DNA of 64,000 nucleotides from Escherichia phage vB_EcoP_PhAPEC7. The notes under the pieces were generated by a model. It searched no databases and had not been told where the DNA came from. It saw nothing but the letters and a program-made list of their open reading frames with translations. Where the stretch lies: sequence record NC_024790.1; one strand, given 5' to 3'. Below, in pieces: positions 1 to 64,000 of the stretch (its first letter is position 1; the number at the start of each line of letters is the position of its first letter). A program made the translations under genes and the position numbers.

Positions 1-84
1 TGGCAGGGGCTACACCCTTACACTCAACCATCCCCCCGGTATGTTGACCCTGTAGCCACTACCCTACCCCACCTTACACGTTAC

Positions 85-99
85 GCATGCTCCGCATGT
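85..99 (+). promoter_or_regulatory. Candidate vRNAP-type early promoter hairpin (5-bp stem CATGC/GCATG, 3-nt loop; template-strand loop GGA)
   Basis: Perfect inverted repeat 86-90/94-98 with 3-nt spacer, about 45 nt upstream of the first early ORF. N4 virion RNAP is known to use template-strand hairpins with 5-7 bp stem and 3-nt loop. Consensus not verified. Confidence 0.3.
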
Positions 100-141
100 T
101 ATGGACATGTCGTCCTATCATCAACTATTGGAGCTATCATC

Positions 142-465
142 ATGACTACTACCGCTACTGTACGTATGACCGCAGGAACTTTACTTGGTACTGTTAACTC
201 TGCTGCTACTACTGTTGCAGATACATTTGGTACAGCTACTAAAGCAGTAGGTATGCTTAACTCATATGTATCTACTATGGCAGAGAAACAAGCCATCCGT
301 ACTAAATTAGAAATGCATACATTCGTAAACAAATTAGCTGAAGAAACAGCTATGAACGAGACTATGCGTAAGAAAAGTATCGAAGAATTCTGCAAAGATT
401 CAGAAAACGCTCGTATCTATAACGCAGAATATTCAAAAGTAATCGACATCCTGACTAAAGACTAA
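142..465 (+). CDS. Early hypothetical protein (107 aa, Thr/Ala-rich N-terminus)
   Basis: ORF with GGAG 8 nt upstream of ATG; followed by an intrinsic terminator. Confidence 0.55.
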   Translation: MTTTATVRMTAGTLLGTVNSAATTVADTFGTATKAVGMLNSYVSTMAEKQAIRTKLEMHTFVNKLAEETAMNETMRKKSIEEFCKDSENARIYNAEYSKVIDILTKD

Positions 466-474
466 ATCAATATA

Positions 475-500
475 GGAGGCTCTTCGGAGTCTCCTTTTAT
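475..500 (+). terminator. Intrinsic terminator
   Basis: GGAGGCTC-TTCG-GAGTCTCC stem-loop followed by TTTTAT. Confidence 0.6.
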
Positions 501-520
501 AAAGATTAGATAGTTTAACT

Positions 521-540
521 AAGTAGATAGTTATCTACTT
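521..540 (+). promoter_or_regulatory. 20-bp perfect palindrome AAGTAGATAGTTATCTACTT (possible operator or promoter element)
   Basis: Perfect dyad symmetry 16 nt upstream of the ATG at 556; function unknown. Confidence 0.25.
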
Positions 541-555
541 TAAGGATAGAAAATC

Positions 556-903
556 ATGACTAAATTCCGTTGTATCAAAGGCAATTCTGACATCCCTGTT
601 GGAACAATTATTGAAGGAGAACTTAGTGGTGAAACGATAGTTCTCACTAAGGATTCTACTGTTCTAATTGGGGAAGAACCTTTCTTTCAGAAAGGAGAAC
701 CCGTTAAGTTAACTAGTTATGTATGGCAATGGGAATCCTGTACTGATAAGGAAGAACTACTGGAACGCTTTGAAGATGCAGCATATGTTCTTGCAACATA
801 TGAAAGAGACATCCTTGAGTATGGTGAGTCAGATATTGACCACTCCAAAGCTACTGAGGAGTACGAATCTGCTAAGGCAGAGCTGCTTAAACACTTGTCT
901 TAA
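556..903 (+). CDS. Early hypothetical protein (115 aa)
   Basis: ORF with AAGGA upstream of ATG. Confidence 0.55.
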   Translation: MTKFRCIKGNSDIPVGTIIEGELSGETIVLTKDSTVLIGEEPFFQKGEPVKLTSYVWQWESCTDKEELLERFEDAAYVLATYERDILEYGESDIDHSKATEEYESAKAELLKHLS

Positions 904-1036
904 AAACCAGACGCTCCGCGTCTTATGGATGATGTAAATGCATCCACTAATCATTGAAATCTTAAGTCTTTTCTTGGGTTTAGTCACCGACGGACAAACC
1001 CATAAATCAAACAATCATTTATCTGGAGAGTACAAA

Positions 1037-1423
1037 ATGTCTATTCAAAAATTCACTTTCGGTCAATCTAACGCTGCTGCTGCTACCACTGAAACTAAAA
1101 CTGCTAAGCCTAAGGCTCAGTTCTGGTTGAACATTGGTTATGTTGCTAATGAAGGTTCTGAAGAAGAGAAGTTCATCTCTCTGCCTACTGGTATTCCACT
1201 GGATACTCAGGAACCACTGCCTACTAACAGCAGCAATGCTGACTTCCGTGCTATGCGTTGTGCACAGAACGATTTGCTGGAACAGTTAATCGAATATGCT
1301 CAGAACCTGGAACCAGGTGAAGAAGGTATCATTAACCTACAAGTTCAACTTCGTCGTGTGAAAGCAGAGGCTGCTGACATCCCAGCAGACGAGAATAAAT
1401 ATGCTCGTAAACTGACTTTCTAA
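1037..1423 (+). CDS. Early hypothetical protein (128 aa; start trimmed from track ORF 938)
   Basis: Internal ATG at 1037 preceded by GGAGAG; terminator immediately downstream. Confidence 0.5.
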
Positions 1424-1432
1424 ACAACAACT

Positions 1433-1461
1433 GGACTCCCTTCGGGGAGTCTTTTATTTTT
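1433..1461 (+). terminator. Intrinsic terminator
   Basis: GACTCCC-TTCG-GGGAGTC stem-loop followed by TTTTATTTTT. Confidence 0.7.
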
Positions 1462-1564
1462 AACTAGACGATAAGCTATTCCTACTTTTTGAGTATCTTT
1501 AGACGAAGGGTACTGAAACAGTAACTAGATAGATATAGATTTATATTAGAAGAGGATATGTACT

Positions 1565-1807
1565 ATGTCTGTATACGAATTAGGCTATTTAATCTCTGCT
1601 GCTACATGGTTGTTCATCTTCTTTGTAGCTTACAAAGTAAGATTCATTGTATGGAATGTTGCTAAGTGGCTAACCACTAAAGCTATCATTCTTATCAAAC
1701 TACCTGGTGTTTACATTAAGTGTCTGTTTGCTTCCATAGTAGCTAAAGAAGTTCGTAAGCAACTCTGGGCTAAAGAAGCAGAAGAGTTTGCGAAGAGGAA
1801 CCAGTGA
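1565..1807 (+). CDS. Early small membrane protein (80 aa)
   Basis: Hydrophobic segment AATWLFIFFVAY; GAGGA upstream. Confidence 0.5.
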   Translation: MSVYELGYLISAATWLFIFFVAYKVRFIVWNVAKWLTTKAIILIKLPGVYIKCLFASIVAKEVRKQLWAKEAEEFAKRNQ

Positions 1808-1969
1808 TATTCACTAACATTGAGGATGCCATTGAAGAATGTATCTTCCGTAGATATCACACTGGAGTACAGAAACGGCACTATGGTGTAGTGCAACTCA
1901 ATGGTTATCAAATGGCTGTAAGAATTGTACGTAACAATAAACCTTTTAACTTTATGTGGAGTACTAAAC

Positions 1970-2146
1970 ATGCGTAAGTCATTAATCATGGGAACCAAAG
2001 AAGATGTGTCACGTTTACGTAATCGTAATGTAGCAAGTAAACGGACACTCAGCATGACCAATGAGCAACTGCAAGAGTTCATTGATGCAGGGCTTAAACA
2101 AAGTAAGGCTCGTATTGTTACCTACAATCACCCATGCATTAAATAG
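1970..2146 (+). CDS. Early hypothetical protein (58 aa; ATG start inside track ORF 1925)
   Basis: Track ORF starts at TTG; internal ATG at 1970 has GGAG upstream. Confidence 0.35.
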   Translation: MRKSLIMGTKEDVSRLRNRNVASKRTLSMTNEQLQEFIDAGLKQSKARIVTYNHPCIK

Positions 2147-2149
2147 TAA

Positions 2150-2180
2150 GGAGTCCTCCAATAGGAGGATCCTATTTTTT
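2150..2180 (+). terminator. Probable intrinsic terminator
   Basis: TCCTCC-AATA-GGAGGA stem followed by T-run; the T-tract is a few nt from the stem. Confidence 0.45.
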
Positions 2181-2223
2181 ATTCTTGAATAGTTAGATAT
2201 GTATTTAAATAGGAGAAACAATC

Positions 2224-2532
2224 TTGAATGAAATAGTATGTATACTTCCTCACTTAGCTAAAGTAGCTGACAGGAATATACGGGTACATTTACCCTTCCC
2301 ATTAAGTAATCCGTTCACTCGTAATGAAAGAACCACAGTAGAGGATATAGAGGTAGCTTATGAAGCCTACCTTCGTAATCGTCTTATTAGTGGTGACAAA
2401 TTAATTACAGCAGAGATGGAAAGGATTGCATCCTTTGTCACAGATAGTACAAAGAAACCTGTTGGTTTAATTGGTACTGAATCTGATGTTAACGTTATTC
2501 GTAAAATATTAATGGAGGCTTTAAATGGCTAA
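2224..2532 (+). CDS. Early hypothetical protein (102 aa, TTG start)
   Basis: AGGAG upstream of TTG; contiguous with neighbouring genes. Confidence 0.45.
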   Translation: MNEIVCILPHLAKVADRNIRVHLPFPLSNPFTRNERTTVEDIEVAYEAYLRNRLISGDKLITAEMERIASFVTDSTKKPVGLIGTESDVNVIRKILMEALNG

Positions 2533-2764
2533 ATATAAAGTAATTCGTTTTGCAGATAATAAACGTGGCATCGGTGCAGAAGTAGAGAAGAAAACAATCT
2601 TTGGAACCAGTACATGGGTGAAGGTTGCTACACCTGGATATGACGAAGCCTTCGACAAATGGGTTAATAAAGTGACCGGTAAATCTGGGTATGCTGATAT
2701 TTGTATGGCAGAGCTTAATGACTTCTATACCGCTAATCACATTACTAAGGAATATGCAAAATGA
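2525..2764 (+). CDS. Early hypothetical protein (79 aa)
   Basis: GGAGG upstream of ATG; start overlaps previous stop. Confidence 0.5.
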   Translation: MAKYKVIRFADNKRGIGAEVEKKTIFGTSTWVKVATPGYDEAFDKWVNKVTGKSGYADICMAELNDFYTANHITKEYAK

Positions 2765-2982
2765 TGTACTCAAACGATTATGGTATATGCCCAGTCTGTA
2801 AGAAAGGACGTGGAGTTGCCAATCATAAACGTTGTAGTCGTATATTGCAGAAACAACGGAACCAGGAAGAATGGGATAAGTTGTTAAATAATCAGCACAA
2901 AGAAGAGAATCAACAGATGGCTGTTAAGGCATCTACTCAACGTATTCGCCGTATTAACTATATACAAGGATACCAAAAGTGA
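2761..2982 (+). CDS. Early small protein with CxxC...HxxC zinc-ribbon-like motif (73 aa)
   Basis: CPVCKKGRGVANHKRC motif; ATGA start/stop overlap with upstream gene. Confidence 0.45.
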   Translation: MMYSNDYGICPVCKKGRGVANHKRCSRILQKQRNQEEWDKLLNNQHKEENQQMAVKASTQRIRRINYIQGYQK

Positions 2983-3236
2983 TTATTACATTCCCTGTAA
3001 CTAAATCATTTAACTATATGGGACAAACTATTGAAGTCCCATTATGGGTTAAATATGTAGCCTTATTACCTCGTCCTCAGAAGAGTAGTAATGCCTCACT
3101 AATTGGATTTAGTAGAAAGCCTAAGCTAACTGAAAACTGTATTTGGAAGTCTAGTGGTAGACAAGAGGAAATTGGTTTTTGTGATTATGTACCTCAACCA
3201 AATATAGTATACCTAACCCTGGAGAAAGTAGAGTGA
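2979..3236 (+). CDS. Early hypothetical protein (85 aa)
   Basis: Translationally coupled ORF in the operon. Confidence 0.4.
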   Translation: MIITFPVTKSFNYMGQTIEVPLWVKYVALLPRPQKSSNASLIGFSRKPKLTENCIWKSSGRQEEIGFCDYVPQPNIVYLTLEKVE

Positions 3237-3547
3237 ATAACATCGTAGTAGTACATGATAATACATTTACTGACGTAGATAAGATGATGCGTAATATTGA
3301 TTATGTATCTCAGACTAGTAAAGCATTTAATGAAGAGTTCACTATTTACTGTGAACCAGAATCACCACTGGTTCCTGTATTAAAGGAAGCAGGTCTACCC
3401 TTCTCTACAGAGAACTTCCCAGAGGAACCAGAGTATATGATTACATTCGTATATGACTTACATGATGGCTCTCCTGCTAGTGAACTAGCCATGAACCAGT
3501 GGCGTAGCAAACGACCTGTATTCGCTTTTCAGGTACTTAAACCATGA
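3233..3547 (+). CDS. Early hypothetical protein (104 aa)
   Basis: Coupled ORF. Confidence 0.45.
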   Translation: MNNIVVVHDNTFTDVDKMMRNIDYVSQTSKAFNEEFTIYCEPESPLVPVLKEAGLPFSTENFPEEPEYMITFVYDLHDGSPASELAMNQWRSKRPVFAFQVLKP

Positions 3548-3924
3548 AAACTATCCCATTGGGTGATAACACCAATGCTTTGCTGGGTGTATCCGCACGT
3601 CCAATTATCATTGTTAACAAACATCACGGTAAATCCGGTGAATATATTGGACGTGGTTCACCTCTTGGAAATCCATTCGTCATTGGTAAGCATGGAACCA
3701 GAGAGCAAGTAATTGCTAAGTATAGAGTCTGGCTGCAAGAACAGATTGATAAAGGTAATCCAGTTGTACTGGATGAACTTAATCGTCTGGGTAATAAAGC
3801 CATTGACGAGAAAGGTCTGGCCTTACAGTGCTTCTGTTATCCAAAGCCATGTCATGGTGAGGTTATTAAAGAGAAGCTCGTACAGGCTATGTATAATTAC
3901 TTTGTGGAGAATCCAAATGGATAA
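3544..3924 (+). CDS. Conserved phage protein, DUF4326-like (126 aa)
   Basis: GRGSPLGNPF motif recalled as typical of the DUF4326 family; not checked against HMMs. Confidence 0.45.
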   Translation: MKTIPLGDNTNALLGVSARPIIIVNKHHGKSGEYIGRGSPLGNPFVIGKHGTREQVIAKYRVWLQEQIDKGNPVVLDELNRLGNKAIDEKGLALQCFCYPKPCHGEVIKEKLVQAMYNYFVENPNG

Positions 3925-4165
3925 GCCAAAGAACCATTCCAAAGAATGGGATAATCTAGATAATACTAACTTAAAATTATTAGTGGAATCTGATAAGTCT
4001 TTTGTAGAAATATCAAATATTATGCAGAGAACTCTTGCAGCTACTATAACCCAAGCACAAAGGCTAAACCTAATCCATGTACAAGATGTTGGAGGAGAAA
4101 TAAGAAGTAAGATTATTTATAAAATTACTTACTTAGAGTCCATACCATGGAGTACTTTCAAATGA
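3917..4165 (+). CDS. Early hypothetical protein (82 aa; start trimmed from track ORF 3713)
   Basis: ATG at 3917 with GGAGAA upstream; the track ORF overlaps the previous gene in another frame. Confidence 0.4.
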   Translation: MDKPKNHSKEWDNLDNTNLKLLVESDKSFVEISNIMQRTLAATITQAQRLNLIHVQDVGGEIRSKIIYKITYLESIPWSTFK

Positions 4166-4347
4166 ATAAACAATGTAATTGTGGCAAAGGCTATGTATCC
4201 CAATGGGATAACAAGTGTGGTCACTGCCGAACCAAGAAAGAACAGCGTGACCATGAGTATGCTCTCGATTGTGTAACAGAGTGCCAGTGTGAGTCACAGG
4301 CCGATGCACTTATCTTTTATAAAGAAGTAAGGAATCAATGCAAATGA
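4147..4347 (+). CDS. Cys-rich small protein (66 aa), possible zinc-binding
   Basis: CNCGKG...CGHC...CVTECQCE cysteine pattern. Confidence 0.4.
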   Translation: MEYFQMNKQCNCGKGYVSQWDNKCGHCRTKKEQRDHEYALDCVTECQCESQADALIFYKEVRNQCK

Positions 4348-4724
4348 AAGAAATCTTCGTATTCGGTAGTAATTTAGCAGGTCGTCACGGTGCTGGTGCA
4401 GCGAAAGTTGCATATAAGAAACATGGTGCACGTTATGGAATGGGAGTTGGTCACTATGGTTTCAGCTATGCAATCCCAACCAAAGACCAGAACATCAAGA
4501 CCATGAAACTGGATGACATCAAAGTATTCGTAGATGCTTTCATCCTATATGCAGCATCACACCCAGAGTGGGACTTTAAAGTAACACGCATTGGTTGTGG
4601 ATTGGCTGGTTATAAGGATGAAGAAATTGCTCCTATGTTTGCCAATGCTACAGGCAATGTCATGTTTGACGAAGCCTGGAAGCCTATTCTGGGAAATGAT
4701 TATATCTACTGGGGAACCTTCTAA
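4338..4724 (+). CDS. Conserved protein with Gly-rich loop FVFGSNLAGRHGAGAA (128 aa)
   Basis: Rossmann-like Gly-rich motif; family not resolved. Confidence 0.45.
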   Translation: MQMKEIFVFGSNLAGRHGAGAAKVAYKKHGARYGMGVGHYGFSYAIPTKDQNIKTMKLDDIKVFVDAFILYAASHPEWDFKVTRIGCGLAGYKDEEIAPMFANATGNVMFDEAWKPILGNDYIYWGTF

Positions 4725-4984
4725 TGACATATGAAGAACTATGGGCTGCTCAGGTCAGAGCCAGAGCACTCACACGGCATGACATCTATTGTGCATTACA
4801 GAACGAATTAAAGGGACGTACTAAGCTAGGTCACATATCAGGTTTCATTAAAATACCTATGCGTAGTCTAGTATGGCCTTATAAAGAAAAAAGCAATGAA
4901 TTTAGTGGTAATGGTTTATATGTACGTATCAACTACCTTGGCCAAGAGAACAGTATTCGTATTGCCTTTTGGACTAAACGTTAG
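4724..4984 (+). CDS. Early hypothetical protein (86 aa)
   Basis: Coupled ORF. Confidence 0.45.
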   Translation: MTYEELWAAQVRARALTRHDIYCALQNELKGRTKLGHISGFIKIPMRSLVWPYKEKSNEFSGNGLYVRINYLGQENSIRIAFWTKR

Positions 4985-5037
4985 GTAATAGCTGCTCCGC
5001 AGCTTTTGGTTATTAATAACATTTAGGAGAATATGCG

Positions 5038-5856
5038 ATGTACTCATCTATTGAACATCAGAAGCAGCTTGAAGTCCTATTCAATAAAAATCAATTACTG
5101 CCTCGCATGAGGAAGGAATTCGAGGACTCCAAAGAAATTGACTTTAAGGCATTCGCTGCCTATTTAAAAATTGATTATAAGCTGCTCATTGATGCAATGG
5201 TGCAGATTGCCCTACATAAACGTGCTGACATCCAGACTATGATTGGCTCTCTCATGAGTCACTCAGATGATGCTCAGTACATCGCTGACTGTCTATATAA
5301 GATGGCAGAGAATGACTGCTTCAACTATGACCCTACCATCGACAAGTTCGGTGTTATCTACGAGATTAGTGAAGATGTTCAGATGGAACTGGAAGCATTC
5401 CAGTATCCATTACCTATCGTAAGTGCCCCTAATCCTGTCAGAACTAACAAGGATACTGGTTACTACCAGACTAAAGGAAGCATCATCCTCAAGAAGAACC
5501 ATCATGAGATGGATGTCTGCCTTGACCACATCAACCGTATGAACAACCAACGTCTCTGTATTAACTGGGACGTTGCTAACTATGTAAAAGACTCTCGTCC
5601 TAACATGGATAAACCTAAAGAAGGTGAAACCCGTCAGGACTATGAGAAACGTGTTAAAGCCTTTGAAAAGTACAGTCGTACTGCTAAGGAAGTAATGGAG
5701 TTAGTGACTCAGGAAGGTAATAACTTCTCACTGGGTCACAAATATGACAAACGTGGGCGTACTTACGCTCAGGGCTACCACATTAACTATCAGGGAACCA
5801 GCTACAACAAAGCTGTACTGGAGTTCGCTGAGAAGGAGTTAGTAAATGAAGACTAA
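5038..5856 (+). CDS. T7-like RNA polymerase, N-terminal/small subunit (N4 RNAPII gp15-like, 272 aa)
   Basis: Lies directly upstream of the catalytic subunit; sizes 272 + 405 aa match the recalled N4 RNAPII heterodimer (about 269 + 404 aa). Confidence 0.55.
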   Translation: MYSSIEHQKQLEVLFNKNQLLPRMRKEFEDSKEIDFKAFAAYLKIDYKLLIDAMVQIALHKRADIQTMIGSLMSHSDDAQYIADCLYKMAENDCFNYDPTIDKFGVIYEISEDVQMELEAFQYPLPIVSAPNPVRTNKDTGYYQTKGSIILKKNHHEMDVCLDHINRMNNQRLCINWDVANYVKDSRPNMDKPKEGETRQDYEKRVKAFEKYSRTAKEVMELVTQEGNNFSLGHKYDKRGRTYAQGYHINYQGTSYNKAVLEFAEKELVNED

Positions 5857-6007
5857 CATTGGTTCCTATGAGTTATGGGTTAATGAAGAGTGTGTCTATT
5901 CAGGTACGTATGTGAAGTGCTTATACTTTGAGAAGCTTTACAAGCTTAAGAACCCTAAGAATAAAACCATTATTTACAAACTATCCGCCGACGTAGTAAC
6001 TAACTAA
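5846..6007 (+). CDS. Small ORF (53 aa) between the RNAP subunit genes
   Basis: ATG overlaps stop of upstream gene, AGGAG 8 nt upstream; below the track length cut-off. Confidence 0.3.
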   Translation: MKTNIGSYELWVNEECVYSGTYVKCLYFEKLYKLKNPKNKTIIYKLSADVVTN

Positions 6008-6063
6008 TCCTCCAATAAGCAGGCTCTCCATAGTGGGGAGCCAAGAAGCAAAAGGAATATAAA

Positions 6064-7281
6064 ATGCAACTGTTAACCGCTCGTGAATACCTGAAAGTAG
6101 ATATCGCCAATAACTATGGCTTGGATAAAAAGACATGGGATGAGCGTATTGCCTGGTTCGATGAGAACGAAGCTAACCTGCTTAATCTGGTAGATGAAGC
6201 TGAAGAATCTGCACTGTTCTATGCCGGTGTAAACGCATGGAAAGATATGAAAGACGGTAAGCCTATCGGTTATGCCGTAGCTCTGGATGCTACATCATCT
6301 GGCTTGCAGTTACTGGCTTGCCTGACTGGTGACCGTTCTGCTGCTGAACTGTGTAACGTAGTTAACTACATGAGAGAGAATGGTAAGCCATTACGTCGTG
6401 ATGCTTATACAGTTATCTATCACAAGATGCTGGACATCCTTGGTGAAGCATCCCGTATTAAACGTAGTGACACTAAACAAGCAGTTATGACTGCATTCTA
6501 TGGTTCAGAAGCTAAGCCTAAAGAAGTATTCGGTGAAGGCATCCGTCTCAAGACTTTTGAGAATGTAATGGAAACAGTTGCTAGTGGTCCTTGGGCACTG
6601 AACAAGTTCTTACTGCAATGTGGTAATCCGGATGCTAACCGTTACGTATGGGTACTGCCTGACAACTTCCATGCTGTCATTAAGGTCATGGTTCCTGAAG
6701 TGCAGACCGTTAACTTCTTAGGTAAACCATTCGACATCACTCGTATGGTTCAGGGTACTGAAGAGAAGACTCGTATGCTCTCTGCTAACATCACCCACTC
6801 TATTGATGGGATGGTGGTACGTGAGATGCTGCGTCGTTGTAACTTCAACATGAACCAGGTGAACTATATTAAGTCCCTATGCGAAGGAACCAATGATTAC
6901 ATGGTTGGTTCTGATGATAACTATGAAATGGTTAACACACTGTGGTCTAACTATGAGAAGTCGGGATTCCTGTCTACCCGTATCTTTGATTATCTGGACT
7001 CAGAAACGATTGCATTGGTTGATACAGATGTAATCATGGCTATGCTCAATACCATGCCTAAGAAACCATTCCCTGTAATGACCGTACACGACTGCTTCCG
7101 TTGTCATCCTAACTATGGCAATGACTTGCGTCGTCAGTACAATCAGATTCTGTCTGACATTGCTAAGAGTGACTTGCTGGGCTTCATTCTGTCTCAAGTA
7201 CTGGGACAAGAGTTCTCTGCTGGTAAGCTGGATGACAGCCTCTGGCAGGACATTCTTGAAACGGATTATGCATTAAGTTAA
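6064..7281 (+). CDS. T7-like single-subunit RNA polymerase catalytic subunit (N4 RNAPII gp16-like, 405 aa)
   Basis: Motif B RSDTKQAVMTAFYGS (T7 RSVTKRSVMTLAYGS), motif C TVHDCF (T7 HDSFGT), motif A-like LDATSSGLQ. Confidence 0.8.
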   Translation: MQLLTAREYLKVDIANNYGLDKKTWDERIAWFDENEANLLNLVDEAEESALFYAGVNAWKDMKDGKPIGYAVALDATSSGLQLLACLTGDRSAAELCNVVNYMRENGKPLRRDAYTVIYHKMLDILGEASRIKRSDTKQAVMTAFYGSEAKPKEVFGEGIRLKTFENVMETVASGPWALNKFLLQCGNPDANRYVWVLPDNFHAVIKVMVPEVQTVNFLGKPFDITRMVQGTEEKTRMLSANITHSIDGMVVREMLRRCNFNMNQVNYIKSLCEGTNDYMVGSDDNYEMVNTLWSNYEKSGFLSTRIFDYLDSETIALVDTDVIMAMLNTMPKKPFPVMTVHDCFRCHPNYGNDLRRQYNQILSDIAKSDLLGFILSQVLGQEFSAGKLDDSLWQDILETDYALS

Positions 7282-7288
7282 TAAACTG

Positions 7289-7324
7289 GCCTCATACCTT
7301 CGGGTATGGGGCTTTTTATTTTTT
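7289..7324 (+). terminator. Intrinsic terminator
   Basis: GCCTCATACC-TTCG-GGTATGGGGC stem-loop followed by TTTTTATTTTTT. Confidence 0.7.
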
Positions 7325-7341
7325 GCTTGGAGGTAGTCAAC

Positions 7342-7524
7342 ATGCCAGACATCTATGATGTTATTACTAATACTGTACTGATAGTTTTACCCGCTATTGT
7401 GATATTCACTATAGTTAACGCCCACAAATCCAAGTTTACCTATTGCTACTATGGAGCATACTCTGCCGGATGTTTTGTATTAGCTGGTTGGATAGCTTAC
7501 TGGATTTACCACATCAACAACTAG
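7342..7524 (+). CDS. Small membrane protein (60 aa; start trimmed from track ORF 7306)
   Basis: Track start lies inside the terminator stem; internal ATG has GGAGG upstream; two hydrophobic segments. Confidence 0.4.
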   Translation: MPDIYDVITNTVLIVLPAIVIFTIVNAHKSKFTYCYYGAYSAGCFVLAGWIAYWIYHINN

Positions 7525-7551
7525 CCACCCTCAAGGGTGGCTTTCTTTTTT
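7523..7551 (+). terminator. Intrinsic terminator
   Basis: AGCCACCC-TCAA-GGGTGGCT followed by T-run. Confidence 0.7.
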
Positions 7552-7598
7552 ATCAGCCTTCATAATGATTAGGCATATTTACTCAAGAGGATACATGC

Positions 7599-8432
7599 AT
7601 GCCAACCTTAAAGATTGCGTTTAATAAAACTACCAACGTTGCTACCGTGCTTGATTCAGGTGGCAGTGTTCCAGGTGGTTCTGTGGAAGTAGGTACTTTT
7701 GAACATCCAGATGCCACTTACCCTGATAGCTTAGTTATCTATCACGGTGTACGTGACCTGTTGTATAAACGCTCTGCTAAAAACCCTGCTGAAGAAGGCT
7801 TCTGGCCTAACAACATTGTGGACATGCAGTCGGTCACTATCGACATGCAAGCTACCCCACGATTGACTGTTGCTACCAAACTGCCTCGTGTAGTCTCCAC
7901 CATCGAAGGCGAAGACATTAACTGGCATATTGATGTGGCAGGTGGTAAAGCACCATTTACTTATAAGTGGCAATTCAAAGCTGATACTGCTGGTGCAGTA
8001 TTCGCTGATATTGATTCTGGTGATAACGCATCTGCTGCTACTGCAACATTGACCATTAGTAATGTAACAGCTACTTCTGCTGGTACTTATAAAGTGATTG
8101 TTACTGATGCTAATGGAACCACGGTAGAAGATACCTCGTTGCTGGCTGTAGGCTATTACGAAGCAAGCTCACTGGTAGCTACCCCTGCTTCACTGACTCT
8201 ATCTGTTGCTGAAGATACTGCTGCTGGTAAGACTGTAACCATTGCTGCTATACCTGTTGGTTCATCTGCTGGTACTTTATCTATTAAGACTGCTCCAGAT
8301 TCCGGTCGTGCTACAGCTACCATTACTGGTAACGTACTGACAGTTAAACCTGTGGCTGCTGGTGAAGCTACTTCTGTAGTAGTTACCAATGGTACTGTCG
8401 ATGTAACCATCGCTATTACTGTTGCAGAGTAA
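7599..8432 (+). CDS. Ig-like domain protein, putative capsid decoration protein (N4 gp17-like, 277 aa)
   Basis: Ig-like sequence features (YKWQF..., TATSAGTYKVIVTDANG); position after the RNAPII genes matches N4 gp17. Confidence 0.5.
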   Translation: MPTLKIAFNKTTNVATVLDSGGSVPGGSVEVGTFEHPDATYPDSLVIYHGVRDLLYKRSAKNPAEEGFWPNNIVDMQSVTIDMQATPRLTVATKLPRVVSTIEGEDINWHIDVAGGKAPFTYKWQFKADTAGAVFADIDSGDNASAATATLTISNVTATSAGTYKVIVTDANGTTVEDTSLLAVGYYEASSLVATPASLTLSVAEDTAAGKTVTIAAIPVGSSAGTLSIKTAPDSGRATATITGNVLTVKPVAAGEATSVVVTNGTVDVTIAITVAE

Positions 8433-8482
8433 GGGTATCCCTTATTTGGGGTTATAAACCCCGAAATGAAACCCTCAAGTTT

Positions 8483-8512
8483 GACCTCCCTACTAATGGG
8501 AGGTCTTTTTTT
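8483..8512 (+). terminator. Intrinsic terminator
   Basis: GACCTCCC-loop-GGGAGGTC followed by TTTTTTT. Confidence 0.7.
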
Positions 8513-8537
8513 GACTTAAACAAACTGGAGCCAGGAA

Positions 8538-8726
8538 ATGTATAAAGAGATTGCACTCTTCTCGTTCATATTAGGTGGGTTCATTGGTGCAGGAATTGTA
8601 GCTATTTCTAATACCTACTTTGGTTCTACTCCAAATTCTGTAACACAAACCCTCAAGCATGAATGTGAATTGAATATCCCTCGTAATCAAAACTGCGTAA
8701 TGCAGTTCGTACCGGAGAAGAAATGA
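8538..8726 (+). CDS. Small membrane protein (62 aa)
   Basis: N-terminal transmembrane helix; AGGAA upstream. Confidence 0.4.
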   Translation: MYKEIALFSFILGGFIGAGIVAISNTYFGSTPNSVTQTLKHECELNIPRNQNCVMQFVPEKK

Positions 8727-8908
8727 AACTTACCCAGTCCCAAGCAATTTTCCTTCGCATGGTTCAAGGTGGTTCTGCCACCAGCAACCGTAATAACAAA
8801 ACCGCACAGTCTCTTAAGAAGCTGGGCTTAGTACAGTTCAATGCTGGTCTTGGGTGGTCATTAACCCCTACCGGAGTACTTCAACTCGACACGTTAAAAG
8901 GTAACTAA
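8723..8908 (+). CDS. Hypothetical protein (61 aa)
   Basis: Coupled ORF. Confidence 0.35.
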   Translation: MKLTQSQAIFLRMVQGGSATSNRNNKTAQSLKKLGLVQFNAGLGWSLTPTGVLQLDTLKGN

Positions 8909-9235
8909 ATGAAAACTTTATTTGCTGTTGTTCTAGTAGCTTTATCAGTTATGTCATTCGGTGCTCAGGCATCTAGTCGTGCAACCTTATTGGAAGCTGC
9001 TGCTGATTACAAAGCCGATAAGGGAAACTTTTTGAACCAGGGTTACTTCATGGGCATGGTTACCATGGGTGTAGAAGCAGGAAATAACTGTGTACCTGAC
9101 AATATGAAGTTAGGGCACATTTTTGACAAAGTGGCCTCTATTATTCTGTATGACCGAAAGGTTAATGCAGTAAAAATACCATCAGACATGGTTCTGCTAG
9201 CGATTGATACAGCGTATCCATGCGTTAAATCTTAA
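8909..9235 (+). CDS. Secreted/periplasmic protein with signal peptide (108 aa)
   Basis: N-terminus MKTLFAVVLVALSVMSFGAQA is signal-peptide-like. Confidence 0.45.
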   Translation: MKTLFAVVLVALSVMSFGAQASSRATLLEAAADYKADKGNFLNQGYFMGMVTMGVEAGNNCVPDNMKLGHIFDKVASIILYDRKVNAVKIPSDMVLLAIDTAYPCVKS

Positions 9236-9269
9236 TTAGTAATTCCATTAACTTTAGGAGAGTAAGTAA

Positions 9270-10322
9270 ATGGCGAGCATTGACTCCTTGACTGTATGTA
9301 ATACACGCCAAGCCCGTAATTTTATTATCCGTGCCCTGCAAGCAGGTAACGTACCGTTCCTGACTTCATCACCAGGCATGGGTAAATCTGCAATTATCCG
9401 TTCTGTTGCAGAAGAATTTGGCATGAAGCTGATTGACCATCGTCTGTCTACTTCTGCCCCGGAAGACCTGTCTGGTCTACCATTCCGTAATGGTGACCGT
9501 GCAGAATTTATCCCATTCGCTGACTTATTCCCTATCGAGGGAGATGAAGTACCGGAAGGTTATAATGGCTGGCTCCTGTTCCTTGATGAGTTCAACTCAG
9601 CTAAGAAAGAAGTAGTAGCTGCAGCATACAAACTGATTTTAGACCGCATGACTGGACAGAAGAAACTTCACCCTAATGTGATGATTATCTGTGCCGGTAA
9701 CAAAGCTACTGACCGTGCTATCGTTAACCCACTGGGTACTGCAATGCAGTCTCGTGTTGTCCACTTCGAAATGGAACTTAACTTCGACATCTTTGTTGAA
9801 GACGTAATGATTCCGCAGGAATGGGATGAACGTCTGGTTGCATTCTTACATGCTAACCCTGGCTATCTGCATGACTTCGATCCTGCCCACAAGAACAAAA
9901 CGTTCTGTTGTCCTCGTACCTGGGACTTTGTTAACAAAGACCTCAAGAATCGACCAGAAGGTGCTCTGCCTGATGAAGATTCCCTATACTACAGTGGATT
10001 TGTTACACCAGGTAAGGCTGTAGAGTTTGTTCAGTTCACTCAGGTATACAATCGTATGATTACGATTGAGAAGGTAGTCAAAGACCCGCTGGGCTGTGCA
10101 CTGCCTGAAGATAATAACCTGTGCTGGGCTACCGTTAACCATCTGGCTAACAAGACTACTGAAGATAACTTCGCTGATGTACTTCAGTATATTGAACGCT
10201 TTAAAACGTTCACTCATAAGATTCTGTACTTCCGTACAGTAGGCAGAGCATTACCAGAAATTCAGGCTACCCCTGAATGGCGTAAGGCTGCTGCCAATAT
10301 CTCTCGTTACATTCACGGATAA
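9270..10322 (+). CDS. AAA+ ATPase (MoxR-like, 350 aa)
   Basis: Walker A SPGMGKSA, Walker B LLFLDEFN; paired with the downstream vWA gene. Confidence 0.65.
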   Translation: MASIDSLTVCNTRQARNFIIRALQAGNVPFLTSSPGMGKSAIIRSVAEEFGMKLIDHRLSTSAPEDLSGLPFRNGDRAEFIPFADLFPIEGDEVPEGYNGWLLFLDEFNSAKKEVVAAAYKLILDRMTGQKKLHPNVMIICAGNKATDRAIVNPLGTAMQSRVVHFEMELNFDIFVEDVMIPQEWDERLVAFLHANPGYLHDFDPAHKNKTFCCPRTWDFVNKDLKNRPEGALPDEDSLYYSGFVTPGKAVEFVQFTQVYNRMITIEKVVKDPLGCALPEDNNLCWATVNHLANKTTEDNFADVLQYIERFKTFTHKILYFRTVGRALPEIQATPEWRKAAANISRYIHG

Positions 10323-10329
10323 TCACAAC

Positions 10330-11505
10330 ATGAACCAGATACCTCAGCACACACTTAGTGATGAACAACTCATGCGTGAGTATGACCGTATTCAGGCGCA
10401 GGCATTCCTTGGACGTAGTGCAGCGTTTTTTGGTTCATTGCTGTGTAGTCTTAAGTTCTCATGGAAACGCGAGGACTGCCCTACTGCATGTACTGACGGG
10501 ATAGAACTCCATTTCAATCCAGACTTCTTTATCTGGATGTGCCCTGATGCGAGAGAAACAGTGCTAATGCACGAACTCTGGCATGTGGCATATCTACATG
10601 GCATCCGCTGTGGAAGCCGTGACCCGGAAATCTGGAACCAGGCATGTGACCACTTCATTAACCTTCAGTTAGAGGAAGATGGATACAAGTTCACTGGTAT
10701 CGACAAAGGCATTTGCAAAGACCCTCAATATAAAGGTTGGGTCGAAGAAGACATCTACGATGACCTGATGAAGAACCCTCAGAAAAGGCAGAAGCCGTCA
10801 GGGGGTGCTGGAGCAGGTCTTGCTGGCGACATGAAAGCTCCCTCTTCGGGGCAGTCCCAGGGTGCTGTTGTCAACAACGTAGTACGTGCAATGCAAAGCC
10901 AGAAGATGGCTGGTGGAATGATGCCCGGTAAAGGTGCTGGTCGTATGGAAGAGGTAATTACCCAATTCCTTAAGCCAGTGGTTCCATGGCAGGAAGTCCT
11001 GCTGAACTTCTTTACCGACATTGATGACTCACACTATACGTGGGCCAGACCTAACCGTCGTTTTACTGACATCTATCTACCATCTCTGGAAGATGATGAA
11101 GGACGCTTACGACACTTAGCTTACTTTGAAGATGTATCTGGTTCCATTAGTAGTGCTGACTCTCTACGTTTTAACTCAGAGGTTGCCTACGTTAAGAGCC
11201 AGTTCAATCCTAAGAAGATGACCCTTATTACCTTCGACGATATTATCCAAGAAGAAATAGACATCACTGAAGAAGATACTTTTGAAGAAATTAAGATTAC
11301 TGGTCGTGGTGGTACAAACCTTGAACCAGTGCGTGAATGGATTATTAAGAATAAGCCAACCGCTGCAATCATATTCTCCGATATGTATGTTCGTCCAATG
11401 GAAGAATTACCATTTGATATCCCTATCATCTGGTGTGTTCTGAATAATCCCAATGCTACCGTACCTTTTGGGGAGGTAGTTCATATCCCTAAAGGAATGA
11501 AATAA
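10330..11505 (+). CDS. vWA-domain protein with N-terminal HExxH metallopeptidase-like domain (DUF2201-like, 391 aa)
   Basis: HELWH zinc-binding motif; MIDAS-like DVSGSIS motif; partner of the AAA+ ATPase. Confidence 0.6.
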   Translation: MNQIPQHTLSDEQLMREYDRIQAQAFLGRSAAFFGSLLCSLKFSWKREDCPTACTDGIELHFNPDFFIWMCPDARETVLMHELWHVAYLHGIRCGSRDPEIWNQACDHFINLQLEEDGYKFTGIDKGICKDPQYKGWVEEDIYDDLMKNPQKRQKPSGGAGAGLAGDMKAPSSGQSQGAVVNNVVRAMQSQKMAGGMMPGKGAGRMEEVITQFLKPVVPWQEVLLNFFTDIDDSHYTWARPNRRFTDIYLPSLEDDEGRLRHLAYFEDVSGSISSADSLRFNSEVAYVKSQFNPKKMTLITFDDIIQEEIDITEEDTFEEIKITGRGGTNLEPVREWIIKNKPTAAIIFSDMYVRPMEELPFDIPIIWCVLNNPNATVPFGEVVHIPKGMK

Positions 11506-12011
11506 TGGTTGTTAATGGTAATTCTCTATACCGTTCATCCCAATTGCTGGATGTTCCGGACCATAAGGTATCGGAACATGGCGTAAGCTACGGACTAGGT
11601 GAAGCTGGTTATGATATTCGTATTAAGCAAGATATCACCTTCTATCGCTTATTTGGGTTGATTCCAATGGTGAAGACTGTCGATGCTGGGGTTGTTAAAC
11701 GCCACTTCGGTAAATTCGCATTGGCTTCGGCAATTGAGAAGTTCAACATGTCTCCGTCCTGTGTAGCTATCGTTCACGATAAGTCTACATGGGCAAGACG
11801 TGCATTATCAGTGTTCAATACCGTAATAGAACCAGGATGGAAAGGGCATCTTACCCTCGAACTGGTCTATCACGGTCGTAAGAAACTGCATATCCCGGCA
11901 GGTGCTGGGATAGCTCAAGTATTATTTCATCTGGTTCAAGAACCTGCTAATTACAATGGCAAGTATCAGAACCAGGAAGACAAACCAGTATCTGCTAGAC
12001 CTTCAAAATAA
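11505..12011 (+). CDS. dcd: dCTP deaminase / dUTPase-fold protein (168 aa)
   Basis: GEAGYDIRI motif typical of the dCTP deaminase/dUTPase fold. Confidence 0.55.
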   Translation: MVVNGNSLYRSSQLLDVPDHKVSEHGVSYGLGEAGYDIRIKQDITFYRLFGLIPMVKTVDAGVVKRHFGKFALASAIEKFNMSPSCVAIVHDKSTWARRALSVFNTVIEPGWKGHLTLELVYHGRKKLHIPAGAGIAQVLFHLVQEPANYNGKYQNQEDKPVSARPSK

Positions 12012-12041
12012 AAGGCTATCCAGATTAACCAAGGAAACAAC

Positions 12042-12227
12042 ATGTCAGTATTTCAAGTAACTCCTGTTGATAGTACCCAGCGTAAAACTATTGTTGCAAC
12101 TAACGTAGTAGACGTAGATGAAACTCCGGCTGGTGCTGTAATTCATCTCATTGATGGGCGAACTATAACTGTAAAAGAAAGCTACCGTTCGGTACGCGGT
12201 TACATTCGCAAAGCTTTAGCTGAGTAA
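12042..12227 (+). CDS. Hypothetical protein (61 aa)
   Basis: ORF with AAGGAAACA upstream. Confidence 0.4.
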   Translation: MSVFQVTPVDSTQRKTIVATNVVDVDETPAGAVIHLIDGRTITVKESYRSVRGYIRKALAE

Positions 12228-12300
12228 GTAGCTGCCTAAATAGCCCAGCATAGTTGGGCTATTTGTGAAGAAACTAACTCAACCCCACATAGGAACCATC

Positions 12301-12543
12301 ATGGAATCTTTAGCAGCAATCCTTATTCTGTTATTTGCACTAGCTGTATACCTTATCCCTACTATTATTGCTTTTGCACGAGGCCATGCCTCTAAGTGGG
12401 GCATTGGTGTACTCAATATCGTATTAGGCTGGTCTTTAGTCTTCTGGGTAGTAGCACTGATCTGGTCACTGTCCAACAAAGGTCAGAACCAAGTTACAAA
12501 TGTAACTGTTGTTCAAACCAATGGTGGCAGTAAAGCAGAGTAA
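12301..12543 (+). CDS. Small membrane protein, superinfection-immunity (Imm)-like (80 aa; start trimmed from 12265)
   Basis: Two transmembrane helices with the ARGHASKWGIGVLNIVLGW pattern; ATG 12301 has AGGA upstream. Confidence 0.45.
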   Translation: MESLAAILILLFALAVYLIPTIIAFARGHASKWGIGVLNIVLGWSLVFWVVALIWSLSNKGQNQVTNVTVVQTNGGSKAE

Positions 12544-12618
12544 CTAACTTAAGCATCATTGCATAGTGGTGCTTGTGGAAGTTACTTCCAGCTCATTGCT
12601 TATCCATCTCCTAATCCA

Positions 12619-12645
12619 AGCCCACCTAACCCGTGGGCTTTTTTA
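12619..12645 (+). terminator. Intrinsic terminator
   Basis: AGCCCAC-loop-GTGGGCT followed by TTTTT; lies inside the 5' part of track ORF 12559. Confidence 0.6.
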
Positions 12646-12660
12646 ATTACAGGTACTCTT

Positions 12661-13041
12661 ATGTCAAACAGACAAAATGGTAAGTCTATCTTATATGGAC
12701 TGGACTTAAGTAAACTGGAACAAACTGCAATGCTTACTTTAGGCAAAACTATACATGACCAAGTAGAGAATGAAATAGAATCAGATGTTTATGCAGCAAT
12801 GCAAGCTACTATTCTGAAAGGATGGAATATTAGATCATTTAATGCTTTCCCATACATCCCTCCCGAACCTCATCTGAAATCTAAGGTAGACCGTATCATA
12901 GATAAGTTCTGGCTTAGCCCGTGTGACGAAATGCATCTTTACCTGGCTCAAATACAAAAGAATCCTCGTACTAAGGATGTGTTCAAAAGCAAGAGCACTA
13001 CCCATCATTACCCTTGGTATAGAAGAGGTAGCAAATATTAA
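12661..13041 (+). CDS. Hypothetical protein (126 aa; start trimmed from track ORF 12559)
   Basis: First in-frame ATG downstream of the terminator. Confidence 0.45.
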   Translation: MSNRQNGKSILYGLDLSKLEQTAMLTLGKTIHDQVENEIESDVYAAMQATILKGWNIRSFNAFPYIPPEPHLKSKVDRIIDKFWLSPCDEMHLYLAQIQKNPRTKDVFKSKSTTHHYPWYRRGSKY

Positions 13042-13484
13042 TGCGTATTCCATTCCTAAGAAAAAGGGAACGAAATCCTGTTCTTTATAATAAAGGCATA
13101 GAGGATGAGTATGAACTCAACCGTAAAGCCCGTTCCTACGCAACAAAATTGTTCATGGGTACTAACACCCCAGATAGATTACTGGACTTTGTTTTCGAAC
13201 AAGTCTTTATCATATACAGCTTAGCTATGTCTGCTGGTTCACAAGAAGTAAGTGATAAGGCAAGATATGCTCTCTGTATGCTCCGTAAAGAGTATGAAGC
13301 CCTCATGTATGAAGACTTGTACTCCTTTAAAAAAGAAACCGCTGTAGCGTGTTCTGTGGCTCTTACTGAAGGTATAGCAGTATTACAGGAACTACCTCGT
13401 AGTGAGTTTAAGCTGGTATATGTTCAGGCCAAGAGGATTACAGAAAACCGTAGTGGTATTACCAACTATCTAAGGTCATTCTAA
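13041..13484 (+). CDS. Hypothetical protein (147 aa)
   Basis: Coupled ORF (ATGA overlap). Confidence 0.45.
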   Translation: MRIPFLRKRERNPVLYNKGIEDEYELNRKARSYATKLFMGTNTPDRLLDFVFEQVFIIYSLAMSAGSQEVSDKARYALCMLRKEYEALMYEDLYSFKKETAVACSVALTEGIAVLQELPRSEFKLVYVQAKRITENRSGITNYLRSF

Positions 13485-14428
13485 TGATTAAGGCAACTGT
13501 CATTGCAGATTCCGTTCATCATGCAACGGGTACTCGTATTACTACCTTTGAATTGGTTTATCCCCGATTCATCCACAGTGAGTTTATGACTCACCGTGTA
13601 TTCAACCGCAATGCTTCAAGTAGTCGTGCTATCCCTACTTCTAAGTTCATCGAACAGGTTCGTAATGAACCAGTGATGCCAAGTCATTGGGGCAAGAACC
13701 AGAAAGGTATGCAAGCAGATGAAGAACTCACTCCTAAAGAGATTGAGGATGCTAAGTTTATCTGGGATAACGCTGCATCTGCTGCTGCTGTATACGCTGA
13801 GCAACTGCGTCGTGGACAAGTACATAAGCAGATTGTTAACCGTATTCTGGAACCATTCACACATATTCGTGTGGTGGTAACTTCAACTAGCTGGGCTAAC
13901 TTCTATGGCTTACGTGACCACGAAGATGCCCAACCAGAGATTCGTGAACTGGCTCAAGCAATGCGTAAGGCACATAATGAAAGCACTCCGAGAGCACTCC
14001 CACAAGGGGAATGGCATTTACCGTATATTGCTCATATTGATCGTGTCGGGGCTTATAATTACTGCAAACATCAGCGAATTACTCGTGATGAGCCAAGTAG
14101 TGAAGAAGTGTATGGCTTACTTCTTAAAGTAAGTGCTGCTCGTTGTGCTCGTGCTTCTTACAACAACTTCGAAGGCCGTCCTTCTACTATTGAAGAGGAC
14201 TTAGGATTGTTTGCTAAGTTAGTTGAGAACCAACCTATTCATGCATCCCCTACAGAACACCAGGCAACTCCTATGTTGTTCGGTGATAAGTTCATTAACA
14301 ACCAGAATCCATTAACATGGGAACAGGGTGTTACCTCTATGGATAGAGAAGGTAAGTTGTATTCAGGCAACTTACTGGATTTCATCCAATTTAGGAAACT
14401 AATCCCCGGAGAAACAATTACAGAATGA
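13484..14428 (+). CDS. thyX: Flavin-dependent thymidylate synthase ThyX-like (314 aa)
   Basis: THRVFNRNASSS resembles the ThyX RHR-x7-S signature. Confidence 0.55.
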   Translation: MIKATVIADSVHHATGTRITTFELVYPRFIHSEFMTHRVFNRNASSSRAIPTSKFIEQVRNEPVMPSHWGKNQKGMQADEELTPKEIEDAKFIWDNAASAAAVYAEQLRRGQVHKQIVNRILEPFTHIRVVVTSTSWANFYGLRDHEDAQPEIRELAQAMRKAHNESTPRALPQGEWHLPYIAHIDRVGAYNYCKHQRITRDEPSSEEVYGLLLKVSAARCARASYNNFEGRPSTIEEDLGLFAKLVENQPIHASPTEHQATPMLFGDKFINNQNPLTWEQGVTSMDREGKLYSGNLLDFIQFRKLIPGETITE

Positions 14429-14664
14429 AACGTTTAGCTATCCAAGCAATGATTATAAGTATCATCCTGGTTCTGGAATTTGTATTTGCACTACATGGTG
14501 CACAGAGCCTGGAAGAGATGTTCTTCGTAGTAGCCCGTTTCTCTGCGTGTGTTCTTAACCTATGGTGTGTGTATTACTATGCACGCGACTATGTAGCTAT
14601 CAAGGAACAGGATGATGCTAAGGAACGTCTATTACAATTCTTCGTAGGACGGAATCGTAAGTAA
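14425..14664 (+). CDS. Small membrane protein (79 aa)
   Basis: N-terminal transmembrane helix; ATGA overlap with thyX-like gene. Confidence 0.4.
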   Translation: MKRLAIQAMIISIILVLEFVFALHGAQSLEEMFFVVARFSACVLNLWCVYYYARDYVAIKEQDDAKERLLQFFVGRNRK

Positions 14665-14670
14665 ACCTAA

Positions 14671-14696
14671 GACCTCCTCCGGGAGGTCTTTTTTTG
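14671..14696 (+). terminator. Intrinsic terminator
   Basis: GACCTCC-TCCG-GGAGGTC followed by TTTTTTTT. Confidence 0.75.
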
Positions 14697-14723
14697 ATTC
14701 TATTAACTCTTTTAGGAGGGCAT

Positions 14724-14939
14724 ATGCCTGCTAAATACCGTATCAAAGACACGCCTGTAATGGACTCACAAGTCAATAAAGGTGATGTTGTTTATGCCTG
14801 TACACAGGATGATTTCGACACTGCTATCAGCATGTCCCAGATTACTGGTATTCATCATGTGTCCGTAACCCTAGACCCCACAGGGGATTATCCATTCTTC
14901 CCCATCCCCACTCATAACCTGGAGCAAATCCATGATTAA
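14724..14939 (+). CDS. Hypothetical protein (71 aa; start trimmed from 14694)
   Basis: Internal ATG with AGGAGG upstream; track start lies within the terminator. Confidence 0.4.
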   Translation: MPAKYRIKDTPVMDSQVNKGDVVYACTQDDFDTAISMSQITGIHHVSVTLDPTGDYPFFPIPTHNLEQIHD

Positions 14940-15258
14940 TCCTGAAGTTATTCATAGTAAAACTGGTAAGGCTGTTCCACTTAGCGATATTGCAGTTACT
15001 GGTGATATTGCTGCTTGTCCGGCTAACATCGCTTCCCTGTGTATGTGCATTGCTGCACTAGCAGAGGAACGTAAATTATGGCTGGAACCAAGCAAAGAGA
15101 TGATTCAGGCTGGTTTGGCAGAAGTACAAAGAACCGTAGACCAGTGGCATGAAGAGTCATTCGCTGGCTTATGTATGCCAGAAGATTTAACTGATGATAT
15201 GGCATCAGATATGGCTGTATTCGTCCTTCAAGCAATGGCAGGTAAACGCAATGGCTAA
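14932..15258 (+). CDS. Hypothetical protein (108 aa)
   Basis: Coupled ORF. Confidence 0.4.
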   Translation: MINPEVIHSKTGKAVPLSDIAVTGDIAACPANIASLCMCIAALAEERKLWLEPSKEMIQAGLAEVQRTVDQWHEESFAGLCMPEDLTDDMASDMAVFVLQAMAGKRNG

Positions 15259-15442
15259 TGTAAACATCGCCTCAGAGAAAACGTATAGCATTCAGATTAA
15301 TGGCTTAACCGAATATCAGGTCTTATTCCTAATGAATGCTTTTCAAAACAGTCCAGTGGGTCACCACCCTAATGATGAACCGCTGGAAGAAGCTGAACTT
15401 CGCAAAGCTATTTTTGATAAGTGCAAACAAGTTCTACTTTAA
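15251..15442 (+). CDS. Hypothetical protein (63 aa; start trimmed from 15194)
   Basis: ATG overlapping the upstream stop (AATGGCTAA). Confidence 0.35.
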   Translation: MANVNIASEKTYSIQINGLTEYQVLFLMNAFQNSPVGHHPNDEPLEEAELRKAIFDKCKQVLL

Positions 15443-15469
15443 GCAACATTTAAACTGGAGAGTAAATAA

Positions 15470-18031
15470 ATGTTAGTTGCAGATACCAATCAATCAGCCA
15501 CTTCAGCGACACTGGGTGGCAAAGAAGCAATCGCCTTTGGCATCTCTGATGACCCGGCATTCTTTCACGTATTAAGTACTTCCCTGTATAACAACCCAAC
15601 TCTGGCAGTAGTCCGTGAGACTATCTGTAACAGTTGGGATGCTCACATTGAATCAGGTAAGACTGATACTCCTATTCGTATCACTATTGATACTGACAAC
15701 TTTATTACCTTCCGTGACTTTGGTAACGGTATCCCGGATGAACTCATTGGTTCCATTTATGGTGTCTATGGTGCATCTACTAAGAAGTCCAACAGTAGTG
15801 TTACTGGTGGCTTTGGCCTGGGATGTAAATCCCCATTTGCTTATACAGATAGCTTCCAGGTTACATCATGGAACCAAGGAAAGATGTCGGTATATAACGT
15901 AGCTAAGGCTGCAATTGAAAATGATGGCAAACCGGGTATTGTTCCTATTGTTACTGGTATTCCTACTGAGGAATCCGGTCTGGAAGTTAAATTCCAATTA
16001 GGTAAACATGATTTAGATACTTTTATTCGTTATATCAAATCAATTGTATTTAATGGGGAGATTAAGGCTGAGCTTAGTATCCCCAAACTCACTCGTGAAG
16101 AAACGGGTAATATTATTGCCCAGGGTGACTACACTCTACTGAATACACTAGGTATGTCATTTGAACCTGGTTCATATGATTTGTCTGATAGCTGGTATCA
16201 GAACTATATGGGTAGCAGTAACATCTTTGTTCGCTACGGTAACGTAATGTACCCAATAGTATCTAGTCCAGCTAGTGAAGAGGCTGTAGGTCTTATCCTC
16301 AACTTCATGAACATCGTTGGTGCCGGTACTTTAGTAGTTCAGGCTGCACCAGATACCTTAGCTATTGCCCCTAGTCGTGAAACTCTGTCTAACCAGAAGC
16401 TAACCGACGATGGTATTACTACTCTATGTGTAGATTTAGTAGACCGGATGGAGAAAGAGATTAAGACTAAGATTCCTGAAGCTATTAAGCAGGTTGAAGA
16501 GTATGCCTCTGAAGCCACTACTCGCTACTGGGAATATCCATCTTTCTTGGGTGCTGTTACAGACAGAACTGTTCAACGCTATATGTCCTCTAGCTTGTGG
16601 GCTAAGCAACGTAAGCATCATATTAAGCACTGGCGTAATCTATCCAATAAGGCATTATTGGCTCGCCCTGAATATGCAGGTCTTAAGAAACTGTATAGTA
16701 AAGCTATGAGTGCTCTTAAGGATACTCGTACAGATGGTACTTCCACATTCCATGAATTAGTATATCGCCATCTGCACCTACCTCGGCTTGCTGATTTAAA
16801 AGCTACTGGTATTAAGTGGTCTGGTTACATAATGAACCAGGGTAACCGTGTTGACCTGGTGAAAGGTAAACTTACTGATTACTTTAAGATGGGCTATAAC
16901 AGCCATTTGGGTATCGGTATATTCACTACCAAGAACGTTGTAGTTACTCGACGTTTATCTGACTGTGCAGACTCTTTCTCATACTTCCCAGAATACAACC
17001 GAGGTGACCTGGAGCGTACAGCTTTTGTTCACGTCGTTGGTCCTAAGAAGGGTGAAGCAGAGAAAGCTGTAGCTAAGTTCACTGCTATGGGTTATCGGGT
17101 CATTGACCTTACTCAATATAATGAGTGGGACAAGCCAACTAACTTCCGCAGAGAACAAGCTAAGATAGCTGCTGAGAAACGTGCTAAGACAATAGCTGCC
17201 AATAAAACCAAAGCAGGAGGTAAAACTAATGCACTGGTTTCATTGAATGCTGTACTAGGTACTACCCCTGTACGGGATAAAAGTGGTGATTGGGTATCTA
17301 AGCCGTATATCCAGAAGGAATTTGCTGACCCGAGCTACCATGAGAAATCTGGTTTCATTGAAGTGGAACTGCCTAAGTACTACGTTCTAGCCAATCAGGT
17401 TGGTTCTGGTAGACCAGAAACTGCCAAGATTGGAACCATGTGGAAATGGTATGAACTGTCCGATGAGATGAAAGCAGAGACTGTTGTCTGTCGTAATCAA
17501 ATCGAAGTTAACAAGGCCAAACGCCGTGGTGCTATTCACATTGACGATATTCGTCTTAATGAATTGATGTCTGTTATTACCAGCAAGGGATTCAAGAAGT
17601 ATGCCAGTGAACAGCGTATTGGTGTTCTGGAATACGTAGGGCTGGATGACAGGGAATATTGGGAAATTCTCGATATTCTGGGACTAACATTCAAACCATT
17701 GCAGAACCTGGTTCTTAAACCAGAATACGAGTGGGCATGTGACTTCCTAAGAAGTCATTCACGTAACAAAGAGAAACTCGTTGAGATGGGCCTCATTAAG
17801 TCAGTAGATGACTTGGAACCATATGTAAGAATGGTTATTCCTCGTATGCATAAGCATTTCGAAGTACTTAACGAGTACAAAGGACTATTCAGTTACAACT
17901 GGAGTGCTGGCGACATTCTACAGAACCTGGACTTAGGTAGTTTAGTCAAACATCTCAAGAAGAATCCAGAGGATATTCCTGGGTTTAAGTCCCTCTACCG
18001 TAATCGTCTAAATAAACTGAAAGGTAAATAA
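15470..18031 (+). CDS. rIIA: rIIA-like protein with GHKL-type ATPase domain (853 aa)
   Basis: N-box ETICNSWDA and G1-box RDFGNGIPDE of a GHKL ATPase fold; size and position match N4-like rIIA. Confidence 0.6.
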   Translation: MLVADTNQSATSATLGGKEAIAFGISDDPAFFHVLSTSLYNNPTLAVVRETICNSWDAHIESGKTDTPIRITIDTDNFITFRDFGNGIPDELIGSIYGVYGASTKKSNSSVTGGFGLGCKSPFAYTDSFQVTSWNQGKMSVYNVAKAAIENDGKPGIVPIVTGIPTEESGLEVKFQLGKHDLDTFIRYIKSIVFNGEIKAELSIPKLTREETGNIIAQGDYTLLNTLGMSFEPGSYDLSDSWYQNYMGSSNIFVRYGNVMYPIVSSPASEEAVGLILNFMNIVGAGTLVVQAAPDTLAIAPSRETLSNQKLTDDGITTLCVDLVDRMEKEIKTKIPEAIKQVEEYASEATTRYWEYPSFLGAVTDRTVQRYMSSSLWAKQRKHHIKHWRNLSNKALLARPEYAGLKKLYSKAMSALKDTRTDGTSTFHELVYRHLHLPRLADLKATGIKWSGYIMNQGNRVDLVKGKLTDYFKMGYNSHLGIGIFTTKNVVVTRRLSDCADSFSYFPEYNRGDLERTAFVHVVGPKKGEAEKAVAKFTAMGYRVIDLTQYNEWDKPTNFRREQAKIAAEKRAKTIAANKTKAGGKTNALVSLNAVLGTTPVRDKSGDWVSKPYIQKEFADPSYHEKSGFIEVELPKYYVLANQVGSGRPETAKIGTMWKWYELSDEMKAETVVCRNQIEVNKAKRRGAIHIDDIRLNELMSVITSKGFKKYASEQRIGVLEYVGLDDREYWEILDILGLTFKPLQNLVLKPEYEWACDFLRSHSRNKEKLVEMGLIKSVDDLEPYVRMVIPRMHKHFEVLNEYKGLFSYNWSAGDILQNLDLGSLVKHLKKNPEDIPGFKSLYRNRLNKLKGK

Positions 18032-18035
18032 TCTG

Positions 18036-20096
18036 ATGAAAATCGAATTGATTTCTATCATCGCACTGGCAGTTGACAGTCGTAACCTCACACTGTGGAA
18101 GCCTGATGGCTCCACGGTTGTATATCCACAGAGCGACCCACGGGTTGCTCGCATTGTATCTGAAGCACAGACTAAAGGTCTTGGTACTACCCAGGACCAA
18201 ATAGAAGTAAACATTGCACCAGAAGTAGAACTTCATACTGAATACCTGGAAGCAGAGAAGAACACCAACGGATTCGTTCGTTTCTTCAAGGTAGCTAAAG
18301 CTAAACTCAAAGAGTTCTTCGAAGATGGTACAAGTGTTCAACCAGCCCGTACCATCCCAGAAATTAAACTAGGTAATCCCACTAAGACATTGGTGTCTAA
18401 AGCTATGGATACCTTCCTGGCTGTTCAGGCTAATGAACCAGAGGTAACGGTAGCAGACGGTTGTTATGACAAACGTGACAATCTGATGTGGGTTACTGGT
18501 TGGGACAAAGACCATAACCATCCTGCACTGGTTCGCTTTATTAACGACGTACTAGGCTGGGGATATGCCCATACCGATCGTATTCTTAGACAGGAATGGC
18601 CTATTGGAATTCGTGCAGTATCTGACGATGAAATGGGTGAGTTTGCTAAACAAGCCCAATGCATCAAAGGCGTACACGTTGTATTTACCAATCGTGGGGA
18701 AACACCACTGCCTTATGTGGAAGTAGTTAAAACTACGAACAAGGATAAGCTGGCTGCTGCTTCAGAGAAGCTAGCTGCATTAGGTGCTATCAGTACCGAT
18801 GATGCTAACTTCCACACTGATGTGAAGGAAGATGAAGTGGTTGTTGCTGTTACTAACAATGGGGTTATCCCTGGAGTTGAGAACCTGCAACGTCACCTGC
18901 GTCAGTCTGCCAAGCTGAAAGACTACAAGGGCTTTACTAAGTTCCTTGAGCGTCTGGCTCCGGTTATTAAAGACCGTTTGCACTCAGTGGAAGACCTGAT
19001 GAAGTTCATGGAAACTGCTGAACTGCCCATCGCTGATGATGGCTCTATCCTGTTCCTGAAACGACTTAAGTTCAGAGGTACAGAAGATGGTAAACGTGTA
19101 TTCGTTGACTGTCACTCAGGCAACATCCGTCAGTGGGTAGGCTGTAAAGTACAGGTACGAGAAGACCTGGTAGACCCTGACCGACGTCAGGACTGCTCTA
19201 ACGGTCTGCATGTGGCATCCATGAGCTACATTCGTCACTTCGGTGGTAACGTAACTATCCTTGGTAAAGTAGCACCAGAAGATGTTTTTGCTGTTCCTGA
19301 GTACAACACTAATAAGATGCGTGTAGCTGCGTATCACATTATTGCTGAACTTCCAGAAGAGGAACGTTGCAACGTTAACAGTGGTATCTACCTGTCTAAG
19401 ACAGAAGTAGGTAAGAAGTTGCTTAATGATGCCATCGTTGGGAACCATAGTTCACCTACTACACTTATTATGGTTGGTGGTCACTATGGTACTAACCTCA
19501 AATACACTAATCTCTCATCTGGTTCTGTAGAACAATTCCGTATAGTTGCTAATAAAGAGGCACTGAATATGGAAGAGTCACTGAATGAAGCTTTAGCTGC
19601 TGAACCAGTGAAGGCTACTGACCTTAAACCTATTAGTAAGAAGGCTCCTACTGTGAAAGAACAAATCCAGGAACTGGTTAAAGAGTTCCTCAATGCAACA
19701 ACTCCATATGATAAGTTAGCTGCTGCTGATTTGCTTGTGGAAATACGAGGTAAGGCTCGTAAGCCGTGGGCTGCTTTAGGTGTAGGTAATGATGTAGTAG
19801 CTAAGATTGCTGATGTACGTGCTACCTATACAGCTAAGTCTATTGGTAAACCTAAAGCTGTTAAGCAGGATAAGACAGTTAAGCCTACACGTTCTGCTGC
19901 TGCCACTAAAGTAGCTCCATCTGGTAAACACGTTGATAACCTGCGTAGCATTCTGAACGATACGTCATATTCTGACTATCAGAAAGGTCATGCTCTGCAA
20001 GACTATAAGCGTCATGCCAAGAAGTCATTCACTGCAATGGGTCTGACTGAAGAAGAAGCTAAGTTAGCTACCAAGCTAGTTAAAGCTGCTAAGTAA
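18036..20096 (+). CDS. rIIB: rIIB-like protein (686 aa)
   Basis: Large gene immediately downstream of the rIIA-like gene; assignment by synteny only. Confidence 0.45.
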   Translation: MKIELISIIALAVDSRNLTLWKPDGSTVVYPQSDPRVARIVSEAQTKGLGTTQDQIEVNIAPEVELHTEYLEAEKNTNGFVRFFKVAKAKLKEFFEDGTSVQPARTIPEIKLGNPTKTLVSKAMDTFLAVQANEPEVTVADGCYDKRDNLMWVTGWDKDHNHPALVRFINDVLGWGYAHTDRILRQEWPIGIRAVSDDEMGEFAKQAQCIKGVHVVFTNRGETPLPYVEVVKTTNKDKLAAASEKLAALGAISTDDANFHTDVKEDEVVVAVTNNGVIPGVENLQRHLRQSAKLKDYKGFTKFLERLAPVIKDRLHSVEDLMKFMETAELPIADDGSILFLKRLKFRGTEDGKRVFVDCHSGNIRQWVGCKVQVREDLVDPDRRQDCSNGLHVASMSYIRHFGGNVTILGKVAPEDVFAVPEYNTNKMRVAAYHIIAELPEEERCNVNSGIYLSKTEVGKKLLNDAIVGNHSSPTTLIMVGGHYGTNLKYTNLSSGSVEQFRIVANKEALNMEESLNEALAAEPVKATDLKPISKKAPTVKEQIQELVKEFLNATTPYDKLAAADLLVEIRGKARKPWAALGVGNDVVAKIADVRATYTAKSIGKPKAVKQDKTVKPTRSAAATKVAPSGKHVDNLRSILNDTSYSDYQKGHALQDYKRHAKKSFTAMGLTEEEAKLATKLVKAAK

Positions 20097-20108
20097 TAGC
20101 CTGTTCAA

Positions 20109-20143
20109 ATAGCCTCACTTATAATAAAGTGAGGCTATCTTTG
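20109..20143 (+). terminator. Weak intrinsic terminator or stem-loop
   Basis: ATAGCCTCAC-loop-GTGAGGCTAT with a short T-run. Confidence 0.35.
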
Positions 20144-20158
20144 AAGAGGAAATAAGCT

Positions 20159-20554
20159 ATGTCTAAAGTATTCAGAAGTAATCGCAAAGCAACTGATGAA
20201 GACATCATTCGTATGAATGCTGTTGGTCTGTCCCTCGCAACTATCGCTAAGACGTTGGGGGTTCACCCCACTACGGTTACTTTGCGATTGCGTTCTCTAA
20301 ACATTGAACCAGCTGACACACGTCGGACGTTCATGGAGAATGTACTCCGTCCATTACCAACCCATGTGGCAGATTGGCTATCAGAACAAGTTGGTCCTGC
20401 TTATGAGATTCGCTCATATGTAAGAGACTTGATTCTGGAGGCTTATAATAATCGCCACCTTAACCAAGAGAGTGAGCATGACAAGTTCATCCGTTTGTAC
20501 GCTGGCAAATACGGAAGCCTGGTTCCGGAAAGCAGTACCAAATCCGACGAGTAA
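20159..20554 (+). CDS. Helix-turn-helix DNA-binding protein (131 aa)
   Basis: HTH-like segment GLSLATIAKTLGVHPTTVTLRLRSL. Confidence 0.5.
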   Translation: MSKVFRSNRKATDEDIIRMNAVGLSLATIAKTLGVHPTTVTLRLRSLNIEPADTRRTFMENVLRPLPTHVADWLSEQVGPAYEIRSYVRDLILEAYNNRHLNQESEHDKFIRLYAGKYGSLVPESSTKSDE

Positions 20555-20942
20555 GAATATTAGTACCCAGATTGGTTGCCATCTGGAAGAAGTGGTGGAA
20601 ATGCTGGATGTACTCCAGACTAAATATCCTGGTTACAAAAATAAGTTAGATGATGCCCGTAAGCATTTACGCTTCATTTCTAACTTACTTAAGCAGGAAG
20701 AGGGCAGTTTCTTCATTCAAGAAGAAGACCGTCAAGAACTACTGGATGCACTGGCAGACCAGATTGTTACAGCAACTGGCGTCGGTACTTTCCTTGGGAT
20801 GAATGTCCCTGGAGCATTGGCTGAAGTCAATCGCTCAAACTATTCTAAGTTCGACGAAGACGGTAATCCTATCTTCAATGAGAATATGAAAGTAATGAAA
20901 GGCCCACATTACACCAAGCCTGACCTCAAACCATACATCTAA
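20472..20942 (+). CDS. MazG-like nucleotide pyrophosphohydrolase (start uncertain; overlaps upstream gene by 83 nt if ATG 20472 is used)
   Basis: EExxE motif HLEEVVEMLD and downstream acidic motifs; alternative starts GTG about 20595 or ATG 20601. Confidence 0.45.
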   Translation: MSMTSSSVCTLANTEAWFRKAVPNPTSKNISTQIGCHLEEVVEMLDVLQTKYPGYKNKLDDARKHLRFISNLLKQEEGSFFIQEEDRQELLDALADQIVTATGVGTFLGMNVPGALAEVNRSNYSKFDEDGNPIFNENMKVMKGPHYTKPDLKPYI

Positions 20943-20963
20943 CCCTCTACGGAGGGTTTTTTA
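20941..20963 (+). terminator. Intrinsic terminator
   Basis: AACCCTC-TACG-GAGGGTT followed by TTTT. Confidence 0.7.
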
Positions 20964-20975
20964 CTGGAGATTTAA

Positions 20976-22286
20976 ATGTTTTCCAAACCTACCAAAGCCC
21001 CATTGAACCAGGGGCAAGAAGCGGTTGCGAAGGAGTTCTTCGACTTCCTGCTCGACCCTAATGCCTCAGAATTCAATATTAGTGGACCTGGGGGAACTGG
21101 TAAGACATTCCTGATGTCGCACCTTATTGATGACACTATGCCTGCATATATGGAAACCTGTTCTCTGATGGGAACCAAGCCTCTGTATAACGAAGTTGTC
21201 ATGACAGCGACCACGAACAAAGCTGCTGAAGTTCTGGCTCAAGCTACAGGGCGTCCAACGTCTACCTATCATTCCTTCCAGGGGCTGATTGTTAAGAATG
21301 ACTTTAAGACTGGTGAGGCTAATGTTGTACCGTCTAAGTCATTCACCATTAAGAAGAACAAGATTATCTTCGTAGATGAAGCATCCATGATTGACCGTCA
21401 GTTACTTAAGTATGCTCGTGAAGGTACTCACCAGTGCAAACTGGTATTCGTGGGTGATGCTTCCCAGCTTCTGCCTGTTAAAGAGAGTAAGTCTCCAGTG
21501 TATGCAGGTAATATCCCAACACACTATCTGACTGAACAGATGCGTACCGATACACCAGAACTCAAGGCATTGCATCAGCAATTGCGTGATACGGTGGAAG
21601 GTAAGACAGGCTTCCTGCCTATTAAATGTATTCCAGGCATCATTGACTGGGTACAGGAGGAAGAGATGGAGAAACTGGTTCTCAGTCACTTCACTCAACC
21701 CACCAATAGTCGTATTGTTGCTTACACAAATGACCAGGTTATTAATTACAATAACTACATTCGTGAAGCTAATGGCTACGTGGGTGAATACTCCATTGGT
21801 GAGCAGCTTGTTTCTAACTCAGCCGTTCGCTTGGGTGTGGATGACCGTCTGTCTATCGAGCAGGACGTAAAACTTATCGACCAGGATAGTAGTACTCGCA
21901 TGATTAAAGTTACAGGTGACCTGGAACTAGAAGTCCGTGATAGTACTCTAGACCTTGGTTATGGTGGTATTGTTAGTGAAGTTCCAATTCCTACCGACCC
22001 AGACTACTTCAACCGTTTGGTTAAGTGGTTAGGTAAAGAAAAGAACTGGGAACCATACTTCCGTCTTAAAGAAACCATTCCAGACCTTCGTGCTACACAT
22101 GCATGTACTGTTCATAAATCACAAGGCTCTACTTACGACACAATCTTCATTGACGCAAATGACCTCTCAAGCTGTCGCCAACCTGATATGGTTGCCCGTC
22201 TGCTTTACGTCGCTGTGTCTCGTGCTCGTAAGCGTGTAGTGTTCTATGGCAATCTTGCCAGTAAGTATGGTGGTCTAACTTTCTAA
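20976..22286 (+). CDS. Superfamily 1 DNA helicase (Dda/RecD-like, 436 aa)
   Basis: Walker A GPGGTGKTF, Walker B IIFVDEASM, C-terminal VAVSRARKRVVFYG. Confidence 0.7.
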   Translation: MFSKPTKAPLNQGQEAVAKEFFDFLLDPNASEFNISGPGGTGKTFLMSHLIDDTMPAYMETCSLMGTKPLYNEVVMTATTNKAAEVLAQATGRPTSTYHSFQGLIVKNDFKTGEANVVPSKSFTIKKNKIIFVDEASMIDRQLLKYAREGTHQCKLVFVGDASQLLPVKESKSPVYAGNIPTHYLTEQMRTDTPELKALHQQLRDTVEGKTGFLPIKCIPGIIDWVQEEEMEKLVLSHFTQPTNSRIVAYTNDQVINYNNYIREANGYVGEYSIGEQLVSNSAVRLGVDDRLSIEQDVKLIDQDSSTRMIKVTGDLELEVRDSTLDLGYGGIVSEVPIPTDPDYFNRLVKWLGKEKNWEPYFRLKETIPDLRATHACTVHKSQGSTYDTIFIDANDLSSCRQPDMVARLLYVAVSRARKRVVFYGNLASKYGGLTF

Positions 22287-22296
22287 GGGAGGGTAT

Positions 22297-22827
22297 ATGC
22301 CTCAGATTGGTTCAGCGACTATTGGTCAGGTTGCCAATAGTAGTGAGATAGTCAAGCACCTGTTCTTAGCAGAACTAGTTCGTCTTGATGGTGTGTTAAA
22401 TGGCATTATTGATAAGAATGATCGTATCAATGGTGTAGACGTATCGGCTGGATTCCTTCATCAAGGAGAGTTCTATCAGCGTTCTAATGCTTCCAGACCC
22501 CCAACCTATGGTGAACGATTAACGCTTAATCCAGAACTCTGGCCTGCAATGGACAAGTATCTGAAAGCCTCCAGTCGTCTGATTATGGAAGTACACCTTG
22601 TGAACCAGACTGTATATCGACTGGTTCGTGGTTGTATGTCCTATCAGGATGTACGTGATGCTCTACCCGAATGTCTGGTAGCACAAGACCAGACTGGTCA
22701 GTACAAAGGGCTACCCCGTACTCGTGAAGCAGCTTGGACTCTTGCTGGCGATGCTATGGCAATCAAACAGTATGAGAAGATTCTACCTTCTATTGAGTAC
22801 TATGCAGCTTCACATTTGATTTTCTAA
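22297..22827 (+). CDS. Hypothetical protein (176 aa)
   Basis: ORF with GGGAGGG upstream. Confidence 0.45.
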   Translation: MPQIGSATIGQVANSSEIVKHLFLAELVRLDGVLNGIIDKNDRINGVDVSAGFLHQGEFYQRSNASRPPTYGERLTLNPELWPAMDKYLKASSRLIMEVHLVNQTVYRLVRGCMSYQDVRDALPECLVAQDQTGQYKGLPRTREAAWTLAGDAMAIKQYEKILPSIEYYAASHLIF

Positions 22828-22836
22828 GGTAAAGCT

Positions 22837-24507
22837 ATGCGTTACATCACCTCTCAGGATACTGGTAAGTATCCTATTGCTATCCTCGGTCATCAAATCC
22901 GAAGGGAGGAGATGATTAAAACCTACCTGCTGCCTTATGACCTAAGCATGGAAGATTTCATCTTCCTTGAACTTCATTCTGCCCCCGGCAAGAAGAAAAC
23001 TCCTGCAAGGGAGATTAAGGAGTTCATTCAGCAGGAACTGCAACAAGTACTGGATGATGCAGAGACTCAGTACATTATCTGTACCGATTCTGATTACTTT
23101 AAAATACTGACTAAAGAAGCTAAAGCAGAGGCTAACCTCGGCTATGTTTGTGACTCAGTATGGGGTAAGCAGAAGGTTATCTATACACCTAGCTACAGAC
23201 AGGTCTTTTATGATCCACCTGTAGTGAAAGCTAAGATTGCTCAGGGTATGGATGCATTACTTAACCACATTCGTGGGCAGTATGCTGAACCAGGACAGGG
23301 AATCATTGAGTTTGAAGCCTATCCGGATACACCAGAAAAGATTAAAGCCTGGCTAGACCAGTTGCTTGAGATGAATAAGCCTCTGGCTATAGACATCGAA
23401 TCATTCGGTTTAAAGCACTATAACGCTGGTATAGGGACGATTACGTTCTGTTGGAGTAAGACACAAGGTATAGCCTTTAATGTGGACTACGAGCCAATTA
23501 AGGGGGCTACTGAAGCACCCTATGGGCGTATCAACAGGAATGATGTTGTTCGTAACCTGTTACGTGAGTTCTTCATTAAGTACACTCAACGGCAGATGTA
23601 TCACAACATTAGCTATGACGTGTACGTGCTTATCTATCAGTTATTCATGGATAACCTGATTGATACGGAAGGCTTACTGCACGGCATGGAAATCATGCTA
23701 CGTAATTGGGACTGTACTAAGTTAATTACCTATCTGGCTACTAACAGCTGTGCCGGTAATCACCTTAGTCTGAAAGAACAGGCTCAGGAATATGCTGGTA
23801 ACTATGCTCAGGATGACATTAAAGACATTCGTCTTATTCCTAATGAGCAACTGTTACGCTACAACCTCATTGATGGTTTGTGTACGTGGTACACCTACGA
23901 GAAGCACTGGGATACTCTCATTGCTGATGACCAATTAGATGTTTACAACAATATCTTTAAACCAGCCTGTGAAGACATTATTCAGATGCAGTTAACCGGT
24001 ATGCCCATGAATATGGAAACCGTTAACCAAGTAGCTGAGGAGATGGAAACTGACAGGAACCAGGCTCTGAAAACTATTCGTGAGTCTAAGCTCATGAAGA
24101 ACTTCACCCTGATGCTTCGTCAGGAATGGGTAGACGATAAGAATGCTAAGCTAAAGAAGAAGCAAGTAACACTGGCTGATTGTGACATAGTGTTTAATCC
24201 TAATTCAGGGCCACAATTACAGAAACTGTTATTTGATTACATTGGCTTACCGGTTCTTGGTCTTACTAAGAGCAAGCAACCTGCTACTGACGGAGACACT
24301 ATTAAAGCACTGCGTACACATACGCAGAGTGAAGATGTTAAGGAACTGCTCAATGCACTTATCGACTATAAACTCGTGGATAAGATTATCACTAGTTTTA
24401 TACCAGCTTTCAGGAATGCCCAGCCGGGGCCGGATGGCTGGCACTACCTATTCGGCAACCTCAATCTTGGAGGCACAGTCTCCGGTAGGCTATCGGCTTC
24501 AGAGCCT
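22837..24507 (+). CDS. DNA polymerase I-like (family A), exon 1
   Basis: Ends in ...TVSGRLSASEP, matching Pol I TGRLSSxDP immediately before PNLQNIP; continues in-frame at 25214 after intron removal. Confidence 0.75.
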
Positions 24508-25213
24508 AAAATAAATTGGGCTATTTAAACCATGTGAATTCAGGGGAAACCCAGACCGGGCAATCCTGAGCCAAATCAACCATACCTGCCTTAGGAGGCA
24601 CATGATGGATATCAAGAATCTGTACGAGAATACTGACCTATCTCAAGCAGAAATATCAAAGCGTTTGGGTATTAATTACAAAAAAGTCTCTAAATATATT
24701 AGGGAGAACTACAGTAAAGAATACCGCCAAAGCAGAAATGCAAAGTCTTACCGACGCTCCAAGCTGGGGAAAAATAACCCCATGCTCGGTAAATTCGGCA
24801 AAGACCATCACAACTACAAAGGTTTAGTATCCGATAGTAAGGGCTACTTAATGGTACTTAAACCCGATTGGTATACTGCACGCAAAGGTAGCAAACATGT
24901 TTTTGCTCACCATGTAGTGGTATGTGAGGCACTTAATATCAGTGAAATACCTAAGGGCTGGTGTGTGCACCATTGTGATGAAAATCCATACAACAACGAC
25001 TTTGATAATCTTGTATTGCTAAGTGTTCCTGACCACGCTCGGTTACACTCAGCATTGAAAGGTGCAACGACTATCTCGAAAGAGAGTACACTCATGTGGG
25101 TGGAAGCGCATGGCACGCCTTACTATCTGGCGTGATGATATAGTCTGCTCTGCATAGGAATATGCAGCAGTCGAAAGACGGGCATGGATTAACGACCCAT
25201 GCTGAACAACAGG
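24508..25213 (+). mobile_element. Group I self-splicing intron (706 nt) carrying an HNH homing endonuclease gene
   Basis: Splits the conserved PNLQ(N/T)IP codons; 5' exon ends in U pairing with G of guide GGGCT (24518-24522) to give a 5-bp P1; intron ends in G; P/Q-like core 24535-24574; R-like GACTA 25069-25073 and S-like GATATAGTC 25137-25145. Confidence 0.7.
24602..25135 (+). CDS. HNH homing endonuclease (intron-encoded, 177 aa)
   Basis: HNH motif HHCDENPYNNDFDNLVLLSVPDHARLH; strong AGGAGG RBS; sits inside the intron. Confidence 0.8.
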   Translation: MMDIKNLYENTDLSQAEISKRLGINYKKVSKYIRENYSKEYRQSRNAKSYRRSKLGKNNPMLGKFGKDHHNYKGLVSDSKGYLMVLKPDWYTARKGSKHVFAHHVVVCEALNISEIPKGWCVHHCDENPYNNDFDNLVLLSVPDHARLHSALKGATTISKESTLMWVEAHGTPYYLA

Positions 25214-26122
25214 AATCTACAAACAATTCCATCCGGTTCTAAATATGCCAAGAAGATTAAGAAATGCTTCGAAGCCCCACCTGGCTGGGTATTTTGCGGT
25301 TTGGACTTCGCCTCGCTGGAAGACAGAATATCTGCATTGACTACTAAAGACCCCCAGAAACTTAAGGTATATACCGATGGTTACGATGGTCATAGTCTTC
25401 GTGCGTATGCTTACTTTGGTGAGCAGATGCCAGACATTGTAGACACAGTTGAGTCAATTAATTCTATTCAGACGAAGTATAAGCACCTGCGTAGTGATTC
25501 TAAAGCCCCAACCTTCTTGCTTACCTATGGTGGTACGTATATGGGCTTGATGAAAAACTGTGGCTTCTCAGAAGAGAAAGCTAAAACAACAGAGAAACGT
25601 TATCACGATCTCTATGTAGTTAGTGATATGTGGGTTCAGGCTAAGCTAGATGAAGCTGCCAAGACTGGTTATGTAACTGCTGCATTTGGTTTGAGAGTGC
25701 GTACTCCTTTACTGGCTCAGGTATTACGTGGGACATGTAAGACTCCATATGAAGCAGAAGCTGAAGGTAGAACTGCTGGCAATGCTTTAGGGCAAAGCTG
25801 GTGTCTATTGAATAACCGTGCTGGTTCAGAGTTTATGCGTAAAGTCAGAGCCAGTGAGTTCAGGTTAGATATACGCCCTAGTATTCACATTCATGATGCT
25901 CAATACTTCATGATTCGTGACAACATGGATACCTTGCAGTACACGAACAAGCATTTGGTTGAAGCCGTTAACTGGCAAGACCATCCTGATATTGCTCATC
26001 CAGAAGTTGGTTTGGGTGGGGAACTATCCTTGTTTTACCCAACGTGGGCTAACGAGATTGAGATTCCAAATCACGCTACCCCAGAAGAAGTTAATCAAAT
26101 AATTCAAAAGGCATTCGCATGA
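25214..26122 (+). CDS. DNA polymerase I-like (family A), exon 2
   Basis: Starts NLQTIP; motif A DFASLEDRI, motif B RSDSKAPTFLLTYGG, motif C IHIHDA. Confidence 0.75.
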   Translation, partial: NLQTIPSGSKYAKKIKKCFEAPPGWVFCGLDFASLEDRISALTTKDPQKLKVYTDGYDGHSLRAYAYFGEQMPDIVDTVESINSIQTKYKHLRSDSKAPTFLLTYGGTYMGLMKNCGFSEEKAKTTEKRYHDLYVVSDMWVQAKLDEAAKTGYVTAAFGLRVRTPLLAQVLRGTCKTPYEAEAEGRTAGNALGQSWCLLNNRAGSEFMRKVRASEFRLDIRPSIHIHDAQYFMIRDNMDTLQYTNKHLVEAVNWQDHPDIAHPEVGLGGELSLFYPTWANEIEIPNHATPEEVNQIIQKAFA

Positions 26123-26424
26123 CTAAAAGTACTAAAGAAACCGCCGTCAAAAAATATCATTGGATGGTGGCAGCACAGGTAATCTTCCAGCTTCCTAAAG
26201 CTGATGATGGTTCCCTGCTTACCATGAATACAATGCTGCTCACTGACGAACCTCATGTGACTTATAAAGATTTGGCCCGTGTTAATCACTCTCTGAAGAT
26301 TAGTCTGGACCAGCGTTTCGACACCTCAGTTGACTTGAAAGACATTGTTTATCTATCCATCAATAACCTGGGTCTGATGTCTGAACCAGAGTTCCAAGCA
26401 AACATGATTCCCAAGGGGGAATAA
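26119..26424 (+). CDS. Hypothetical protein (101 aa)
   Basis: Coupled ORF (ATGA overlap). Confidence 0.4.
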   Translation: MTKSTKETAVKKYHWMVAAQVIFQLPKADDGSLLTMNTMLLTDEPHVTYKDLARVNHSLKISLDQRFDTSVDLKDIVYLSINNLGLMSEPEFQANMIPKGE

Positions 26425-26891
26425 TGACTAAGCTCTCCGGTGGCCTTAATAACTACTATGTAGTTCCAATTAAGAATCCCCAACGGAAAGAGCAAGAGCC
26501 ATATCAAGCAGAGTGTGAGGATATTATCCAAGCACTTGGCATGACCTTCGATGAAGGTTGTGCCTTTAAAGCTCTATGGCGAAATGCTGCTGCCCGTATG
26601 GGTAATGGTAAACCTGGTAACAAAGCCCTGTATGACTGTGAGAAGCTGGTTCATTACGCTAATCGTATTCTAGCTAAAGAAAGGTTAGCAGATGAATTAC
26701 TTAACCGGAATAACACCACTATTGGAAGATGCTGGCATTACCCAGGAAAGGATAAACCTTACATAACAACGAACTTTCAATTCATTGAGGTAGCATACAA
26801 GGGTGAGTTGGATAATGTAGTCAGCTATAACTTCGATGAGATAGATGGTATTCGCTGGAACCAAGTTCACAGATACAGGATTACTTACTGA
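26424..26891 (+). CDS. Hypothetical protein (155 aa)
   Basis: Coupled ORF. Confidence 0.45.
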   Translation: MTKLSGGLNNYYVVPIKNPQRKEQEPYQAECEDIIQALGMTFDEGCAFKALWRNAAARMGNGKPGNKALYDCEKLVHYANRILAKERLADELLNRNNTTIGRCWHYPGKDKPYITTNFQFIEVAYKGELDNVVSYNFDEIDGIRWNQVHRYRITY

Positions 26892-27871
26892 TGAAGATAA
26901 CCAACAACCATGATGTCTCGCTGGCCCTGGCTGTATGGCTATTACATGACGAATATGATTACGTAGACAATCCTAAGTACCTGTCTGCTACTACATTGCT
27001 TAAGCCTATTAAGCAAATCGTCATGAAGCATCGTGTAGATTTTAGTGACCAGTCAATTGATGTTATGGATTTCGTCTCCACATCAATGGGTACTGGCTTA
27101 CATGACTCTATTGAGAAAGCCTGGAAGCTAGGTCATAAGACTGCATTGAAGAAGCTAGGTTATCCTCAGCGAGTAATTGATGCAGTAGTCATTAACCCAA
27201 CCAAAGCAGACTTTGCTGCTAACCCTGACCTTATCCCAATCTACATTGAACAGCGTGGAACCAAGGTAGTTAAGGGTTGGACCATCGGTGGTAAGTTTGA
27301 CATCGTAACGGAAGGTCTGTTGCAAGACTTCAAGTCTACCTCAACCTATTCTTGGGTTGCTGGTTCCCGTGATGATGAACACAAGATGCAAGGCAGCTTG
27401 TACCGTTGGATTCACAACGACATCATTACTGAGGATGTAATTCGTATTAACTACATCTTCACCGACTTCATGAAACACATGGCTAATAGCAATCCAAACT
27501 ATCCTGCTAATCGTATTATGCATAAGGATATTCCGTTGCTGTCTGCTGAGAAGACTGAACGTTGGGTGGAAGAGAAGATTCACTTCATCGAAAAGTACTG
27601 GGATGCACCTGAAGAGGAAATCCCTGAATGTACTGATGAGGAGTTGTGGCGAACAGAGCCACAGTTCAAATACTTCTCTGATGCTTCTAAGGTAGATGTA
27701 CCTGGAGCCAGGAGTACCAAAAACTTTGACGATATGGCATCTGCCCGTATCTTCATGGCTGAAAAAGGTGGCAAGGGTGCTATCAAGGTCGTGGAGGGGC
27801 AGGTTAAACGTTGTTTATATTGCCCTGTCGCGTCCATTTGCAAACAAAGAGAGAGATATTTTCCATCATGA
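26891..27871 (+). CDS. PD-(D/E)XK nuclease, Cas4/RecB-like exonuclease (326 aa)
   Basis: D...QDFK nuclease-like motif and C-terminal CxxC...C cluster (CLYCPVASIC). Confidence 0.5.
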   Translation: MKITNNHDVSLALAVWLLHDEYDYVDNPKYLSATTLLKPIKQIVMKHRVDFSDQSIDVMDFVSTSMGTGLHDSIEKAWKLGHKTALKKLGYPQRVIDAVVINPTKADFAANPDLIPIYIEQRGTKVVKGWTIGGKFDIVTEGLLQDFKSTSTYSWVAGSRDDEHKMQGSLYRWIHNDIITEDVIRINYIFTDFMKHMANSNPNYPANRIMHKDIPLLSAEKTERWVEEKIHFIEKYWDAPEEEIPECTDEELWRTEPQFKYFSDASKVDVPGARSTKNFDDMASARIFMAEKGGKGAIKVVEGQVKRCLYCPVASICKQRERYFPS

Positions 27872-30021
27872 GTATTGACCTTACCGGAGTAGTGCACCAT
27901 CCAGCGATTGAAGAAATCGTAGATGTGCTCTGCAATAAAACCCAGAATAACGACCGGGGATTCTTCCGTGTCGAAGTGGCCTACTTCTTGGCTAAAATGG
28001 CATCCTGCATGGGTGCAACCATCGTAACTAAAGACCGTGGTGACCTGCCAGTAAACATCTACGCTATGGCGTTGGCTACATCTGGTTTCGGTAAAGGTCA
28101 CTCGGTAAATATCATTGAAGACGGGTTCATGACTGGCTTCCGTAAGCGTTTTATGGAAGACACCATGCCCGTCATTGCAAATGACCGTCTATGGAAGATT
28201 GCTAACGAACGTGCTGCTCGTCAAGGCACAGACCAGAATGATGAGTTCGATAAAGTTGAAGCAGAGTATAAACGTGCTGGGGCATTCCCATTCACATTCG
28301 ACTCTGGTACAGCACCTGCTGTAAAACAGCTTCGTCACAAACTACTTATGGCTGGTTGTGGTGCTATTAACTTACAGATTGATGAGATTGGTTCCAACCT
28401 CATTGCCAACGTTGAAGTGCTTAACCTGTTCCTTGAGTTGTATGACCAGGGGAAAGTAAAACAGAAGTTAACCAAGAACACTGCTGAAAGTGTTCGTGGT
28501 GAAGAACTGGATGGTAAGACTCCCGCTAACCTGCTGCTGTTCGGTACTCCGAGTAAGCTGCTGGATGGTGGTCAGACTGAAGACCAGTTCTATGACTTCC
28601 TCGATACAGGGTATGCACGTCGTTGTCTGTTTGCCATTGGGCACTTAGACAAGCGAGCACATGCAACGCTGACTCCGGAAGAAATCTACCGTAACCTGAT
28701 TAAGCAGGATAACGTTCAGTCTCTTGGTAAGTGGGCTAACCACTTCCATAGTCTGGCTGACCCAAACCTGTTTGGCTTTAAGATGATTGTGGAAGATGCA
28801 GTGGGTATTGCTCTGATTACTTACAAAATTGATTGTGAGAAAAAAGCAGAAGCTATGGCTGACCACGAAGAAATTCGTAAGGCTGAAATCTCTCATCGTT
28901 ACTTCAAAGCTCTTAAACTGGCAGGTGCACTGGCGTTTGTTGATCAGAGTTCATTCATTGAGATGTCTCACCTTAAACAAGCAATCCTGCTAGTAGAAGA
29001 ATCCGGGGCAGCATTCCAAGGTATTCTCAATCGTGAGAAAGCCTATGTGAAGCTGGCTAAGTACATTGCATCCGTAGGTAAAGAAGTGACTCATGCTGAC
29101 TTGCTGGAGTCGTTGCCGTTCTATAAGAGTGGCAATGCAGCTCGCAATGAGATGATGACTCTTGCTACAGCATGGGGTTACAAACAGCACATCATTATTA
29201 AGAAGACATTCAATGAAGGTATTGAGTTCTTCCGTGGTGAGACTCTGAAAGAGACTAACACCAATGAGATGCTGGTGGCATATAGTGATAGCTTTGCTTA
29301 TGACTATGTTGGTGAACGTGTACCGTTTGACCAGCTACATGTATTAACCCAAGCTCACGGTATGCACTGGGTGAACCATCACATGAAGAATGGGCATCGT
29401 TCTGAAGAGAACGTTATCCCAGGATTTAACATGATTGTTATTGACTGTGATGGTGGAGTACCACTGCATACGTGCCATGAGCTGATGAAGGAATATAAGT
29501 TCATGACCTATACCACTAAGCGTCATACCGACGAAGAGAACCGCTTCCGTCTGATTATTCCAATGAACTATGAGTTACACCTCGATACCGAGGAATACAA
29601 AGAGTTCATGAATAACGTTATGGCTTGGCTACCATTCGAAACGGATGAGTCTGCTAACCAACGAGCCAAGAAGTGGATGTCCTGTGAGACTGGTTCCTAT
29701 CATTACAACCTTGATGCGAATCTGTTGGATGTACGTGACTTTATTCCTCGTACCAGTAAGAACGAGCAGTTCCAGAACCAGATGAAGGAAGTTCAGTCGT
29801 TGGACAATCTGGAGCGTTGGTTCGCTGGTCGTATTGCCTCCGGTAATCGTAATAATCAAATGATTAAGTACGCACTGGCATTAGTAGACAGTGGTTGGGA
29901 CTTTGCTCAAGTACAGCAAGCCGTCTACTCATTCAATAAGAAACTGGCTAATCCATTACCAGATGATGAATTGAATGCAACTGTAATGGTCACCGTGGCT
30001 AAACGCTTCGCTGGCAAGTAA
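27868..30021 (+). CDS. Putative DNA primase / replication protein (717 aa; start trimmed from 27811)
   Basis: C-terminal VIDCDGG DxD-like motif reminiscent of primase-polymerase; position matches the N4 primase; ATGA overlap with upstream gene. Confidence 0.4.
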   Translation: MSIDLTGVVHHPAIEEIVDVLCNKTQNNDRGFFRVEVAYFLAKMASCMGATIVTKDRGDLPVNIYAMALATSGFGKGHSVNIIEDGFMTGFRKRFMEDTMPVIANDRLWKIANERAARQGTDQNDEFDKVEAEYKRAGAFPFTFDSGTAPAVKQLRHKLLMAGCGAINLQIDEIGSNLIANVEVLNLFLELYDQGKVKQKLTKNTAESVRGEELDGKTPANLLLFGTPSKLLDGGQTEDQFYDFLDTGYARRCLFAIGHLDKRAHATLTPEEIYRNLIKQDNVQSLGKWANHFHSLADPNLFGFKMIVEDAVGIALITYKIDCEKKAEAMADHEEIRKAEISHRYFKALKLAGALAFVDQSSFIEMSHLKQAILLVEESGAAFQGILNREKAYVKLAKYIASVGKEVTHADLLESLPFYKSGNAARNEMMTLATAWGYKQHIIIKKTFNEGIEFFRGETLKETNTNEMLVAYSDSFAYDYVGERVPFDQLHVLTQAHGMHWVNHHMKNGHRSEENVIPGFNMIVIDCDGGVPLHTCHELMKEYKFMTYTTKRHTDEENRFRLIIPMNYELHLDTEEYKEFMNNVMAWLPFETDESANQRAKKWMSCETGSYHYNLDANLLDVRDFIPRTSKNEQFQNQMKEVQSLDNLERWFAGRIASGNRNNQMIKYALALVDSGWDFAQVQQAVYSFNKKLANPLPDDELNATVMVTVAKRFAGK

Positions 30022-30077
30022 GCAAACAGGAGTCTTTCTTTGGTTTGAAGGACTCCTAAACTAAACGAGGAAAAATA

Positions 30078-30410
30078 ATGTCCGAAGAAATCTCCAACGA
30101 TATGAACACTCAGCTAATCCTGATTGCAGGATTCTCAGCTAGTGGTAAATCAGCATCACTGCGTAATATCCGGAACCAGGAACGCTGGCTGTATCTGAAT
30201 ACAGAAGCGGGTAAACGTCTACCTTTCCGTAATAAGTTCAACACCTACAATATCGAAGACCCATACCAGATTTGGGAAGCATTCGATGTTGCATCTCCTG
30301 GTGGTGAAATGGCAGACGATGTTGATGGCATCATTATCGACTCTGCTACCTTCATGATGGACATGCTGGAATCCCAGTATGTATTACCATCTGCTAATAC
30401 CCAAAAGGCT
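30078..30410 (+). CDS. RecA-like/Sak4-like ATPase, exon 1
   Basis: Walker A IAGFSASGKSA, Walker B GIIIDSATF; the TAA at 30411 is read as the first intron codon. Confidence 0.5.
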
Positions 30411-31182
30411 TAACTACTAAGGCCCGTTAGTCAGTAATGATTAATGATAACTGATTGAATTCAGGGAAACCCCTAACGTAAAGACGAGGGCAATCCTGAG
30501 CCAAGACTTAATCTTTCTCCGGTTTTTATTAACGGAGTTACAAACATGAGTAAGAAAAGATTCGGTAATGAATTACATCCTCTGTATTACACATGGTTAA
30601 CCATTAAACAGAGATGTGACAACCCTAAGCACGCTAGTTATAAAAACTATGGGGCTAGGGGGATAACTAGAGCAGAAGAGTTCTCTGACTTCAAAGTGTT
30701 TGCTGCCTATCTAGAATCATTAGATGGTTACGCAGACAGGGAGAGACTGGGTCTTACTTTAGATAGAATAGGTGGTTCACTTGGCTATGTGCCAGGAAAT
30801 CTGAGATAGGCAACTAGAACAACTCAGACCATTAATTCCAGAAAAAGAAGAACCAGTAAAGCTACCTACTTAGGGATAGGTTTAAACACCACTAAGAAAA
30901 AATGGTCAGCAAGAATCTGCAACGGTAATGAAAGAATCTTTGTAGGTAATTTTGATTCCGAGATTGAAGCTCTGAAAGCTAGAAATGCCTACATTATTGA
31001 GCATGGTTTACCTCATGCCATTCAAAAGATTAAGTAAGGTGCAACGACTATCCAGTAATGGAGTAGGGCAGAAGCTAATGCTGCTCGAAGCGGTCAGCAT
31101 CCTATCGTAATTAACGAGGATGAAGATATAGTCTGGACTGCATGGAAACATGCAGATGCAGGTAATGCTGCTGGGAGTGTAG
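30411..31182 (+). mobile_element. Group I intron (about 772 nt) carrying a disrupted HNH-AP2-type homing endonuclease ORF; 3' boundary approximate
   Basis: P/Q core 30453-30504 near-identical to intron 1; 4-bp P1 between exon GGCU (30407-30410) and guide GGCC (30421-30424) at the same 10-nt spacing; R-like 31038-31052, S-like 31126-31134; 3' splice site placed after G 31182 by frame and a 3-bp P10 (alternative about 31209). Confidence 0.6.
30546..31037 (+). pseudogene. HNH-AP2 family homing endonuclease-like ORF with in-frame TAG at 30807-30809
   Basis: N-terminal YYTWLTIKQRCDNPKHASYKNYGARGI..., then DRIGG...GNLR-stop-ATRT where the family has NxRWAT; the same frame continues into an AP2-like domain (KKWSARICNGNERIFVGNFDSEIEALKARNAY) to TAA 31035-31037. 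Confidence 0.55.
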
Positions 31183-31626
31183 TTGCGTACACTCTTGAAC
31201 GTATCGTGGGGAGACTTTGCACAGTTCTTTAAAGTACTGCTGCAACAGAAAGTCGTTAAGTTTGGTAAGCCGGTAATCATTACTGCCCATGCCAAAGATG
31301 AACTCGACGAAGCTGCTGGTGTAATGAAAACATTCATCCCGGTCAAGGGTTCACTGAAGAACAATGGCCTTGAGGCTTACTTTTCTACAGTGGTTTACGC
31401 AGAACGTGTAGACATTAAAGAACTGGAGAAGTACGGCAACAAGATGCTTGATATTACGGAAGAAGAACGTGACTTAGGCTATAAGCACGTATTCCAGACA
31501 CGTCCAACCAAGAAGTCTGTTGGTAAACGTCTTCGCTCACCAATGGGTATGTTCGATAAGTCTCAGACTTACATTGATAATGATGCCCAAAAACTCTTAG
31601 ACCATCTGGCTGAATACTACGCTTAA
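31183..31626 (+). CDS. RecA-like/Sak4-like ATPase, exon 2 (start approximate)
   Basis: In-frame continuation after intron removal; the track start at 31183 is a TTG. Confidence 0.45.
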   Translation: MRTLLNVSWGDFAQFFKVLLQQKVVKFGKPVIITAHAKDELDEAAGVMKTFIPVKGSLKNNGLEAYFSTVVYAERVDIKELEKYGNKMLDITEEERDLGYKHVFQTRPTKKSVGKRLRSPMGMFDKSQTYIDNDAQKLLDHLAEYYA

Positions 31627-31666
31627 GCGTTTGCCTGGTTGTTAATCACTTATTAGGAAAAATATT

Positions 31667-32470
31667 ATGTCACTGTTCGGTAACTTGAAAGAAAAGACCA
31701 AAAACGTTGAAGCTGCAAAAGACTCCCTTGGTGGTGGTGGCTTCGGTGCAAAAGAATCTGATATCTATACCGGTACTGTAAAAGTAGCTTACGTAGGTAA
31801 AGCTGACTCTGGTGCAGACTGGATGCAGTTAATCATCGAAAACCTGAAAGGTTCTGACGGCAATGATGCTGGTGAGTTCCGTGCCCAGGTATACTTTACT
31901 TCCGGTAATACTAAGGGCAATAAGCCAACTTACGAGAAGAACGGTAAAGAGTACTTCCTGCCTGGTTACACTGTCATTAATGACATGATGCTTATGGCTA
32001 CTGGTTGTGAACTGCCAGATGCAGACTTCGAAGAGAAGATTGTTAAAGTCTATGACTTCGACCTGAAAGCTGAAACCAATAAGTCTGTCATGGTTCCAGT
32101 TGATCTGGTTGGTCAGACTGTTACCTTCGCTCTGGAAAAGGTTCTGGAAGCTAAACAGGTTAAAGGTGACAACGGTTACGTTGACTCCGGAGAAACTCGT
32201 GAAGTAAACGAGATTCAGAAAGTGTTTCACCCGGAACTGCTGGTCACAGTCGTCGAGGCTCAGGAAGCAGAGAAGGCTGAGAAAGAACTGACTCCGGAAC
32301 TGGCTGTATTCTATGCAGCATGGTTGGAAAAGAACAAAGGTAAAACCCGTGATAAGACCAAGGGTTCTGCTGGTGGTAATGGTAAAGGTGGCTTGCCTCC
32401 TAAACCAGGTGCAGGTGCTGGCACAGGTACTACTCCTGCCGGTGGTAAATCACTGTTCGGTAAGAAGTAA
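31667..32470 (+). CDS. Single-stranded DNA-binding protein-like (267 aa)
   Basis: Size and position match N4 SSB (about 265 aa); Gly-rich flexible C-terminal tail. Confidence 0.5.
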   Translation: MSLFGNLKEKTKNVEAAKDSLGGGGFGAKESDIYTGTVKVAYVGKADSGADWMQLIIENLKGSDGNDAGEFRAQVYFTSGNTKGNKPTYEKNGKEYFLPGYTVINDMMLMATGCELPDADFEEKIVKVYDFDLKAETNKSVMVPVDLVGQTVTFALEKVLEAKQVKGDNGYVDSGETREVNEIQKVFHPELLVTVVEAQEAEKAEKELTPELAVFYAAWLEKNKGKTRDKTKGSAGGNGKGGLPPKPGAGAGTGTTPAGGKSLFGKK

Positions 32471-33051
32471 TGAAAATCCCAATTGTCGGTGCAGACATTA
32501 GTCTCCGCAATTGGGGATTGGCTCGTGGGATGCTGGACATTGAGTCTGGCGTCTTCGAGCAGGTCGAACTTAAACTGGTTCAAACTGAAGTTGACCACAA
32601 CAAACAAGTTCGAACCAACTCCAAAGATATACAAGCCTCTCATGATTTGTTTCTTGGTTGTGAGGAATGGTTACGGTCTGCTAAAGCAGTATTCGTAGAA
32701 GTACCAGTAGGCTCTCAGTCTGCTAATGGTATGAAGTCCTATGGCGTATGCGTAGGATTAATCGGTGCATTTCGTGCATTGGGTTGTCCAATCTTTGAAG
32801 TATCCCCAATTGAAAACAAACTTGCACTGGTAGGTGATAAAACTGCATCCAAAGACACGATGATTCGTGCTGCTCATGCCATCTATCCTGAAGCCAACTG
32901 GCTCATGGATAAGAAGGGCAAGCTTCTGAATAAGAATGAGCACTTAGCTGATGCAATCGGTGCAATCCACGCTGGTGTAAATCTCCCAGCTTTCCAGAAT
33001 CTCCTTAAATTAATAGAGACACAATATGCAAATCGTTCTGAATCAGTCTGA
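32470..33051 (+). CDS. RuvC-like Holliday junction resolvase (193 aa)
   Basis: N-terminal IVGADIS acidic motif and C-terminal EHLADAIGAIHAG resembling the RuvC DAxDAxAIA motif. Confidence 0.6.
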   Translation: MKIPIVGADISLRNWGLARGMLDIESGVFEQVELKLVQTEVDHNKQVRTNSKDIQASHDLFLGCEEWLRSAKAVFVEVPVGSQSANGMKSYGVCVGLIGAFRALGCPIFEVSPIENKLALVGDKTASKDTMIRAAHAIYPEANWLMDKKGKLLNKNEHLADAIGAIHAGVNLPAFQNLLKLIETQYANRSESV

Positions 33052-33475
33052 AGTAGAAGCTGCTATTGAAGCTTATGTAAATGAACAAGTTAATCTTGCC
33101 GGGGACATTAATATCCTGGTGAATGCAGATGGTACTGCCACTATTGGTATCAACGAAGAGGTCGGTCATAGTGATGACACTCCACCCTTGGTAGAGAAGA
33201 AGACTCGCCGTCCTCGTAAGAACCCTCAAGAAGCCAAACACCGTCCGGTAGAACCGGAACCGGTTGTTGAGGATGAAGCCGAAGAAGAGGTAAAGGAAGA
33301 AGAAATCCAGACCTCTACTGGTGGACCGAGCGAGAGTTCTACGCCGGAACCTGAAGAAGCAGTAGCTGAACCAGAAGCACAAGAAGAAGTTGTGCAGGAG
33401 GATGTTAAGGCTGAAGAACCAGCAGAGAAACCTGCTGCGAAGCCTTCACTGTTCGCTGGCCTGAAACGTAGTTAA
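33026..33475 (+). CDS. Highly acidic protein with Glu/Pro-rich C-terminal tail (149 aa)
   Basis: C-terminal half is strongly acidic (EEEVKEEEIQ..., PEPEEAVAEPEAQEE). Confidence 0.45.
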   Translation: MQIVLNQSEVEAAIEAYVNEQVNLAGDINILVNADGTATIGINEEVGHSDDTPPLVEKKTRRPRKNPQEAKHRPVEPEPVVEDEAEEEVKEEEIQTSTGGPSESSTPEPEEAVAEPEAQEEVVQEDVKAEEPAEKPAAKPSLFAGLKRS

Positions 33476-33879
33476 TCTGGTAGGTGGCTCAGAAGCTGCT
33501 GCTAGGTGTGGTAGTGTTTATAGTCCTGATGCTATTACTGGTCAGGATTATAGACGTGTCGGCTCCATACATAGCTTTTATCATCACTGTCATTATCCTG
33601 TGGAAATGCAGTGGTAAACACGGTGGTGACAAGCCGCCAGAATAACAACAACCGAACCAGTGGGCTTTAATACTCTCCGAAGTCCATTGGTTCAACCGGG
33701 GTTAATATGAACAAATTTACTATTCACTGGCTCAATGGAAAGGTTAGTTCTTTCATGGGTGGAGAACCTGCTGAAGGAAACAAAGCATTCCACATTGATT
33801 CAGAAGGCTGCAAAATCTTAATACCGTATGTTTGGTATAAAGAGGGTGAAGTTGAAGCATTGAAAAAGAGTAGTTAATA

Positions 33880-35410
33880 TCGTGAAGGGTTCTGTCAGAA
33901 TCCTTTGAGATAGGAACTCCTATCATAACCTTTCTTAACTTAATCTTTGCCGTATGGCACTGACGCTAGGGGTGGCCCCCCATCCGTCAGACAGACTATT
34001 TTAAGAATGGGTTATCTCAGAAAATGTAAAGCAACATTCGGGTTAATCAATGGCCTCTCCCTATAGGGGCCATTTCTGAATCTTAGGCTATATCCCAAAG
34101 GTTAGTATCTTTGGGATAAGGCTTCAGATCCCTTATCAAACTAACTGCTCAATGTTGAGTATATTAATTAACCCAGCCCACTAAGGGGGCGGGAGTTTAA
34201 TGCCGGTAAGCATAAGCCCATCCGACTACAACATCGAAGTGTTAGGTCTTACATGCAATATAGGGTATAAAGGGAGGATTCGTCCCCTCCCTCCTATTAT
34301 GAACTATCGGAGAGTGCATTAGTTGATTAGCTGTGGAAGGTAGGCCGATGTCCACAAGTGTGGCCCAGAGCTAGTGTACTCCCCGATAGTTTTCGTAGCG
34401 ATTATGCGGTTTTTTAGAAACGAACCAATAACATAAATGCAAACGAAGAAGCGTATCTGATGGTCGCCTAACAGCGTAACCTCAGTCAGGAGTGAGTCGT
34501 CCTGATTATCAAACGACCGTGGAGTTCTCCCGTCCATGTATTAGAAACGGGGGACCAACTACCAGTTGCACGAGATGGCTTGATATGTTCAAGTTTGGAC
34601 TAAGTGTGACACCGCTAGATTGGAGGGCTGCTGCGGTAAGCTATAGACTCCAACCGGAGGTTCGAATCCTTCACTGGTAACCAATTCAAAGTAGCACTGG
34701 CTCATATTAGTGGAACTCGAACCCATTGAGCAGACGAGATTAGCTAACTCTCAGTGCTACCCCTAATTGGAAGAATTAAGACGGGTCTGGTGAAGTAGAT
34801 GGGGTTCAATTCCCCCCGGTGGAGTAATCCACTAGCGTGCTTGGTGCACGTATAAGACTTAGTACTGGTGGTTCGATTCCATCCCCCGTTACCTGAAGTC
34901 GCCAGGTACTTATGGCAAACGGGTAGTAACGAACTAGTCATTCGTCAAACGCCCACCCAATTATGAGTCAGCAAGAACGCCTTCACTTAAACTTAAACAA
35001 AAAAGCTTAACGCAATGATTATGTAGGGGTATGTAAGGATTGCGAAGAAGGAGCCAGTTAGAGCCTGGCATGACTCACCTATTATGTCCGCTTAGCTTAG
35101 ACTGGGAAAGCAACCGACTAATAATCGGAAGGTCACTGGTTCAAATCCAGTAGTGGACACCCATTCAGCAGTAACATAGTCCTGATTGCATAGCACTCTA
35201 AAGACAACACTGGTAAGACAGTCCAGTGGCTGCTAATGTATTGTTATTCCCCTCGACGGGAATTTCGCTGGAGAATAGGAACTACTTAAATCCTAGCCTG
35301 AGTATTGCAATATGTGACTATCAATCACGAGAGACGGGACGACCAGACCCCTGAAGCTGGCAATATTGCATATTCATACAAGCCTCCCAGCTATGGGTAA
35401 ATAGTACTAA
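33880..35410 (+). other. Non-coding structured island with tRNA-like elements
   Basis: No RBS-supported ORF; perfect hairpins (for example a 10-bp stem at 34091-34118) and T-arm-like motifs at 34659-34669, 34801-34815, 34870-34880 and 35138-35148. Confidence 0.45.
35086..35159 (+). tRNA. Candidate tRNA (74 nt; anticodon loop CTAATAA, anticodon AAT as parsed)
   Basis: Acceptor GTCCGCT/AGTGGAC (one G-U), D-stem GCTT/AAGC, anticodon stem CCGA/TCGG, T-arm ACTGG-TTCAAAT-CCAGT; CCA not encoded; A34 is unusual. Confidence 0.5.
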
Positions 35411-35446
35411 GTCCCTCAGAGCCGTCACTCTGGGGGACTTTTTTAT
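35411..35446 (+). terminator. Intrinsic terminator
   Basis: GTCCCTCAGAG-loop-CTCTGGGGGAC followed by TTTTTTATTT. Confidence 0.6.
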
Positions 35447-35632
35447 TTGAGCATTAATAATTGGATAATCAATATGATTGATCTAATCTTAACCCCGTAT
35501 GCCTATGAGGTAACGGATAACCGAGGATGTAAGTCTTTGGTATTTGCAGGTAGCGTAGCCTATAACAACGCAGTTATGTTTAAGTACAAACTCAAACCAC
35601 TCTATGAGGCTAATAATGGCAACAGTAAGTAA
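35447..35632 (+). CDS. Hypothetical small protein (61 aa, TTG start)
   Basis: ORF only; weak translation signals. Confidence 0.3.
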   Translation: MSINNWIINMIDLILTPYAYEVTDNRGCKSLVFAGSVAYNNAVMFKYKLKPLYEANNGNSK

Positions 35633-35996
35633 AGAATCAATCGAAGATAAGATTAAGAGCGTCTACTATTTCAATGGTGCTGATGCAGTAAAGTCTGCAT
35701 TCGTTGACCCTTCTGCACTCCCGGCAGACGATCTGGCTAACCTGGGCCTGGTAACCTACTGTATTATCATCCTGGAAAACGGCTTCAAAGTTGAAGGCGT
35801 ATCTGCCTGTGTTGACCCAACCATCTATGATGAGTGGAAAGGCCGTCAGTATGCATATGAAAATGCATTCGATAAGATTTGGGAAATGGAGGGTTACCTC
35901 CTACGTCAGGCATTACATGAGAAAGAGGAGACTGCTAAGGCTCTGGCTTCCTTTGCAGAAAACAACACCTGTGATGGTGGTGGTTGCACCATTTAA
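35616..35996 (+). CDS. Hypothetical protein (126 aa; start trimmed from 35604)
   Basis: ATG with GAGG upstream; C-terminal Cys pair. Confidence 0.45.
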   Translation: MATVSKESIEDKIKSVYYFNGADAVKSAFVDPSALPADDLANLGLVTYCIIILENGFKVEGVSACVDPTIYDEWKGRQYAYENAFDKIWEMEGYLLRQALHEKEETAKALASFAENNTCDGGGCTI

Positions 35997-36114
35997 CAAA
36001 TAAGAGTAAGGTGGTTTTTACCGAAAGGTACTGAACTACCCGACATGTGGTAAGGCTCATGAAGCCAAAACAAAACAAGCCCTCTTAGTGAGGGCTTTAT
36101 CATTTGAGGTAGTT

Positions 36115-36603
36115 ATGTCAGAAGAAATTAAAGTTCACTTCACCAACAACATTGGAACCAAGTGTGTAAATAGATTCCGGATTAACAAGGAAACATATTG
36201 CAAACTACGTGGCTGGGATGTGCCTGCTAATGAAGACCCATTAGAAGTAGGTTACTTAGTAGTATACCCAGATTCTAAACCTAACCATGAGCATTTCCGT
36301 GGTTATATTAGCTGGTTACCAAGGGCTGCATTTGAAGCTGCATATTGTGATGTAGATAAGGGTTGTACTTTTGGTCACGCCGTAGAGCTTCTCAAAGCAG
36401 GCTTCAAACTAGCCCGTAAAGGTTGGAACGGTAAGGGAATGTATATCACCTTAGTAACCGGTGAAAATTGGGCTATAGATAAACATGAGAATACTGTTTG
36501 TGAGAAACGGGATTGGCTGGGTATTAAGACCGTTGATAACCAATTTATGCCATGGGTTCCATCCCAATCGGATGTATTAGCTGAAGACTGGGTATTAGTC
36601 TAG
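36115..36603 (+). CDS. Hypothetical protein (162 aa; start trimmed from 36088)
   Basis: ATG with GAGG upstream; last plus-strand gene before the convergent terminator. Confidence 0.45.
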   Translation: MSEEIKVHFTNNIGTKCVNRFRINKETYCKLRGWDVPANEDPLEVGYLVVYPDSKPNHEHFRGYISWLPRAAFEAAYCDVDKGCTFGHAVELLKAGFKLARKGWNGKGMYITLVTGENWAIDKHENTVCEKRDWLGIKTVDNQFMPWVPSQSDVLAEDWVLV

Positions 36604-36612
36604 TAAGAATTA

Positions 36613-36643
36613 AAGCCCCTCATTAGAGGGGCTTTTTTATTTT
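36613..36643. terminator. Terminator between convergent plus- and minus-strand transcription units
   Basis: AAGCCCCTC-ATTA-GAGGGGCTT with T-runs; sits between stop 36603 (+) and stop 36642 (-). Confidence 0.7.
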
Positions 36644-39600
36644 AGTTTACTAAGTTCATCCAAGGGTTCAGGTTGTGAGCACGAAGCCCTTGACCAAAGC
36701 CCCATGAGTAATCCAGCCCACCCTTAGCAGCAATGCTAAAGATGTTGTCCTGAATAGGTAAGCCAACATTACCAAACATGGTAGGAGTTGGAGCCAGCAT
36801 TGCCATTGCTGCATGTACCGGGTTGTTACGAATCATGGATACTGCAACTTTTGCAGAACGGATCTTAAAGTTGTAGAACCACATTAAACCAACGCTTTCC
36901 ATATACCCACGGAAGCGACCCGGCAGACGGTCATAGTTAATGAACTCTTCAGTTACACGTCCCAGTGCTTCTTCACGAGTCTTACCTTTACGCTGGGTCA
37001 GCTCATCATAGATGATTGCTTTAGCGATAAAGTCAGAGTACTCAACTGTCTTCTGGATACCCTGGAACAGAGCAGTATCCTTAGTAATAAGTGCATAGCG
37101 ACCAGCAGTACGTACAGACTTAGGTAACTTATCAGCCAGTTTCTCCATGTATTCGTGAAGTTTACCTTCGGTAATCAGGATGTCATCACGACCGATACCA
37201 GCATCTGCAATTGAAGAGAACTCACCTGCTTCTAACAGAGGCCATATACTCATACGCTTATGACTATCAGTAATGGACTGAATCTCAGCCTTAAGTTTAC
37301 GAATCTGGTTCGGGTTAGTAGCTGCACGTAATTCTGCTTCTGCATCTACCTGACGCAGACGAGATTTAAGGTACTGGTTAATCTCAGCAGTTTTCTGTGG
37401 AATGCTCTTAGCAATGTTCTTAACCGGTACACCACGAGCAACCATTTGGTAAAGGTTAGCCAAGAAGTTAACGGCAGGTACGACTACTGACTTAACTACA
37501 ATCAGAGTCTTAGCTTCTTTAACTAAGTTCTGAACCAGGTTCTCACCACCCATTGTGTACTTATAAGCACGGTTGCCAAATACACCCAGCATAGCTTTCT
37601 TGAAGGTATCCAGTGTTTCCGGGGACCAACGAGAATTACCAGACCAAGCATCACCTACAGAAGCTGCACGATAACCAAGTGCATCATTAAGCATGTCACG
37701 ACGCACCCACAATTCACCCTCACCGAACAAACTCTCTGCTTTCTGACGTGTTTCACTGTTCATCAGCTTAAGAGCATCAGCAGTTACTGGGTCCAGTTTA
37801 GAACCAAGAAGGTTAACGTACTGGGACTTATTAGAGGCAGACATCTTAATGTCATTCTCATACATGCTATGCAGGTTCTCAATCAGCATATCGTTGAAAC
37901 GCTGAGCCTTAGCTTCTTCCACCTGACGACCACGCCATATACCAATTGCACGGGCAAGATGGTTCTCACCTTCAATATGCTTCAGCATGTTAGGGTCAAT
38001 GGATTGCTCATAGGCAACCACATTACCTTTATCATCATATACAGGCAGGAGTGGTTCATTACCACGTTCACCACGAGCCAGTGCTTTAGTGATACGGTCT
38101 ACGGAAGGCTTGTCAGTGATACGACCAGCTACCATGGAACCCATCGTAAAGCCTGTGCCGAGGTCTACGCCACCAGCAGTATCACGAACGTTCTGTAGGA
38201 TACCCTGTGAGAATGGAGCCTGTGCCTGTACCGGTGCGAAGTAGTAGCTACGTGCCGGACCACGGTTAGCAGAGCTACCCTGATAAGTACCCAGACGTAC
38301 ATAAGATTTCTCAATCAAATCAGCAAACTGATTATCTTCAGCAACAATCAGATTAACACCCTGTTTGTTCTCACTAGGGATATGCCCTTTGTACTGGTTC
38401 AGGGTTGCACGCATATCAGATTTGGCTTTAGCCATTTCATCTTTACGTTGACCAACTAGATAAGAGGTAGCAAAGTCCATCCCATCAACTTCTGTCTGAG
38501 CCAGTGAAGATAACATCTCACGGTCGGACTTGTTCATTGCTTCCAGTGCATACAAAGTAATCAGCTTATCCAGTTGAGCTACATCTACAGTAGAGCGAGC
38601 AGCCTGACGTTCACCCAGCATACGAGAGATTGCAGTAGCATTACGCAGCAGGTTATTACCGACTGTACCGTTAATCATGTACTGAGCCAGTTGCTTAGAT
38701 TTACGGTTAATCAGGGGCCAGTTACGACCAGCTTGCTTCTGCAAATCTGCTTCCAGCTTGTTCACTTCACGGTCAACAATCTTCTGGTCAGATAGCAGGT
38801 CACGGATTTCAGCCAGAGACATGGTGTCACGCAGAACAGCTAAGTCAGTTTTACCCATACCAGTGTGCATTGCTTTCCACTCATCGTTAGTCAGCTTACG
38901 GCTGAATTTAGATGCGATAGTAGTAGGCAGGTGTTCACGGAATTGCTGACGGTCTGCCTGTACCTGTGCACGAACTGCTTTAATCAAATCGTATACAGAA
39001 GCATTGCTCTTAGTACGACCGGTTAAGTCATTAATCAAGTCGTGGAAAGGTTGCCATACCTTACCCTGGTTCATTGCAGCCATAACACCTTCAGCTACGA
39101 TTGCACCATTCTTCTCTGTAGCAATGGCAGCTACCAGTTGTGCAGCATGAGCAGCACCTTTTACTAATGGATTCTTGGTATTGGCTGCAACTTCACGAGC
39201 ACTTTCTAAAGCACGGGTAGACAGTGCATCAATAGAATCCACCAGATACTGGTTAGCACGGTCGATAGCATTACCACTAGGAGTAGCAACGGAATCATAG
39301 AATGACTGTGCATTAAGGCTAGTCTGCATGATTGTCTGAGCCAGTGCATCCATACCTTCCTGTACGTTGGTAGCTTTGGTATCACCTGCTACACGGGCAT
39401 TCAAACTAGACATTGCAGCAGTACCGATGTTAGTCAGCATTGCATCAACGGTATTCCCAGATTTCTTATCTGCTTTCATAACAGGAATGTTAGCCAGTAC
39501 ATTACGCACCTCTTCACTTACCATTGCCAGACCAACAAAAGTAGGCAGTAAGGAAGAACGACCCTGTGCGTCAAACTCAATATTGTTAGCACCCATGATG

Positions 39601-42600
39601 GTATCGAACTTCTGTTGAGCATAGTAACGGTCAGCAGGGTTAGTACTATCTGGGTCAGCCATGAATGATTCAACGGTCAGGTTCTTAGTGACGTGTGCAT
39701 AGTATTCCTGTGCACGAGAAAGAGCAGCCGGACTAATAGCAGCTTCAGTAGCCAGTGCAGCAACGATATTAGTGAACAGTCGCTGTTCCTGCATATTCAT
39801 AGTGAAGCCATGAGCCTGAACATCACGAGTTACTTTAGTTGCATTCACTACTGCATCAGAGAACTTACCTTTACGAATTACTTGCTGTACTGGTTCAGAA
39901 CCAATGTAGTTAATAATCAGCTTATCAAAGGTCTGTCCCAGCTCTTCCAGACGAGTATTGTCACCATACGCCTTGTTATGGAACAAGGTAGTGTCTTTGG
40001 ATACAGCAGCCGTAGGAGCCTGTCCACGCATAACCACAGATGAGTTAAACAGTAAGCCAGAGAACATATCATCTGCATTAGCAGGTGCTTTCTTGCGACC
40101 AAATACCAGACGTTTGATTGCCTCATATACAGACTGAACCATAGTTTTCAGTGCTGTGGTTTTCTTCTGCTTACCAATCAGTTCACGGTTAGTTAAGCCC
40201 CAAGCCATATACTCATTCAGTGCAGCAGCTTTAGCCATTGCTGGTTCAATAAAGCCATTAGACAAGTGACCGTTAATAGTATTAAGTGCATCAGCATATG
40301 CTTCACGTACTGCCGGAGATTCATTCTTAACATCCAGAGTACGGAACTGGTTCATCAAGTCTTCAATATTCTGGATTGCTTCATTAGGAGTACCCTCATA
40401 GTGAGCCAGTACGGATTCAAAAGTGGAAGCATGTACCAATTCATGAACCAGAGTCTCTAAGGAAGAGGTAACTAAGTAGATGGTCTTATCATCAAAGTTA
40501 GTCCAGCCATATGCATTACCAGCTTCGGCAGCTTCAATATCTTTTGGTGCTGGGCGAGTAATGTTCTTCTCAATAGCATAAGCATCCAGTTGAGCAGGAG
40601 TACCGTAAACAACCTTATAGTCTTTGGCAGCAAGGGATTTCTGTACTTCTTTCAATACTGCTTGCTGTTCAGGAGTCATCTCTTTAGCCAGTTTAGAAAT
40701 GGCAGTATTGGACAACAGACGTACACCAGACTTAAGTACACGACCAACCTGTTCCATCGCTGGTACTTCTTTCACTGGTTCTGCTTTAGCAGCACGTACT
40801 GCATTACGACGCTTATTTAATTCAGCATCAAACAGCTCGTTCAGCTTAGCTACTTGCTGGTCTACAGTCAGACCTTCCAGAGAAATTTTACCGTTATTCA
40901 CATATGGAGCACCTACAGCAGCCATCTGGTCAACAGTGGTCTGTACCTGGTTCATTACTTTGTGGCGAATATCTACACCCAGAGCAATATTACGTAGGTT
41001 ACGTTCAATCTGTTCAGCACCTGCACGAAGTAAGTCATCGGTAGCACCCTCACGTTGGTCATATTCCAGAGCAGACTTAGCGATAGCCTGTTTGGTTTCA
41101 TCTGACAGTTTGCTGAAGTCTACATTCTTCATGAACTTAGCGTAGGAGTCATAAACATTCTTGATAGGGTTCCCCTGCCAGGAAGTGTATACAGCCTCAT
41201 TTGCTTTACGACTCGCATCAGTGATGTCGTTGATACCAATGTTCATACCATCAAAGATTTTCAGGGTATTCTTCGGTGCACCTTTCATAGTAGAAAGAGT
41301 CTGCATCATCATGCCATCACCAGTACCGATGGTCATAAATGGAATACCTGCAACACCTGCTTGTGAAGGAGCATAGATGCTCATTGGCACACGCATACGG
41401 TCATCTAAGTTGGTAGCCAGTACTTGGTTAGCAACATCAGTATTCTCACTACCAGCAATGTAGAAAGTCTGTGAACCAGTCTCAATCATTGGAGCCAGTG
41501 GAGATAATGATTCCTGGATTTCATTCAGTTCTTTCTGTGTTAAGAAATCACCCTTCTTCCAGGTTGGGTCTTTTTCTTTTTCTGCCAACTTAGTCTGTAC
41601 TGCTTGCTGGAACATATCCTGCAATACCAGAGACTGAATCTGAGTAGCCTTCTGCAAGTTCTCGGTAGAGTGCATCAGACCTTCACCAACAGTATTACGA
41701 ATACCAGTTCGCATTGGTTCAACGAACAGGTGGAGCATGTTCTCCTGTAAGTTCTTCAGGGCATTACCAGATACGGTAAATTTCTGAGGGTCTAACTTAC
41801 CAGTCAGAGCACCATCTACCTGCTGAATAGACAATTCACCTTTACGCATAACTGGAACATTGCCTGTCAGTGCTTCCATAGAAGTAAGGAAAGTATCCAG
41901 CATAGCCTGAGCATCAGCCTCAGACGCAGCCTCCTTACCAAACATTGCCATAGCTGGGGAAATGCTAGGGTCAGCAGCCCGTGCTTGCAGAACGTCACTG
42001 AAGCGTTCGTAGATGGTGTCAGTAATTGCACTGACCATCTTCCCAGCAATACCACGAGCACCGGAACCATAGATGGTAATGGTCAGTGGGTTTTTAGCGA
42101 TACCACGTTTCAGGTCCAGAGTACCATCTTCATTCAGATTAAAGTCTTTAATGAACAGGTCCATTAACTTCTGAAGATGATTCATCTGGCTCATAACCGG
42201 AACGTTGTTACGGTAAGTAGTACGTAACTCATTTAGTGCTTGTTGCAGACCATTAGTAGATGCTTCATACAGGTCAACACTGTCATCCTGTGAACGATGT
42301 TCGTTCATAGTCTTACCGGCTTTACCGAAGAACAGACCACCTTTAGCAGTATTCTTAATCCAGTCTGGAGTGAACTTACCCCCAGTCATTAATACCATTG
42401 CGTTAATCGGGCCGTTGGTTACACCATCAGCTTCAACGTACAGTGGAGTAGTAAAGTTGGCACGGTCATCACTGTTCAGGTAACGGGCATATTCCATCAG
42501 AGCCATGAGAGCTACGAAGGATTTGTCACCACCCAGGGAGGTCTTCAGAATATCTACTGCATCAGCAGGTAAGTGACCAGACTTATCGAACTCAACCATC

Positions 42601-45600
42601 ATATCAACAGCAGGTTTCAGATTACCTTCCAGAGCCTTGGTCAACTTTTCAGACATAGCTTCACGGGACATGTTATGTACCTTGATGCCTAATGCCTGAG
42701 CCAGTCCTAACTGGAAGTCAGAGACTGCTTGGCTGTTTTCATTACTCAAGTCAATAGTAGAGAAGGTTGGCAGAATTGCTTCACGAACCAGCTTACTGGA
42801 TTGTGGGTTATTCTTACCTAGCATCTGCATACGACCTACACGGGTCATGTTGTAACCATAGTGAATAGGAGTATCCAGACCATTCTCTTGTTCCCGTATC
42901 TGGCTGATTACACCAAACAAGGAATCATATGCCATAGACACGGACAGGTTTTTACCCTCCAGTGACTTAGCAGTGTTCATATTCAACAGTTCTGGATTAA
43001 GAGAACCAGCACCCATCAGTTCCAGAATGTTGTCACGACCTAAAGCTTCATAGAAGTTAACCATCGGCATGTGTACACGGAACTCAGTAGCTTGTTCAGC
43101 TTTCAGTGCAGCTTTCTGTTCCGGGGTATTTTTAACAGCAGGGTTACGTAACTGAGTTTGAGCCACGGAAGGAATGTCGTCACCGAAGTACATTTTCTCT
43201 TCTGGTTCTAAGAGGACAGCTTCCTCAATAGCAGTAGGGAATTTGTTAATGGCATCATTGTCATCCAGCTTCTCAATGGTATACAGACCAACAGTCTTAT
43301 TAGAGTCTGGGTCAATCTCAGACACATCCAGCATAGACTCTTTAACTTCACCCATTTCAATGAGGGAAGACAGAATCTCTGTAGCCATTGCCATTGGGAT
43401 ACCTTTTGTGTAACCCAGTGGTGCATTAGGATTACGATTCAAACCCCAATAAGATTCAATCTTCTGAGCCAGTGAGTTAGTAGCTTCGACCAGAGTCTGG
43501 GCATTCTCAAACTCAGCCAGAATACCTTCTGGTAACAGAGATGCTTCCACACCAGTAATAGCAGCTACGTCTTTCATGTCTTTAATGGCAGCATTCTGTG
43601 TAGCAGTCAGTCGCCATTGCAGTCCGGCAAGTACAGCAGTCTCTAACAACTGATCATTGAACTTAAAGGTGTCACCATCTCGTTCAACGATATTCAGCAA
43701 TTTGCCACCTACCCAACGGTTAGCTTCAGTACCTTCTGCAAAACGTTTACCAACGTTCTTATTAGCAAGGAACTTAACCAGACGTTCAGACAAAGTAGTC
43801 TTCAGAGTTTCCCCAAAGTCCATCAAGTCCTGATAACGTTTCATCACATCACTAGTGAGAGCGTTATTTTCTTTTTGAGTGAATGCCTCAAAGCGAGCAG
43901 CAGAAGACAGTGCTTGCTTAATATCAGCCAAAGGAGATTCAGAACCAATGGTACGGGACTTAGGTTCTTCCGGTAGGGTAAATGCTTTCAGGAACTGGTT
44001 CGGTGTCTTTTCATTGTTATAGACAGGGAACACTGTTTCCATTTCTGTTTTAGTTTCAGCTACTTCCTGGATGGTATCCTCATTAGTGAGGGTAGCTTCT
44101 ACTGTTTCGGGCTTAGTAGTAGAGACTTCTTCTGCTTTTGGACTAGTCTCCTTAGTAGGAGCAGTCTTATTTTCTACCACTGGTTTAGCTTTAGGCTGTA
44201 CAGTAGTAGTGTCCTCTTGCACTGGTGCAGGAGTTTCATCAACCTGATTCACTGGTTCATTAGTCTGTTGAGACTGAGTGGCATCAAGACCACCTTGACG
44301 GAACTCTTTAACTACCTGGGCAACTGGCTTGTTCAGACGTGAATCCAACGAGGTAACTTTCACATGAGAAACATTAAGCTCCGGGTAAGCCGTAGCAAGT
44401 GCGTTAGCAATATCAGCTACGGTTTTGGCCTCCAGTCCTACTTGCTGGGCAAACTTAACAGACTTGGTATCGTAAGGATTGACACCGAGGCCAGTACGAC
44501 TACGTACCCATTCACGGGAAGGCGAGAGAGCCTGATAATGGACAGACTTATTCTTATCCGCATTCCCCGAAATCAGATGCTCATTCAACGCTCCGACCTT
44601 ATTCTGCATGTGCTGGGCGAACTTCATAAAGTCGCTCAGATAAGCGGAGGCCAAATCGAAGTTACCAGAGTTATACGCAGAACGAATGCGTTTCGCATGT
44701 TGCAACGCAGAGTACTGTCCTTCATTAGAACGAGACTCATCGGTTTTAATCTGTTTACTAACAATGTCCTGAGGACGTAAGCCCAGTTCTTCTGCTTTAG
44801 CGTCGAACTCACGTGCACCCTGTAACAAGGCAGCAGCAGATTGCAGGGCAGCACGTTGACGATTCCCTAATGTAATCTTACCTTCACTTGCATGTTTAAG
44901 AACCATGTTCACTGAATCTGCATCCAGTACTTCTGGAGACACATCAGCAGCCATAGCAATGTTGTTTGCTTGGGCTTGGTTAGCTTCTTCAGTAGCTTTC
45001 AGTTTACCTGCCTCAGCCTGTTCCTGAATCATGGAATGGATAGCACGGAATGCACGAAGTACTTTAGGGGTATTCTGTACGTTAGCCATCAGGCCGGAGA
45101 ACTGGTCTACGATTGCAGCAGCAGGGGAACCTTGTTCCAGATTAGCCAGAGCACCTGGGTCACGGTTAATGAAGTTATCCATAGACATGATGTTGTCATA
45201 CATCTGAATTGCAGCTTCCATTTGAACGTTAGGGTCTTCGGCAGTATTAACCAAGTCAGCCATCTTCTGAATAGCTTCTACACGGTTAGTGGAACCAGAA
45301 ACAGCTTCACGGATTACTGGGTTAACTTGTTCCAATTCTACTGGGTCAAACTTCATTGCCTGAGTTAAATCAGCAGCATACTGGGTAGCAGCAGCTTTCT
45401 CTTCTGGAGTGATATCCATTGCATCTACTGCTTCTTGTACAGTTGCTTGTGCTTGCTCTGCTTGAGCAGCAGCTTCCTGTGCAGCAGCATTAACCGTAGC
45501 ATCAGCTACAGGGGATGCTTGTTCATTACGCTTAGCAACTTCTTCACCACGTTGAACCAGGATGTTAGTAAGGGGAGATGTAGCTTTTGCTAATGTTTTA

Positions 45601-47012
45601 CCAACCAGAGAAGCACCAGCCAGAGTAGTACGAAGAGTAGGACCAGCAGCAGCACCGGCAGCTTTAACAGTTGCACCAGGAGCCTGAGCAACACCAGCAC
45701 TACCGAAGCCATAGAGTGCACCCAGACCTGCTTGCTCACCGACTCCCTTGAGGGTATCTCGGGATGCATCAACATTCTCTTTGATTGCAGTGTTTTGTGC
45801 GAACTGACCAAAGCCTGACTGAATACCTTCCTCTACAGTTTCACGCAGCATATTAGAACCAGCACCAGCCAGTGAACCTACCTTAAGTGGGTTAAGTTCA
45901 AATCGAGATACCAGTGGACCGGTAGCAGCAGCAACTGGAGCAGTTAAGCCAGCAGCAGTAATACCTGTTTCAGATGCAGTCTGACGACGTGCTTCATCAG
46001 GAGATAAACCATCAGCAATATGTTGTTGGTAAACAGGAGACTTACTTGCCAGTTCTTGATGGGACATCTTCATGATTTCAGAAGCAGTCTGTTGGTATGC
46101 ACCACCAGCTTCCATGCCACCGATTGCAATAGCAGGTGCAACAACACGACCAGCAGACAATGCAACCTGTGCAGGGCGTGAACCTAATCCAGCAGCTAAG
46201 GTAATACCCTTAACAGCTTTATCACCACCTACCATTACTTTACCGAGTGCAGATACACCACGGATAAGTGGACCACCAGTAAAGAGGGAACCAACACCTT
46301 CACTAAGTCCGTCGGAAGCAGCCATACCATTATCAAGTGTATTAGCAACAGAATCGAAAGCATCACGACCAATACGAGACAGGGAGGCAACCAAATCGCT
46401 CTCCCCGTTTTTGACATCTTGTTCATAGAGTTTCTGGTTCTTTTGAGCAGAAATCTGGTTCTGATTCTGAACAACTTTACGAGTAGCATTCAGTGCATCA
46501 GATTGTAGATTGTGTACACCTTCATTCAACCAATCCATCCCGGAAGCAATGGATGCCCCGGCATTATCATTGACCAGACCTGTGCCAAGAGCAGCAATGC
46601 CCCCAAGGGTATTAGCAACACCAAGACCAACACCAGAAAGAGTATCGCCAAATGCTTCTGCGTTAGTACGTTGTTTAGATAAGTCCTGACGTACAACATC
46701 AGCAGCATTAGCTCGGCTATTAAGAATTTGTAGACCTTGCTCATTACCGTATTTATTAATGATTTCTAATGGGGAGGCTTGAGTGAAATCTGCCTGAAGT
46801 GAACCTGGTTCGAATGCACCGATTCCAAGATTACCTACTCGTCCAGTCTGGAGATTGTAAGCGTTCTCTGGGGTTAATTGGAAAGGGCTTTGCCCTTGTG
46901 CAGCTTGCTTCTGGGAGGTTGCAGTAGAGACATCGACTTGCTTAGCATTAGTGATGCTGTCTGCGAAACCTGCCAGACGGTCAAATGTTGACATAGCATG
47001 TTTCCTGTTCAA
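36642..47012 (-). CDS. Virion-encapsidated RNA polymerase (N4 gp50-like vRNAP, 3,456 aa)
   Basis: Single giant ORF at the start of the late module; size and position match N4 vRNAP (about 3,500 aa). Catalytic motifs not individually checked. Confidence 0.75.
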   Translation of the reverse strand: MNRKHAMSTFDRLAGFADSITNAKQVDVSTATSQKQAAQGQSPFQLTPENAYNLQTGRVGNLGIGAFEPGSLQADFTQASPLEIINKYGNEQGLQILNSRANAADVVRQDLSKQRTNAEAFGDTLSGVGLGVANTLGGIAALGTGLVNDNAGASIASGMDWLNEGVHNLQSDALNATRKVVQNQNQISAQKNQKLYEQDVKNGESDLVASLSRIGRDAFDSVANTLDNGMAASDGLSEGVGSLFTGGPLIRGVSALGKVMVGGDKAVKGITLAAGLGSRPAQVALSAGRVVAPAIAIGGMEAGGAYQQTASEIMKMSHQELASKSPVYQQHIADGLSPDEARRQTASETGITAAGLTAPVAAATGPLVSRFELNPLKVGSLAGAGSNMLRETVEEGIQSGFGQFAQNTAIKENVDASRDTLKGVGEQAGLGALYGFGSAGVAQAPGATVKAAGAAAGPTLRTTLAGASLVGKTLAKATSPLTNILVQRGEEVAKRNEQASPVADATVNAAAQEAAAQAEQAQATVQEAVDAMDITPEEKAAATQYAADLTQAMKFDPVELEQVNPVIREAVSGSTNRVEAIQKMADLVNTAEDPNVQMEAAIQMYDNIMSMDNFINRDPGALANLEQGSPAAAIVDQFSGLMANVQNTPKVLRAFRAIHSMIQEQAEAGKLKATEEANQAQANNIAMAADVSPEVLDADSVNMVLKHASEGKITLGNRQRAALQSAAALLQGAREFDAKAEELGLRPQDIVSKQIKTDESRSNEGQYSALQHAKRIRSAYNSGNFDLASAYLSDFMKFAQHMQNKVGALNEHLISGNADKNKSVHYQALSPSREWVRSRTGLGVNPYDTKSVKFAQQVGLEAKTVADIANALATAYPELNVSHVKVTSLDSRLNKPVAQVVKEFRQGGLDATQSQQTNEPVNQVDETPAPVQEDTTTVQPKAKPVVENKTAPTKETSPKAEEVSTTKPETVEATLTNEDTIQEVAETKTEMETVFPVYNNEKTPNQFLKAFTLPEEPKSRTIGSESPLADIKQALSSAARFEAFTQKENNALTSDVMKRYQDLMDFGETLKTTLSERLVKFLANKNVGKRFAEGTEANRWVGGKLLNIVERDGDTFKFNDQLLETAVLAGLQWRLTATQNAAIKDMKDVAAITGVEASLLPEGILAEFENAQTLVEATNSLAQKIESYWGLNRNPNAPLGYTKGIPMAMATEILSSLIEMGEVKESMLDVSEIDPDSNKTVGLYTIEKLDDNDAINKFPTAIEEAVLLEPEEKMYFGDDIPSVAQTQLRNPAVKNTPEQKAALKAEQATEFRVHMPMVNFYEALGRDNILELMGAGSLNPELLNMNTAKSLEGKNLSVSMAYDSLFGVISQIREQENGLDTPIHYGYNMTRVGRMQMLGKNNPQSSKLVREAILPTFSTIDLSNENSQAVSDFQLGLAQALGIKVHNMSREAMSEKLTKALEGNLKPAVDMMVEFDKSGHLPADAVDILKTSLGGDKSFVALMALMEYARYLNSDDRANFTTPLYVEADGVTNGPINAMVLMTGGKFTPDWIKNTAKGGLFFGKAGKTMNEHRSQDDSVDLYEASTNGLQQALNELRTTYRNNVPVMSQMNHLQKLMDLFIKDFNLNEDGTLDLKRGIAKNPLTITIYGSGARGIAGKMVSAITDTIYERFSDVLQARAADPSISPAMAMFGKEAASEADAQAMLDTFLTSMEALTGNVPVMRKGELSIQQVDGALTGKLDPQKFTVSGNALKNLQENMLHLFVEPMRTGIRNTVGEGLMHSTENLQKATQIQSLVLQDMFQQAVQTKLAEKEKDPTWKKGDFLTQKELNEIQESLSPLAPMIETGSQTFYIAGSENTDVANQVLATNLDDRMRVPMSIYAPSQAGVAGIPFMTIGTGDGMMMQTLSTMKGAPKNTLKIFDGMNIGINDITDASRKANEAVYTSWQGNPIKNVYDSYAKFMKNVDFSKLSDETKQAIAKSALEYDQREGATDDLLRAGAEQIERNLRNIALGVDIRHKVMNQVQTTVDQMAAVGAPYVNNGKISLEGLTVDQQVAKLNELFDAELNKRRNAVRAAKAEPVKEVPAMEQVGRVLKSGVRLLSNTAISKLAKEMTPEQQAVLKEVQKSLAAKDYKVVYGTPAQLDAYAIEKNITRPAPKDIEAAEAGNAYGWTNFDDKTIYLVTSSLETLVHELVHASTFESVLAHYEGTPNEAIQNIEDLMNQFRTLDVKNESPAVREAYADALNTINGHLSNGFIEPAMAKAAALNEYMAWGLTNRELIGKQKKTTALKTMVQSVYEAIKRLVFGRKKAPANADDMFSGLLFNSSVVMRGQAPTAAVSKDTTLFHNKAYGDNTRLEELGQTFDKLIINYIGSEPVQQVIRKGKFSDAVVNATKVTRDVQAHGFTMNMQEQRLFTNIVAALATEAAISPAALSRAQEYYAHVTKNLTVESFMADPDSTNPADRYYAQQKFDTIMGANNIEFDAQGRSSLLPTFVGLAMVSEEVRNVLANIPVMKADKKSGNTVDAMLTNIGTAAMSSLNARVAGDTKATNVQEGMDALAQTIMQTSLNAQSFYDSVATPSGNAIDRANQYLVDSIDALSTRALESAREVAANTKNPLVKGAAHAAQLVAAIATEKNGAIVAEGVMAAMNQGKVWQPFHDLINDLTGRTKSNASVYDLIKAVRAQVQADRQQFREHLPTTIASKFSRKLTNDEWKAMHTGMGKTDLAVLRDTMSLAEIRDLLSDQKIVDREVNKLEADLQKQAGRNWPLINRKSKQLAQYMINGTVGNNLLRNATAISRMLGERQAARSTVDVAQLDKLITLYALEAMNKSDREMLSSLAQTEVDGMDFATSYLVGQRKDEMAKAKSDMRATLNQYKGHIPSENKQGVNLIVAEDNQFADLIEKSYVRLGTYQGSSANRGPARSYYFAPVQAQAPFSQGILQNVRDTAGGVDLGTGFTMGSMVAGRITDKPSVDRITKALARGERGNEPLLPVYDDKGNVVAYEQSIDPNMLKHIEGENHLARAIGIWRGRQVEEAKAQRFNDMLIENLHSMYENDIKMSASNKSQYVNLLGSKLDPVTADALKLMNSETRQKAESLFGEGELWVRRDMLNDALGYRAASVGDAWSGNSRWSPETLDTFKKAMLGVFGNRAYKYTMGGENLVQNLVKEAKTLIVVKSVVVPAVNFLANLYQMVARGVPVKNIAKSIPQKTAEINQYLKSRLRQVDAEAELRAATNPNQIRKLKAEIQSITDSHKRMSIWPLLEAGEFSSIADAGIGRDDILITEGKLHEYMEKLADKLPKSVRTAGRYALITKDTALFQGIQKTVEYSDFIAKAIIYDELTQRKGKTREEALGRVTEEFINYDRLPGRFRGYMESVGLMWFYNFKIRSAKVAVSMIRNNPVHAAMAMLAPTPTMFGNVGLPIQDNIFSIAAKGGLDYSWGFGQGLRAHNLNPWMNLVN

Positions 47013-47049
47013 ACTTATATCGTATATAGGTAACTTACTCTACAGTAAG

Positions 47050-47082
47050 CCAGTTAAAGAAAAAAGCCCCGTAGGGCTTTTA
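47050..47082 (-). terminator. Hairpin with flanking T-runs between the upstream virion gene and the vRNAP gene
   Basis: AAAGCCC-CGTA-GGGCTTT with A/T runs on both sides. Confidence 0.4.
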
Positions 47083-47088
47083 TTAGTA

Positions 47089-49053
47089 TTACCGATTTTG
47101 TCTTGGTTGCATATACTCAGGCAGTCCTTGTGCCTGACGAAGGTATCGTTCAGCACGCTCCTTGTTTTCTTTCTCAACTGCCCGGTCTACAGAGGCCTGA
47201 GATTGAAAGTTACGTGGAGCCAGGTTAGTTGGGTCAGTCTGTACTTGTGCCTGTGCAGCTTGGAGCATTGCAGCAGCTTTAGTAACAGCCTCCTGTCGTG
47301 CAGGTAACAATGCAGTAAGACCAGTTTGTCCGGTGTTAATCTTATTCTGAGTATTTGTCAGTGCAGCTACGGCAGCATCATATGCAGTCTGTGCTGCTTG
47401 AATATTCTGCATAGCCTGAGCACGACCAAGGTTACGTACACTACCCTCCAGTGGTTCTCCCCGTTTCACACCCTCAATTAACTGTTCTACCTGACGGTCA
47501 TTAAGACGCATACCATTACCGGCTTCATTGGTAATGAATGGGTTAACTGCATCAATAGCACGACTAATATAACCCTCCGGTACACCAGTCTGTGCACGTT
47601 GCATAACAGCAGCAGCCATAGCTGGCGACATATTCCCACGTTGGGAAATATCGTTCAGTCGGTTCAGTACCCAGTTACGGTCAGCACCTTTAAAATCACC
47701 TTCCAGCAGACGGTTAGCAATCTCGCCTACTGGGGTATTATCAGTGACTGTACCAAGGAAGTCAGTATTAAGACTACCGGTATTATCCTGCATAGAACGT
47801 GTGCCAATCATACCCTGAGCCAGAGTAGATACTGCCTGATTACCTTGGTTATTCTGAACCATAGCGAGTGGGTCAGCCCCTACTTCAGCTTGGGCAATAA
47901 CAGGTTTAATCTGTTCCCAAGTCATATCCTTATAAGCACCTGGGGTAGAGTTAGGCAGAGCAGCCCAGGTATCTTTAAGGTTGCCATTCTTACGAGCCTC
48001 GAAGATAGCCTTACCAATCTTATCCTGGTTCTCAGGAGAAAGAGGCTGGCTTTGCCAGTCTGAACCAAGAACTTTGGGAGCGAAATCTTTCAGAGTAGCT
48101 TGGTTAATCTGGAATGCCCCAACAGGCGAAGCACCTTGGTTCGTCTTCATACCATCCTGGTGTTTAATTACATCACCAATACTCATTTGAGTAATAGGAG
48201 TAGATGTACCAGCAAACTGGTAGGTAACATCGTAAGGGGAACCCTGTCGTGTACCAGCAGTACCCGGAGCAGACGTAGCACCAACATTATTACCGTAAAC
48301 ACCCGGGTATGCTCGTGCAAGCATTTCCTGCAAACGTGCCTGTGCAACCGGGGACAGGTTCTTACTATATGCTTCTGCCAACAGACGGGCATCATTAGGG
48401 TTCTCAGCACCACGAGTAATCTGTGACATTACGCCCATAGCTGCCTGACTATCGGCATCATTACGCTGAGCAACACCCAAATCAAAACGGTTCTGTGCCT
48501 GATTAATAGCCTGACCACCTTGGCCTTGAAGACGACCCAGCATGTCCAATTGCTGGTCAGCAGGGAGTGCAGACAGTGCATCACGGGTCTGACTTAATGC
48601 AGCATTAATACGGTTCTGGTCACCGGACTGATAAGCCTCAGACAGTAAACGAATAGCTGGGGAAGCATTATCTAATGCAGTGTTAGTATCCTGTAAACGA
48701 CCAAAGCGATATGCATTGTAGTCATTGGTTCCCTGCTGTCCTTGTTGCGTCAGTAATGTACCTGCTCGCTCATCCAGATTCTGGAGAGTACGCTGATTTA
48801 CCAGTGAAGGATCAACCCCCTGAAACAGTGCACCAGATGCCAAAGCATTACGGTATTCATTCGGGTCTTGGTACTGCATAGCATTCATCATGACGGCATT
48901 GCCAGCCTCCTGCTTGGCAGCGTTCTGGAAATTACCCAGTGCATCACTTAAGCCGGAGGTGGCGTTACCAATCATGCTGCCAAATGTGCGAATGCTGTCA
49001 CCTACTCCAGAGAAGTTAGGTGCATCAACATTACGCCATGTAATTTGAGCCAT
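47089..49053 (-). CDS. Virion structural/internal protein (654 aa)
   Basis: Gln/Ala/Asn-rich large protein in the structural operon. Confidence 0.5.
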   Translation of the reverse strand: MAQITWRNVDAPNFSGVGDSIRTFGSMIGNATSGLSDALGNFQNAAKQEAGNAVMMNAMQYQDPNEYRNALASGALFQGVDPSLVNQRTLQNLDERAGTLLTQQGQQGTNDYNAYRFGRLQDTNTALDNASPAIRLLSEAYQSGDQNRINAALSQTRDALSALPADQQLDMLGRLQGQGGQAINQAQNRFDLGVAQRNDADSQAAMGVMSQITRGAENPNDARLLAEAYSKNLSPVAQARLQEMLARAYPGVYGNNVGATSAPGTAGTRQGSPYDVTYQFAGTSTPITQMSIGDVIKHQDGMKTNQGASPVGAFQINQATLKDFAPKVLGSDWQSQPLSPENQDKIGKAIFEARKNGNLKDTWAALPNSTPGAYKDMTWEQIKPVIAQAEVGADPLAMVQNNQGNQAVSTLAQGMIGTRSMQDNTGSLNTDFLGTVTDNTPVGEIANRLLEGDFKGADRNWVLNRLNDISQRGNMSPAMAAAVMQRAQTGVPEGYISRAIDAVNPFITNEAGNGMRLNDRQVEQLIEGVKRGEPLEGSVRNLGRAQAMQNIQAAQTAYDAAVAALTNTQNKINTGQTGLTALLPARQEAVTKAAAMLQAAQAQVQTDPTNLAPRNFQSQASVDRAVEKENKERAERYLRQAQGLPEYMQPRQNR

Positions 49054-49065
49054 GATGGGTTCCTA

Positions 49066-49530
49066 TTAACGAGTTAGTTCATTAGCTGCAATGTAAGCAT
49101 CAGCCGAAGACTGGTCACGATTCTCTGCTGTAGCACGACTACGAGCACGGTCTTCCAGTGCAGTGTTATAAGACTTAATCTGGTTATTCAGGTTAGTGTT
49201 AGTAACACTCTTAGTGAAGTTCAACTGGTCTTTGGCTAACTTGTTAGCCTGGAAACCACCGTAGATATTCGCTAAGGAACCAATTGCACCAAGTCCTAGT
49301 TGGAAAGTAGGTACGTTCATACCCAACTGATTAGCTGAACCAGATAAGAAGGAAGTTGGGGAAGCCACTCCTGTACCTGCATTCATACCAATAGCTGCAC
49401 CTGGGTTATAGTTCATAGCTGGGGTATTAAAGTTCTGATTGTTATTAGACATCCAAGACATAGCAGCTGGCTGTGGGGTTTGGTTGCCTGTTAAGAATGA
49501 CAAATCCATGGGGATTCTCCTGTTAAACAA
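49066..49530 (-). CDS. Virion structural protein (154 aa)
   Basis: Coupled ORF in the structural operon. Confidence 0.5.
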   Translation of the reverse strand: MFNRRIPMDLSFLTGNQTPQPAAMSWMSNNNQNFNTPAMNYNPGAAIGMNAGTGVASPTSFLSGSANQLGMNVPTFQLGLGAIGSLANIYGGFQANKLAKDQLNFTKSVTNTNLNNQIKSYNTALEDRARSRATAENRDQSSADAYIAANELTR

Positions 49531-52177
49531 GGTCAGTATTAAGAGTCATATCAGAGTAGCTGCCAACCATGTTTAAAGACATGTCAGCTATATCCGAACC
49601 AGTCATGAGAGTACGTGATAGAAATGAATCCATCGACTCCATTGACACAAATTGCATAGGGTCAATTACACCCTGTCCAGCAGTACCAAACATTTCTTCA
49701 TACTGCTTATTGATTGCCATCATATCAGTATTGTACTGCTGCATTACATTCTCTGCTTTCTGAATAGTAGCAGCCGTAGATGCATTAATATACTGGCTAA
49801 TACCATTACCTACTGAACTGGTAAGCTGCATGATGTTCTGAGCATTCATCATTTCACCAACTAAAGTAGACATAGATGCACCTGTAGACATGGCAGTACC
49901 AACGTTCATGGCCACCATTGAAGCAATAGCAGCAATGATAAAACCTAGCTTATCACCAAACAGTGAAGTGGATACTTTAGTGATAATAGATACCAGAATC
50001 ATTGCAGCAATGGCGTTTGCTACAGCACCCACTATTACAGCAGCTAACCCAACAAAGCCAAGCGATGCACCAACTGCACCGTATGCCCCAAGGATACCTG
50101 CACCACCAGCACCCATAGTGAATACGGATACAACAACAGCAACTACAACAACCACAATCTTAAAGGCAGACGATGTATACCACTTCTGTTTAACCTTCTT
50201 ATATGAGTTCATCACTAAGTAGGAACAGGCAGTAGACAGCTGTGTACTACGAGTCAGTGACATTGAACGGTAGATGTTAGTGTGTAGTGGAATAATGAAT
50301 CCACTCTCCTCTGCATCACCCATTGCTTCGGCAACATCAATGTTTACTGACTTATTTTTATATACCCTGTTGTTGTGGTTTAGCCCCAGTACCCTAAGTT
50401 TACGGTAGGTGTTGTTACCATCCTGCCAAAGCAACTCATACTCCTGCATAGAGTAAAACGTAGTAGTAACTTCCAGTTTCTTAGTCGAACCAGAGTTACT
50501 GGCAGTACGTATGTTCTTACGGGTAAGAGTTATATCTCCTGCATACCTGGCTCGAAGTTGTCCTTGTTTAGCACCAGTCCATGCTTCACCGGAATGAGTA
50601 GTTTCAGACACATAGTTCCAACCAATGGTCATGTCGTATTTGTACTGCTTATTACTATGTACCCTAAACTCTCGCTTAGGTATAACGGGGTATTCTGGCA
50701 AGGGTGGAGGTGTTCCAACAGTTTGACCTTCATGCCTGTTCCACCATTCTACGTATGCATCGACTGCATCATTTGCTGCCTGATAACCTGCAATCACTGC
50801 TTCCAGTGTGGGGTAGGTTGGGTCAGGTGGGAATGCTTCAGTAGCCATTTGAAAGAAACGGTAGATGTATTCCTTAGCAGTATCTTCCGGAGTATTAAGA
50901 GATACACCGAATGTGCCATAGATGTACTGAATATCACCTATGTCCTCATTCTTCTTAAGCTCGGTTACTACTTTATCAAGTTTACCGCCTGTAGCTTTAT
51001 AGAGTGCTTTCTTACAGTGGGGGTAGATTGGGTCATTCTCCACCCATTGTTTATCATTCCTGATTGGAATGAAGGGGTAAAATCGGTTATCAGTAGCTTC
51101 AGTCTCAAACAGTGAATCGAGTGCAACGTTGCCTGAGTTCTGCTTATAGATAAGCATCTTAGGTGTACCAACAGCAGTCATCTCAGTATCCGTACGAGTA
51201 GTCTGAGATGAGTACTTACGAACCAGTGTCTCTGTAGTTGTGGTGATTGTATCTGTGCGAGTAACACCACCACCTAAATCAACAACATTGGTTGTTACAG
51301 TAGTACTGGATTGAATCTCACCAAACTTTGTATGAGTCATTACCCTATCAGATATAACTACAGTTATATCATCTGGTTTCTCAGTGAATCCTCTGCGATA
51401 AACCTTAACGTAGGAGTTCCAGTTATCCACACTTGGTTCAGTAACAGTGCTGTCTTCATCCGGTCTACCATCAGAGTAAACAGAATGAGTCTGTATAGTC
51501 TTAGTAAGATTGGCTGTATTAGCTGTCGTATCACTTGAGATGGTAGTCCACAACAAAGTAGATGGTAAGTCATCTTCATCATCGTAGACAGTAATCGGCC
51601 CTACTACAGGTGGGTTGGTAGTAGGGGACTTATAGAATGAGTAATCAGCATAGAGATACAAAGCACCTGGTTCAAAGTTAGTAGGTGTGAATGTAATGGT
51701 AGAACCTCCATCCAGGGAGGTCATAGTAATTTCATTGGTATCTTCATCAATGTCTACGTCGAATCGTTCCATGATTCGACTTGGGGCATTCTCATAAAGA
51801 TACTGGTCACACCATTGCTCAAAGTCAGCAAAGCCAATCTCTGCTGCCTGAACATAGACAGATTCCCCAGCAGGTGGGGTAATTTGACCCTCTATAACAG
51901 TAGGGTCAATCTTAGCCAGTACACCTAAAGAAGAACCAGCCATACCAACTTCTGAGTCATAGTGGTTCTTACTCCAGCTGGAGAACAGTCGCATACGAAT
52001 ACCCGGCCCATTCAGATAACTATCGGAGATAGTGTCTGCCATAGTGAATCCTGTATCAGCAACAATCTTACCGATGACTACAGTCTTCATATAGTTTGGA
52101 CGTTTGTGTATATCCCCTGCCATGTTATAGACAGAGGATGCTACGTATACTTTGGTCTTCCCACTGAATAAGCCCAT
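49523..52177 (-). CDS. Large internal virion protein with C-terminal cluster of transmembrane helices (884 aa)
   Basis: About 90 residues of consecutive hydrophobic helices (IVVVVVAVVVSVF..., LAAVIVGAVANAIAAMILVSII...). Confidence 0.55.
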   Translation of the reverse strand: MGLFSGKTKVYVASSVYNMAGDIHKRPNYMKTVVIGKIVADTGFTMADTISDSYLNGPGIRMRLFSSWSKNHYDSEVGMAGSSLGVLAKIDPTVIEGQITPPAGESVYVQAAEIGFADFEQWCDQYLYENAPSRIMERFDVDIDEDTNEITMTSLDGGSTITFTPTNFEPGALYLYADYSFYKSPTTNPPVVGPITVYDDEDDLPSTLLWTTISSDTTANTANLTKTIQTHSVYSDGRPDEDSTVTEPSVDNWNSYVKVYRRGFTEKPDDITVVISDRVMTHTKFGEIQSSTTVTTNVVDLGGGVTRTDTITTTTETLVRKYSSQTTRTDTEMTAVGTPKMLIYKQNSGNVALDSLFETEATDNRFYPFIPIRNDKQWVENDPIYPHCKKALYKATGGKLDKVVTELKKNEDIGDIQYIYGTFGVSLNTPEDTAKEYIYRFFQMATEAFPPDPTYPTLEAVIAGYQAANDAVDAYVEWWNRHEGQTVGTPPPLPEYPVIPKREFRVHSNKQYKYDMTIGWNYVSETTHSGEAWTGAKQGQLRARYAGDITLTRKNIRTASNSGSTKKLEVTTTFYSMQEYELLWQDGNNTYRKLRVLGLNHNNRVYKNKSVNIDVAEAMGDAEESGFIIPLHTNIYRSMSLTRSTQLSTACSYLVMNSYKKVKQKWYTSSAFKIVVVVVAVVVSVFTMGAGGAGILGAYGAVGASLGFVGLAAVIVGAVANAIAAMILVSIITKVSTSLFGDKLGFIIAAIASMVAMNVGTAMSTGASMSTLVGEMMNAQNIMQLTSSVGNGISQYINASTAATIQKAENVMQQYNTDMMAINKQYEEMFGTAGQGVIDPMQFVSMESMDSFLSRTLMTGSDIADMSLNMVGSYSDMTLNTDLV

Positions 52178-52178
52178 A

Positions 52179-53021
52179 TTAGTTCAGCCCGTTGTTAGAC
52201 TTCAGCTTGGTCAGAATGGTATCAATACTTGCATTAGTGAAACCATTAGGTGGGTTCAAGCCTTCATCAATAGTCTTCTGTGTAATCCATGCATCAGTAA
52301 ACAGCTTAGATGCTTTAACTTCTGCATCACGTTGGTAAGAAGTAATCTGTTGAGAGTACAACTCTTTCTGCTTACCTACGGAACCAGTAACAGTAGCTCC
52401 ATCGCTTCGGGTATCCAGTGTCTGTGCACGCTGTGCTTCAGTCTGCTCAGTAATCAGTTTAAGCTGTTGAGGTAACATCTGGTCAGCGTTAAACAATGCA
52501 GCACAGTATGTTTCAGACTCAGTAGCAATCTTCATCTTAGTGAGAGCATATTCACTCTTAGCAGACAGTGCCTGAATCTTAGCCAGTACAAACTGTGCCT
52601 TAGAGGTTGCCAGTTGAACACGTGCAGTAACTGCCTGAATCTGTGCCATAGCAGCAGCCCAGTATGCCTGGTCACGACCAAGTAAGAACTGAACAGCATT
52701 ACTCATGCATGATTCCATCATAGCAATGTATGCTTTGGTGTATTCACCACCGGTAATACGGTTAGCTTTAAACTCAGCTTTAAGGTGATTGTGTGCAGAT
52801 TCCATTAATGCATCAAACGTACCACTACCACCTACTTCACGGGTAGTAAGTGATTCATTTGTTACTTTAGTAATAGCATCAAAGATTGGGGAATTATCAC
52901 CACCAGGGATATCCCATTCAGGACCAGACATATCAATGTCAGGGAGGGTAAAGTCATCACCCTTAGTTAACTCTTCTAGGAGTCGGTTAGCTTCTACCTC
53001 AGCAGAACAAGACATAATCAT
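52179..53021 (-). CDS. Virion structural protein (280 aa)
   Basis: Coupled ORF. Confidence 0.5.
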
Positions 53022-53091
53022 TCCTCTTGGTTCAAAAAGAAACGGCCCACGGAGTTACCCCAGTGAGCCGTGTTGAACTGTAGCTTATACG

Positions 53092-53733
53092 TTAATCGTT
53101 CAGGCTACCAGCAGCAATCTGTGCTTGAGCCAGTTGAGCCAATTCTGCTTCAGTCAGCGGAGGCAATACTTCAATGGAGAACTCGCGTGCTTCTGTTGCA
53201 CGAATATCCGGTAAGCCATTCTTACCTTTACGAGTCGTAATGTTGATGAACTTACGCTCTTTAAGGAACTCGTAGATACAGTACGGAATATGATAACCAT
53301 TGTCAGTGACTTCACCGAATGGAACAAACTTACGTACAGTACCCATATATTCGTTAGCTACGGTGATAATCTCACCAGGCAGGTCTTTCTTCTTGGGGTC
53401 AAGGTTCTGGATACGTACACGAATCAGTCGAGTCTGTTCTGCACGAATCTTCTGACCCAGAGTCATTTTCTTAACACCTGCTTCTTGTTTTTCACCCAAA
53501 GGATTAACAGCAGCTTCTTTTACTTCTGGTTCATCTTTTGCTTGTGCAGCTTCAATCTTCTCACGAAGTTTCTCAACGGAGATGTTGTTAGAGAACTTAA
53601 TATTCATCAATGTTGCACGTTGCTTAAGAACATCAAGTTCGCTAGGCATTGCAATATCGTTAACGGTATCTTCGTTGCCCTGTACGTCCAGTTCTACGTC
53701 AGTGGTCGGTTTATCGTTAATGCTCATGTTCAT
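53092..53733 (-). CDS. Virion protein (213 aa)
   Basis: ORF downstream of the capsid gene. Confidence 0.5.
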   Translation of the reverse strand: MNMSINDKPTTDVELDVQGNEDTVNDIAMPSELDVLKQRATLMNIKFSNNISVEKLREKIEAAQAKDEPEVKEAAVNPLGEKQEAGVKKMTLGQKIRAEQTRLIRVRIQNLDPKKKDLPGEIITVANEYMGTVRKFVPFGEVTDNGYHIPYCIYEFLKERKFINITTRKGKNGLPDIRATEAREFSIEVLPPLTEAELAQLAQAQIAAGSLND

Positions 53734-53800
53734 ATTTCCTGTGGTTCAACTAGTTTTATTAAGAGGGGGACTTATGTCCCCCTTGTTTTATTTAGGACTA

Positions 53801-55003
53801 TTACAGAGGAGCAACAGTCTTAATCAGAGCCAGACGTTCTGGACGTTTAACCAGAATACCGTAGTACCACTTGATGGAACTGAAGCCAGTCTCACCATAC
53901 GGGTCATTACGGTCAGCAGTTTCTCGACCAGGCATCTTAGTCATAATGGAGAACTTAACAGACTTACCATCAGTCTGGAAGCCAATGGTAGAGAAGGAGT
54001 CATCACCAACTACCAGCATCGGGAATACGTCGTAGTGTTCTTGGCCACTAACCATAGAAGAACGGTAACCTGGGTTAGTAGTAACCTGAGCACCAGCACC
54101 TGCCCAATGAAGCATCTCAGGAACCTGGATAATACGGAACTTGTCGATACAACCAATTTCGCCGTTCATCAGAGTACCAGCATCAGCATAGTGCTGAACC
54201 TCAATGAATGCTTTGTTGCCGAACAGGTCTTTCATCGCTTTCAGTTCTGGAACCAGTTCAGAACCAACATACATTACACGAGTACCACCAAGTACTTTGG
54301 TATCAGTAAGTTTAGAACCAGTGATAATAGTAGTCTGAGTCGGGGTACGGTTCTCAGTAAGAATCTGGTCAAGACGCATCAGGTTCTTATAAGAAACTAC
54401 AGAAGGGGTAGCACCTTCACCAGTGATAGTAGCATCGGAAGTAGCAGCACCTGCATACAGTACAGTACCGGCAGCAGCCAACAGGTCTTTCTGGAGAACA
54501 GCTTCAGTCAACTGTACAGCACCGTTCATCAGTTCACGAGACAGGTGTTCTTTAAGTTGGTCATCAGAATCAAAGTCCAGAGACTCTTGAGTAAATTCGT
54601 AGAAGAAACCGAACTTATGGATGGAACCTTCACGAGACAGACGAGTAAAGCCTACACGGTTAACACGACCACCGTTCTCTGTCAGCAGAGGCAGTTTAGA
54701 GGTGATGTTACCAACGTCTCTGGAAGAACCATACAGGTTACCGTTAACGATGGTAGCACCATTAGCATCAATACCCTGGTCGTTGATGTTCTTATCGTCG
54801 AGCAGTGGAACGTACTCATACACCTTAACAGTCTTACCGTAGTTCTTCGGCATGTTAATGGTGTTAGCCAATGGCATGAAGTACTGATCTTTACGGGACT
54901 GAATAATAGCTTTCTTCAGCCAGTAATAGGTATTCATCTGGTCGGAACCAGCACCATCAATGCTAGATTTCTGACCGTCAATTGGGGCGTTATAGTTTAA
55001 CAT
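53801..55003 (-). CDS. Major capsid protein (N4 gp56-like, 400 aa)
   Basis: Size and position match N4 major capsid (about 401 aa); follows the scaffold-like gene and portal. Confidence 0.7.
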
Positions 55004-55019
55004 ATCATCTTATTCCTGT

Positions 55020-56240
55020 TTAAAGACTACCCGGTACTGGGAGTTTAGCGAAATCTTCATCACTCATAGCTAGTGGGTTTACAATAGGTGTTGCTTTACG
55101 TGTAGCAGCCCGATTAAGGGAAGCTGCTTTAGCTTGCTCGCTGTTAGCCAGAGTCTGCTTAGGTTGTGCTACACGCACTACCGGCTGAACTACTGGTTTA
55201 ACTGCTTGTACCGGTTCAGGCTTAGTCACTCGGTTAAATGCCCCTTGTTGTGCAAGGAGGTTACCGACGTGGTTATAAGCCTGAATGAACGGAGTACCTA
55301 CCGGAATCTGGCCTAACATCTGAAGACGGTTCACTTCGTTTGCAATGGTGTCATAAATACCATTCTCACGTTGTTCGTGAATAGTCTGGAGTAGGCCACG
55401 ATTCTGGTAAAGAGCATCTTTACTGGCAGCATCCCATGTCGAGCCGATAACACCTAATGTAGCTTGTCCTTCTTGAGTAGACTTTAAGTCGTCAATTTCG
55501 GTTGCAAAATCTGCTTCGGTGTCGGTAACACGGTGATTGCCACCCTGGTAGTTAATTTCCTCATCTGGGTTAAAATCCAGAGGGTCTGTACCAGAGTCTT
55601 TGAGCAACTTCTTAATGGCTTCGGGATTCTTTTTATCCAGGTCAATCAGGAAAGAAAGTTTATCCTCATCCATTAAACCGTTGTTCTGTAACATCAGCAT
55701 TACCTTACGGTAAGGCTTTAGTTCTTGCATCTTACGAGTATAGTTAGCACCCATCTGCATCAGGCTAATGGCCTCCTCCGGTGAACGGGGAGTAATCACT
55801 TTGCCGTTAGCTTTAAAAGGAGCCATCAACTTTTCGTAACTTTCCTTATAGTTGAAGTCAGCAGGCAGACCTTCAGACTGTTTGCCTTCTTCTTTCTGTT
55901 CCTGGCCTGGTTCAGTAGTAGAAGGTTCAGCTTTAGTAATCGGCTCGCCGTTACTATCAACTTCTGTGTCAACAACTTTATCATCAACTTTATCAGAAGT
56001 TAAAGGATTTGCTGAATCTTCTTCATCTGGTTCGGCTTCAGGGGGGGTTTCTTCGGTTGGTGGGTCTTCAACAGCAGGGGTGTCAACTTCTTCATCAGGA
56101 GTCTGTACGCCGTTGGTTTCTGGGTTGTTCTGAGTGGAAGTGTCTTCCTCAGCAATAATTGCTGGGGCTTCCATATTCAGAATCTCATCATCCGACATTG
56201 CGAGAATGTCGGAAGCTGTGGTTGCAGCTTCCGTAGTCAT
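55020..56240 (-). CDS. Putative scaffolding protein (406 aa)
   Basis: Highly acidic, Pro/Glu-rich N-terminal region; lies between portal and capsid genes. Confidence 0.45.
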   Translation of the reverse strand: MTTEAATTASDILAMSDDEILNMEAPAIIAEEDTSTQNNPETNGVQTPDEEVDTPAVEDPPTEETPPEAEPDEEDSANPLTSDKVDDKVVDTEVDSNGEPITKAEPSTTEPGQEQKEEGKQSEGLPADFNYKESYEKLMAPFKANGKVITPRSPEEAISLMQMGANYTRKMQELKPYRKVMLMLQNNGLMDEDKLSFLIDLDKKNPEAIKKLLKDSGTDPLDFNPDEEINYQGGNHRVTDTEADFATEIDDLKSTQEGQATLGVIGSTWDAASKDALYQNRGLLQTIHEQRENGIYDTIANEVNRLQMLGQIPVGTPFIQAYNHVGNLLAQQGAFNRVTKPEPVQAVKPVVQPVVRVAQPKQTLANSEQAKAASLNRAATRKATPIVNPLAMSDEDFAKLPVPGSL

Positions 56241-56259
56241 AGGAAATATCTCCGGTTAA

Positions 56260-56604
56260 TTATTCGTCTTCAGGTTCAGCACGAACTGCATCGAGTTCTT
56301 CTTCTACCTGTAGAATAACGTCAGCTTCGTTTTCGCCCATACGAATAGCGAGGTCGAGCCAACGACGTAAGTGCCCAGCAGCTTGAGCCATGTTCAATGC
56401 ATCTGCACGGTTGTTGGCTTCAAGCAGTGGGTCACCAGACTCTTGCACGTAACGTGCACAATCTTCAGTACAGAACTGGCGAAGGATTACTTTACGGAAC
56501 AGTGGATTCTCCAGAAGTTTACGTACATCTTCTGCATGTGCAACTGCACCTTTAGCAGCTTCTAGTCGATGTTCCAGTCCAGCGATTGTTGATTCTTTAC
56601 TCAT
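56260..56604 (-). CDS. Hypothetical virion-assembly protein (114 aa)
   Basis: Coupled ORF between the portal and scaffold-like genes. Confidence 0.45.
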   Translation of the reverse strand: MSKESTIAGLEHRLEAAKGAVAHAEDVRKLLENPLFRKVILRQFCTEDCARYVQESGDPLLEANNRADALNMAQAAGHLRRWLDLAIRMGENEADVILQVEEELDAVRAEPEDE

Positions 56605-56617
56605 GTGAAGGTCTGCC

Positions 56618-58888
56618 TTACAGGTTCATGCCAAGAGCCGATGCTGGGTCTTGGCTAGGGTCATAGTATTGGGAACTAAGTGAATAAGCCGGGTCTTGTT
56701 GAGCAGCTAAATCACGTTCTGGTATAGAGTTCCCGTTAGTCAAAGTATTATATCCAACAGCTGCAGATATGTTGGGGGTAGTTTCCCCTTCTTTAATAGG
56801 TGTTGTCAATGCCTTAGTTATCTGAAGATTCTGGTTTCCTTGAGATTGTGCTTTTTGTTTTTCCATATCACGGGCATGTTTAGTACCAGATTCCTGTTCC
56901 AGATAATCCAGGTCTTTAAGGTCACCAGCAGAAGCAGCCTCTTTAGCCTTAGCCATATTGAGTGCAATCTTGCTTTGTAACTCTTCATTCTCAAGCTGTG
57001 CTTTCTGAATTGCCAATTGCTTAAGCTGCTCTTCCATAGGGTCTGGCTGTGGTTGCCAAGTACGTAATTCATGAGCCAAGTCAGGCATACGTTTAAGTTC
57101 TGCAATCTTAGCTACGAGAGATAACGTAATAGTCTGGTCAACCGTATTACCCAATGTTTGAACCATGAAGCTCAAATCCTGGGATTTCTGGTTATCAATT
57201 TCAGCAGTGTTAATATCAACTTCAATATCGAAGTTACCTTTAAGGTCTTCACGGTTAATCTCTACGTACTGCTCGTTAGTAATACGTACTACTTCCTTCT
57301 CAGATAAGAACACGGCATTCATTGCACAAATCTTAGTGCCAATGTCTGCCATACCCTTAGCTAATCGGCGAAGGATTGCCATCTCACGTTTGGATGCTGC
57401 ATCAAGTGCACCACGAATACCAGCAGCCACGTCTCCATAAGCTGAACCAGTTACACCACCAGAGAATGCTTTAACACCAGTTAGGGATTCTGCTTCCTGG
57501 TTTTGCATCTGGGTCATTACTATTGCTGACTGAGGTAACTCAGGGAACTTATGTTCCATAATGGCCTGACTAGGATTGCCCTGCATTGGGTTATATTCAT
57601 AGTCTTGTCCATCGTCATATCGACGTCGGTTTAGTGTATCCAGCATCCCTTTAGGATAACCACGTTGACCATTTGCACTTCGACCTAACAGGTCAATCAT
57701 CCCACGCATAGTTGCACCAAGAATTGCTTGGTTATCTCCTAATAGTTCAGCATCAGCTTCGCCAAAGAGTTCACGTTTACGTGGCATGTAAGGAACAACT
57801 ACTAAAGGTAACTTACCATCCGGGAATGGGTTCTTCTCCATACGAATAAGAGTAGAACCAATCCAGGTAGCAACAATAGGTTCCAGAGAACCATCATCAT
57901 TGATGTCGTAAAATCCCCAGTATTCATAAGCGACAACTTTCTTGCGAAGTGCATCCTTAAACTGGAAGTCACTTGGAGTTTTACTTTCATGGTCTGGGTC
58001 AGTCATAGGACTGGAACTTTCCCAGTCAATCTTATCTAAATTGTGATAACGGTCCTTGTTCTTCATGAGGTCTGCTTTGCATGTCTCAAATGAAATAACT
58101 GCATACAGAGCCTTATCCAAATCACCATTACAGCTTGGGTCAATAACTACGTTATTGGGATTAAGCATTTCAACGGTAGGTCTGTTAACCAGTGCCTTCT
58201 CTACTTCTACTTCAGTAACCCCAGTCTGGATTGCATAAGTAGCTTCCCCAGTTTCATTGAAGTAGTTAACAGCTTCCTTAATATCTTCCGGCATAGTTTC
58301 ATCATACTCACGAGGATTCTCTGCCTGAAGCTGTAAAGCCTGCTGTAGAACATCTGCCTGTTCCTGGTTCTCAATTGGATACAACTGGAAGACTGGTGTT
58401 TCTGTTTTAATCTTAACAGTCTTACGTTCCCAACCAATACGAGCAATACCAGTACCATCATCTACGACACTGTGTACGTAATCATCTATCAGTTTCACTT
58501 TATTAAGCTGGGTACGGAATTGGTAGTTAAGAACTAATTCATTCTGTCGTGCAGCCAACTCATCTTCAAAAGTAACCGGAGTTACTTTAAAAAGTTTATT
58601 AGACGAAAGGAACGGCTCAGACAATGGAGCGTATCGCCACTCTGCCTGACGACGAACCAGTCTGGGCTGGACTTGTGAACGGCCTTTAACCTTTGGGGGT
58701 TTAGCCTTACCCTTGACTTCCATCAGGTCATTCCACTCACGAATCTGTGCCATAATCGCTTCGTGAGCAGGTTTAGCTGATTCCAAATCACCCTTCAGTA
58801 ATTGGATACTTGGTTCCTTCTTCCAGTCCGTTAGCTTCTCTGATTGAGCCGGGTCTGGTAAAGGCTTAAAAGTGTCTTGGTGTTCCAT
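56618..58888 (-). CDS. Portal protein (N4 gp59-like, 756 aa)
   Basis: Size and position match the N4 portal (about 760 aa). Confidence 0.65.
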
Positions 58889-58896
58889 AGTTAATC

Positions 58897-59418
58897 CTAT
58901 TCAAAAAGTTTACGGTCAGCCTGAATTTGTTTACCCAACTCAATTAGTTGGTTGTCACGGAGTCTAACAGTTGCCCTGAGTTCTTCAACCAAACGTCTGC
59001 CTTCTTCAAGACTGCTGTCGAGTCTGGCTGCATGGCTTGCAAGACTTCTGCACTCAAGGGTTCCGGCTTCGGCTTGACGTTTATATACCGATGCTCGTCT
59101 TTCAGACTGTTGCATCCGGCTGTCGTAATCACTGCTAACGCGAGCAAGCTCGCTTGCGTAATTACTCTCAGCCGTCTGCAACCGGGAAGTGAGTAACCCG
59201 ACTTCATAACTATGGTTTCTTTGGAGAGCATTGTATTTGTCCTGTAATTTTTGCGTTGCCTTCTGGTCTTCAACCTTTTGGGCATCCCACTTCTTTTGAA
59301 CAGTAGACTGTCCATTGGAATTGCCCCAAAAGTAAATGGTGGCCCCGAGGACCACCACCAGAAGATAAGGCCAACCCTTAGAGATTAGCATCTTCATTAC
59401 ATGCCTCCAGTGGCACAT
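58897..59418 (-). CDS. i-spanin (Rz-like; N-terminal TM helix plus coiled coil)
   Basis: N-terminal [15 protein letters not shown] helix followed by coiled-coil-like periplasmic domain; immediately downstream of the endolysin. Confidence 0.5.
58944..59207 (-). CDS. o-spanin candidate (Rz1-like lipoprotein) embedded in the +1 frame of the i-spanin gene
   Basis: Embedded ORF with signal-like segment and Cys ([12 protein letters not shown]); start assigned to an internal Met. Confidence 0.4.
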   Translation of the reverse strand: MKSGYSLPGCRRLRVITQASLLALAVITTAGCNSLKDEHRYINVKPKPEPLSAEVLQAMQPDSTAVLKKADVWLKNSGQLLDSVTTN

Positions 59419-60013
59419 TACCGATTCGGTTAGCTACCCAACCATACGTAAAGTCTGGCATGTTCAATGAGGTGTAGTGGTTCAGCTGTTTAGCATCAAG
59501 TAACTTAATCATTACCTTACATGCTGCAACTTTGCCTCGTTTTTTCTGCAATGCTTTATATGCATTAACAGTACCTGCACCGACTTTACCATCAACTTGT
59601 ACTTTAGGGTAGTCTTTGCCATTACGGGACATTTCATTAAGGGATTGCTGCAACCATTTAGCCGGTCTGGTTACACCAGTATTAACACCAGCATCAACCA
59701 GTTTGTGTGTTACAGCAGGAGATATATCAGCGAAGGCTACGAAGTTAGGCTTAAGAACGTAGTCATCAATGTATATCTCAGCAGCCATTTCTTTCGATAA
59801 ACCCTTCATGGAACCATCCCAACCATACTCAGTAGCCAAAACTTCTTTATGAGACTTAGCTACTGATTGAGTAATACCATGATTAGTTTCCCCACCTGGG
59901 TCACGAGGATTGTTTACGTACCCTCCTTCCATATAGAACACTGCCCCCAGAATAGCAGCGACAACTCCTCCCACTGCACCACCTTTTGCAGCAAGTTTTT
60001 GTTTAGCTTTCAT
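59378..60013 (-). CDS. Endolysin, GH108-type N-acetylmuramidase with peptidoglycan-binding domain (211 aa)
   Basis: GH108 signature EGGYVNNPRDPGGETNHGIT; size matches N4 gp61. Confidence 0.75.
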   Translation of the reverse strand: MKAKQKLAAKGGAVGGVVAAILGAVFYMEGGYVNNPRDPGGETNHGITQSVAKSHKEVLATEYGWDGSMKGLSKEMAAEIYIDDYVLKPNFVAFADISPAVTHKLVDAGVNTGVTRPAKWLQQSLNEMSRNGKDYPKVQVDGKVGAGTVNAYKALQKKRGKVAACKVMIKLLDAKQLNHYTSLNMPDFTYGWVANRIGNVPLEACNEDANL

Positions 60014-60263
60014 GAGAATCTTCCTTTGGATGGAATCGTATTAGTCTGCCTACAATGTTTAAGGCAAATAGTGCGATTGTAATACTGGAACCATGTGGAA
60101 TATCTTCAAGGATGTGACGAGGTAGTCCTGTCAGCATTGGTTGGATAATATCTACAGCAGAAAACAGAATTAATCCAAATGCACTAATCTGAACAGATGC
60201 CCACTTCCAGGACTTCTTCCAGTTAGGTACTAACCCTATCTTTCTTTTTAGCTTGCAAACCAT
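60003..60263 (-). CDS. Holin-like small membrane protein (two TM helices; start trimmed from 60329)
   Basis: Two hydrophobic helices (ISAFGLILFSAVDII, ITIALFALNIVG); sits next to the endolysin gene. Confidence 0.4.
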   Translation of the reverse strand: MVCKLKRKIGLVPNWKKSWKWASVQISAFGLILFSAVDIIQPMLTGLPRHILEDIPHGSSITIALFALNIVGRLIRFHPKEDSHES

Positions 60264-60580
60264 GCGAATATCTCCCGTCTTGCAGCAGCCAATACACCAA
60301 TAAATGCACCTGCTCCAGCCCATACCCACTTACCAAAAATTCCAGCACCGGCAACTTTATGTTTAATAGTGATGAACTCTTCGATGGTAGGTTCAGACTT
60401 AGTGATGCTCTCCTCTACCCGTTTAAGCCGGGTACTAAGGTCGCCCATAGACTCACTTAGCTTTTTAATAGACTCTTCCATTTTCTCCCTTTCCCTCGAT
60501 TCACGGGTTTGGTTTTCGAAAATGTTTCTCAGTCTCTCTTCGAGTCTGGCTAGAGTTACGTTATCCGGTTCATTTCCCAT
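60248..60580 (-). CDS. Coiled-coil protein with C-terminal TM helix (110 aa), possible holin/antiholin
   Basis: Charged coiled-coil N-terminus and C-terminal GAGIFGKWVWAGAGAFIGVLAA helix. Confidence 0.4.
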   Translation of the reverse strand: MGNEPDNVTLARLEERLRNIFENQTRESREREKMEESIKKLSESMGDLSTRLKRVEESITKSEPTIEEFITIKHKVAGAGIFGKWVWAGAGAFIGVLAAARREIFAWFAS

Positions 60581-60805
60581 AGGGGATTTCTCAGGTTAGT
60601 TAAGTCAGGATTGACTGAAACAGTCTACATAAAGGATTGTTTGCGGTACAACAAAAACCCACCCCTACAGCCTAGTTGGCAGGTTGGAACCTGAAACATC
60701 GAGTAGCAATTGGGTCAACAGCAGTGAACACCAAAACAGTAAAACCCACATGGAGGCAATGAGCCTACGATGGGTCCCGATAATTCAATACCCTTCTGAT
60801 GATAA

Positions 60806-60836
60806 AACTAGCCCCACTTCGGTGGGGCTAGTTTTA
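60806..60836. terminator. Terminator hairpin downstream of the tail gene
   Basis: CTAGCCCCAC-TTCG-GTGGGGCTAG with T-runs on both strands. Confidence 0.55.
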
Positions 60837-60837
60837 A

Positions 60838-62973
60838 TTAAATCAATCCGTAAATGGTATTGTGTATTACGACGCCACCAACAACAGAGGAAACGTTGAA
60901 ATTAATTTCAGCTTTGTAAGCTCCTTGCGGAACGCAATCCACCAAAGCATAAAAGTTGAACGTGTTCCCTACTGGGATGATGTACCCTATGGAATCTGCT
61001 ACAGCATTCCCCAGCTGGTCCAAGAATCTCAATGACACCAGGGTGGTTGTTGTACTCTTAGACCAAAAACCAAATTGAAAGTAACGCCCAGGTTCACAGT
61101 CAATAATTGTTTGGGTGAAGTTAGCTGCTGCGTCAACCGATGGCACAGATAAAACAAAAGAAGTTGAAAACATTAAATCATTAGGGACATCGTTTCCTAC
61201 AGTAGCAGTGACAATGCCGGTTCCGGTTTGCGAGAGTGTCCAGTTAGATATGTTATTAAACTGCCCAGACCCATTACTAATACTATTAATATAGGGGCTT
61301 ACAATGCTTCCTAGATTCCAGTTAGTTGTGATGAATCCTGCACGGGGGAAGCACCCACGTGATGTAATCTTCTTACTAGAGCCACCTACTAACTGACGGG
61401 TTGGAAATCCAGTACCTACAGTAGTGTTACCATACAGTGGAAGTGAGCAGTTATTAAAACTAACTACCCCGTCACCGTTACTAACAATAGGCACTGTACT
61501 GTAGCCTTCCGGAAGCAGAAGCGTAGAATCTTTAATACTGAGTCGGGAGCTTCCATTCACAGTAAAGCCTACAAAACTCTGCCCAGGTTGATACTCAATA
61601 TTACCGTTAGCAAACACCAAGGTAGCATTATCACCCAATGCCATTACCGGGTCGAAGTAGCCTGCCTTTTTACCTGCTGGCAATGAGCATGAATCAAAGA
61701 TGAACTGCCCATTCTCAAAGGTAAATGGACCTCCATTATCAACCATCCAGCAGTGGTTGAACTTTATAACCTCACCTGCATTAGCCGGGGAATTAAAGAT
61801 TACAGAGTTAGTAAAACTACGAGAAATGATGCACTTATCAAACAGGACACGATATGCATTATCTTTAAACTCAATACCCGCAGTAGATATAAACCCGCAG
61901 TTAGCTATACGTAATTCTGCTACCTCCCCTGAGGTGCTACCACCCAAACACATCTTTCGAGCACCTTTACCTACAAAGGAGATTCCTGTTAATAAGGCGG
62001 TAGCATTAATGGCATCACGGGCTGTGTAATCTGTATTAGAGTTGGTTACGATTAAGTAATACTCCCCTGTTAAACCTTCCACTTCCGTAAGGGTACACTT
62101 ATTAGCTCCTACTAAAGATCCCTTAGCCACATCCAGTACGATAGGTGCACTAATGGTCCCTGAGGTAGGTACAAGACAGTCGTAACCGGCAGAGTTTACC
62201 TTGTTAATGAACGGAGCAATATCCCCCGTACCGGTATACCCAGCATCATACACGTCCACGGTGCCGTTGAAGAATTTCCTTTTCCATACCACCCCACTTC
62301 CTAAGAAGGTAACAATATTGTCTATAGTGGTATCCTCACTAACAGCTACCATAATACCACCACCAAGATTAAACCCGCTCACATACGAATCAAGGATTAT
62401 GGAATCGCCGATTGATCCTGATAATGATGATAACTCAGAAACCGATGATGCAGTTCCTATATAAGATAAGCCATTTGGTTTATTTAAATCACTCCTAAGA
62501 GCGTCAACACCAACACTTAACCATGCACCTAAACCAATGTCACCAGTGGTTTTAGGAGTCGAGTTAGCAAGAACTTCTTTAGGTAGCGTACCATCCCAAC
62601 GGTATTTACCATCCGTAAAGACAACCAGTTCATTCTTAGTATTAACAGTTACACCAGTAGTAAATGAACCAGGTAAGGTTACATACTCTTCTCGCGTAAC
62701 AGCAAGTGCACCTAAGTCTACACTACCAGCAGAGTGAACTAATACCCCAGCAGGACTAAGGCTTACAGCAGTAACCCCTGGACCAATGTCAGCAGGTAAG
62801 GAATAAGCACGTTGTGACGCTTTGTCATAGATGACTTTGTAACCAGTAAGTAGAGCACCCACTGAGAAGTAAACAACATCTGATTGCTTAACCCCAAAGT
62901 GACGGGCTACTGCTTGTTTATTGGTTAAGATTCCGGTTGAACCTTTACCACCTTGTGAGAACATTTCGTTCAT
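60838..62973 (-). CDS. Putative tail fiber / tailspike protein (711 aa)
   Basis: Gly/Ser/Thr/Asn-rich beta-rich sequence; position in the tail module. Confidence 0.45.
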   Translation of the reverse strand: MNEMFSQGGKGSTGILTNKQAVARHFGVKQSDVVYFSVGALLTGYKVIYDKASQRAYSLPADIGPGVTAVSLSPAGVLVHSAGSVDLGALAVTREEYVTLPGSFTTGVTVNTKNELVVFTDGKYRWDGTLPKEVLANSTPKTTGDIGLGAWLSVGVDALRSDLNKPNGLSYIGTASSVSELSSLSGSIGDSIILDSYVSGFNLGGGIMVAVSEDTTIDNIVTFLGSGVVWKRKFFNGTVDVYDAGYTGTGDIAPFINKVNSAGYDCLVPTSGTISAPIVLDVAKGSLVGANKCTLTEVEGLTGEYYLIVTNSNTDYTARDAINATALLTGISFVGKGARKMCLGGSTSGEVAELRIANCGFISTAGIEFKDNAYRVLFDKCIISRSFTNSVIFNSPANAGEVIKFNHCWMVDNGGPFTFENGQFIFDSCSLPAGKKAGYFDPVMALGDNATLVFANGNIEYQPGQSFVGFTVNGSSRLSIKDSTLLLPEGYSTVPIVSNGDGVVSFNNCSLPLYGNTTVGTGFPTRQLVGGSSKKITSRGCFPRAGFITTNWNLGSIVSPYINSISNGSGQFNNISNWTLSQTGTGIVTATVGNDVPNDLMFSTSFVLSVPSVDAAANFTQTIIDCEPGRYFQFGFWSKSTTTTLVSLRFLDQLGNAVADSIGYIIPVGNTFNFYALVDCVPQGAYKAEINFNVSSVVGGVVIHNTIYGLI

Positions 62974-63022
62974 ATAAACCTCTTTGTTTTTCTAGGAAAC
63001 CCCTCCGAAGAGGGGCCGTATA

Positions 63023-64000
63023 TTAACGCTCTGCAAAAATAGTAATACCCTCTAAATCGCCACCATTCGCTGTAGTATCAGCAGAAGCTGTAGCTCGTAC
63101 ATCAATAACCTGACCAGCATTAAGATTACCAAGGAATACACGAACAGTTGCAGAAATTGCATTAGGAGCACCAAGTGTCTTAACTGCACTATCTACATAT
63201 ACATCTAACTGTACGTTGCCTGCTGCTACGCGAATGTTAGCTAATACCTCTACATCTCTTAGACCACCAGCAGGAACAGTGAAACGACCTGCTGAATAAT
63301 TAGAAGTCCAACGATACATGTCATCAGACGTCTGTGGTGTAACGTAGTTAACTACACCTGGTGAAGTACCAATTGCCTGCCCATTACTGTTATACGCACG
63401 ATACACAGCACGACGTGGGAACAGAAGAATACCTCCGGATACTGCCTGTAAACCGGGTACAAACTGCCAACCAAATCCAGATGGGTCATAGTCAACAAGG
63501 GTATTAGCACCAGCAACGATATTTGCTTGGTTACGAACAACCCCACAATAAAGTTGAATATCTTTGGTAGTAATTTTACCTGCATACTCAGATGCAGAGG
63601 AATGAACAGTAATCATCCCACCATTGTTTTGACTATGATACCCACGGATATTAGTAAAGCTTACTCCAGTACGATTACTTATTGTAGAGGTAACCTCATC
63701 AAGATTAGCAATCATACATAGCTGTGCAGCAGTTTCTACATGGCAGTTAGCAACACCAACGCTACCATAGCTATTACCATAGTTATTCTCATCACCATCG
63801 GTAATATCCGTTACTGGTTCAACAAGGATAGTAGCACCACTAATATTGTCATTATGCTGTAACTCACCACCAATGAACATGACATTTGCACCCTTGGTAT
63901 GCAGGGTGTACTGAGTAGCTACAGACAGTCCACCGGGAGCACCAGATACAGCATTAAATCCAATGAAGTTGATATAAGTCTGATTACCAATTGCACGGAT
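63023..64000 (-). CDS. Tail protein, 5' end outside window (partial)
   Basis: Reading frame stays open from 63880 to the window edge with no stop, so the track Met at 63880 is probably internal. Confidence 0.45.
   Translation of the reverse strand: MRAIGNQTYINFIGFNAVSGAPGGLSVATQYTLHTKGANVMFIGGELQHNDNISGATILVEPVTDITDGDENNYGNSYGSVGVANCHVETAAQLCMIANLDEVTSTISNRTGVSFTNIRGYHSQNNGGMITVHSSASEYAGKITTKDIQLYCGVVRNQANIVAGANTLVDYDPSGFGWQFVPGLQAVSGGILLFPRRAVYRAYNSNGQAIGTSPGVVNYVTPQTSDDMYRWTSNYSAGRFTVPAGGLRDVEVLANIRVAAGNVQLDVYVDSAVKTLGAPNAISATVRVFLGNLNAGQVIDVRATASADTTANGGDLEGITIFAER

Follow-up and report, generated by a model that had tools for sequence, protein, structure and literature searches.

tmRNAs and Related RNAs

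A tmRNA by definition combines a tRNA half and an mRNA half, either within a single molecule or as two pieces joined by base pairing. In bacterial tmRNA (SsrA; RF00023), a pseudoknot stands directly 5′ of the GCA resume codon, which is preceded by U(−5)A(−4). Next comes a tag of ten codons, acidic at its start and hydrophobic and rich in Ala at its end; one or two stop codons lie in the H5 loop, and a chain of H-type pseudoknots comes after. These features are shared by the phage module described below, in which the pseudoknot before the resume codon is a putative, PK1-like one. The first codons of the module, GCA AAC GA, are identical to those of E. coli tmRNA, and the strand order of its PK1-like element matches that of the E. 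coli PK1, where GCGG...CCGC lies shortly before the resume codon (sequence of L181). In contrast to bacterial tmRNA, the module lacks an acceptor stem, a D-loop analogue, a T-arm, CCA and an H2 helix. It carries two downstream pseudoknots versus three in E. coli tmRNA, its tags end in MVA, AVA, MAA or VAA instead of LAA, and it is phage-encoded, lies inside tRNA-type arrays and falls below the default thresholds of Rfam and ARAGORN. Scored with a covariance model of the phage module, E. coli ssrA reached only 11.7 bits.

The best Rfam matches of the module are two-piece (permuted) tmRNAs (RF01849, RF01850, RF01851, RF04321), in which the tag RNA is likewise separate from the CCA-bearing piece. 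However, their coding piece begins with a 5′ acceptor strand and pairs with an acceptor piece encoded just upstream, and the module has neither; the sequence upstream of the copy studied here is a closed stalk (34301–34392), not an acceptor piece, and in T1-like copies a promoter is found there. Mycobacteriophages and Bacillus phage G encode tmRNAs that are complete, unlike the module, and none of these phages is enterobacterial. Mycobacteriophage DS6A carries a TLD-only tmRNA remnant, and a similar TLD-only molecule strongly inhibits tmRNA (PMC4131195, PMC11915505). DS6A is thus another case of a phage-borne half tmRNA, but it keeps the opposite half, a tRNA-like domain with no tag.

Phage tRNA gene clusters are also comparable, being one-strand arrays between modules, with a mosaic make-up, neighbouring homing endonucleases and a genuine tRNA-Ile. 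The locus studied here differs from them in that most members are non-decoding, that the inserts of its stalks vary and that an mRNA-like tmRNA module is among its members.

Organization of the Island

The analysed window is a stretch of 64,000 nucleotides from Escherichia phage vB_EcoP_PhAPEC7 (NC_024790.1), a Gamaleyavirus (G7C-like, N4-like) genome. A preliminary description of its sequence had singled out a 1.5-kb "non-coding island" (33880–35410), which is 92–95% identical to Gamaleyavirus genomes. The island is a plus-strand array of small-RNA genes, neither junk nor a DNA site. It contains one decoding tRNA-Ile(AAU), a 124-nt tRNA-shaped RNA (t124), long stalk helices and an RNA of about 170 nt at 34389–34556.

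The four T-arm motifs reported earlier are where they had been placed (GGTTCGAATCC at 34659–34669, GGGGTTCAATTCCCC at 34801–34815, GGTTCGATTCC at 34870–34880 and GGTTCAAATCC at 35138–35148). The motif GGTTCRAWTCC occurs four times in the 64-kb window, always on the plus strand and within the island, over a span of 490 nt; dinucleotide shuffles contained 0.06 copies on average, and none of 100 shuffles reached four. Comparison of folding energies with dinucleotide shuffles, one of the checks proposed in the preliminary description, gave a divided result. Four segments beat their shuffles, namely 33880–34060 (z = −3.3), 34060–34140 (z = −3.9), 34300–34392 (z = −6.1) and the terminator (z = −4.2), whereas the pseudoknotted 34389–34556 (z = −0.7) and the 124-nt element (z = −0.6) folded no better than theirs. 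The proposed alignment of relatives did reveal covariation, with compensatory changes in the module, the 124-nt RNA and the stalks.

The array ends with an intrinsic terminator (35409–35440, plus strand) with a 13-bp stem and a T run, detected by a terminator scan and annotated as such in PhAPEC5 and G7C. It is the only terminator of the island, in which no sigma-70-like promoter, own or internal, was found. None of the island's ORFs matched Pfam. One ORF of 40 amino acids (34200–34322), with an SD-like GGGAG upstream, matches PHROG 37481 of unknown function. Among four close relatives, nearly every difference in this ORF alters an amino acid, and in one copy a stop codon cuts the frame short. 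A protein-coding island was rejected on these grounds.

Structure of the tmRNA-Derived Module

The segment 34389–34556 (plus strand) is well supported as the mRNA-like half of a tmRNA, comprising a putative PK1-like pseudoknot, frame-setting bases, a tag, an H5-like hairpin and two further pseudoknots. The preliminary description had allowed for "another structured RNA" in the island, which proved right, although the identity of this RNA as a tmRNA-type tag template had been missed.

The PK1-like pseudoknot (34389–34433) would be formed by GUUUU (34389–34393) pairing with GAAAC (34417–34421) and by UUAU-GC-GG (34402–34409) pairing with CC-A-AUAA (34425–34431), and it holds the family-invariant sequence GUUUUCGU. 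The invariance of GUUUUCGU leaves the H3-like helix GUUUU/GAAAC with no covariation. In the H4-like helix, GG/CC is conserved and a UA/AU exchange occurs in 17 of 50 sequences, at one pair (25–52); by eye, UUAU/AUAA of the window corresponds to CUUUG/CAAAG in other lineages. The H5-like hairpin (34463–34480; GUCGC...GCG-AC) carries the stop codon in its loop and closes around TAA in every variant. This helix is partly misaligned, with one well-scoring pair (88–99) that appears as GC, AU, CG and UA among the 50 sequences.

Pseudoknot 2 (34484–34517) has a main stem of 34484–34491 with 34500–34507 and a second stem of GUCG (34496–34499) with CGAC (34514–34517). Five of seven main-stem pairs change on both sides (the outermost, eighth pair is counted apart), and 87% of the cells are paired; the second stem is invariant. 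In pseudoknot 3 (34518–34553), the first stem (34518–34523 with 34533–34538) is 100% paired with three to four compensatory pairs, and the second (34527–34532 with 34548–34553) is 89% paired with two. Over the whole module, 87% of the cells are paired, compared with 33–46% in slid controls, and 11 pairs show compensatory changes; the covariation score was reached by none of 500 shuffles. In the set of 50 distinct module sequences, 12 of the 24 pairs are compensatory. The downstream 3′ part varies among lineages, with two pseudoknot types, the second of which was recognised only by eye and in an alignment fitted to a model. Where the module is interrupted by a homing-endonuclease gene, a complete substitute pseudoknot is kept.

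Resume Codon and Tag

ARAGORN at relaxed thresholds called a resume consensus and a tag in the module, with frame-setting bases UAAAU from 34434, the resume codon GCA at 34439 and the stop codon TAA at 34469–34471 (plus strand). The window copy thus has U at −5 and A at −4. The ten codons GCA AAC GAA GAA GCG TAT CTG ATG GTC GCC encode ANEEAYLMVA. A(−4) is kept in all copies inspected and U(−5) in nearly all, two Ackermannviridae-type copies having C at −5. In E. coli tmRNA, only A86 is strictly essential, and U85 tolerates C or G (PMC2481249).

Covariance models had been suggested as a check on the island, and Rfam gave a clear answer for the tRNA (62.4 bits) but left the tmRNA-type matches on the module below threshold: tmRNA_permuted scored 23.1 bits (gathering threshold 47) and beta_tmRNA 16.7 bits on the window tag region. 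Such sub-threshold matches recur on the tag region of every relative tested, at 24–33 bits.

The relatives contain 26 distinct tag variants, each ten codons long and closed by a stop codon, which is often doubled. All fit the pattern A-N-[DEN]-[DEN]-x-hydrophobic-[LMR]-x-[AV]-A; about half end in Ala-Ala and the remainder in Val-Ala. Third positions vary in nine of the ten codons, first positions in six and second positions in five. The pN/pS ratio is 0.54 in the tag frame and 1.81 and 0.98 in the two alternative frames, a signal drawn from only 30 nt, in which the last tag codons double as the H5 stem. The tag therefore appears to be under coding-type constraint, that is, to be read as codons.

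Distribution of the Module among Phages

The module was found in 349 of about 50,700 phage records. The carriers belong to at least seven lineages, among them the unrelated N4-like phages, the P22-like HK620, P1, T1-like phages, Ackermannviridae and SE131; their taxonomy was confirmed for Lederbergvirus HK620, Miltonvirus, Moazamivirus, Punavirus P1 and Agtrevirus. A covariance model trained on copies of the window type recovered held-out lambdoid, T1-like and Ackermannviridae copies at 75–96 bits. The genomic contexts differ: the HK620 copy lies in a late-operon leader and the P1 copy in the leader of the ban operon. In T1-like copies, TTGACA-17-TAGATT ends 12 nt before GUUUUCGU, and a terminator follows a tRNA; these promoters are predicted to place the RNA start 5–6 nt before PK1. 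Since phage G7C has no module and the copy of CU10EC is degenerate, the module is dispensable for laboratory growth.

Matches were present in 574 of 5,426 E. coli genomes, mostly on plasmids, so that roughly one tenth of complete E. coli genomes carry the module, via prophages and P1-like plasmids. A search of 100,044 species genomes for a bacterial source or an intact ancestor gave three true copies, all prophage or P1-like, and one chance match. Members of the module family carry no annotation or are wrongly labelled as small hypothetical proteins or pseudo-tRNAs, and a full-text literature search found no description of it. Annotation pipelines would gain from recognising the family.

Search for a tRNA-Like Domain

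No tRNA-like domain was found with the module: acceptor strands, H2-type strands and an alanine identity element are all missing. ARAGORN with default settings found no tmRNA in the window and no genuine one in 180 related loci, its lone call (L025) being an artefact that uses the 3′ end of a tRNA. Around 161 module copies, from 1.5 kb upstream to 1.8 kb downstream, no consistent element with G3:U70, a T-arm and CCA was found; G3:U70 was sporadic, in several cases through chance pairing to the 3′ end of a real tRNA. The elements of the window have C3-G70, A3-U70 and similar acceptor pairs. In the alignment to the Rfam permuted-tmRNA model, 12 nt stand where the model has a 115-nt tRNA-like insert. 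Since no tRNA-like domain, H2-type strands or alanine identity element were found, ribosome delivery to the resume codon is unsupported.

Several other readings were considered and rejected. A full tmRNA is found neither by default ARAGORN nor at the Rfam gathering threshold, and the 5′ domains proposed by relaxed ARAGORN (34194, 34201 and 34370) are weak and mutually inconsistent. An H2-like ring closure between the 3′ strand of the upstream stalk and the 5′ strand of the downstream stalk is, by eye, impossible in Ackermannviridae and T1-like copies. Pseudoknot 3 with ACCA as a TYMV-like aminoacylatable end fails in that ACCA occurs only in some Gamaleyavirus copies and the pairs give no G3:U70. 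An IRES-like start at GCA driven from PK1 found no support, with a 6-nt spacer between PK1 and the resume codon. Stalk–stalk ring closure is possible in lambdoid copies, whose stalks are repeats.

Possible Mode of Action

The explanation that we favour, with moderate confidence, is that the array includes a headless tmRNA template read through the host trans-translation machinery. The array is probably transcribed by read-through from the upstream replication-module genes, and the host enzymes that process tRNA and rRNA (RNase P, RNase III or E, 3′ trimming) probably cut at the tRNA-like elements and stalks, which would free the individual RNAs. Ribosomes would then probably read the tag template with host SmpB and a tRNA-like domain supplied in trans, and stalled proteins would receive the phage-specified tag instead of the host ANDENYALAA.

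The single clue in the sequence as to how the module might obtain a tRNA-like domain lies on its 5′ side. The invariant GUUUUCGU is antisense to codons 3–6 of the host tmRNA tag template, and UAGUUUUCGU matches nt 97–106 of E. coli ssrA at ten of ten positions, a match noticed after the fact, with a rough p of 0.002–0.03. GUUUUCGU could thus dock the module onto host tmRNA. It also has partners within its own RNA, namely GAAAC in PK1 and, in lambdoid copies, a strand of the upstream stalk. Pairing between the module as a whole and E. coli ssrA was discarded, since the best duplex energy, −97.2, does not surpass that of shuffles (−95.5 ± 6.2) and only the 10-nt match stands out. One specific form of the favoured explanation, which we regard as rather unlikely in itself, is a parasitic tmRNA coding piece that would dock on the host alanyl-tmRNA–SmpB complex via GUUUUCGU, block the host frame and offer the phage resume codon. 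The ribosome could, however, simply unwind a 10-bp duplex with host tmRNA.

The same antisense match is open to another interpretation, in which the module is not translated but blocks or titrates trans-translation, by pairing through GUUUUCGU or by sequestering SmpB, S1 or RNase R. Such an antagonist or decoy is unlikely on balance, although it agrees with the failure to find a tRNA-like domain near the module copies and with the 10/10 match to ssrA, the inhibition of tmRNA by a partial phage tmRNA offers a precedent (PMC4131195, PMC11915505), and the P1 module shares its operon leader with a DicF-like antisense RNA. A decoy needs no reading frame, yet the tag is always ten codons long and ends in [AV]-A with a stop in the H5 loop, and U(−5)A(−4) is kept. 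The variation of the tag, mainly at third positions and with the lowest pN/pS in its own frame, also speaks against a decoy.

A conserved, horizontally spread and apparently codon-constrained mRNA half without a tRNA half does not fit the accepted tmRNA mechanism. Either the tag template is delivered to the stalled ribosome in trans in an unknown way, or a phage mimic of tmRNA disturbs ribosome rescue. Both readings are testable in standard systems, with P1, HK620, T1-like and BASEL-collection phages and with ssrA, smpB and clpX host mutants. If parasitic docking were true, a phage-chosen tag would set the fate of stalled-ribosome proteins during infection, and the module would give the first example of a virus that re-programs trans-translation by RNA and the first natural tmRNA template acting in trans without a tRNA-like domain of its own.

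Other RNAs of the Array

The helix TACCAGT (34560–34566)/ACTGGTA (34673–34679) followed by ACCA, noticed earlier as acceptor-like, is indeed present and belongs to t124 (34560–34683, plus strand). This RNA has a 7-bp acceptor stem UACCAGU/ACUGGUA, a T-arm GGAGG-UUCGAAU-CCUUC and A73-CCA; its D-side arm is enlarged, and a closed extended hairpin with no 7-nt anticodon loop replaces the anticodon arm. Compensatory changes occur in the acceptor stem (C-G to U-A; CA/UG to UG/CA in L170), in the T stem (A-U to G-C) and in the inner hairpin. It is present in 41 phage records, only of Gamaleyavirus and KP8-like phages, at 90–99% identity (at least 95% in 37 records), is conserved above its flanks and is annotated as an RNA in none. 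The 121-nt gap between the paired ends at 34560–34680, regarded earlier as wrong for a tRNA, is accounted for by an enlarged tRNA-like RNA that is 95–99% identical in most of these records, and a degenerate tRNA is not what this element represents. A tRNA-Ser with a 490-nt intron (34106–34683), called by ARAGORN with -i -ps90, was rejected, as its 3′ half belongs to t124, whose own 5′ strand covaries.

YrlA RNAs consist of a long closing helix and a T-arm-bearing tRNA-like domain. The build of t124 and of the stalk-with-T-arm modules is similar to that of YrlA, a bacterial Y-RNA-like molecule that, like the 3′ tRNA-like structures of plant viruses, is tRNA-like but non-decoding; in contrast to YrlA, the t124 and stalk elements have no Rfam YrlA match and no Ro60 gene context, and the A73-CCA of t124 is encoded, as in a tRNA that can be charged. 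The GOLLD, ROOL and YrlA covariance models of Rfam gave no island match at E < 10. In relatives, the sole YrlA match (25.6 bits; threshold 69) fell on genuine tRNAs of P1. t124 and the stalk modules add further uncharacterised phage RNAs to the tmRNA-derived module.

The proximity of t124 raises the possibility of a two-piece phage tmRNA, in which an array tRNA-like RNA, here t124, would serve the module as the acceptor piece, as in alpha-proteobacterial split tmRNAs with other break points. t124 starts 4 nt after the module end (34556), the downstream sequence of other lineages opens, by eye, with a tRNA-like element or stalk, and t124 resembles a tRNA-like domain in its A73-CCA, T-arm and closed long helix for the anticodon arm, besides being better conserved than its flanks. 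This arrangement is nevertheless improbable: no partner is common to all lineages, t124 having a far narrower range than the module; the best complementarity between module and t124, 5 bp by eye, is not convincing; and t124 has no G3:U70. Known coding pieces, moreover, carry a 5′ acceptor strand, which is absent here because T1-like promoters start the RNA at PK1.

The upstream stalk (34301–34392, plus strand), proposed to be a processing stalk, is an irregular helix of about 30 bp (MFE −39.7 kcal/mol) whose 3′ strand enters the first bases of the module. Among seven distinct relatives, seven of its 33 pairs show compensatory changes; in L004, CGGAGAG/CTCCCCG is replaced by CAATGAG/CTCATTG. 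The second stalk (34681–34770, plus strand) has the form CCAAUU-CAAA-GUAGCACUG...CAGUGCUAC-CCCU-AAUUGG, and its 5′ end overlaps with the t124 CCA. The pairing of 34691–34699 with 34753–34761 reported earlier is real, with the 3′ side off by one: the complement of GTAGCACTG is CAGTGCTAC at 34752–34760. Six of 29 pairs are compensatory in three distinct relatives, and the insert differs among relatives. In lambdoid, T1-like and P1 copies, the ACAGGUAAGAGCAUU...AGUGCUCUUUCC stalks look similar to it by eye.

The canonical tRNA-Ile with the anticodon AAU (35085–35163, plus strand) was identified by ARAGORN as tRNA-Ile(aat) and by RF00005 with E = 3.9e-11, and it is annotated in relatives. Both programs give a tRNA at this place alone, which bears out the earlier statement that the island holds only one canonical cloverleaf. 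A weak candidate for a further tRNA-like element of 96 nt lies at 34798–34893 (plus strand), with an acceptor stem GAUGGGG/CCCCGUU, a T-arm GUGG-UUCGAUU-CCAU, a 3′ A-CC-U and two T-arm motifs. ARAGORN finds it only at -ps80, and RNAalifold on 11 relatives gives 24 pairs, two of them compensatory. In relatives, ARAGORN reports tRNA-???(ac), which the records list as tRNA-OTHER or tRNA-Thr, 6–9 nt upstream of tRNA-Ile. Neither this element nor t124 has an Rfam tRNA match even at E < 10.

The cluster of non-canonical or degenerate tRNAs suggested previously is thus borne out as far as one true tRNA, the conserved t124 and this weaker element are concerned. That the whole array is a graveyard of acquired tRNA and tmRNA genes, with no present function beyond the intact tRNA, is very improbable. 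The island content is mosaic and variable among close relatives, the element annotated in relatives as tRNA-Cys or tRNA-Pseudo-ACA is absent from the window and others were scored as pseudo-tRNAs, the module is missing from G7C and several segments fold no better than shuffles, all of which would suit decay. However, the structure of the module, with its compensatory changes, and its reading frame are kept across unrelated phage families, t124 is highly conserved and has compensatory changes of its own, and a substitute pseudoknot was retained where the homing-endonuclease gene invaded the module.

Upstream of the stalk, three hairpins noticed earlier were confirmed by reading the sequence. 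TGACG (33961–33965) and CGTCA (33985–33989) enclose GGGG/CCCC in a plus-strand hairpin (33961–33989) that RNAalifold keeps in eight distinct relatives, with one compensatory pair. A perfect 10-bp stem, TATCCCAAAG (34091–34100) with CTTTGGGATA (34109–34118), forms the 10–12 bp perfect core of a long plus-strand hairpin (34085–34124), kept in 14 distinct relatives with no compensatory change. The third is GGGAGG (34272–34277)/CCTCCC (34286–34291). Promoters of the N4-type virion RNA polymerase are DNA hairpins, and these perfect palindromes (34091–34118 and 33961–33989), lying between the replication and virion modules, would be compatible with a replication origin, packaging site or hairpin promoter cluster, but such a DNA-level element, the replication or packaging site of the preliminary description, is scarcely credible for the island as a whole (though conceivable for 33880–34300 alone), since all motifs are on one strand, helices with G-U pairs covary as RNA, the array includes a genuine tRNA and is closed by an intrinsic terminator, and homologous modules occur in contexts as unrelated as the HK620 and P1 operon leaders.

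Between tRNA-Ile and the terminator lies a further structured region (35164–35408, plus strand; z = −0.4), with three compensatory pairs in three relatives. Near the terminator of one relative (L015, 2788–2871), a sub-threshold match to STnc100 of Rfam was observed.

Genome setting and content of the island

The island (33880–35410) belongs to a Gamaleyavirus genome (G7C-like, N4-like, Schitoviridae), and window 33700–35500 is 92–95% identical to the corresponding regions of Escherichia phages Mimir124 and PhAPEC5. It is flanked by homologues of N4 gp45–gp47 on the 5′ side and, on the 3′ side, by gp48, gp49 and then the virion RNA polymerase (3,456 aa). In one of the relatives, Mimir124 (L006 2680–3376), the gp48 and gp49 homologues (ORFs 35604–35996 and 36088–36603) have the automatically assigned label “anti-CRISPR”. 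The annotation of the island itself is discordant among relatives, ranging from tRNA-Ile, -Cys, -Thr, -Ala, -Val, tRNA-OTHER and tRNA-Pseudo to strings of tiny hypothetical proteins.

The content of the island is mosaic even among near relatives. The genus type phage G7C (L011, HQ259105) lacks the segment corresponding to window 34304–34763, which comprises the upstream stalk (a long helix), a tmRNA-like module and a 124-nt tRNA-shaped RNA (t124), and CU10EC retains only a remnant of it; the module is therefore accessory. In G7C, an HNH homing endonuclease gene, gp47.1, is located just 5′ of the island.

The motifs and hairpins listed in the preliminary description were all found in the sequence at the positions reported, except for one 3′ helix arm shifted by one base. 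The 64-kb window contains the T-arm consensus GGTTCRAWTCC four times, always on the plus strand and within a span of 490 nt; the shuffle mean was 0.06, and four occurrences were never reached. Several segments are much more stably folded than their dinucleotide shuffles (z = −3.3, −3.9, −6.1 and −4.2), and the only canonical cloverleaf, as had been seen by eye, is a tRNA-Ile(AAU) at 35085–35163 (62 bits).

Pfam matched none of the ORFs of the island. One 40-aa ORF (34200–34322), preceded by an SD-like GGGAG, matches PHROG 37481 of unknown function; it shares sequence with the GGGAGG hairpin and with the beginning of the upstream stalk. Its differences among near relatives are mostly amino-acid-changing, one relative carries a premature stop, and the ORF is probably not a gene.

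Discovery and distribution of the module

A permissive Rfam scan gave weak matches of tmRNA models at 34370–34518, and ARAGORN with relaxed thresholds found a tmRNA resume consensus with the tag ANEEAYLMVA* at 34439–34471. Gamaleyavirus relatives have ANDDVVLMAA or ANDDVILMAA at the same site, each with a double stop. The module (34389–34556) corresponds to the mRNA-like half of a tmRNA.

BLAST with 200 nt around the tag matched 349 phage records and 574 of the 5,426 complete genomes of E. coli, predominantly in plasmids; another 160 or so loci came from pattern scans of IMG/VR. Among the T1-like carriers are swi2, C1 and Bas77. The inspected copies belong to unrelated lineages: the P22-like phage HK620 (between pR′/qut and the late terminator), 2050H1 and Ag3 (Ackermannviridae), SE131 (Moazamivirus), the Klebsiella siphophage ZX4, and P1. 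In P1 (L022), the module (1391–1554) occupies the leader of the C1-controlled ban operon, directly after the DicF-like region and its terminator-like hairpin, with tRNA-Asn and tRNA-Thr downstream. None of these inspected copies is annotated at the module, including that of P1, whose very detailed annotation holds 534 features. The family occurs almost exclusively on mobile elements; just 3 true copies were counted among 100,044 species-representative genomes.

Of the phage tmRNAs found named in the literature, complete ones occur in mycobacteriophages and Bacillus phage G, and a remnant consisting of the tRNA-like domain only in DS6A (PMC4131195). The 2025 tmRNA database, which admits complete genes only, lists 79 phage sequences (PMC11915505). 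Our full-text literature search, mostly outside subscription journals, found no description of a tag module lacking the tRNA-like domain in enterobacterial phages.

Architecture of the module

No tRNA-like domain was found for the module. ARAGORN with default settings detected no genuine tmRNA in 180 loci, the sole call borrowing the 3′ end of a real tRNA, and Rfam tmRNA scores in the window and its relatives (23–33 bits) are under the threshold of 47. When the module is aligned to the permuted Rfam tmRNA model, the tRNA-like insert collapses to 12 nt, and no element combining G3:U70 with a T-arm and CCA was consistently associated with the module among the 161 copies scanned. Copies in T1-like phages have a near-consensus promoter (TTGACA-17-TAGATT) whose end lies 12 nt upstream of GUUUUCGU, the invariant 5′ motif of the module, and a terminator located about 570 nt further on, behind a tRNA. 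This promoter position suggests that the RNA starts at the first pseudoknot.

This putative PK1-like pseudoknot is opened by GUUUUCGU; its second helix would pair YUWUG-C-GG with CC-A-CAWAR, with the strands ordered as in E. coli PK1 (GCGG...CCGC) and likewise just before the resume codon. The bases UAAAU and the resume codon GCA follow, with U at −5 and A at −4 as counterparts of U85 and A86, the frame-setting bases of E. coli tmRNA (PMC2481249). The stop codon is in the loop of a hairpin whose only well-aligned pair shows all four Watson–Crick combinations across the family, and two H-type pseudoknots are situated 3′ of this hairpin.

In an alignment of 24 sequences, 87% of cells are paired, against 33–46% with partners slid; 11 pairs changed on both sides, and the covariation score was reached by no shuffle. 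Among 50 distinct sequences, 12 of 24 pairs are compensatory in an alignment fitted to the covariance model and thus biased toward it. With this model the window reaches 198 bits, and lambdoid, T1-like and Ag3 copies outside its training set reach 75–96 bits, whereas E. coli ssrA receives only 11.7 bits, exactly at its tag region.

Three lambdoid prophage contigs from IMG/VR (L028, L035 and L038) carry an ORF within the second downstream pseudoknot whose translation resembles, by eye, an HNH/AP2-type homing endonuclease. The sequence ...GTGATTAATAA is duplicated on either side, with a complete substitute pseudoknot upstream. Such an insertion would fit a homing endonuclease targeting a conserved phage sequence and leaving the RNA intact.

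Probable tag reading and possible mode of action

In all inspected copies, a 10-codon tag is located immediately 3′ of AUAAAU. All 26 distinct tag sequences comprise 10 codons and a stop and fit the pattern A-N-[DEN]-[DEN]-x-hydrophobic-[LMR]-x-[AV]-A. Nine of the ten codons vary at the third position, six at the first and five at the second, and pN/pS, 0.54 for the tag frame, rises to 1.81 and 0.98 for the two alternative frames. That every template feature is conserved speaks for a tag read by ribosomes. Reading would proceed via trans-translation, since the template has neither a start codon nor a Shine–Dalgarno sequence.

The sole sequence clue to the mechanism is UAGUUUUCGU, which is perfectly antisense to nt 97–106 of E. 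coli tmRNA (host tag codons 3–6); it suggests that the module docks on host tmRNA. Other lineages appear by eye to keep 9–10 bp of complementarity through different flanking bases. The match was noticed post hoc, with a rough p of 0.002–0.03, and the motif also has pairing partners inside the same RNA. Covariation of GUUUUCGU with host tag codons, for example as GUUGUCGU in Pseudomonas phages, where the host has ACGACAAC, would strongly favour docking; an unchanged GUUUUCGU would point to a role within the module RNA itself. The same complementarity could belong to a decoy or antisense antagonist of host tmRNA, a reading that we consider unlikely beside the conserved tag frame.

The module and t124 might instead form a two-piece system. 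The latter (34560–34683, plus strand) begins 4 nt past the module. It combines an acceptor stem of 7 bp, a T-arm and A73-CCA with an enlarged arm on the D side, and an extended closed hairpin takes the place of the anticodon arm. The acceptor stem, the T stem and the inner hairpin all show compensatory changes. This RNA is better conserved than its flanks: of 41 records from Gamaleyavirus and KP8-like phages, 37 show at least 95% identity and the other four 90–95%. Next to the scan of 161 copies for a tRNA-like partner, such a system is improbable. That the island consists of relics is very unlikely beside the pN/pS values, and so, beside the covarying pairs, is its action as a DNA-level site.

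Stalks, proposed processing and other elements of the array

The stalks, both on the plus strand, contain seven (34301–34392) and six (34681–34770) compensatory pairs. Related stalks, some 20 bp long and interrupted by a single U-U mismatch (ACAGGUAAGAGCAUU...AGUGCUCUUUCC), were recognized by eye in the module flanks of lambdoid, T1-like and P1 copies; their inserts often contain a T-arm. No sigma-70-like promoter of the array's own was found; the array has one strong terminator (35409–35440). Long near-perfect helices are typical substrates of RNase III, and RNase P acts at tRNA-like ends. As the stalks suit the former and the tRNA-like ends the latter, the array would be cut into separate RNAs.

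The tRNA-Ile at 35085–35163, with its unusual anticodon AAU, is homologous to a T1-like phage tRNA(CAU) (within L025 3400–3574), and the two share the anticodon stem and loop context (CU-AAU-AA in the window versus CU-CAU-AA). A hairpin containing AUGUAGGGGUAUGUA precedes both (window 35000–35075), which suggests that the tRNA and its upstream element move jointly between phage families. A 72-nt tRNA-like element, called tRNA-Ala(cgc) by ARAGORN and having a poor D-arm, is inserted 5′ of the module in some Gamaleyaviruses, namely ECBP1 (L015 1396–1467) and loci L012, L014 and L016. The window lacks this element, which looks like an isolated acceptor and T-arm domain, but with U3-A70. Rfam found no match to STnc100, a Salmonella sRNA family, in the window; sub-threshold matches (24–34 bits, threshold 47) were obtained downstream within the same arrays for ECBP1 (L015 2788–2871), P1 (L022 2680–2799) and Ag3 (L023 2199–2308).

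Follow-up and report, generated by a model that had tools for sequence, protein, structure and literature searches.

A predicted isoleucine tRNA with an AAU anticodon and probable tRNA-Ile2 ancestry in the RNA island of the Gamaleyavirus PhAPEC7

Escherichia phage vB_EcoP_PhAPEC7 (NC_024790.1) carries a genuine tRNA gene whose anticodon, AAU, opens with an adenosine at position 34. We favour, at a probability of roughly 0.5, a reading in which this is a functional phage tRNA, formerly of the CAU type, that would keep A34 unmodified, serve AUU as its dedicated codon and act as an isoleucine tRNA independent of TilS. The gene and its structure can be read directly from the 64,000 nucleotides analysed here (the window); its expression, charging, modification state and decoding we infer from that sequence and its relatives. 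The gene is ordinary in itself, and its value lies in being a natural test case for A34. To our knowledge, bacterial A34 tRNAs are nearly absent apart from tRNA-Arg, and what an unmodified A34 does is so far known mostly from work on engineered tRNAs. The features discussed below are collected in Table 1.

Table 1. Coordinates of the tRNA gene and associated features, counted from the first nucleotide of the window
Feature	Position	Strand	Basis or remark
tRNA gene, predicted tRNA-Ile(AAU), 74 nt, CCA not encoded	35086..35159	+	Rfam RF00005, ARAGORN and homologs
Anticodon AAT (A34 A35 U36)	35120..35122	+	in loop CUAAUAA, 35118-35124
Conserved leader immediately 5′ of the tRNA, with motif GCAATGATTATGTAGGGGTATGTAAGGATTGCG inside	34972..35085	+	identity among Gamaleyaviruses
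Intrinsic terminator-like hairpin, 13-bp stem and T-run, ~250 nt 3′ of the tRNA	35409..35450	+	hairpin and PhAPEC5 annotation
ORF-poor RNA island, ~1.5 kb, between gp47-like and gp48-like genes	33880..35440	+	ORF list
tmRNA-like tag module, unannotated	34385..34554		
HNH homing-endonuclease ORF with in-frame TAG	30546..31037		

A scan of the whole 64-kb window against all 4227 Rfam families returned a single match above threshold, in which the tRNA family RF00005 covers the gene from model position 1 to 71 of 71 on the plus strand and scores 62.4 bits where the gathering threshold is 29 (E = 3.9e-11). ARAGORN independently called a tRNA-Ile with anticodon aat at 35085-35163. An earlier note, made from the sequence without database searches, had proposed a tRNA with exactly the ends that the Rfam match now gives, and the cloverleaf it drew is present in full. 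The acceptor stem has 7 bp, GUCCGCU/AGUGGAC, with one wobble pair, G5.U68. The D stem comprises 4 bp, GCUU/AAGC, and closes the D loop AGACUGGGA, in which A16 and G20 occur. The anticodon stem likewise comprises 4 bp, CCGA/UCGG, with an A27.A43 mismatch beside it, and holds the 7-nt loop CUAAUAA, so placing U33, the anticodon A34-A35-U36, A37 and A38; the note had assigned the same loop, anticodon, U33 and A37, and both programs agree. The variable loop reads AGGUC, the T arm forms 5 bp with no mismatch, ACUGG-UUCAAAU-CCAGU, and the discriminator is A73. From the discriminator the sequence runs on as A-CCC-A, so CCA is not encoded; to mature, the transcript would have to be trimmed at its 3′ end and given CCA by host enzymes.

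A stretch of 1.7 kb spanning the tRNA is 86-95% identical to Gamaleyaviruses, and the window belongs to this genus, as a G7C/PhAPEC5-like, N4-type E. coli podophage of the Schitoviridae. An ORF of 3456 aa at 36642-47012 occupies the same place as the N4 virion RNA polymerase. PhAPEC5 annotates a 'tRNA-Ile' that is 100% identical to the window tRNA, and in Bp4 the identical gene is labelled 'tRNA-lle(aat)'; a tRNA-Ile is annotated also in ECBP1, ST4, Moonfish and UE-S5a, and 41 phage records match the tRNA at 90% identity or more. A tRNAscan-SE call of Ile-AAT was printed as 'tRNA-Ile-AAT' in a 2025 paper (PMC11927229), the only one on Ile-AAT in a phage that our literature search found. The gene and its anticodon are therefore already on record; the peculiarity of A34 has not previously been examined. 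What is new here is the proposed descent from a CAU-type tRNA-Ile2, the repeated switch from C34 to A34, the prediction that AUU alone is served, and N4 as a negative control on codon co-adaptation.

Comparison with related phages finds the gene kept and every stem position paired. Seven distinct homologs vary at six columns only. Three of these lie in stems and retain pairing (2:71 as UA, CG or UG; 5:68 as AU or GU; 1:72 as GC or GU), and the remainder sit in the D and variable loops. No change falls in the anticodon arm, and all Gamaleyavirus homologs examined have AAT. All 140 stem cells (20 stem pairs in 7 homologs) are paired, compared with 17-48% when the 3′ partners are slid. Mean pairwise identity across the relatives is 0.96, in a region otherwise rich in indels, and the Rfam score lies at 62-65 bits in all carriers. 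A shuffle control for covariation was not significant (74/500); there is too little variation for such a test, and we describe the pattern as conservation with compatible changes, not as strong covariation. Judged from this alignment, the tRNA is shown to be under purifying selection. Part of the constraint may stem from another cause, as the leader upstream is equally conserved.

This leader, some 110 nt long (34972-35081), has a mean pairwise identity of 0.94-0.99 among Gamaleyaviruses, as high as that of the tRNA itself, so that the conserved unit is a leader-plus-tRNA cassette. No convincing sigma-70 promoter for the tRNA was found on the plus strand, the only matches being spurious ones within the tRNA itself; N4-type phages transcribe early and middle genes with polymerases of their own, which makes the missing promoter uninformative. 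PhAPEC5 annotates a terminator at the place homologous to the hairpin downstream. In N4, the gap between gp47 and gp48 (32113-33631), where NC_008720 annotates no feature, holds four canonical tRNAs, Asn-GTT, Ser-TGA, Thr-TGT and Pro-TGG, with scores of 50-77 bits. Since tRNAs occupy the same gap there, we regard the island in the window as the variable tRNA island of the N4 subfamily. The two islands are alike in slot and strand within one subfamily, but their tRNA content is wholly different, with an Ile tRNA absent from N4; ARAGORN and Rfam detected no tmRNA in the N4 island.

The islands of the relatives contain differing sets of tRNA-like modules, some of them unable to decode: a 124-nt CCA-ending element, a pseudo 'Cys-ACA' and a scaffold in Bas96, where the D and anticodon arms of the homologous tRNA have been replaced. 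The minimum free energy of the 124-nt element is no better than that of shuffles (z = -0.69), and the single line of support for it is compensatory changes seen by eye.

The island also holds, about 650 nt upstream of the tRNA, the tmRNA-like tag module. Its centre reads CAUAAAU-GCA AAC GAA GAA GCG UAU CUG AUG GUC GCC-UAA and translates as ANEEAYLMVA; the SsrA tag of E. coli is ANDENYALAA. In 100 distinct copies the tag frame always consists of 10 codons and a stop, of the form A-N-[DES]-[DEN]-x-x-[LR]-[AMIV]-[AV]-A, with an in-frame stop upstream and no start codon between, and the other two frames are 1 to 23 codons long. Variable sites number 5, 5 and 9 at codon positions 1, 2 and 3. The tag is followed by a hairpin at the stop codon and two H-type pseudoknots. 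Across 11 diverse sequences, 92.7% of the cells of this structure are paired, compared with 27-44% in slid controls; 12 pairs carry two-sided compensatory changes, and none of 500 shuffles reaches the covariation score. On this comparative evidence the predicted architecture is that of the mRNA-like domain of a tmRNA. No canonical tRNA-like domain closing around the tag was found in 15 representatives. ARAGORN makes no call on the module, and Rfam tmRNA matches stay below threshold at 20-33 bits. A 'tmRNA' that ARAGORN reports in phage swi2 we judged false, as it is built from the adjacent tRNA and from another tag that is not conserved.

By blastn, the module occurs in 265 phage records of unrelated families, almost all of them lacking annotation at the match. 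Its carriers include N4-like phages, Ackermannviridae (Det7, 2050H1), Moazamivirus SE131, swi2 (Swiduovirus) and other phages of ~46-49 kb. A related version, from locus L038, is present in 463 of 5426 E. coli genomes, and no annotated feature underlies the matches to it listed in E. coli RefSeq genomes. The only phages credited with ssrA in an exhaustive 2014 survey were Bxz1-type mycobacteriophages, Bacillus phage G and DS6A (PMC4131195), and our literature search found no paper describing the module. The tag RNA seems more novel than tRNA-Ile(AAU).

The ancestry of the tRNA is suggested by its matches in bacteria. Its best matches in the 5426 E. coli genomes are tRNAs annotated as tRNA-Ile or sometimes tRNA-Met; those we fetched carry the loop CUCAUAA and with it the CAU anticodon typical of tRNA-Ile2, and they include a tRNA-Ile of an Stx prophage, named ileZ in one record. 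E. coli tRNA-Ile2 (ileX/ileY) and the Stx-prophage ileZ are ~82% identical to the window tRNA over positions 7-65. They agree with it in the loop C32 U33 N34 A35 U36 A37 A38, in having CGA/UCG as the core of the anticodon stem, AGGUC as variable loop and UUCAAAU as T loop, and in A73 and C4-G69; like it, they are frequently carried by phages and prophages. The difference lies at position 34, where tRNA-Ile2 and ileZ have C34, which TilS converts to lysidine for the decoding of AUA, whereas the window tRNA has A34. With A34 instead of C34 the tRNA cannot receive lysidine and its dependence on TilS is lost; taken with published decoding data, the substitution moves the predicted codon from AUA to AUU. 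The sequence relationship to the ileX/ileZ type is present and C34 as TilS substrate is absent, and to judge from these alignments the window tRNA is a tRNA-Ile2 relative by descent, not a functional member of that class.

A second group of phages bears on how the change arose. Among 120 further phage loci gathered through the tag module, we found cassettes like that of swi2. In these Swiduovirus-type siphoviruses the homologous cassette has an upstream motif in common with the leader of the window, GCAAT.A.TATGTAGGGGTATGTA.GG.TT.CG, followed by a tRNA with a D-arm/anticodon-arm core, AAAGCAACCGACT-NNN-AATCGG, identical to that of the window tRNA, and in both groups the tRNA shares its RNA island with the tag module. 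Their acceptor and T stems, however, are unlike those of the window tRNA; the swi2-like gene encodes CCA and has a terminator directly 3′, whereas the window gene lacks CCA; and the swi2-like copies are mostly CAT, whereas the Gamaleyavirus copies examined are all AAT. Seven swi2-like loci have CAT, which ARAGORN types as Met(cat), and two, L109 and L062, have AAT, typed as Ile(aat).

Over 244 flanking columns, L109 is nearest the CAT allele L025 (6 differences) and L062 nearest the CAT allele L107 (5 differences), the two AAT alleles themselves being 13 differences apart. As each AAT allele is nearest a different CAT allele, C34 to A34 arose repeatedly: including the Gamaleyavirus lineage, the change has occurred, or has spread by very local recombination, at least three times. 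Such recurrence argues against a neutral accident. Copies 100% identical to the siphovirus AAT form occur in the cultured Salmonella phages Seszw_1 and Skate, as well as in many records labelled seszw; Skate annotates it as tRNA-Ile, and swi2 annotates its own gene as 'tRNA-Met(CAT)'.

Is such a tRNA likely to be charged with isoleucine? Bacterial identity sets have been tabulated by Giege and Eriani (PMC9976931), and the window tRNA contains the Ile determinants A73, C4-G69, U12-A23, C29-G41, A35, U36, A37 and A38 of that set. It has A34 where the set has G or lysidine, and A16 and G20 where the D-loop determinants are G16, U20 and U21. The Met determinants U4-A69 and C34 are absent. With the Ile set mostly present and the Met set absent, the molecule looks like an Ile acceptor of tRNA-Ile2 ancestry in which C34 has become A. 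IleRS reads position 34, and with the yeast enzyme an A34 transcript was charged 16-fold worse than the I34 form (PMC11685878). By analogy, an unmodified A34 would be a poor IleRS determinant that weakens charging and does not abolish it; for E. coli IleRS, our literature search turned up no description of the A34 effect.

On decoding, the closest published data come from an orthogonal AAU tRNA in E. coli, with an anticodon loop that outside the anticodon is that of tRNA-Arg2; it read AUU at 4.5%, AUC at 0.43% and AUG at 0.27%, and any reading of AUA was below detection (PMC11066159). Schmitt et al. detected inosine in only 3 of 15 A34 tRNAs, the AAU one not among them, and found TadA to be very specific for the anticodon and loop of tRNA-Arg2 (PMC11066159). 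The rarity of A34 in bacteria, which the earlier note had pointed out, is established knowledge restated in the same paper. The phage loop reads U33-A34-A35-U36, where the TadA substrate has U33-A34-C35-G36. In six frames of the window (64 kb of a genome of ~71-73 kb) we found no CDA/TadA zinc motif, [HC]AE...PCxxC. The annotated 'dCTP deaminase' of N4 is, we presume, of a different fold from CDA/TadA.

Codon usage provides demand for such a tRNA. The Ile codons ATT, ATC and ATA of the phage stand at 0.60, 0.30 and 0.10 overall and at 0.68, 0.20 and 0.12 in late genes, AUU being the commonest Ile codon at 33 per 1000 codons. The ratio ATT/(ATT+ATC) is 0.63-0.77, against 0.31-0.61 for other NNY pairs decoded by G34 or Q34. 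The same excess of ATT appears in N4 (0.73 vs 0.61), a phage without tRNA-Ile, with an odds ratio of 1.73 against 1.91 in the window. We therefore dropped the idea of codon co-adaptation to tRNA-Ile(AAU), and the ATT bias belongs to the lineage and does not answer to the tRNA; it counts as demand only.

These observations can be assembled into the following proposal. The ancestor would have been a CAU tRNA of the tRNA-Ile2 type, an AUA decoder needing lysidine at C34, carried on a small mobile leader-plus-tRNA cassette common to enterobacterial phages, and a single change of C34 to A34 would have produced tRNA-Ile(AAU). The gene is probably transcribed rightward with early or middle genes, its product excised by host RNase P and 3′ processing enzymes and completed by the host CCA-adding enzyme. 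Host IleRS would charge it through A73, C4-G69, U12-A23, C29-G41, A35, U36, (t6)A37 and A38. A34 is expected to stay unmodified, because E. coli TadA acts specifically on the ACG loop of tRNA-Arg2 and the window lacks any CDA/TadA motif. On the ribosome, the tRNA would then read AUU by Watson-Crick pairing and AUC poorly, leaving AUA and AUG unread, and so would top up or replace host tRNA-Ile1 with no need of the host lysidine synthetase TilS.

Host tRNA-Ile1 already reads AUU, which leaves room for other explanations. Bulk decoding may not be the main role of the tRNA; it could act in counter-defence, as a tRNA-Ile that evades, or as a decoy that absorbs, a host or competitor nuclease or toxin attacking the tRNA-Ile anticodon loop, or it could be a processing signal of the island. 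Phage tRNAs resistant to anticodon nucleases are a published concept, the recurrence of the same change in unrelated phages suggests a specific selective agent, and the tRNA sits among tRNA-like modules that cannot decode. Yet we identified no Ile-specific anti-phage nuclease, the perfect cloverleaf and the Ile identity elements persist as they should in a tRNA that is charged and used, and for a decoy there would be no need to preserve every one of A35, U36, A37 and A38; we consider such a role unlikely. The gene could instead be a neutral or decaying remnant, a mutated CAU tRNA hitch-hiking with the conserved leader and island. The several degenerate tRNA-like sequences of the island, the swapped arms in Bas96, relatives with no annotated tRNA at the homologous place and the N4 control on codon adaptation would all fit this. 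Decay is nevertheless hard to reconcile with a covariance score that stays at its full level in every carrier, with six variable columns confined to loops or neutral to pairing, with an invariant anticodon loop, with 41 phage records matching the tRNA, and with a change that has come up independently on two more haplotypes and in cultured phages of Salmonella, and we rate it as quite improbable.

A34 might also be converted to inosine in the infected cell, by TadA or by an unrecognised enzyme, giving a tRNA-Ile(IAU) that would read AUU, AUC and AUA independently of TilS. Loop positions 32, 33, 37 and 38 (C, U, A, A) are those of the tRNA-Arg2 loop (PMC11066159), and inosine would restore good recognition by IleRS (PMC11685878); it would explain, too, how a former AUA decoder could lose C34, and ATA still makes up 10% of the Ile codons of the phage. 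Against these points, an AAU tRNA in the same loop context gave no AUA reading in E. coli and discriminated U3 from C3 by ~10:1, and inosine appeared in just 3 of 15 A34 anticodons in keeping with the narrow specificity of TadA (PMC11066159). With no CDA-fold zinc motif within the window either, we think inosine formation very unlikely. A broader and distinctly speculative conjecture, to which we give little credence, takes the repeated switch as adaptive re-targeting and not as simple codon supply, whether through inosine at position 34 or through escape from, or neutralising of, a host factor directed against the tRNA-Ile or tRNA-Ile2 anticodon loop. If it were true, the inosine form would be the first tRNA-Ile(IAU) of a bacterial system, covering all three Ile codons without TilS.

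Lastly, the earlier note had remarked, while claiming no link, that CUA stands at loop positions 32-34 and that the HNH ORF has an in-frame TAG, a coincidence that is all there is to recommend an amber suppressor reading that codon. The idea fails on the register alone: in a standard 7-nt loop, the stem fixes U33 and sets AAU at 34-36. Where the window has this TAG, at 30807-30809, phages Bas96 and PW8 have TGG (Trp), and on that comparison the TAG is a TGG to TAG nonsense mutation in the HNH gene. Nor do tRNA and ORF co-occur, since in PhAPEC5 the identical tRNA comes with no HNH ORF and in Bas96 the ORF is present but this tRNA is missing, and TAG is the stop in only 4 of 55 ORFs. We reject amber suppression as having practically no chance of being right. 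An AUU-dedicated tRNA-Ile with an unmodified A34 is the explanation we retain.

The tRNA-Ile(AAU) is fixed across a genus of easily grown E. coli phages, so that charging, modification, decoding and fitness can be measured, and A34 arose anew from a CAU ancestor in siphoviruses of Salmonella and E. coli. There, CAT and AAT alleles in near-isogenic cassettes offer built-in controls. The locus also counsels caution in annotation: the CAT tRNAs of these phages are called Met in some cases and Ile in others, and the island contains RNAs that standard tools overlook.

Two known systems frame the phage tRNA. In E. coli, tRNA-Arg2 is, as far as we know, the only A34 tRNA. This substrate of TadA (ACG to ICG) carries A34 within C32 U33 A34 N N A37 A38, as the phage tRNA does, but has CG at positions 35-36, where the phage tRNA has AU. 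Eukaryotic cytosolic tRNA-Ile(AAU) has the same genomic anticodon and the same amino acid as the phage tRNA. In the eukaryotic molecule, A34 is quantitatively deaminated by ADAT2/ADAT3 to yield IAU, and I34 is an IleRS determinant (PMC11685878), whereas for the phage tRNA no suitable deaminase is evident.

The RNA island, an ORF-poor block between the gp47-like and gp48-like genes, holds an unannotated element that, judged by the layout of its sequence, is tmRNA-like. Its tag frame is of the resume type, with 10 codons and no start codon, and is accompanied by a hairpin at the stop codon and two pseudoknots that show covariation. No tRNA-like domain is recognisable in the tag module, which was missed by both Rfam and ARAGORN. 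The module is carried by 265 phage records from unrelated families, and a related version is present in 463 of 5426 E. coli genomes.

Features of the window and of the phage loci compared with it
Feature	Sequence	Coordinates	Strand	Remark
Apparently split DNA polymerase gene	window	22837-26122	+	two ORFs (563 and 307 aa)
HNH-type homing endonuclease ORF	window	30546-31037	+	TAG at 30807-30809
tmRNA-like tag module	window	34385-34554	+	unannotated
Tag frame of the module	window	34439-34468, stop 34469-34471	+	10 codons, ANEEAYLMVA
124-nt tRNA-like element	window	34560-34683	+	ECBP1 counterpart: L004 1573-1696
T-arm-like remnants	window	34781-34893	+	
T-arm-like remnant GGGGTTCAATTCCCC	window	~34801-34815	+	weak tmRNA T-arm match
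T-arm-like remnant GGTGGTTCGATTCCATC	window	~34868-34886	+	
Leader 5′ of the tRNA-Ile(AAU)	window	34972-35085	+	contains GCAATGATTATGTAGGGGTATGTAAGGATTGCG
472-aa ORF	window	53582-55000	+	within minus-strand late-gene block
ARAGORN ‘tmRNA’ prediction	swi2, L025	663-1037		tag AKAVRLRKCSFRCGECAG
85-nt ‘tRNA-Val’	Bas96, L006	2294-2378		same slot as the tRNA-Ile(AAU); 54 bits
tRNA-Lys(CTT)	L013, 112.6-kb IMG/VR contig	around 8016-8039		
tRNAs Asn-GTT, Ser-TGA, Thr-TGT, Pro-TGG	N4, L018 (NC_008720)	32451-33130		gp47-gp48 gap

Elsewhere, we found repeated cassettes flanking the tag module, namely in IMG/VR phage or prophage contigs (L038, L030, L037, L029 and L035) and in BUCT541 and swi2 (L024 and L025). 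In every flanking cassette, a long helix with interruptions, CACAACAGGTAAGAGCATT ... AGTGCTCTTTCCGTTGTGG, closes the unit around a variable insert of 50-100 nt, with T-arm-like hairpins in some. Long hairpins in the Ackermannviridae are analogous to these cassettes. In the siphoviruses, a sigma-70-like promoter (TTGACA-17-TAGATT) lies ~55 nt 5′ of the tag. ARAGORN does predict a ‘tmRNA’ in swi2, with a different tag; this prediction borrows its T arm and acceptor from the neighbouring CAT tRNA, passes over the conserved tag of 10 codons that lies 100 nt upstream, and is most likely a false call.

A tRNA-like element of 124 nt lies between the tag module and the tRNA-Ile(AAU). It has an acceptor stem of 7 bp and a T arm, and its A-CCA end is encoded, but a long insert stands where a tRNA has its D and anticodon arms. 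Relative to the ECBP1 counterpart, the acceptor and T stems show compensatory changes: TACCAGT/ACTGGTA against TATCAGT/ACTGATA in the acceptor stem, and GGAGG/CCTTC against GGGGG/CCCTC in the T stem. The minimum free energy fold of the element was no better than those of shuffled sequences. Further downstream are T-arm-like sequences, which probably represent tRNA-like modules in decayed or derived form; neither ARAGORN nor Rfam found a complete cloverleaf there. The same slot in relatives is occupied by an ‘Ala-cgc’, a pseudo ‘Cys-aca’, an ‘Undet’ or a 67-nt CCA-ended element.

Outside the island, three other loci drew our attention. The HNH ORF sits between gene fragments (30078-30413 and 31324-31626) that are annotated in relatives as a Sak4-like ssDNA annealing protein, and one of its codons, TGG in Bas96 and PW8, is mutated to the nonsense codon TAG. 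In PhAPEC5 and G7C the match is confined to the last ~145 nt of the queried region, so the HNH insertion appears to be absent from these phages. The DNA polymerase gene also appears to be split into two ORFs, whereas its N4 counterpart, gp39, is a single ORF of ~860 aa. The ~670 nt between the two ORFs hold a 177-aa ORF (24602-25135) and may represent an intron or a homing-endonuclease insertion; no group I or group II intron scored above the Rfam threshold in the window. Lastly, the 472-aa ORF has atypical Ile codon usage (ATT 4, ATC 12, ATA 12) and may be a foreign or mobile gene.

The leader of the tRNA-Ile(AAU) equals the tRNA in conservation (0.94-0.99 for the leader), and its motif recurs in the leader of the CAT or AAT tRNA of swi2-like siphoviruses. 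This leader may be a promoter, a signal for processing or an RNA in its own right. In N4, the corresponding gap contains four canonical tRNAs, unannotated in the RefSeq record. The Bas96 ‘tRNA-Val’ shares its acceptor and T arms with the tRNA-Ile(AAU), but a 30-nt element, CAGGAAAGCTTCGAGAGAACAAGGTGTCTG, replaces its anticodon arm. Homologs of this element are free-standing in 12 of the other island loci fetched, such as that of swi2, which, together with the arm replacement, indicates that tRNA scaffolds in the islands exchange modules. The tRNA-Lys(CTT) of the IMG/VR contig has exactly the D/anticodon-arm core of the tRNA-Ile(AAU), AAAGCAACCGACT-NNN-AATCGGAA, a sequence identity hinting at one scaffold common to phage tRNAs of different specificity.
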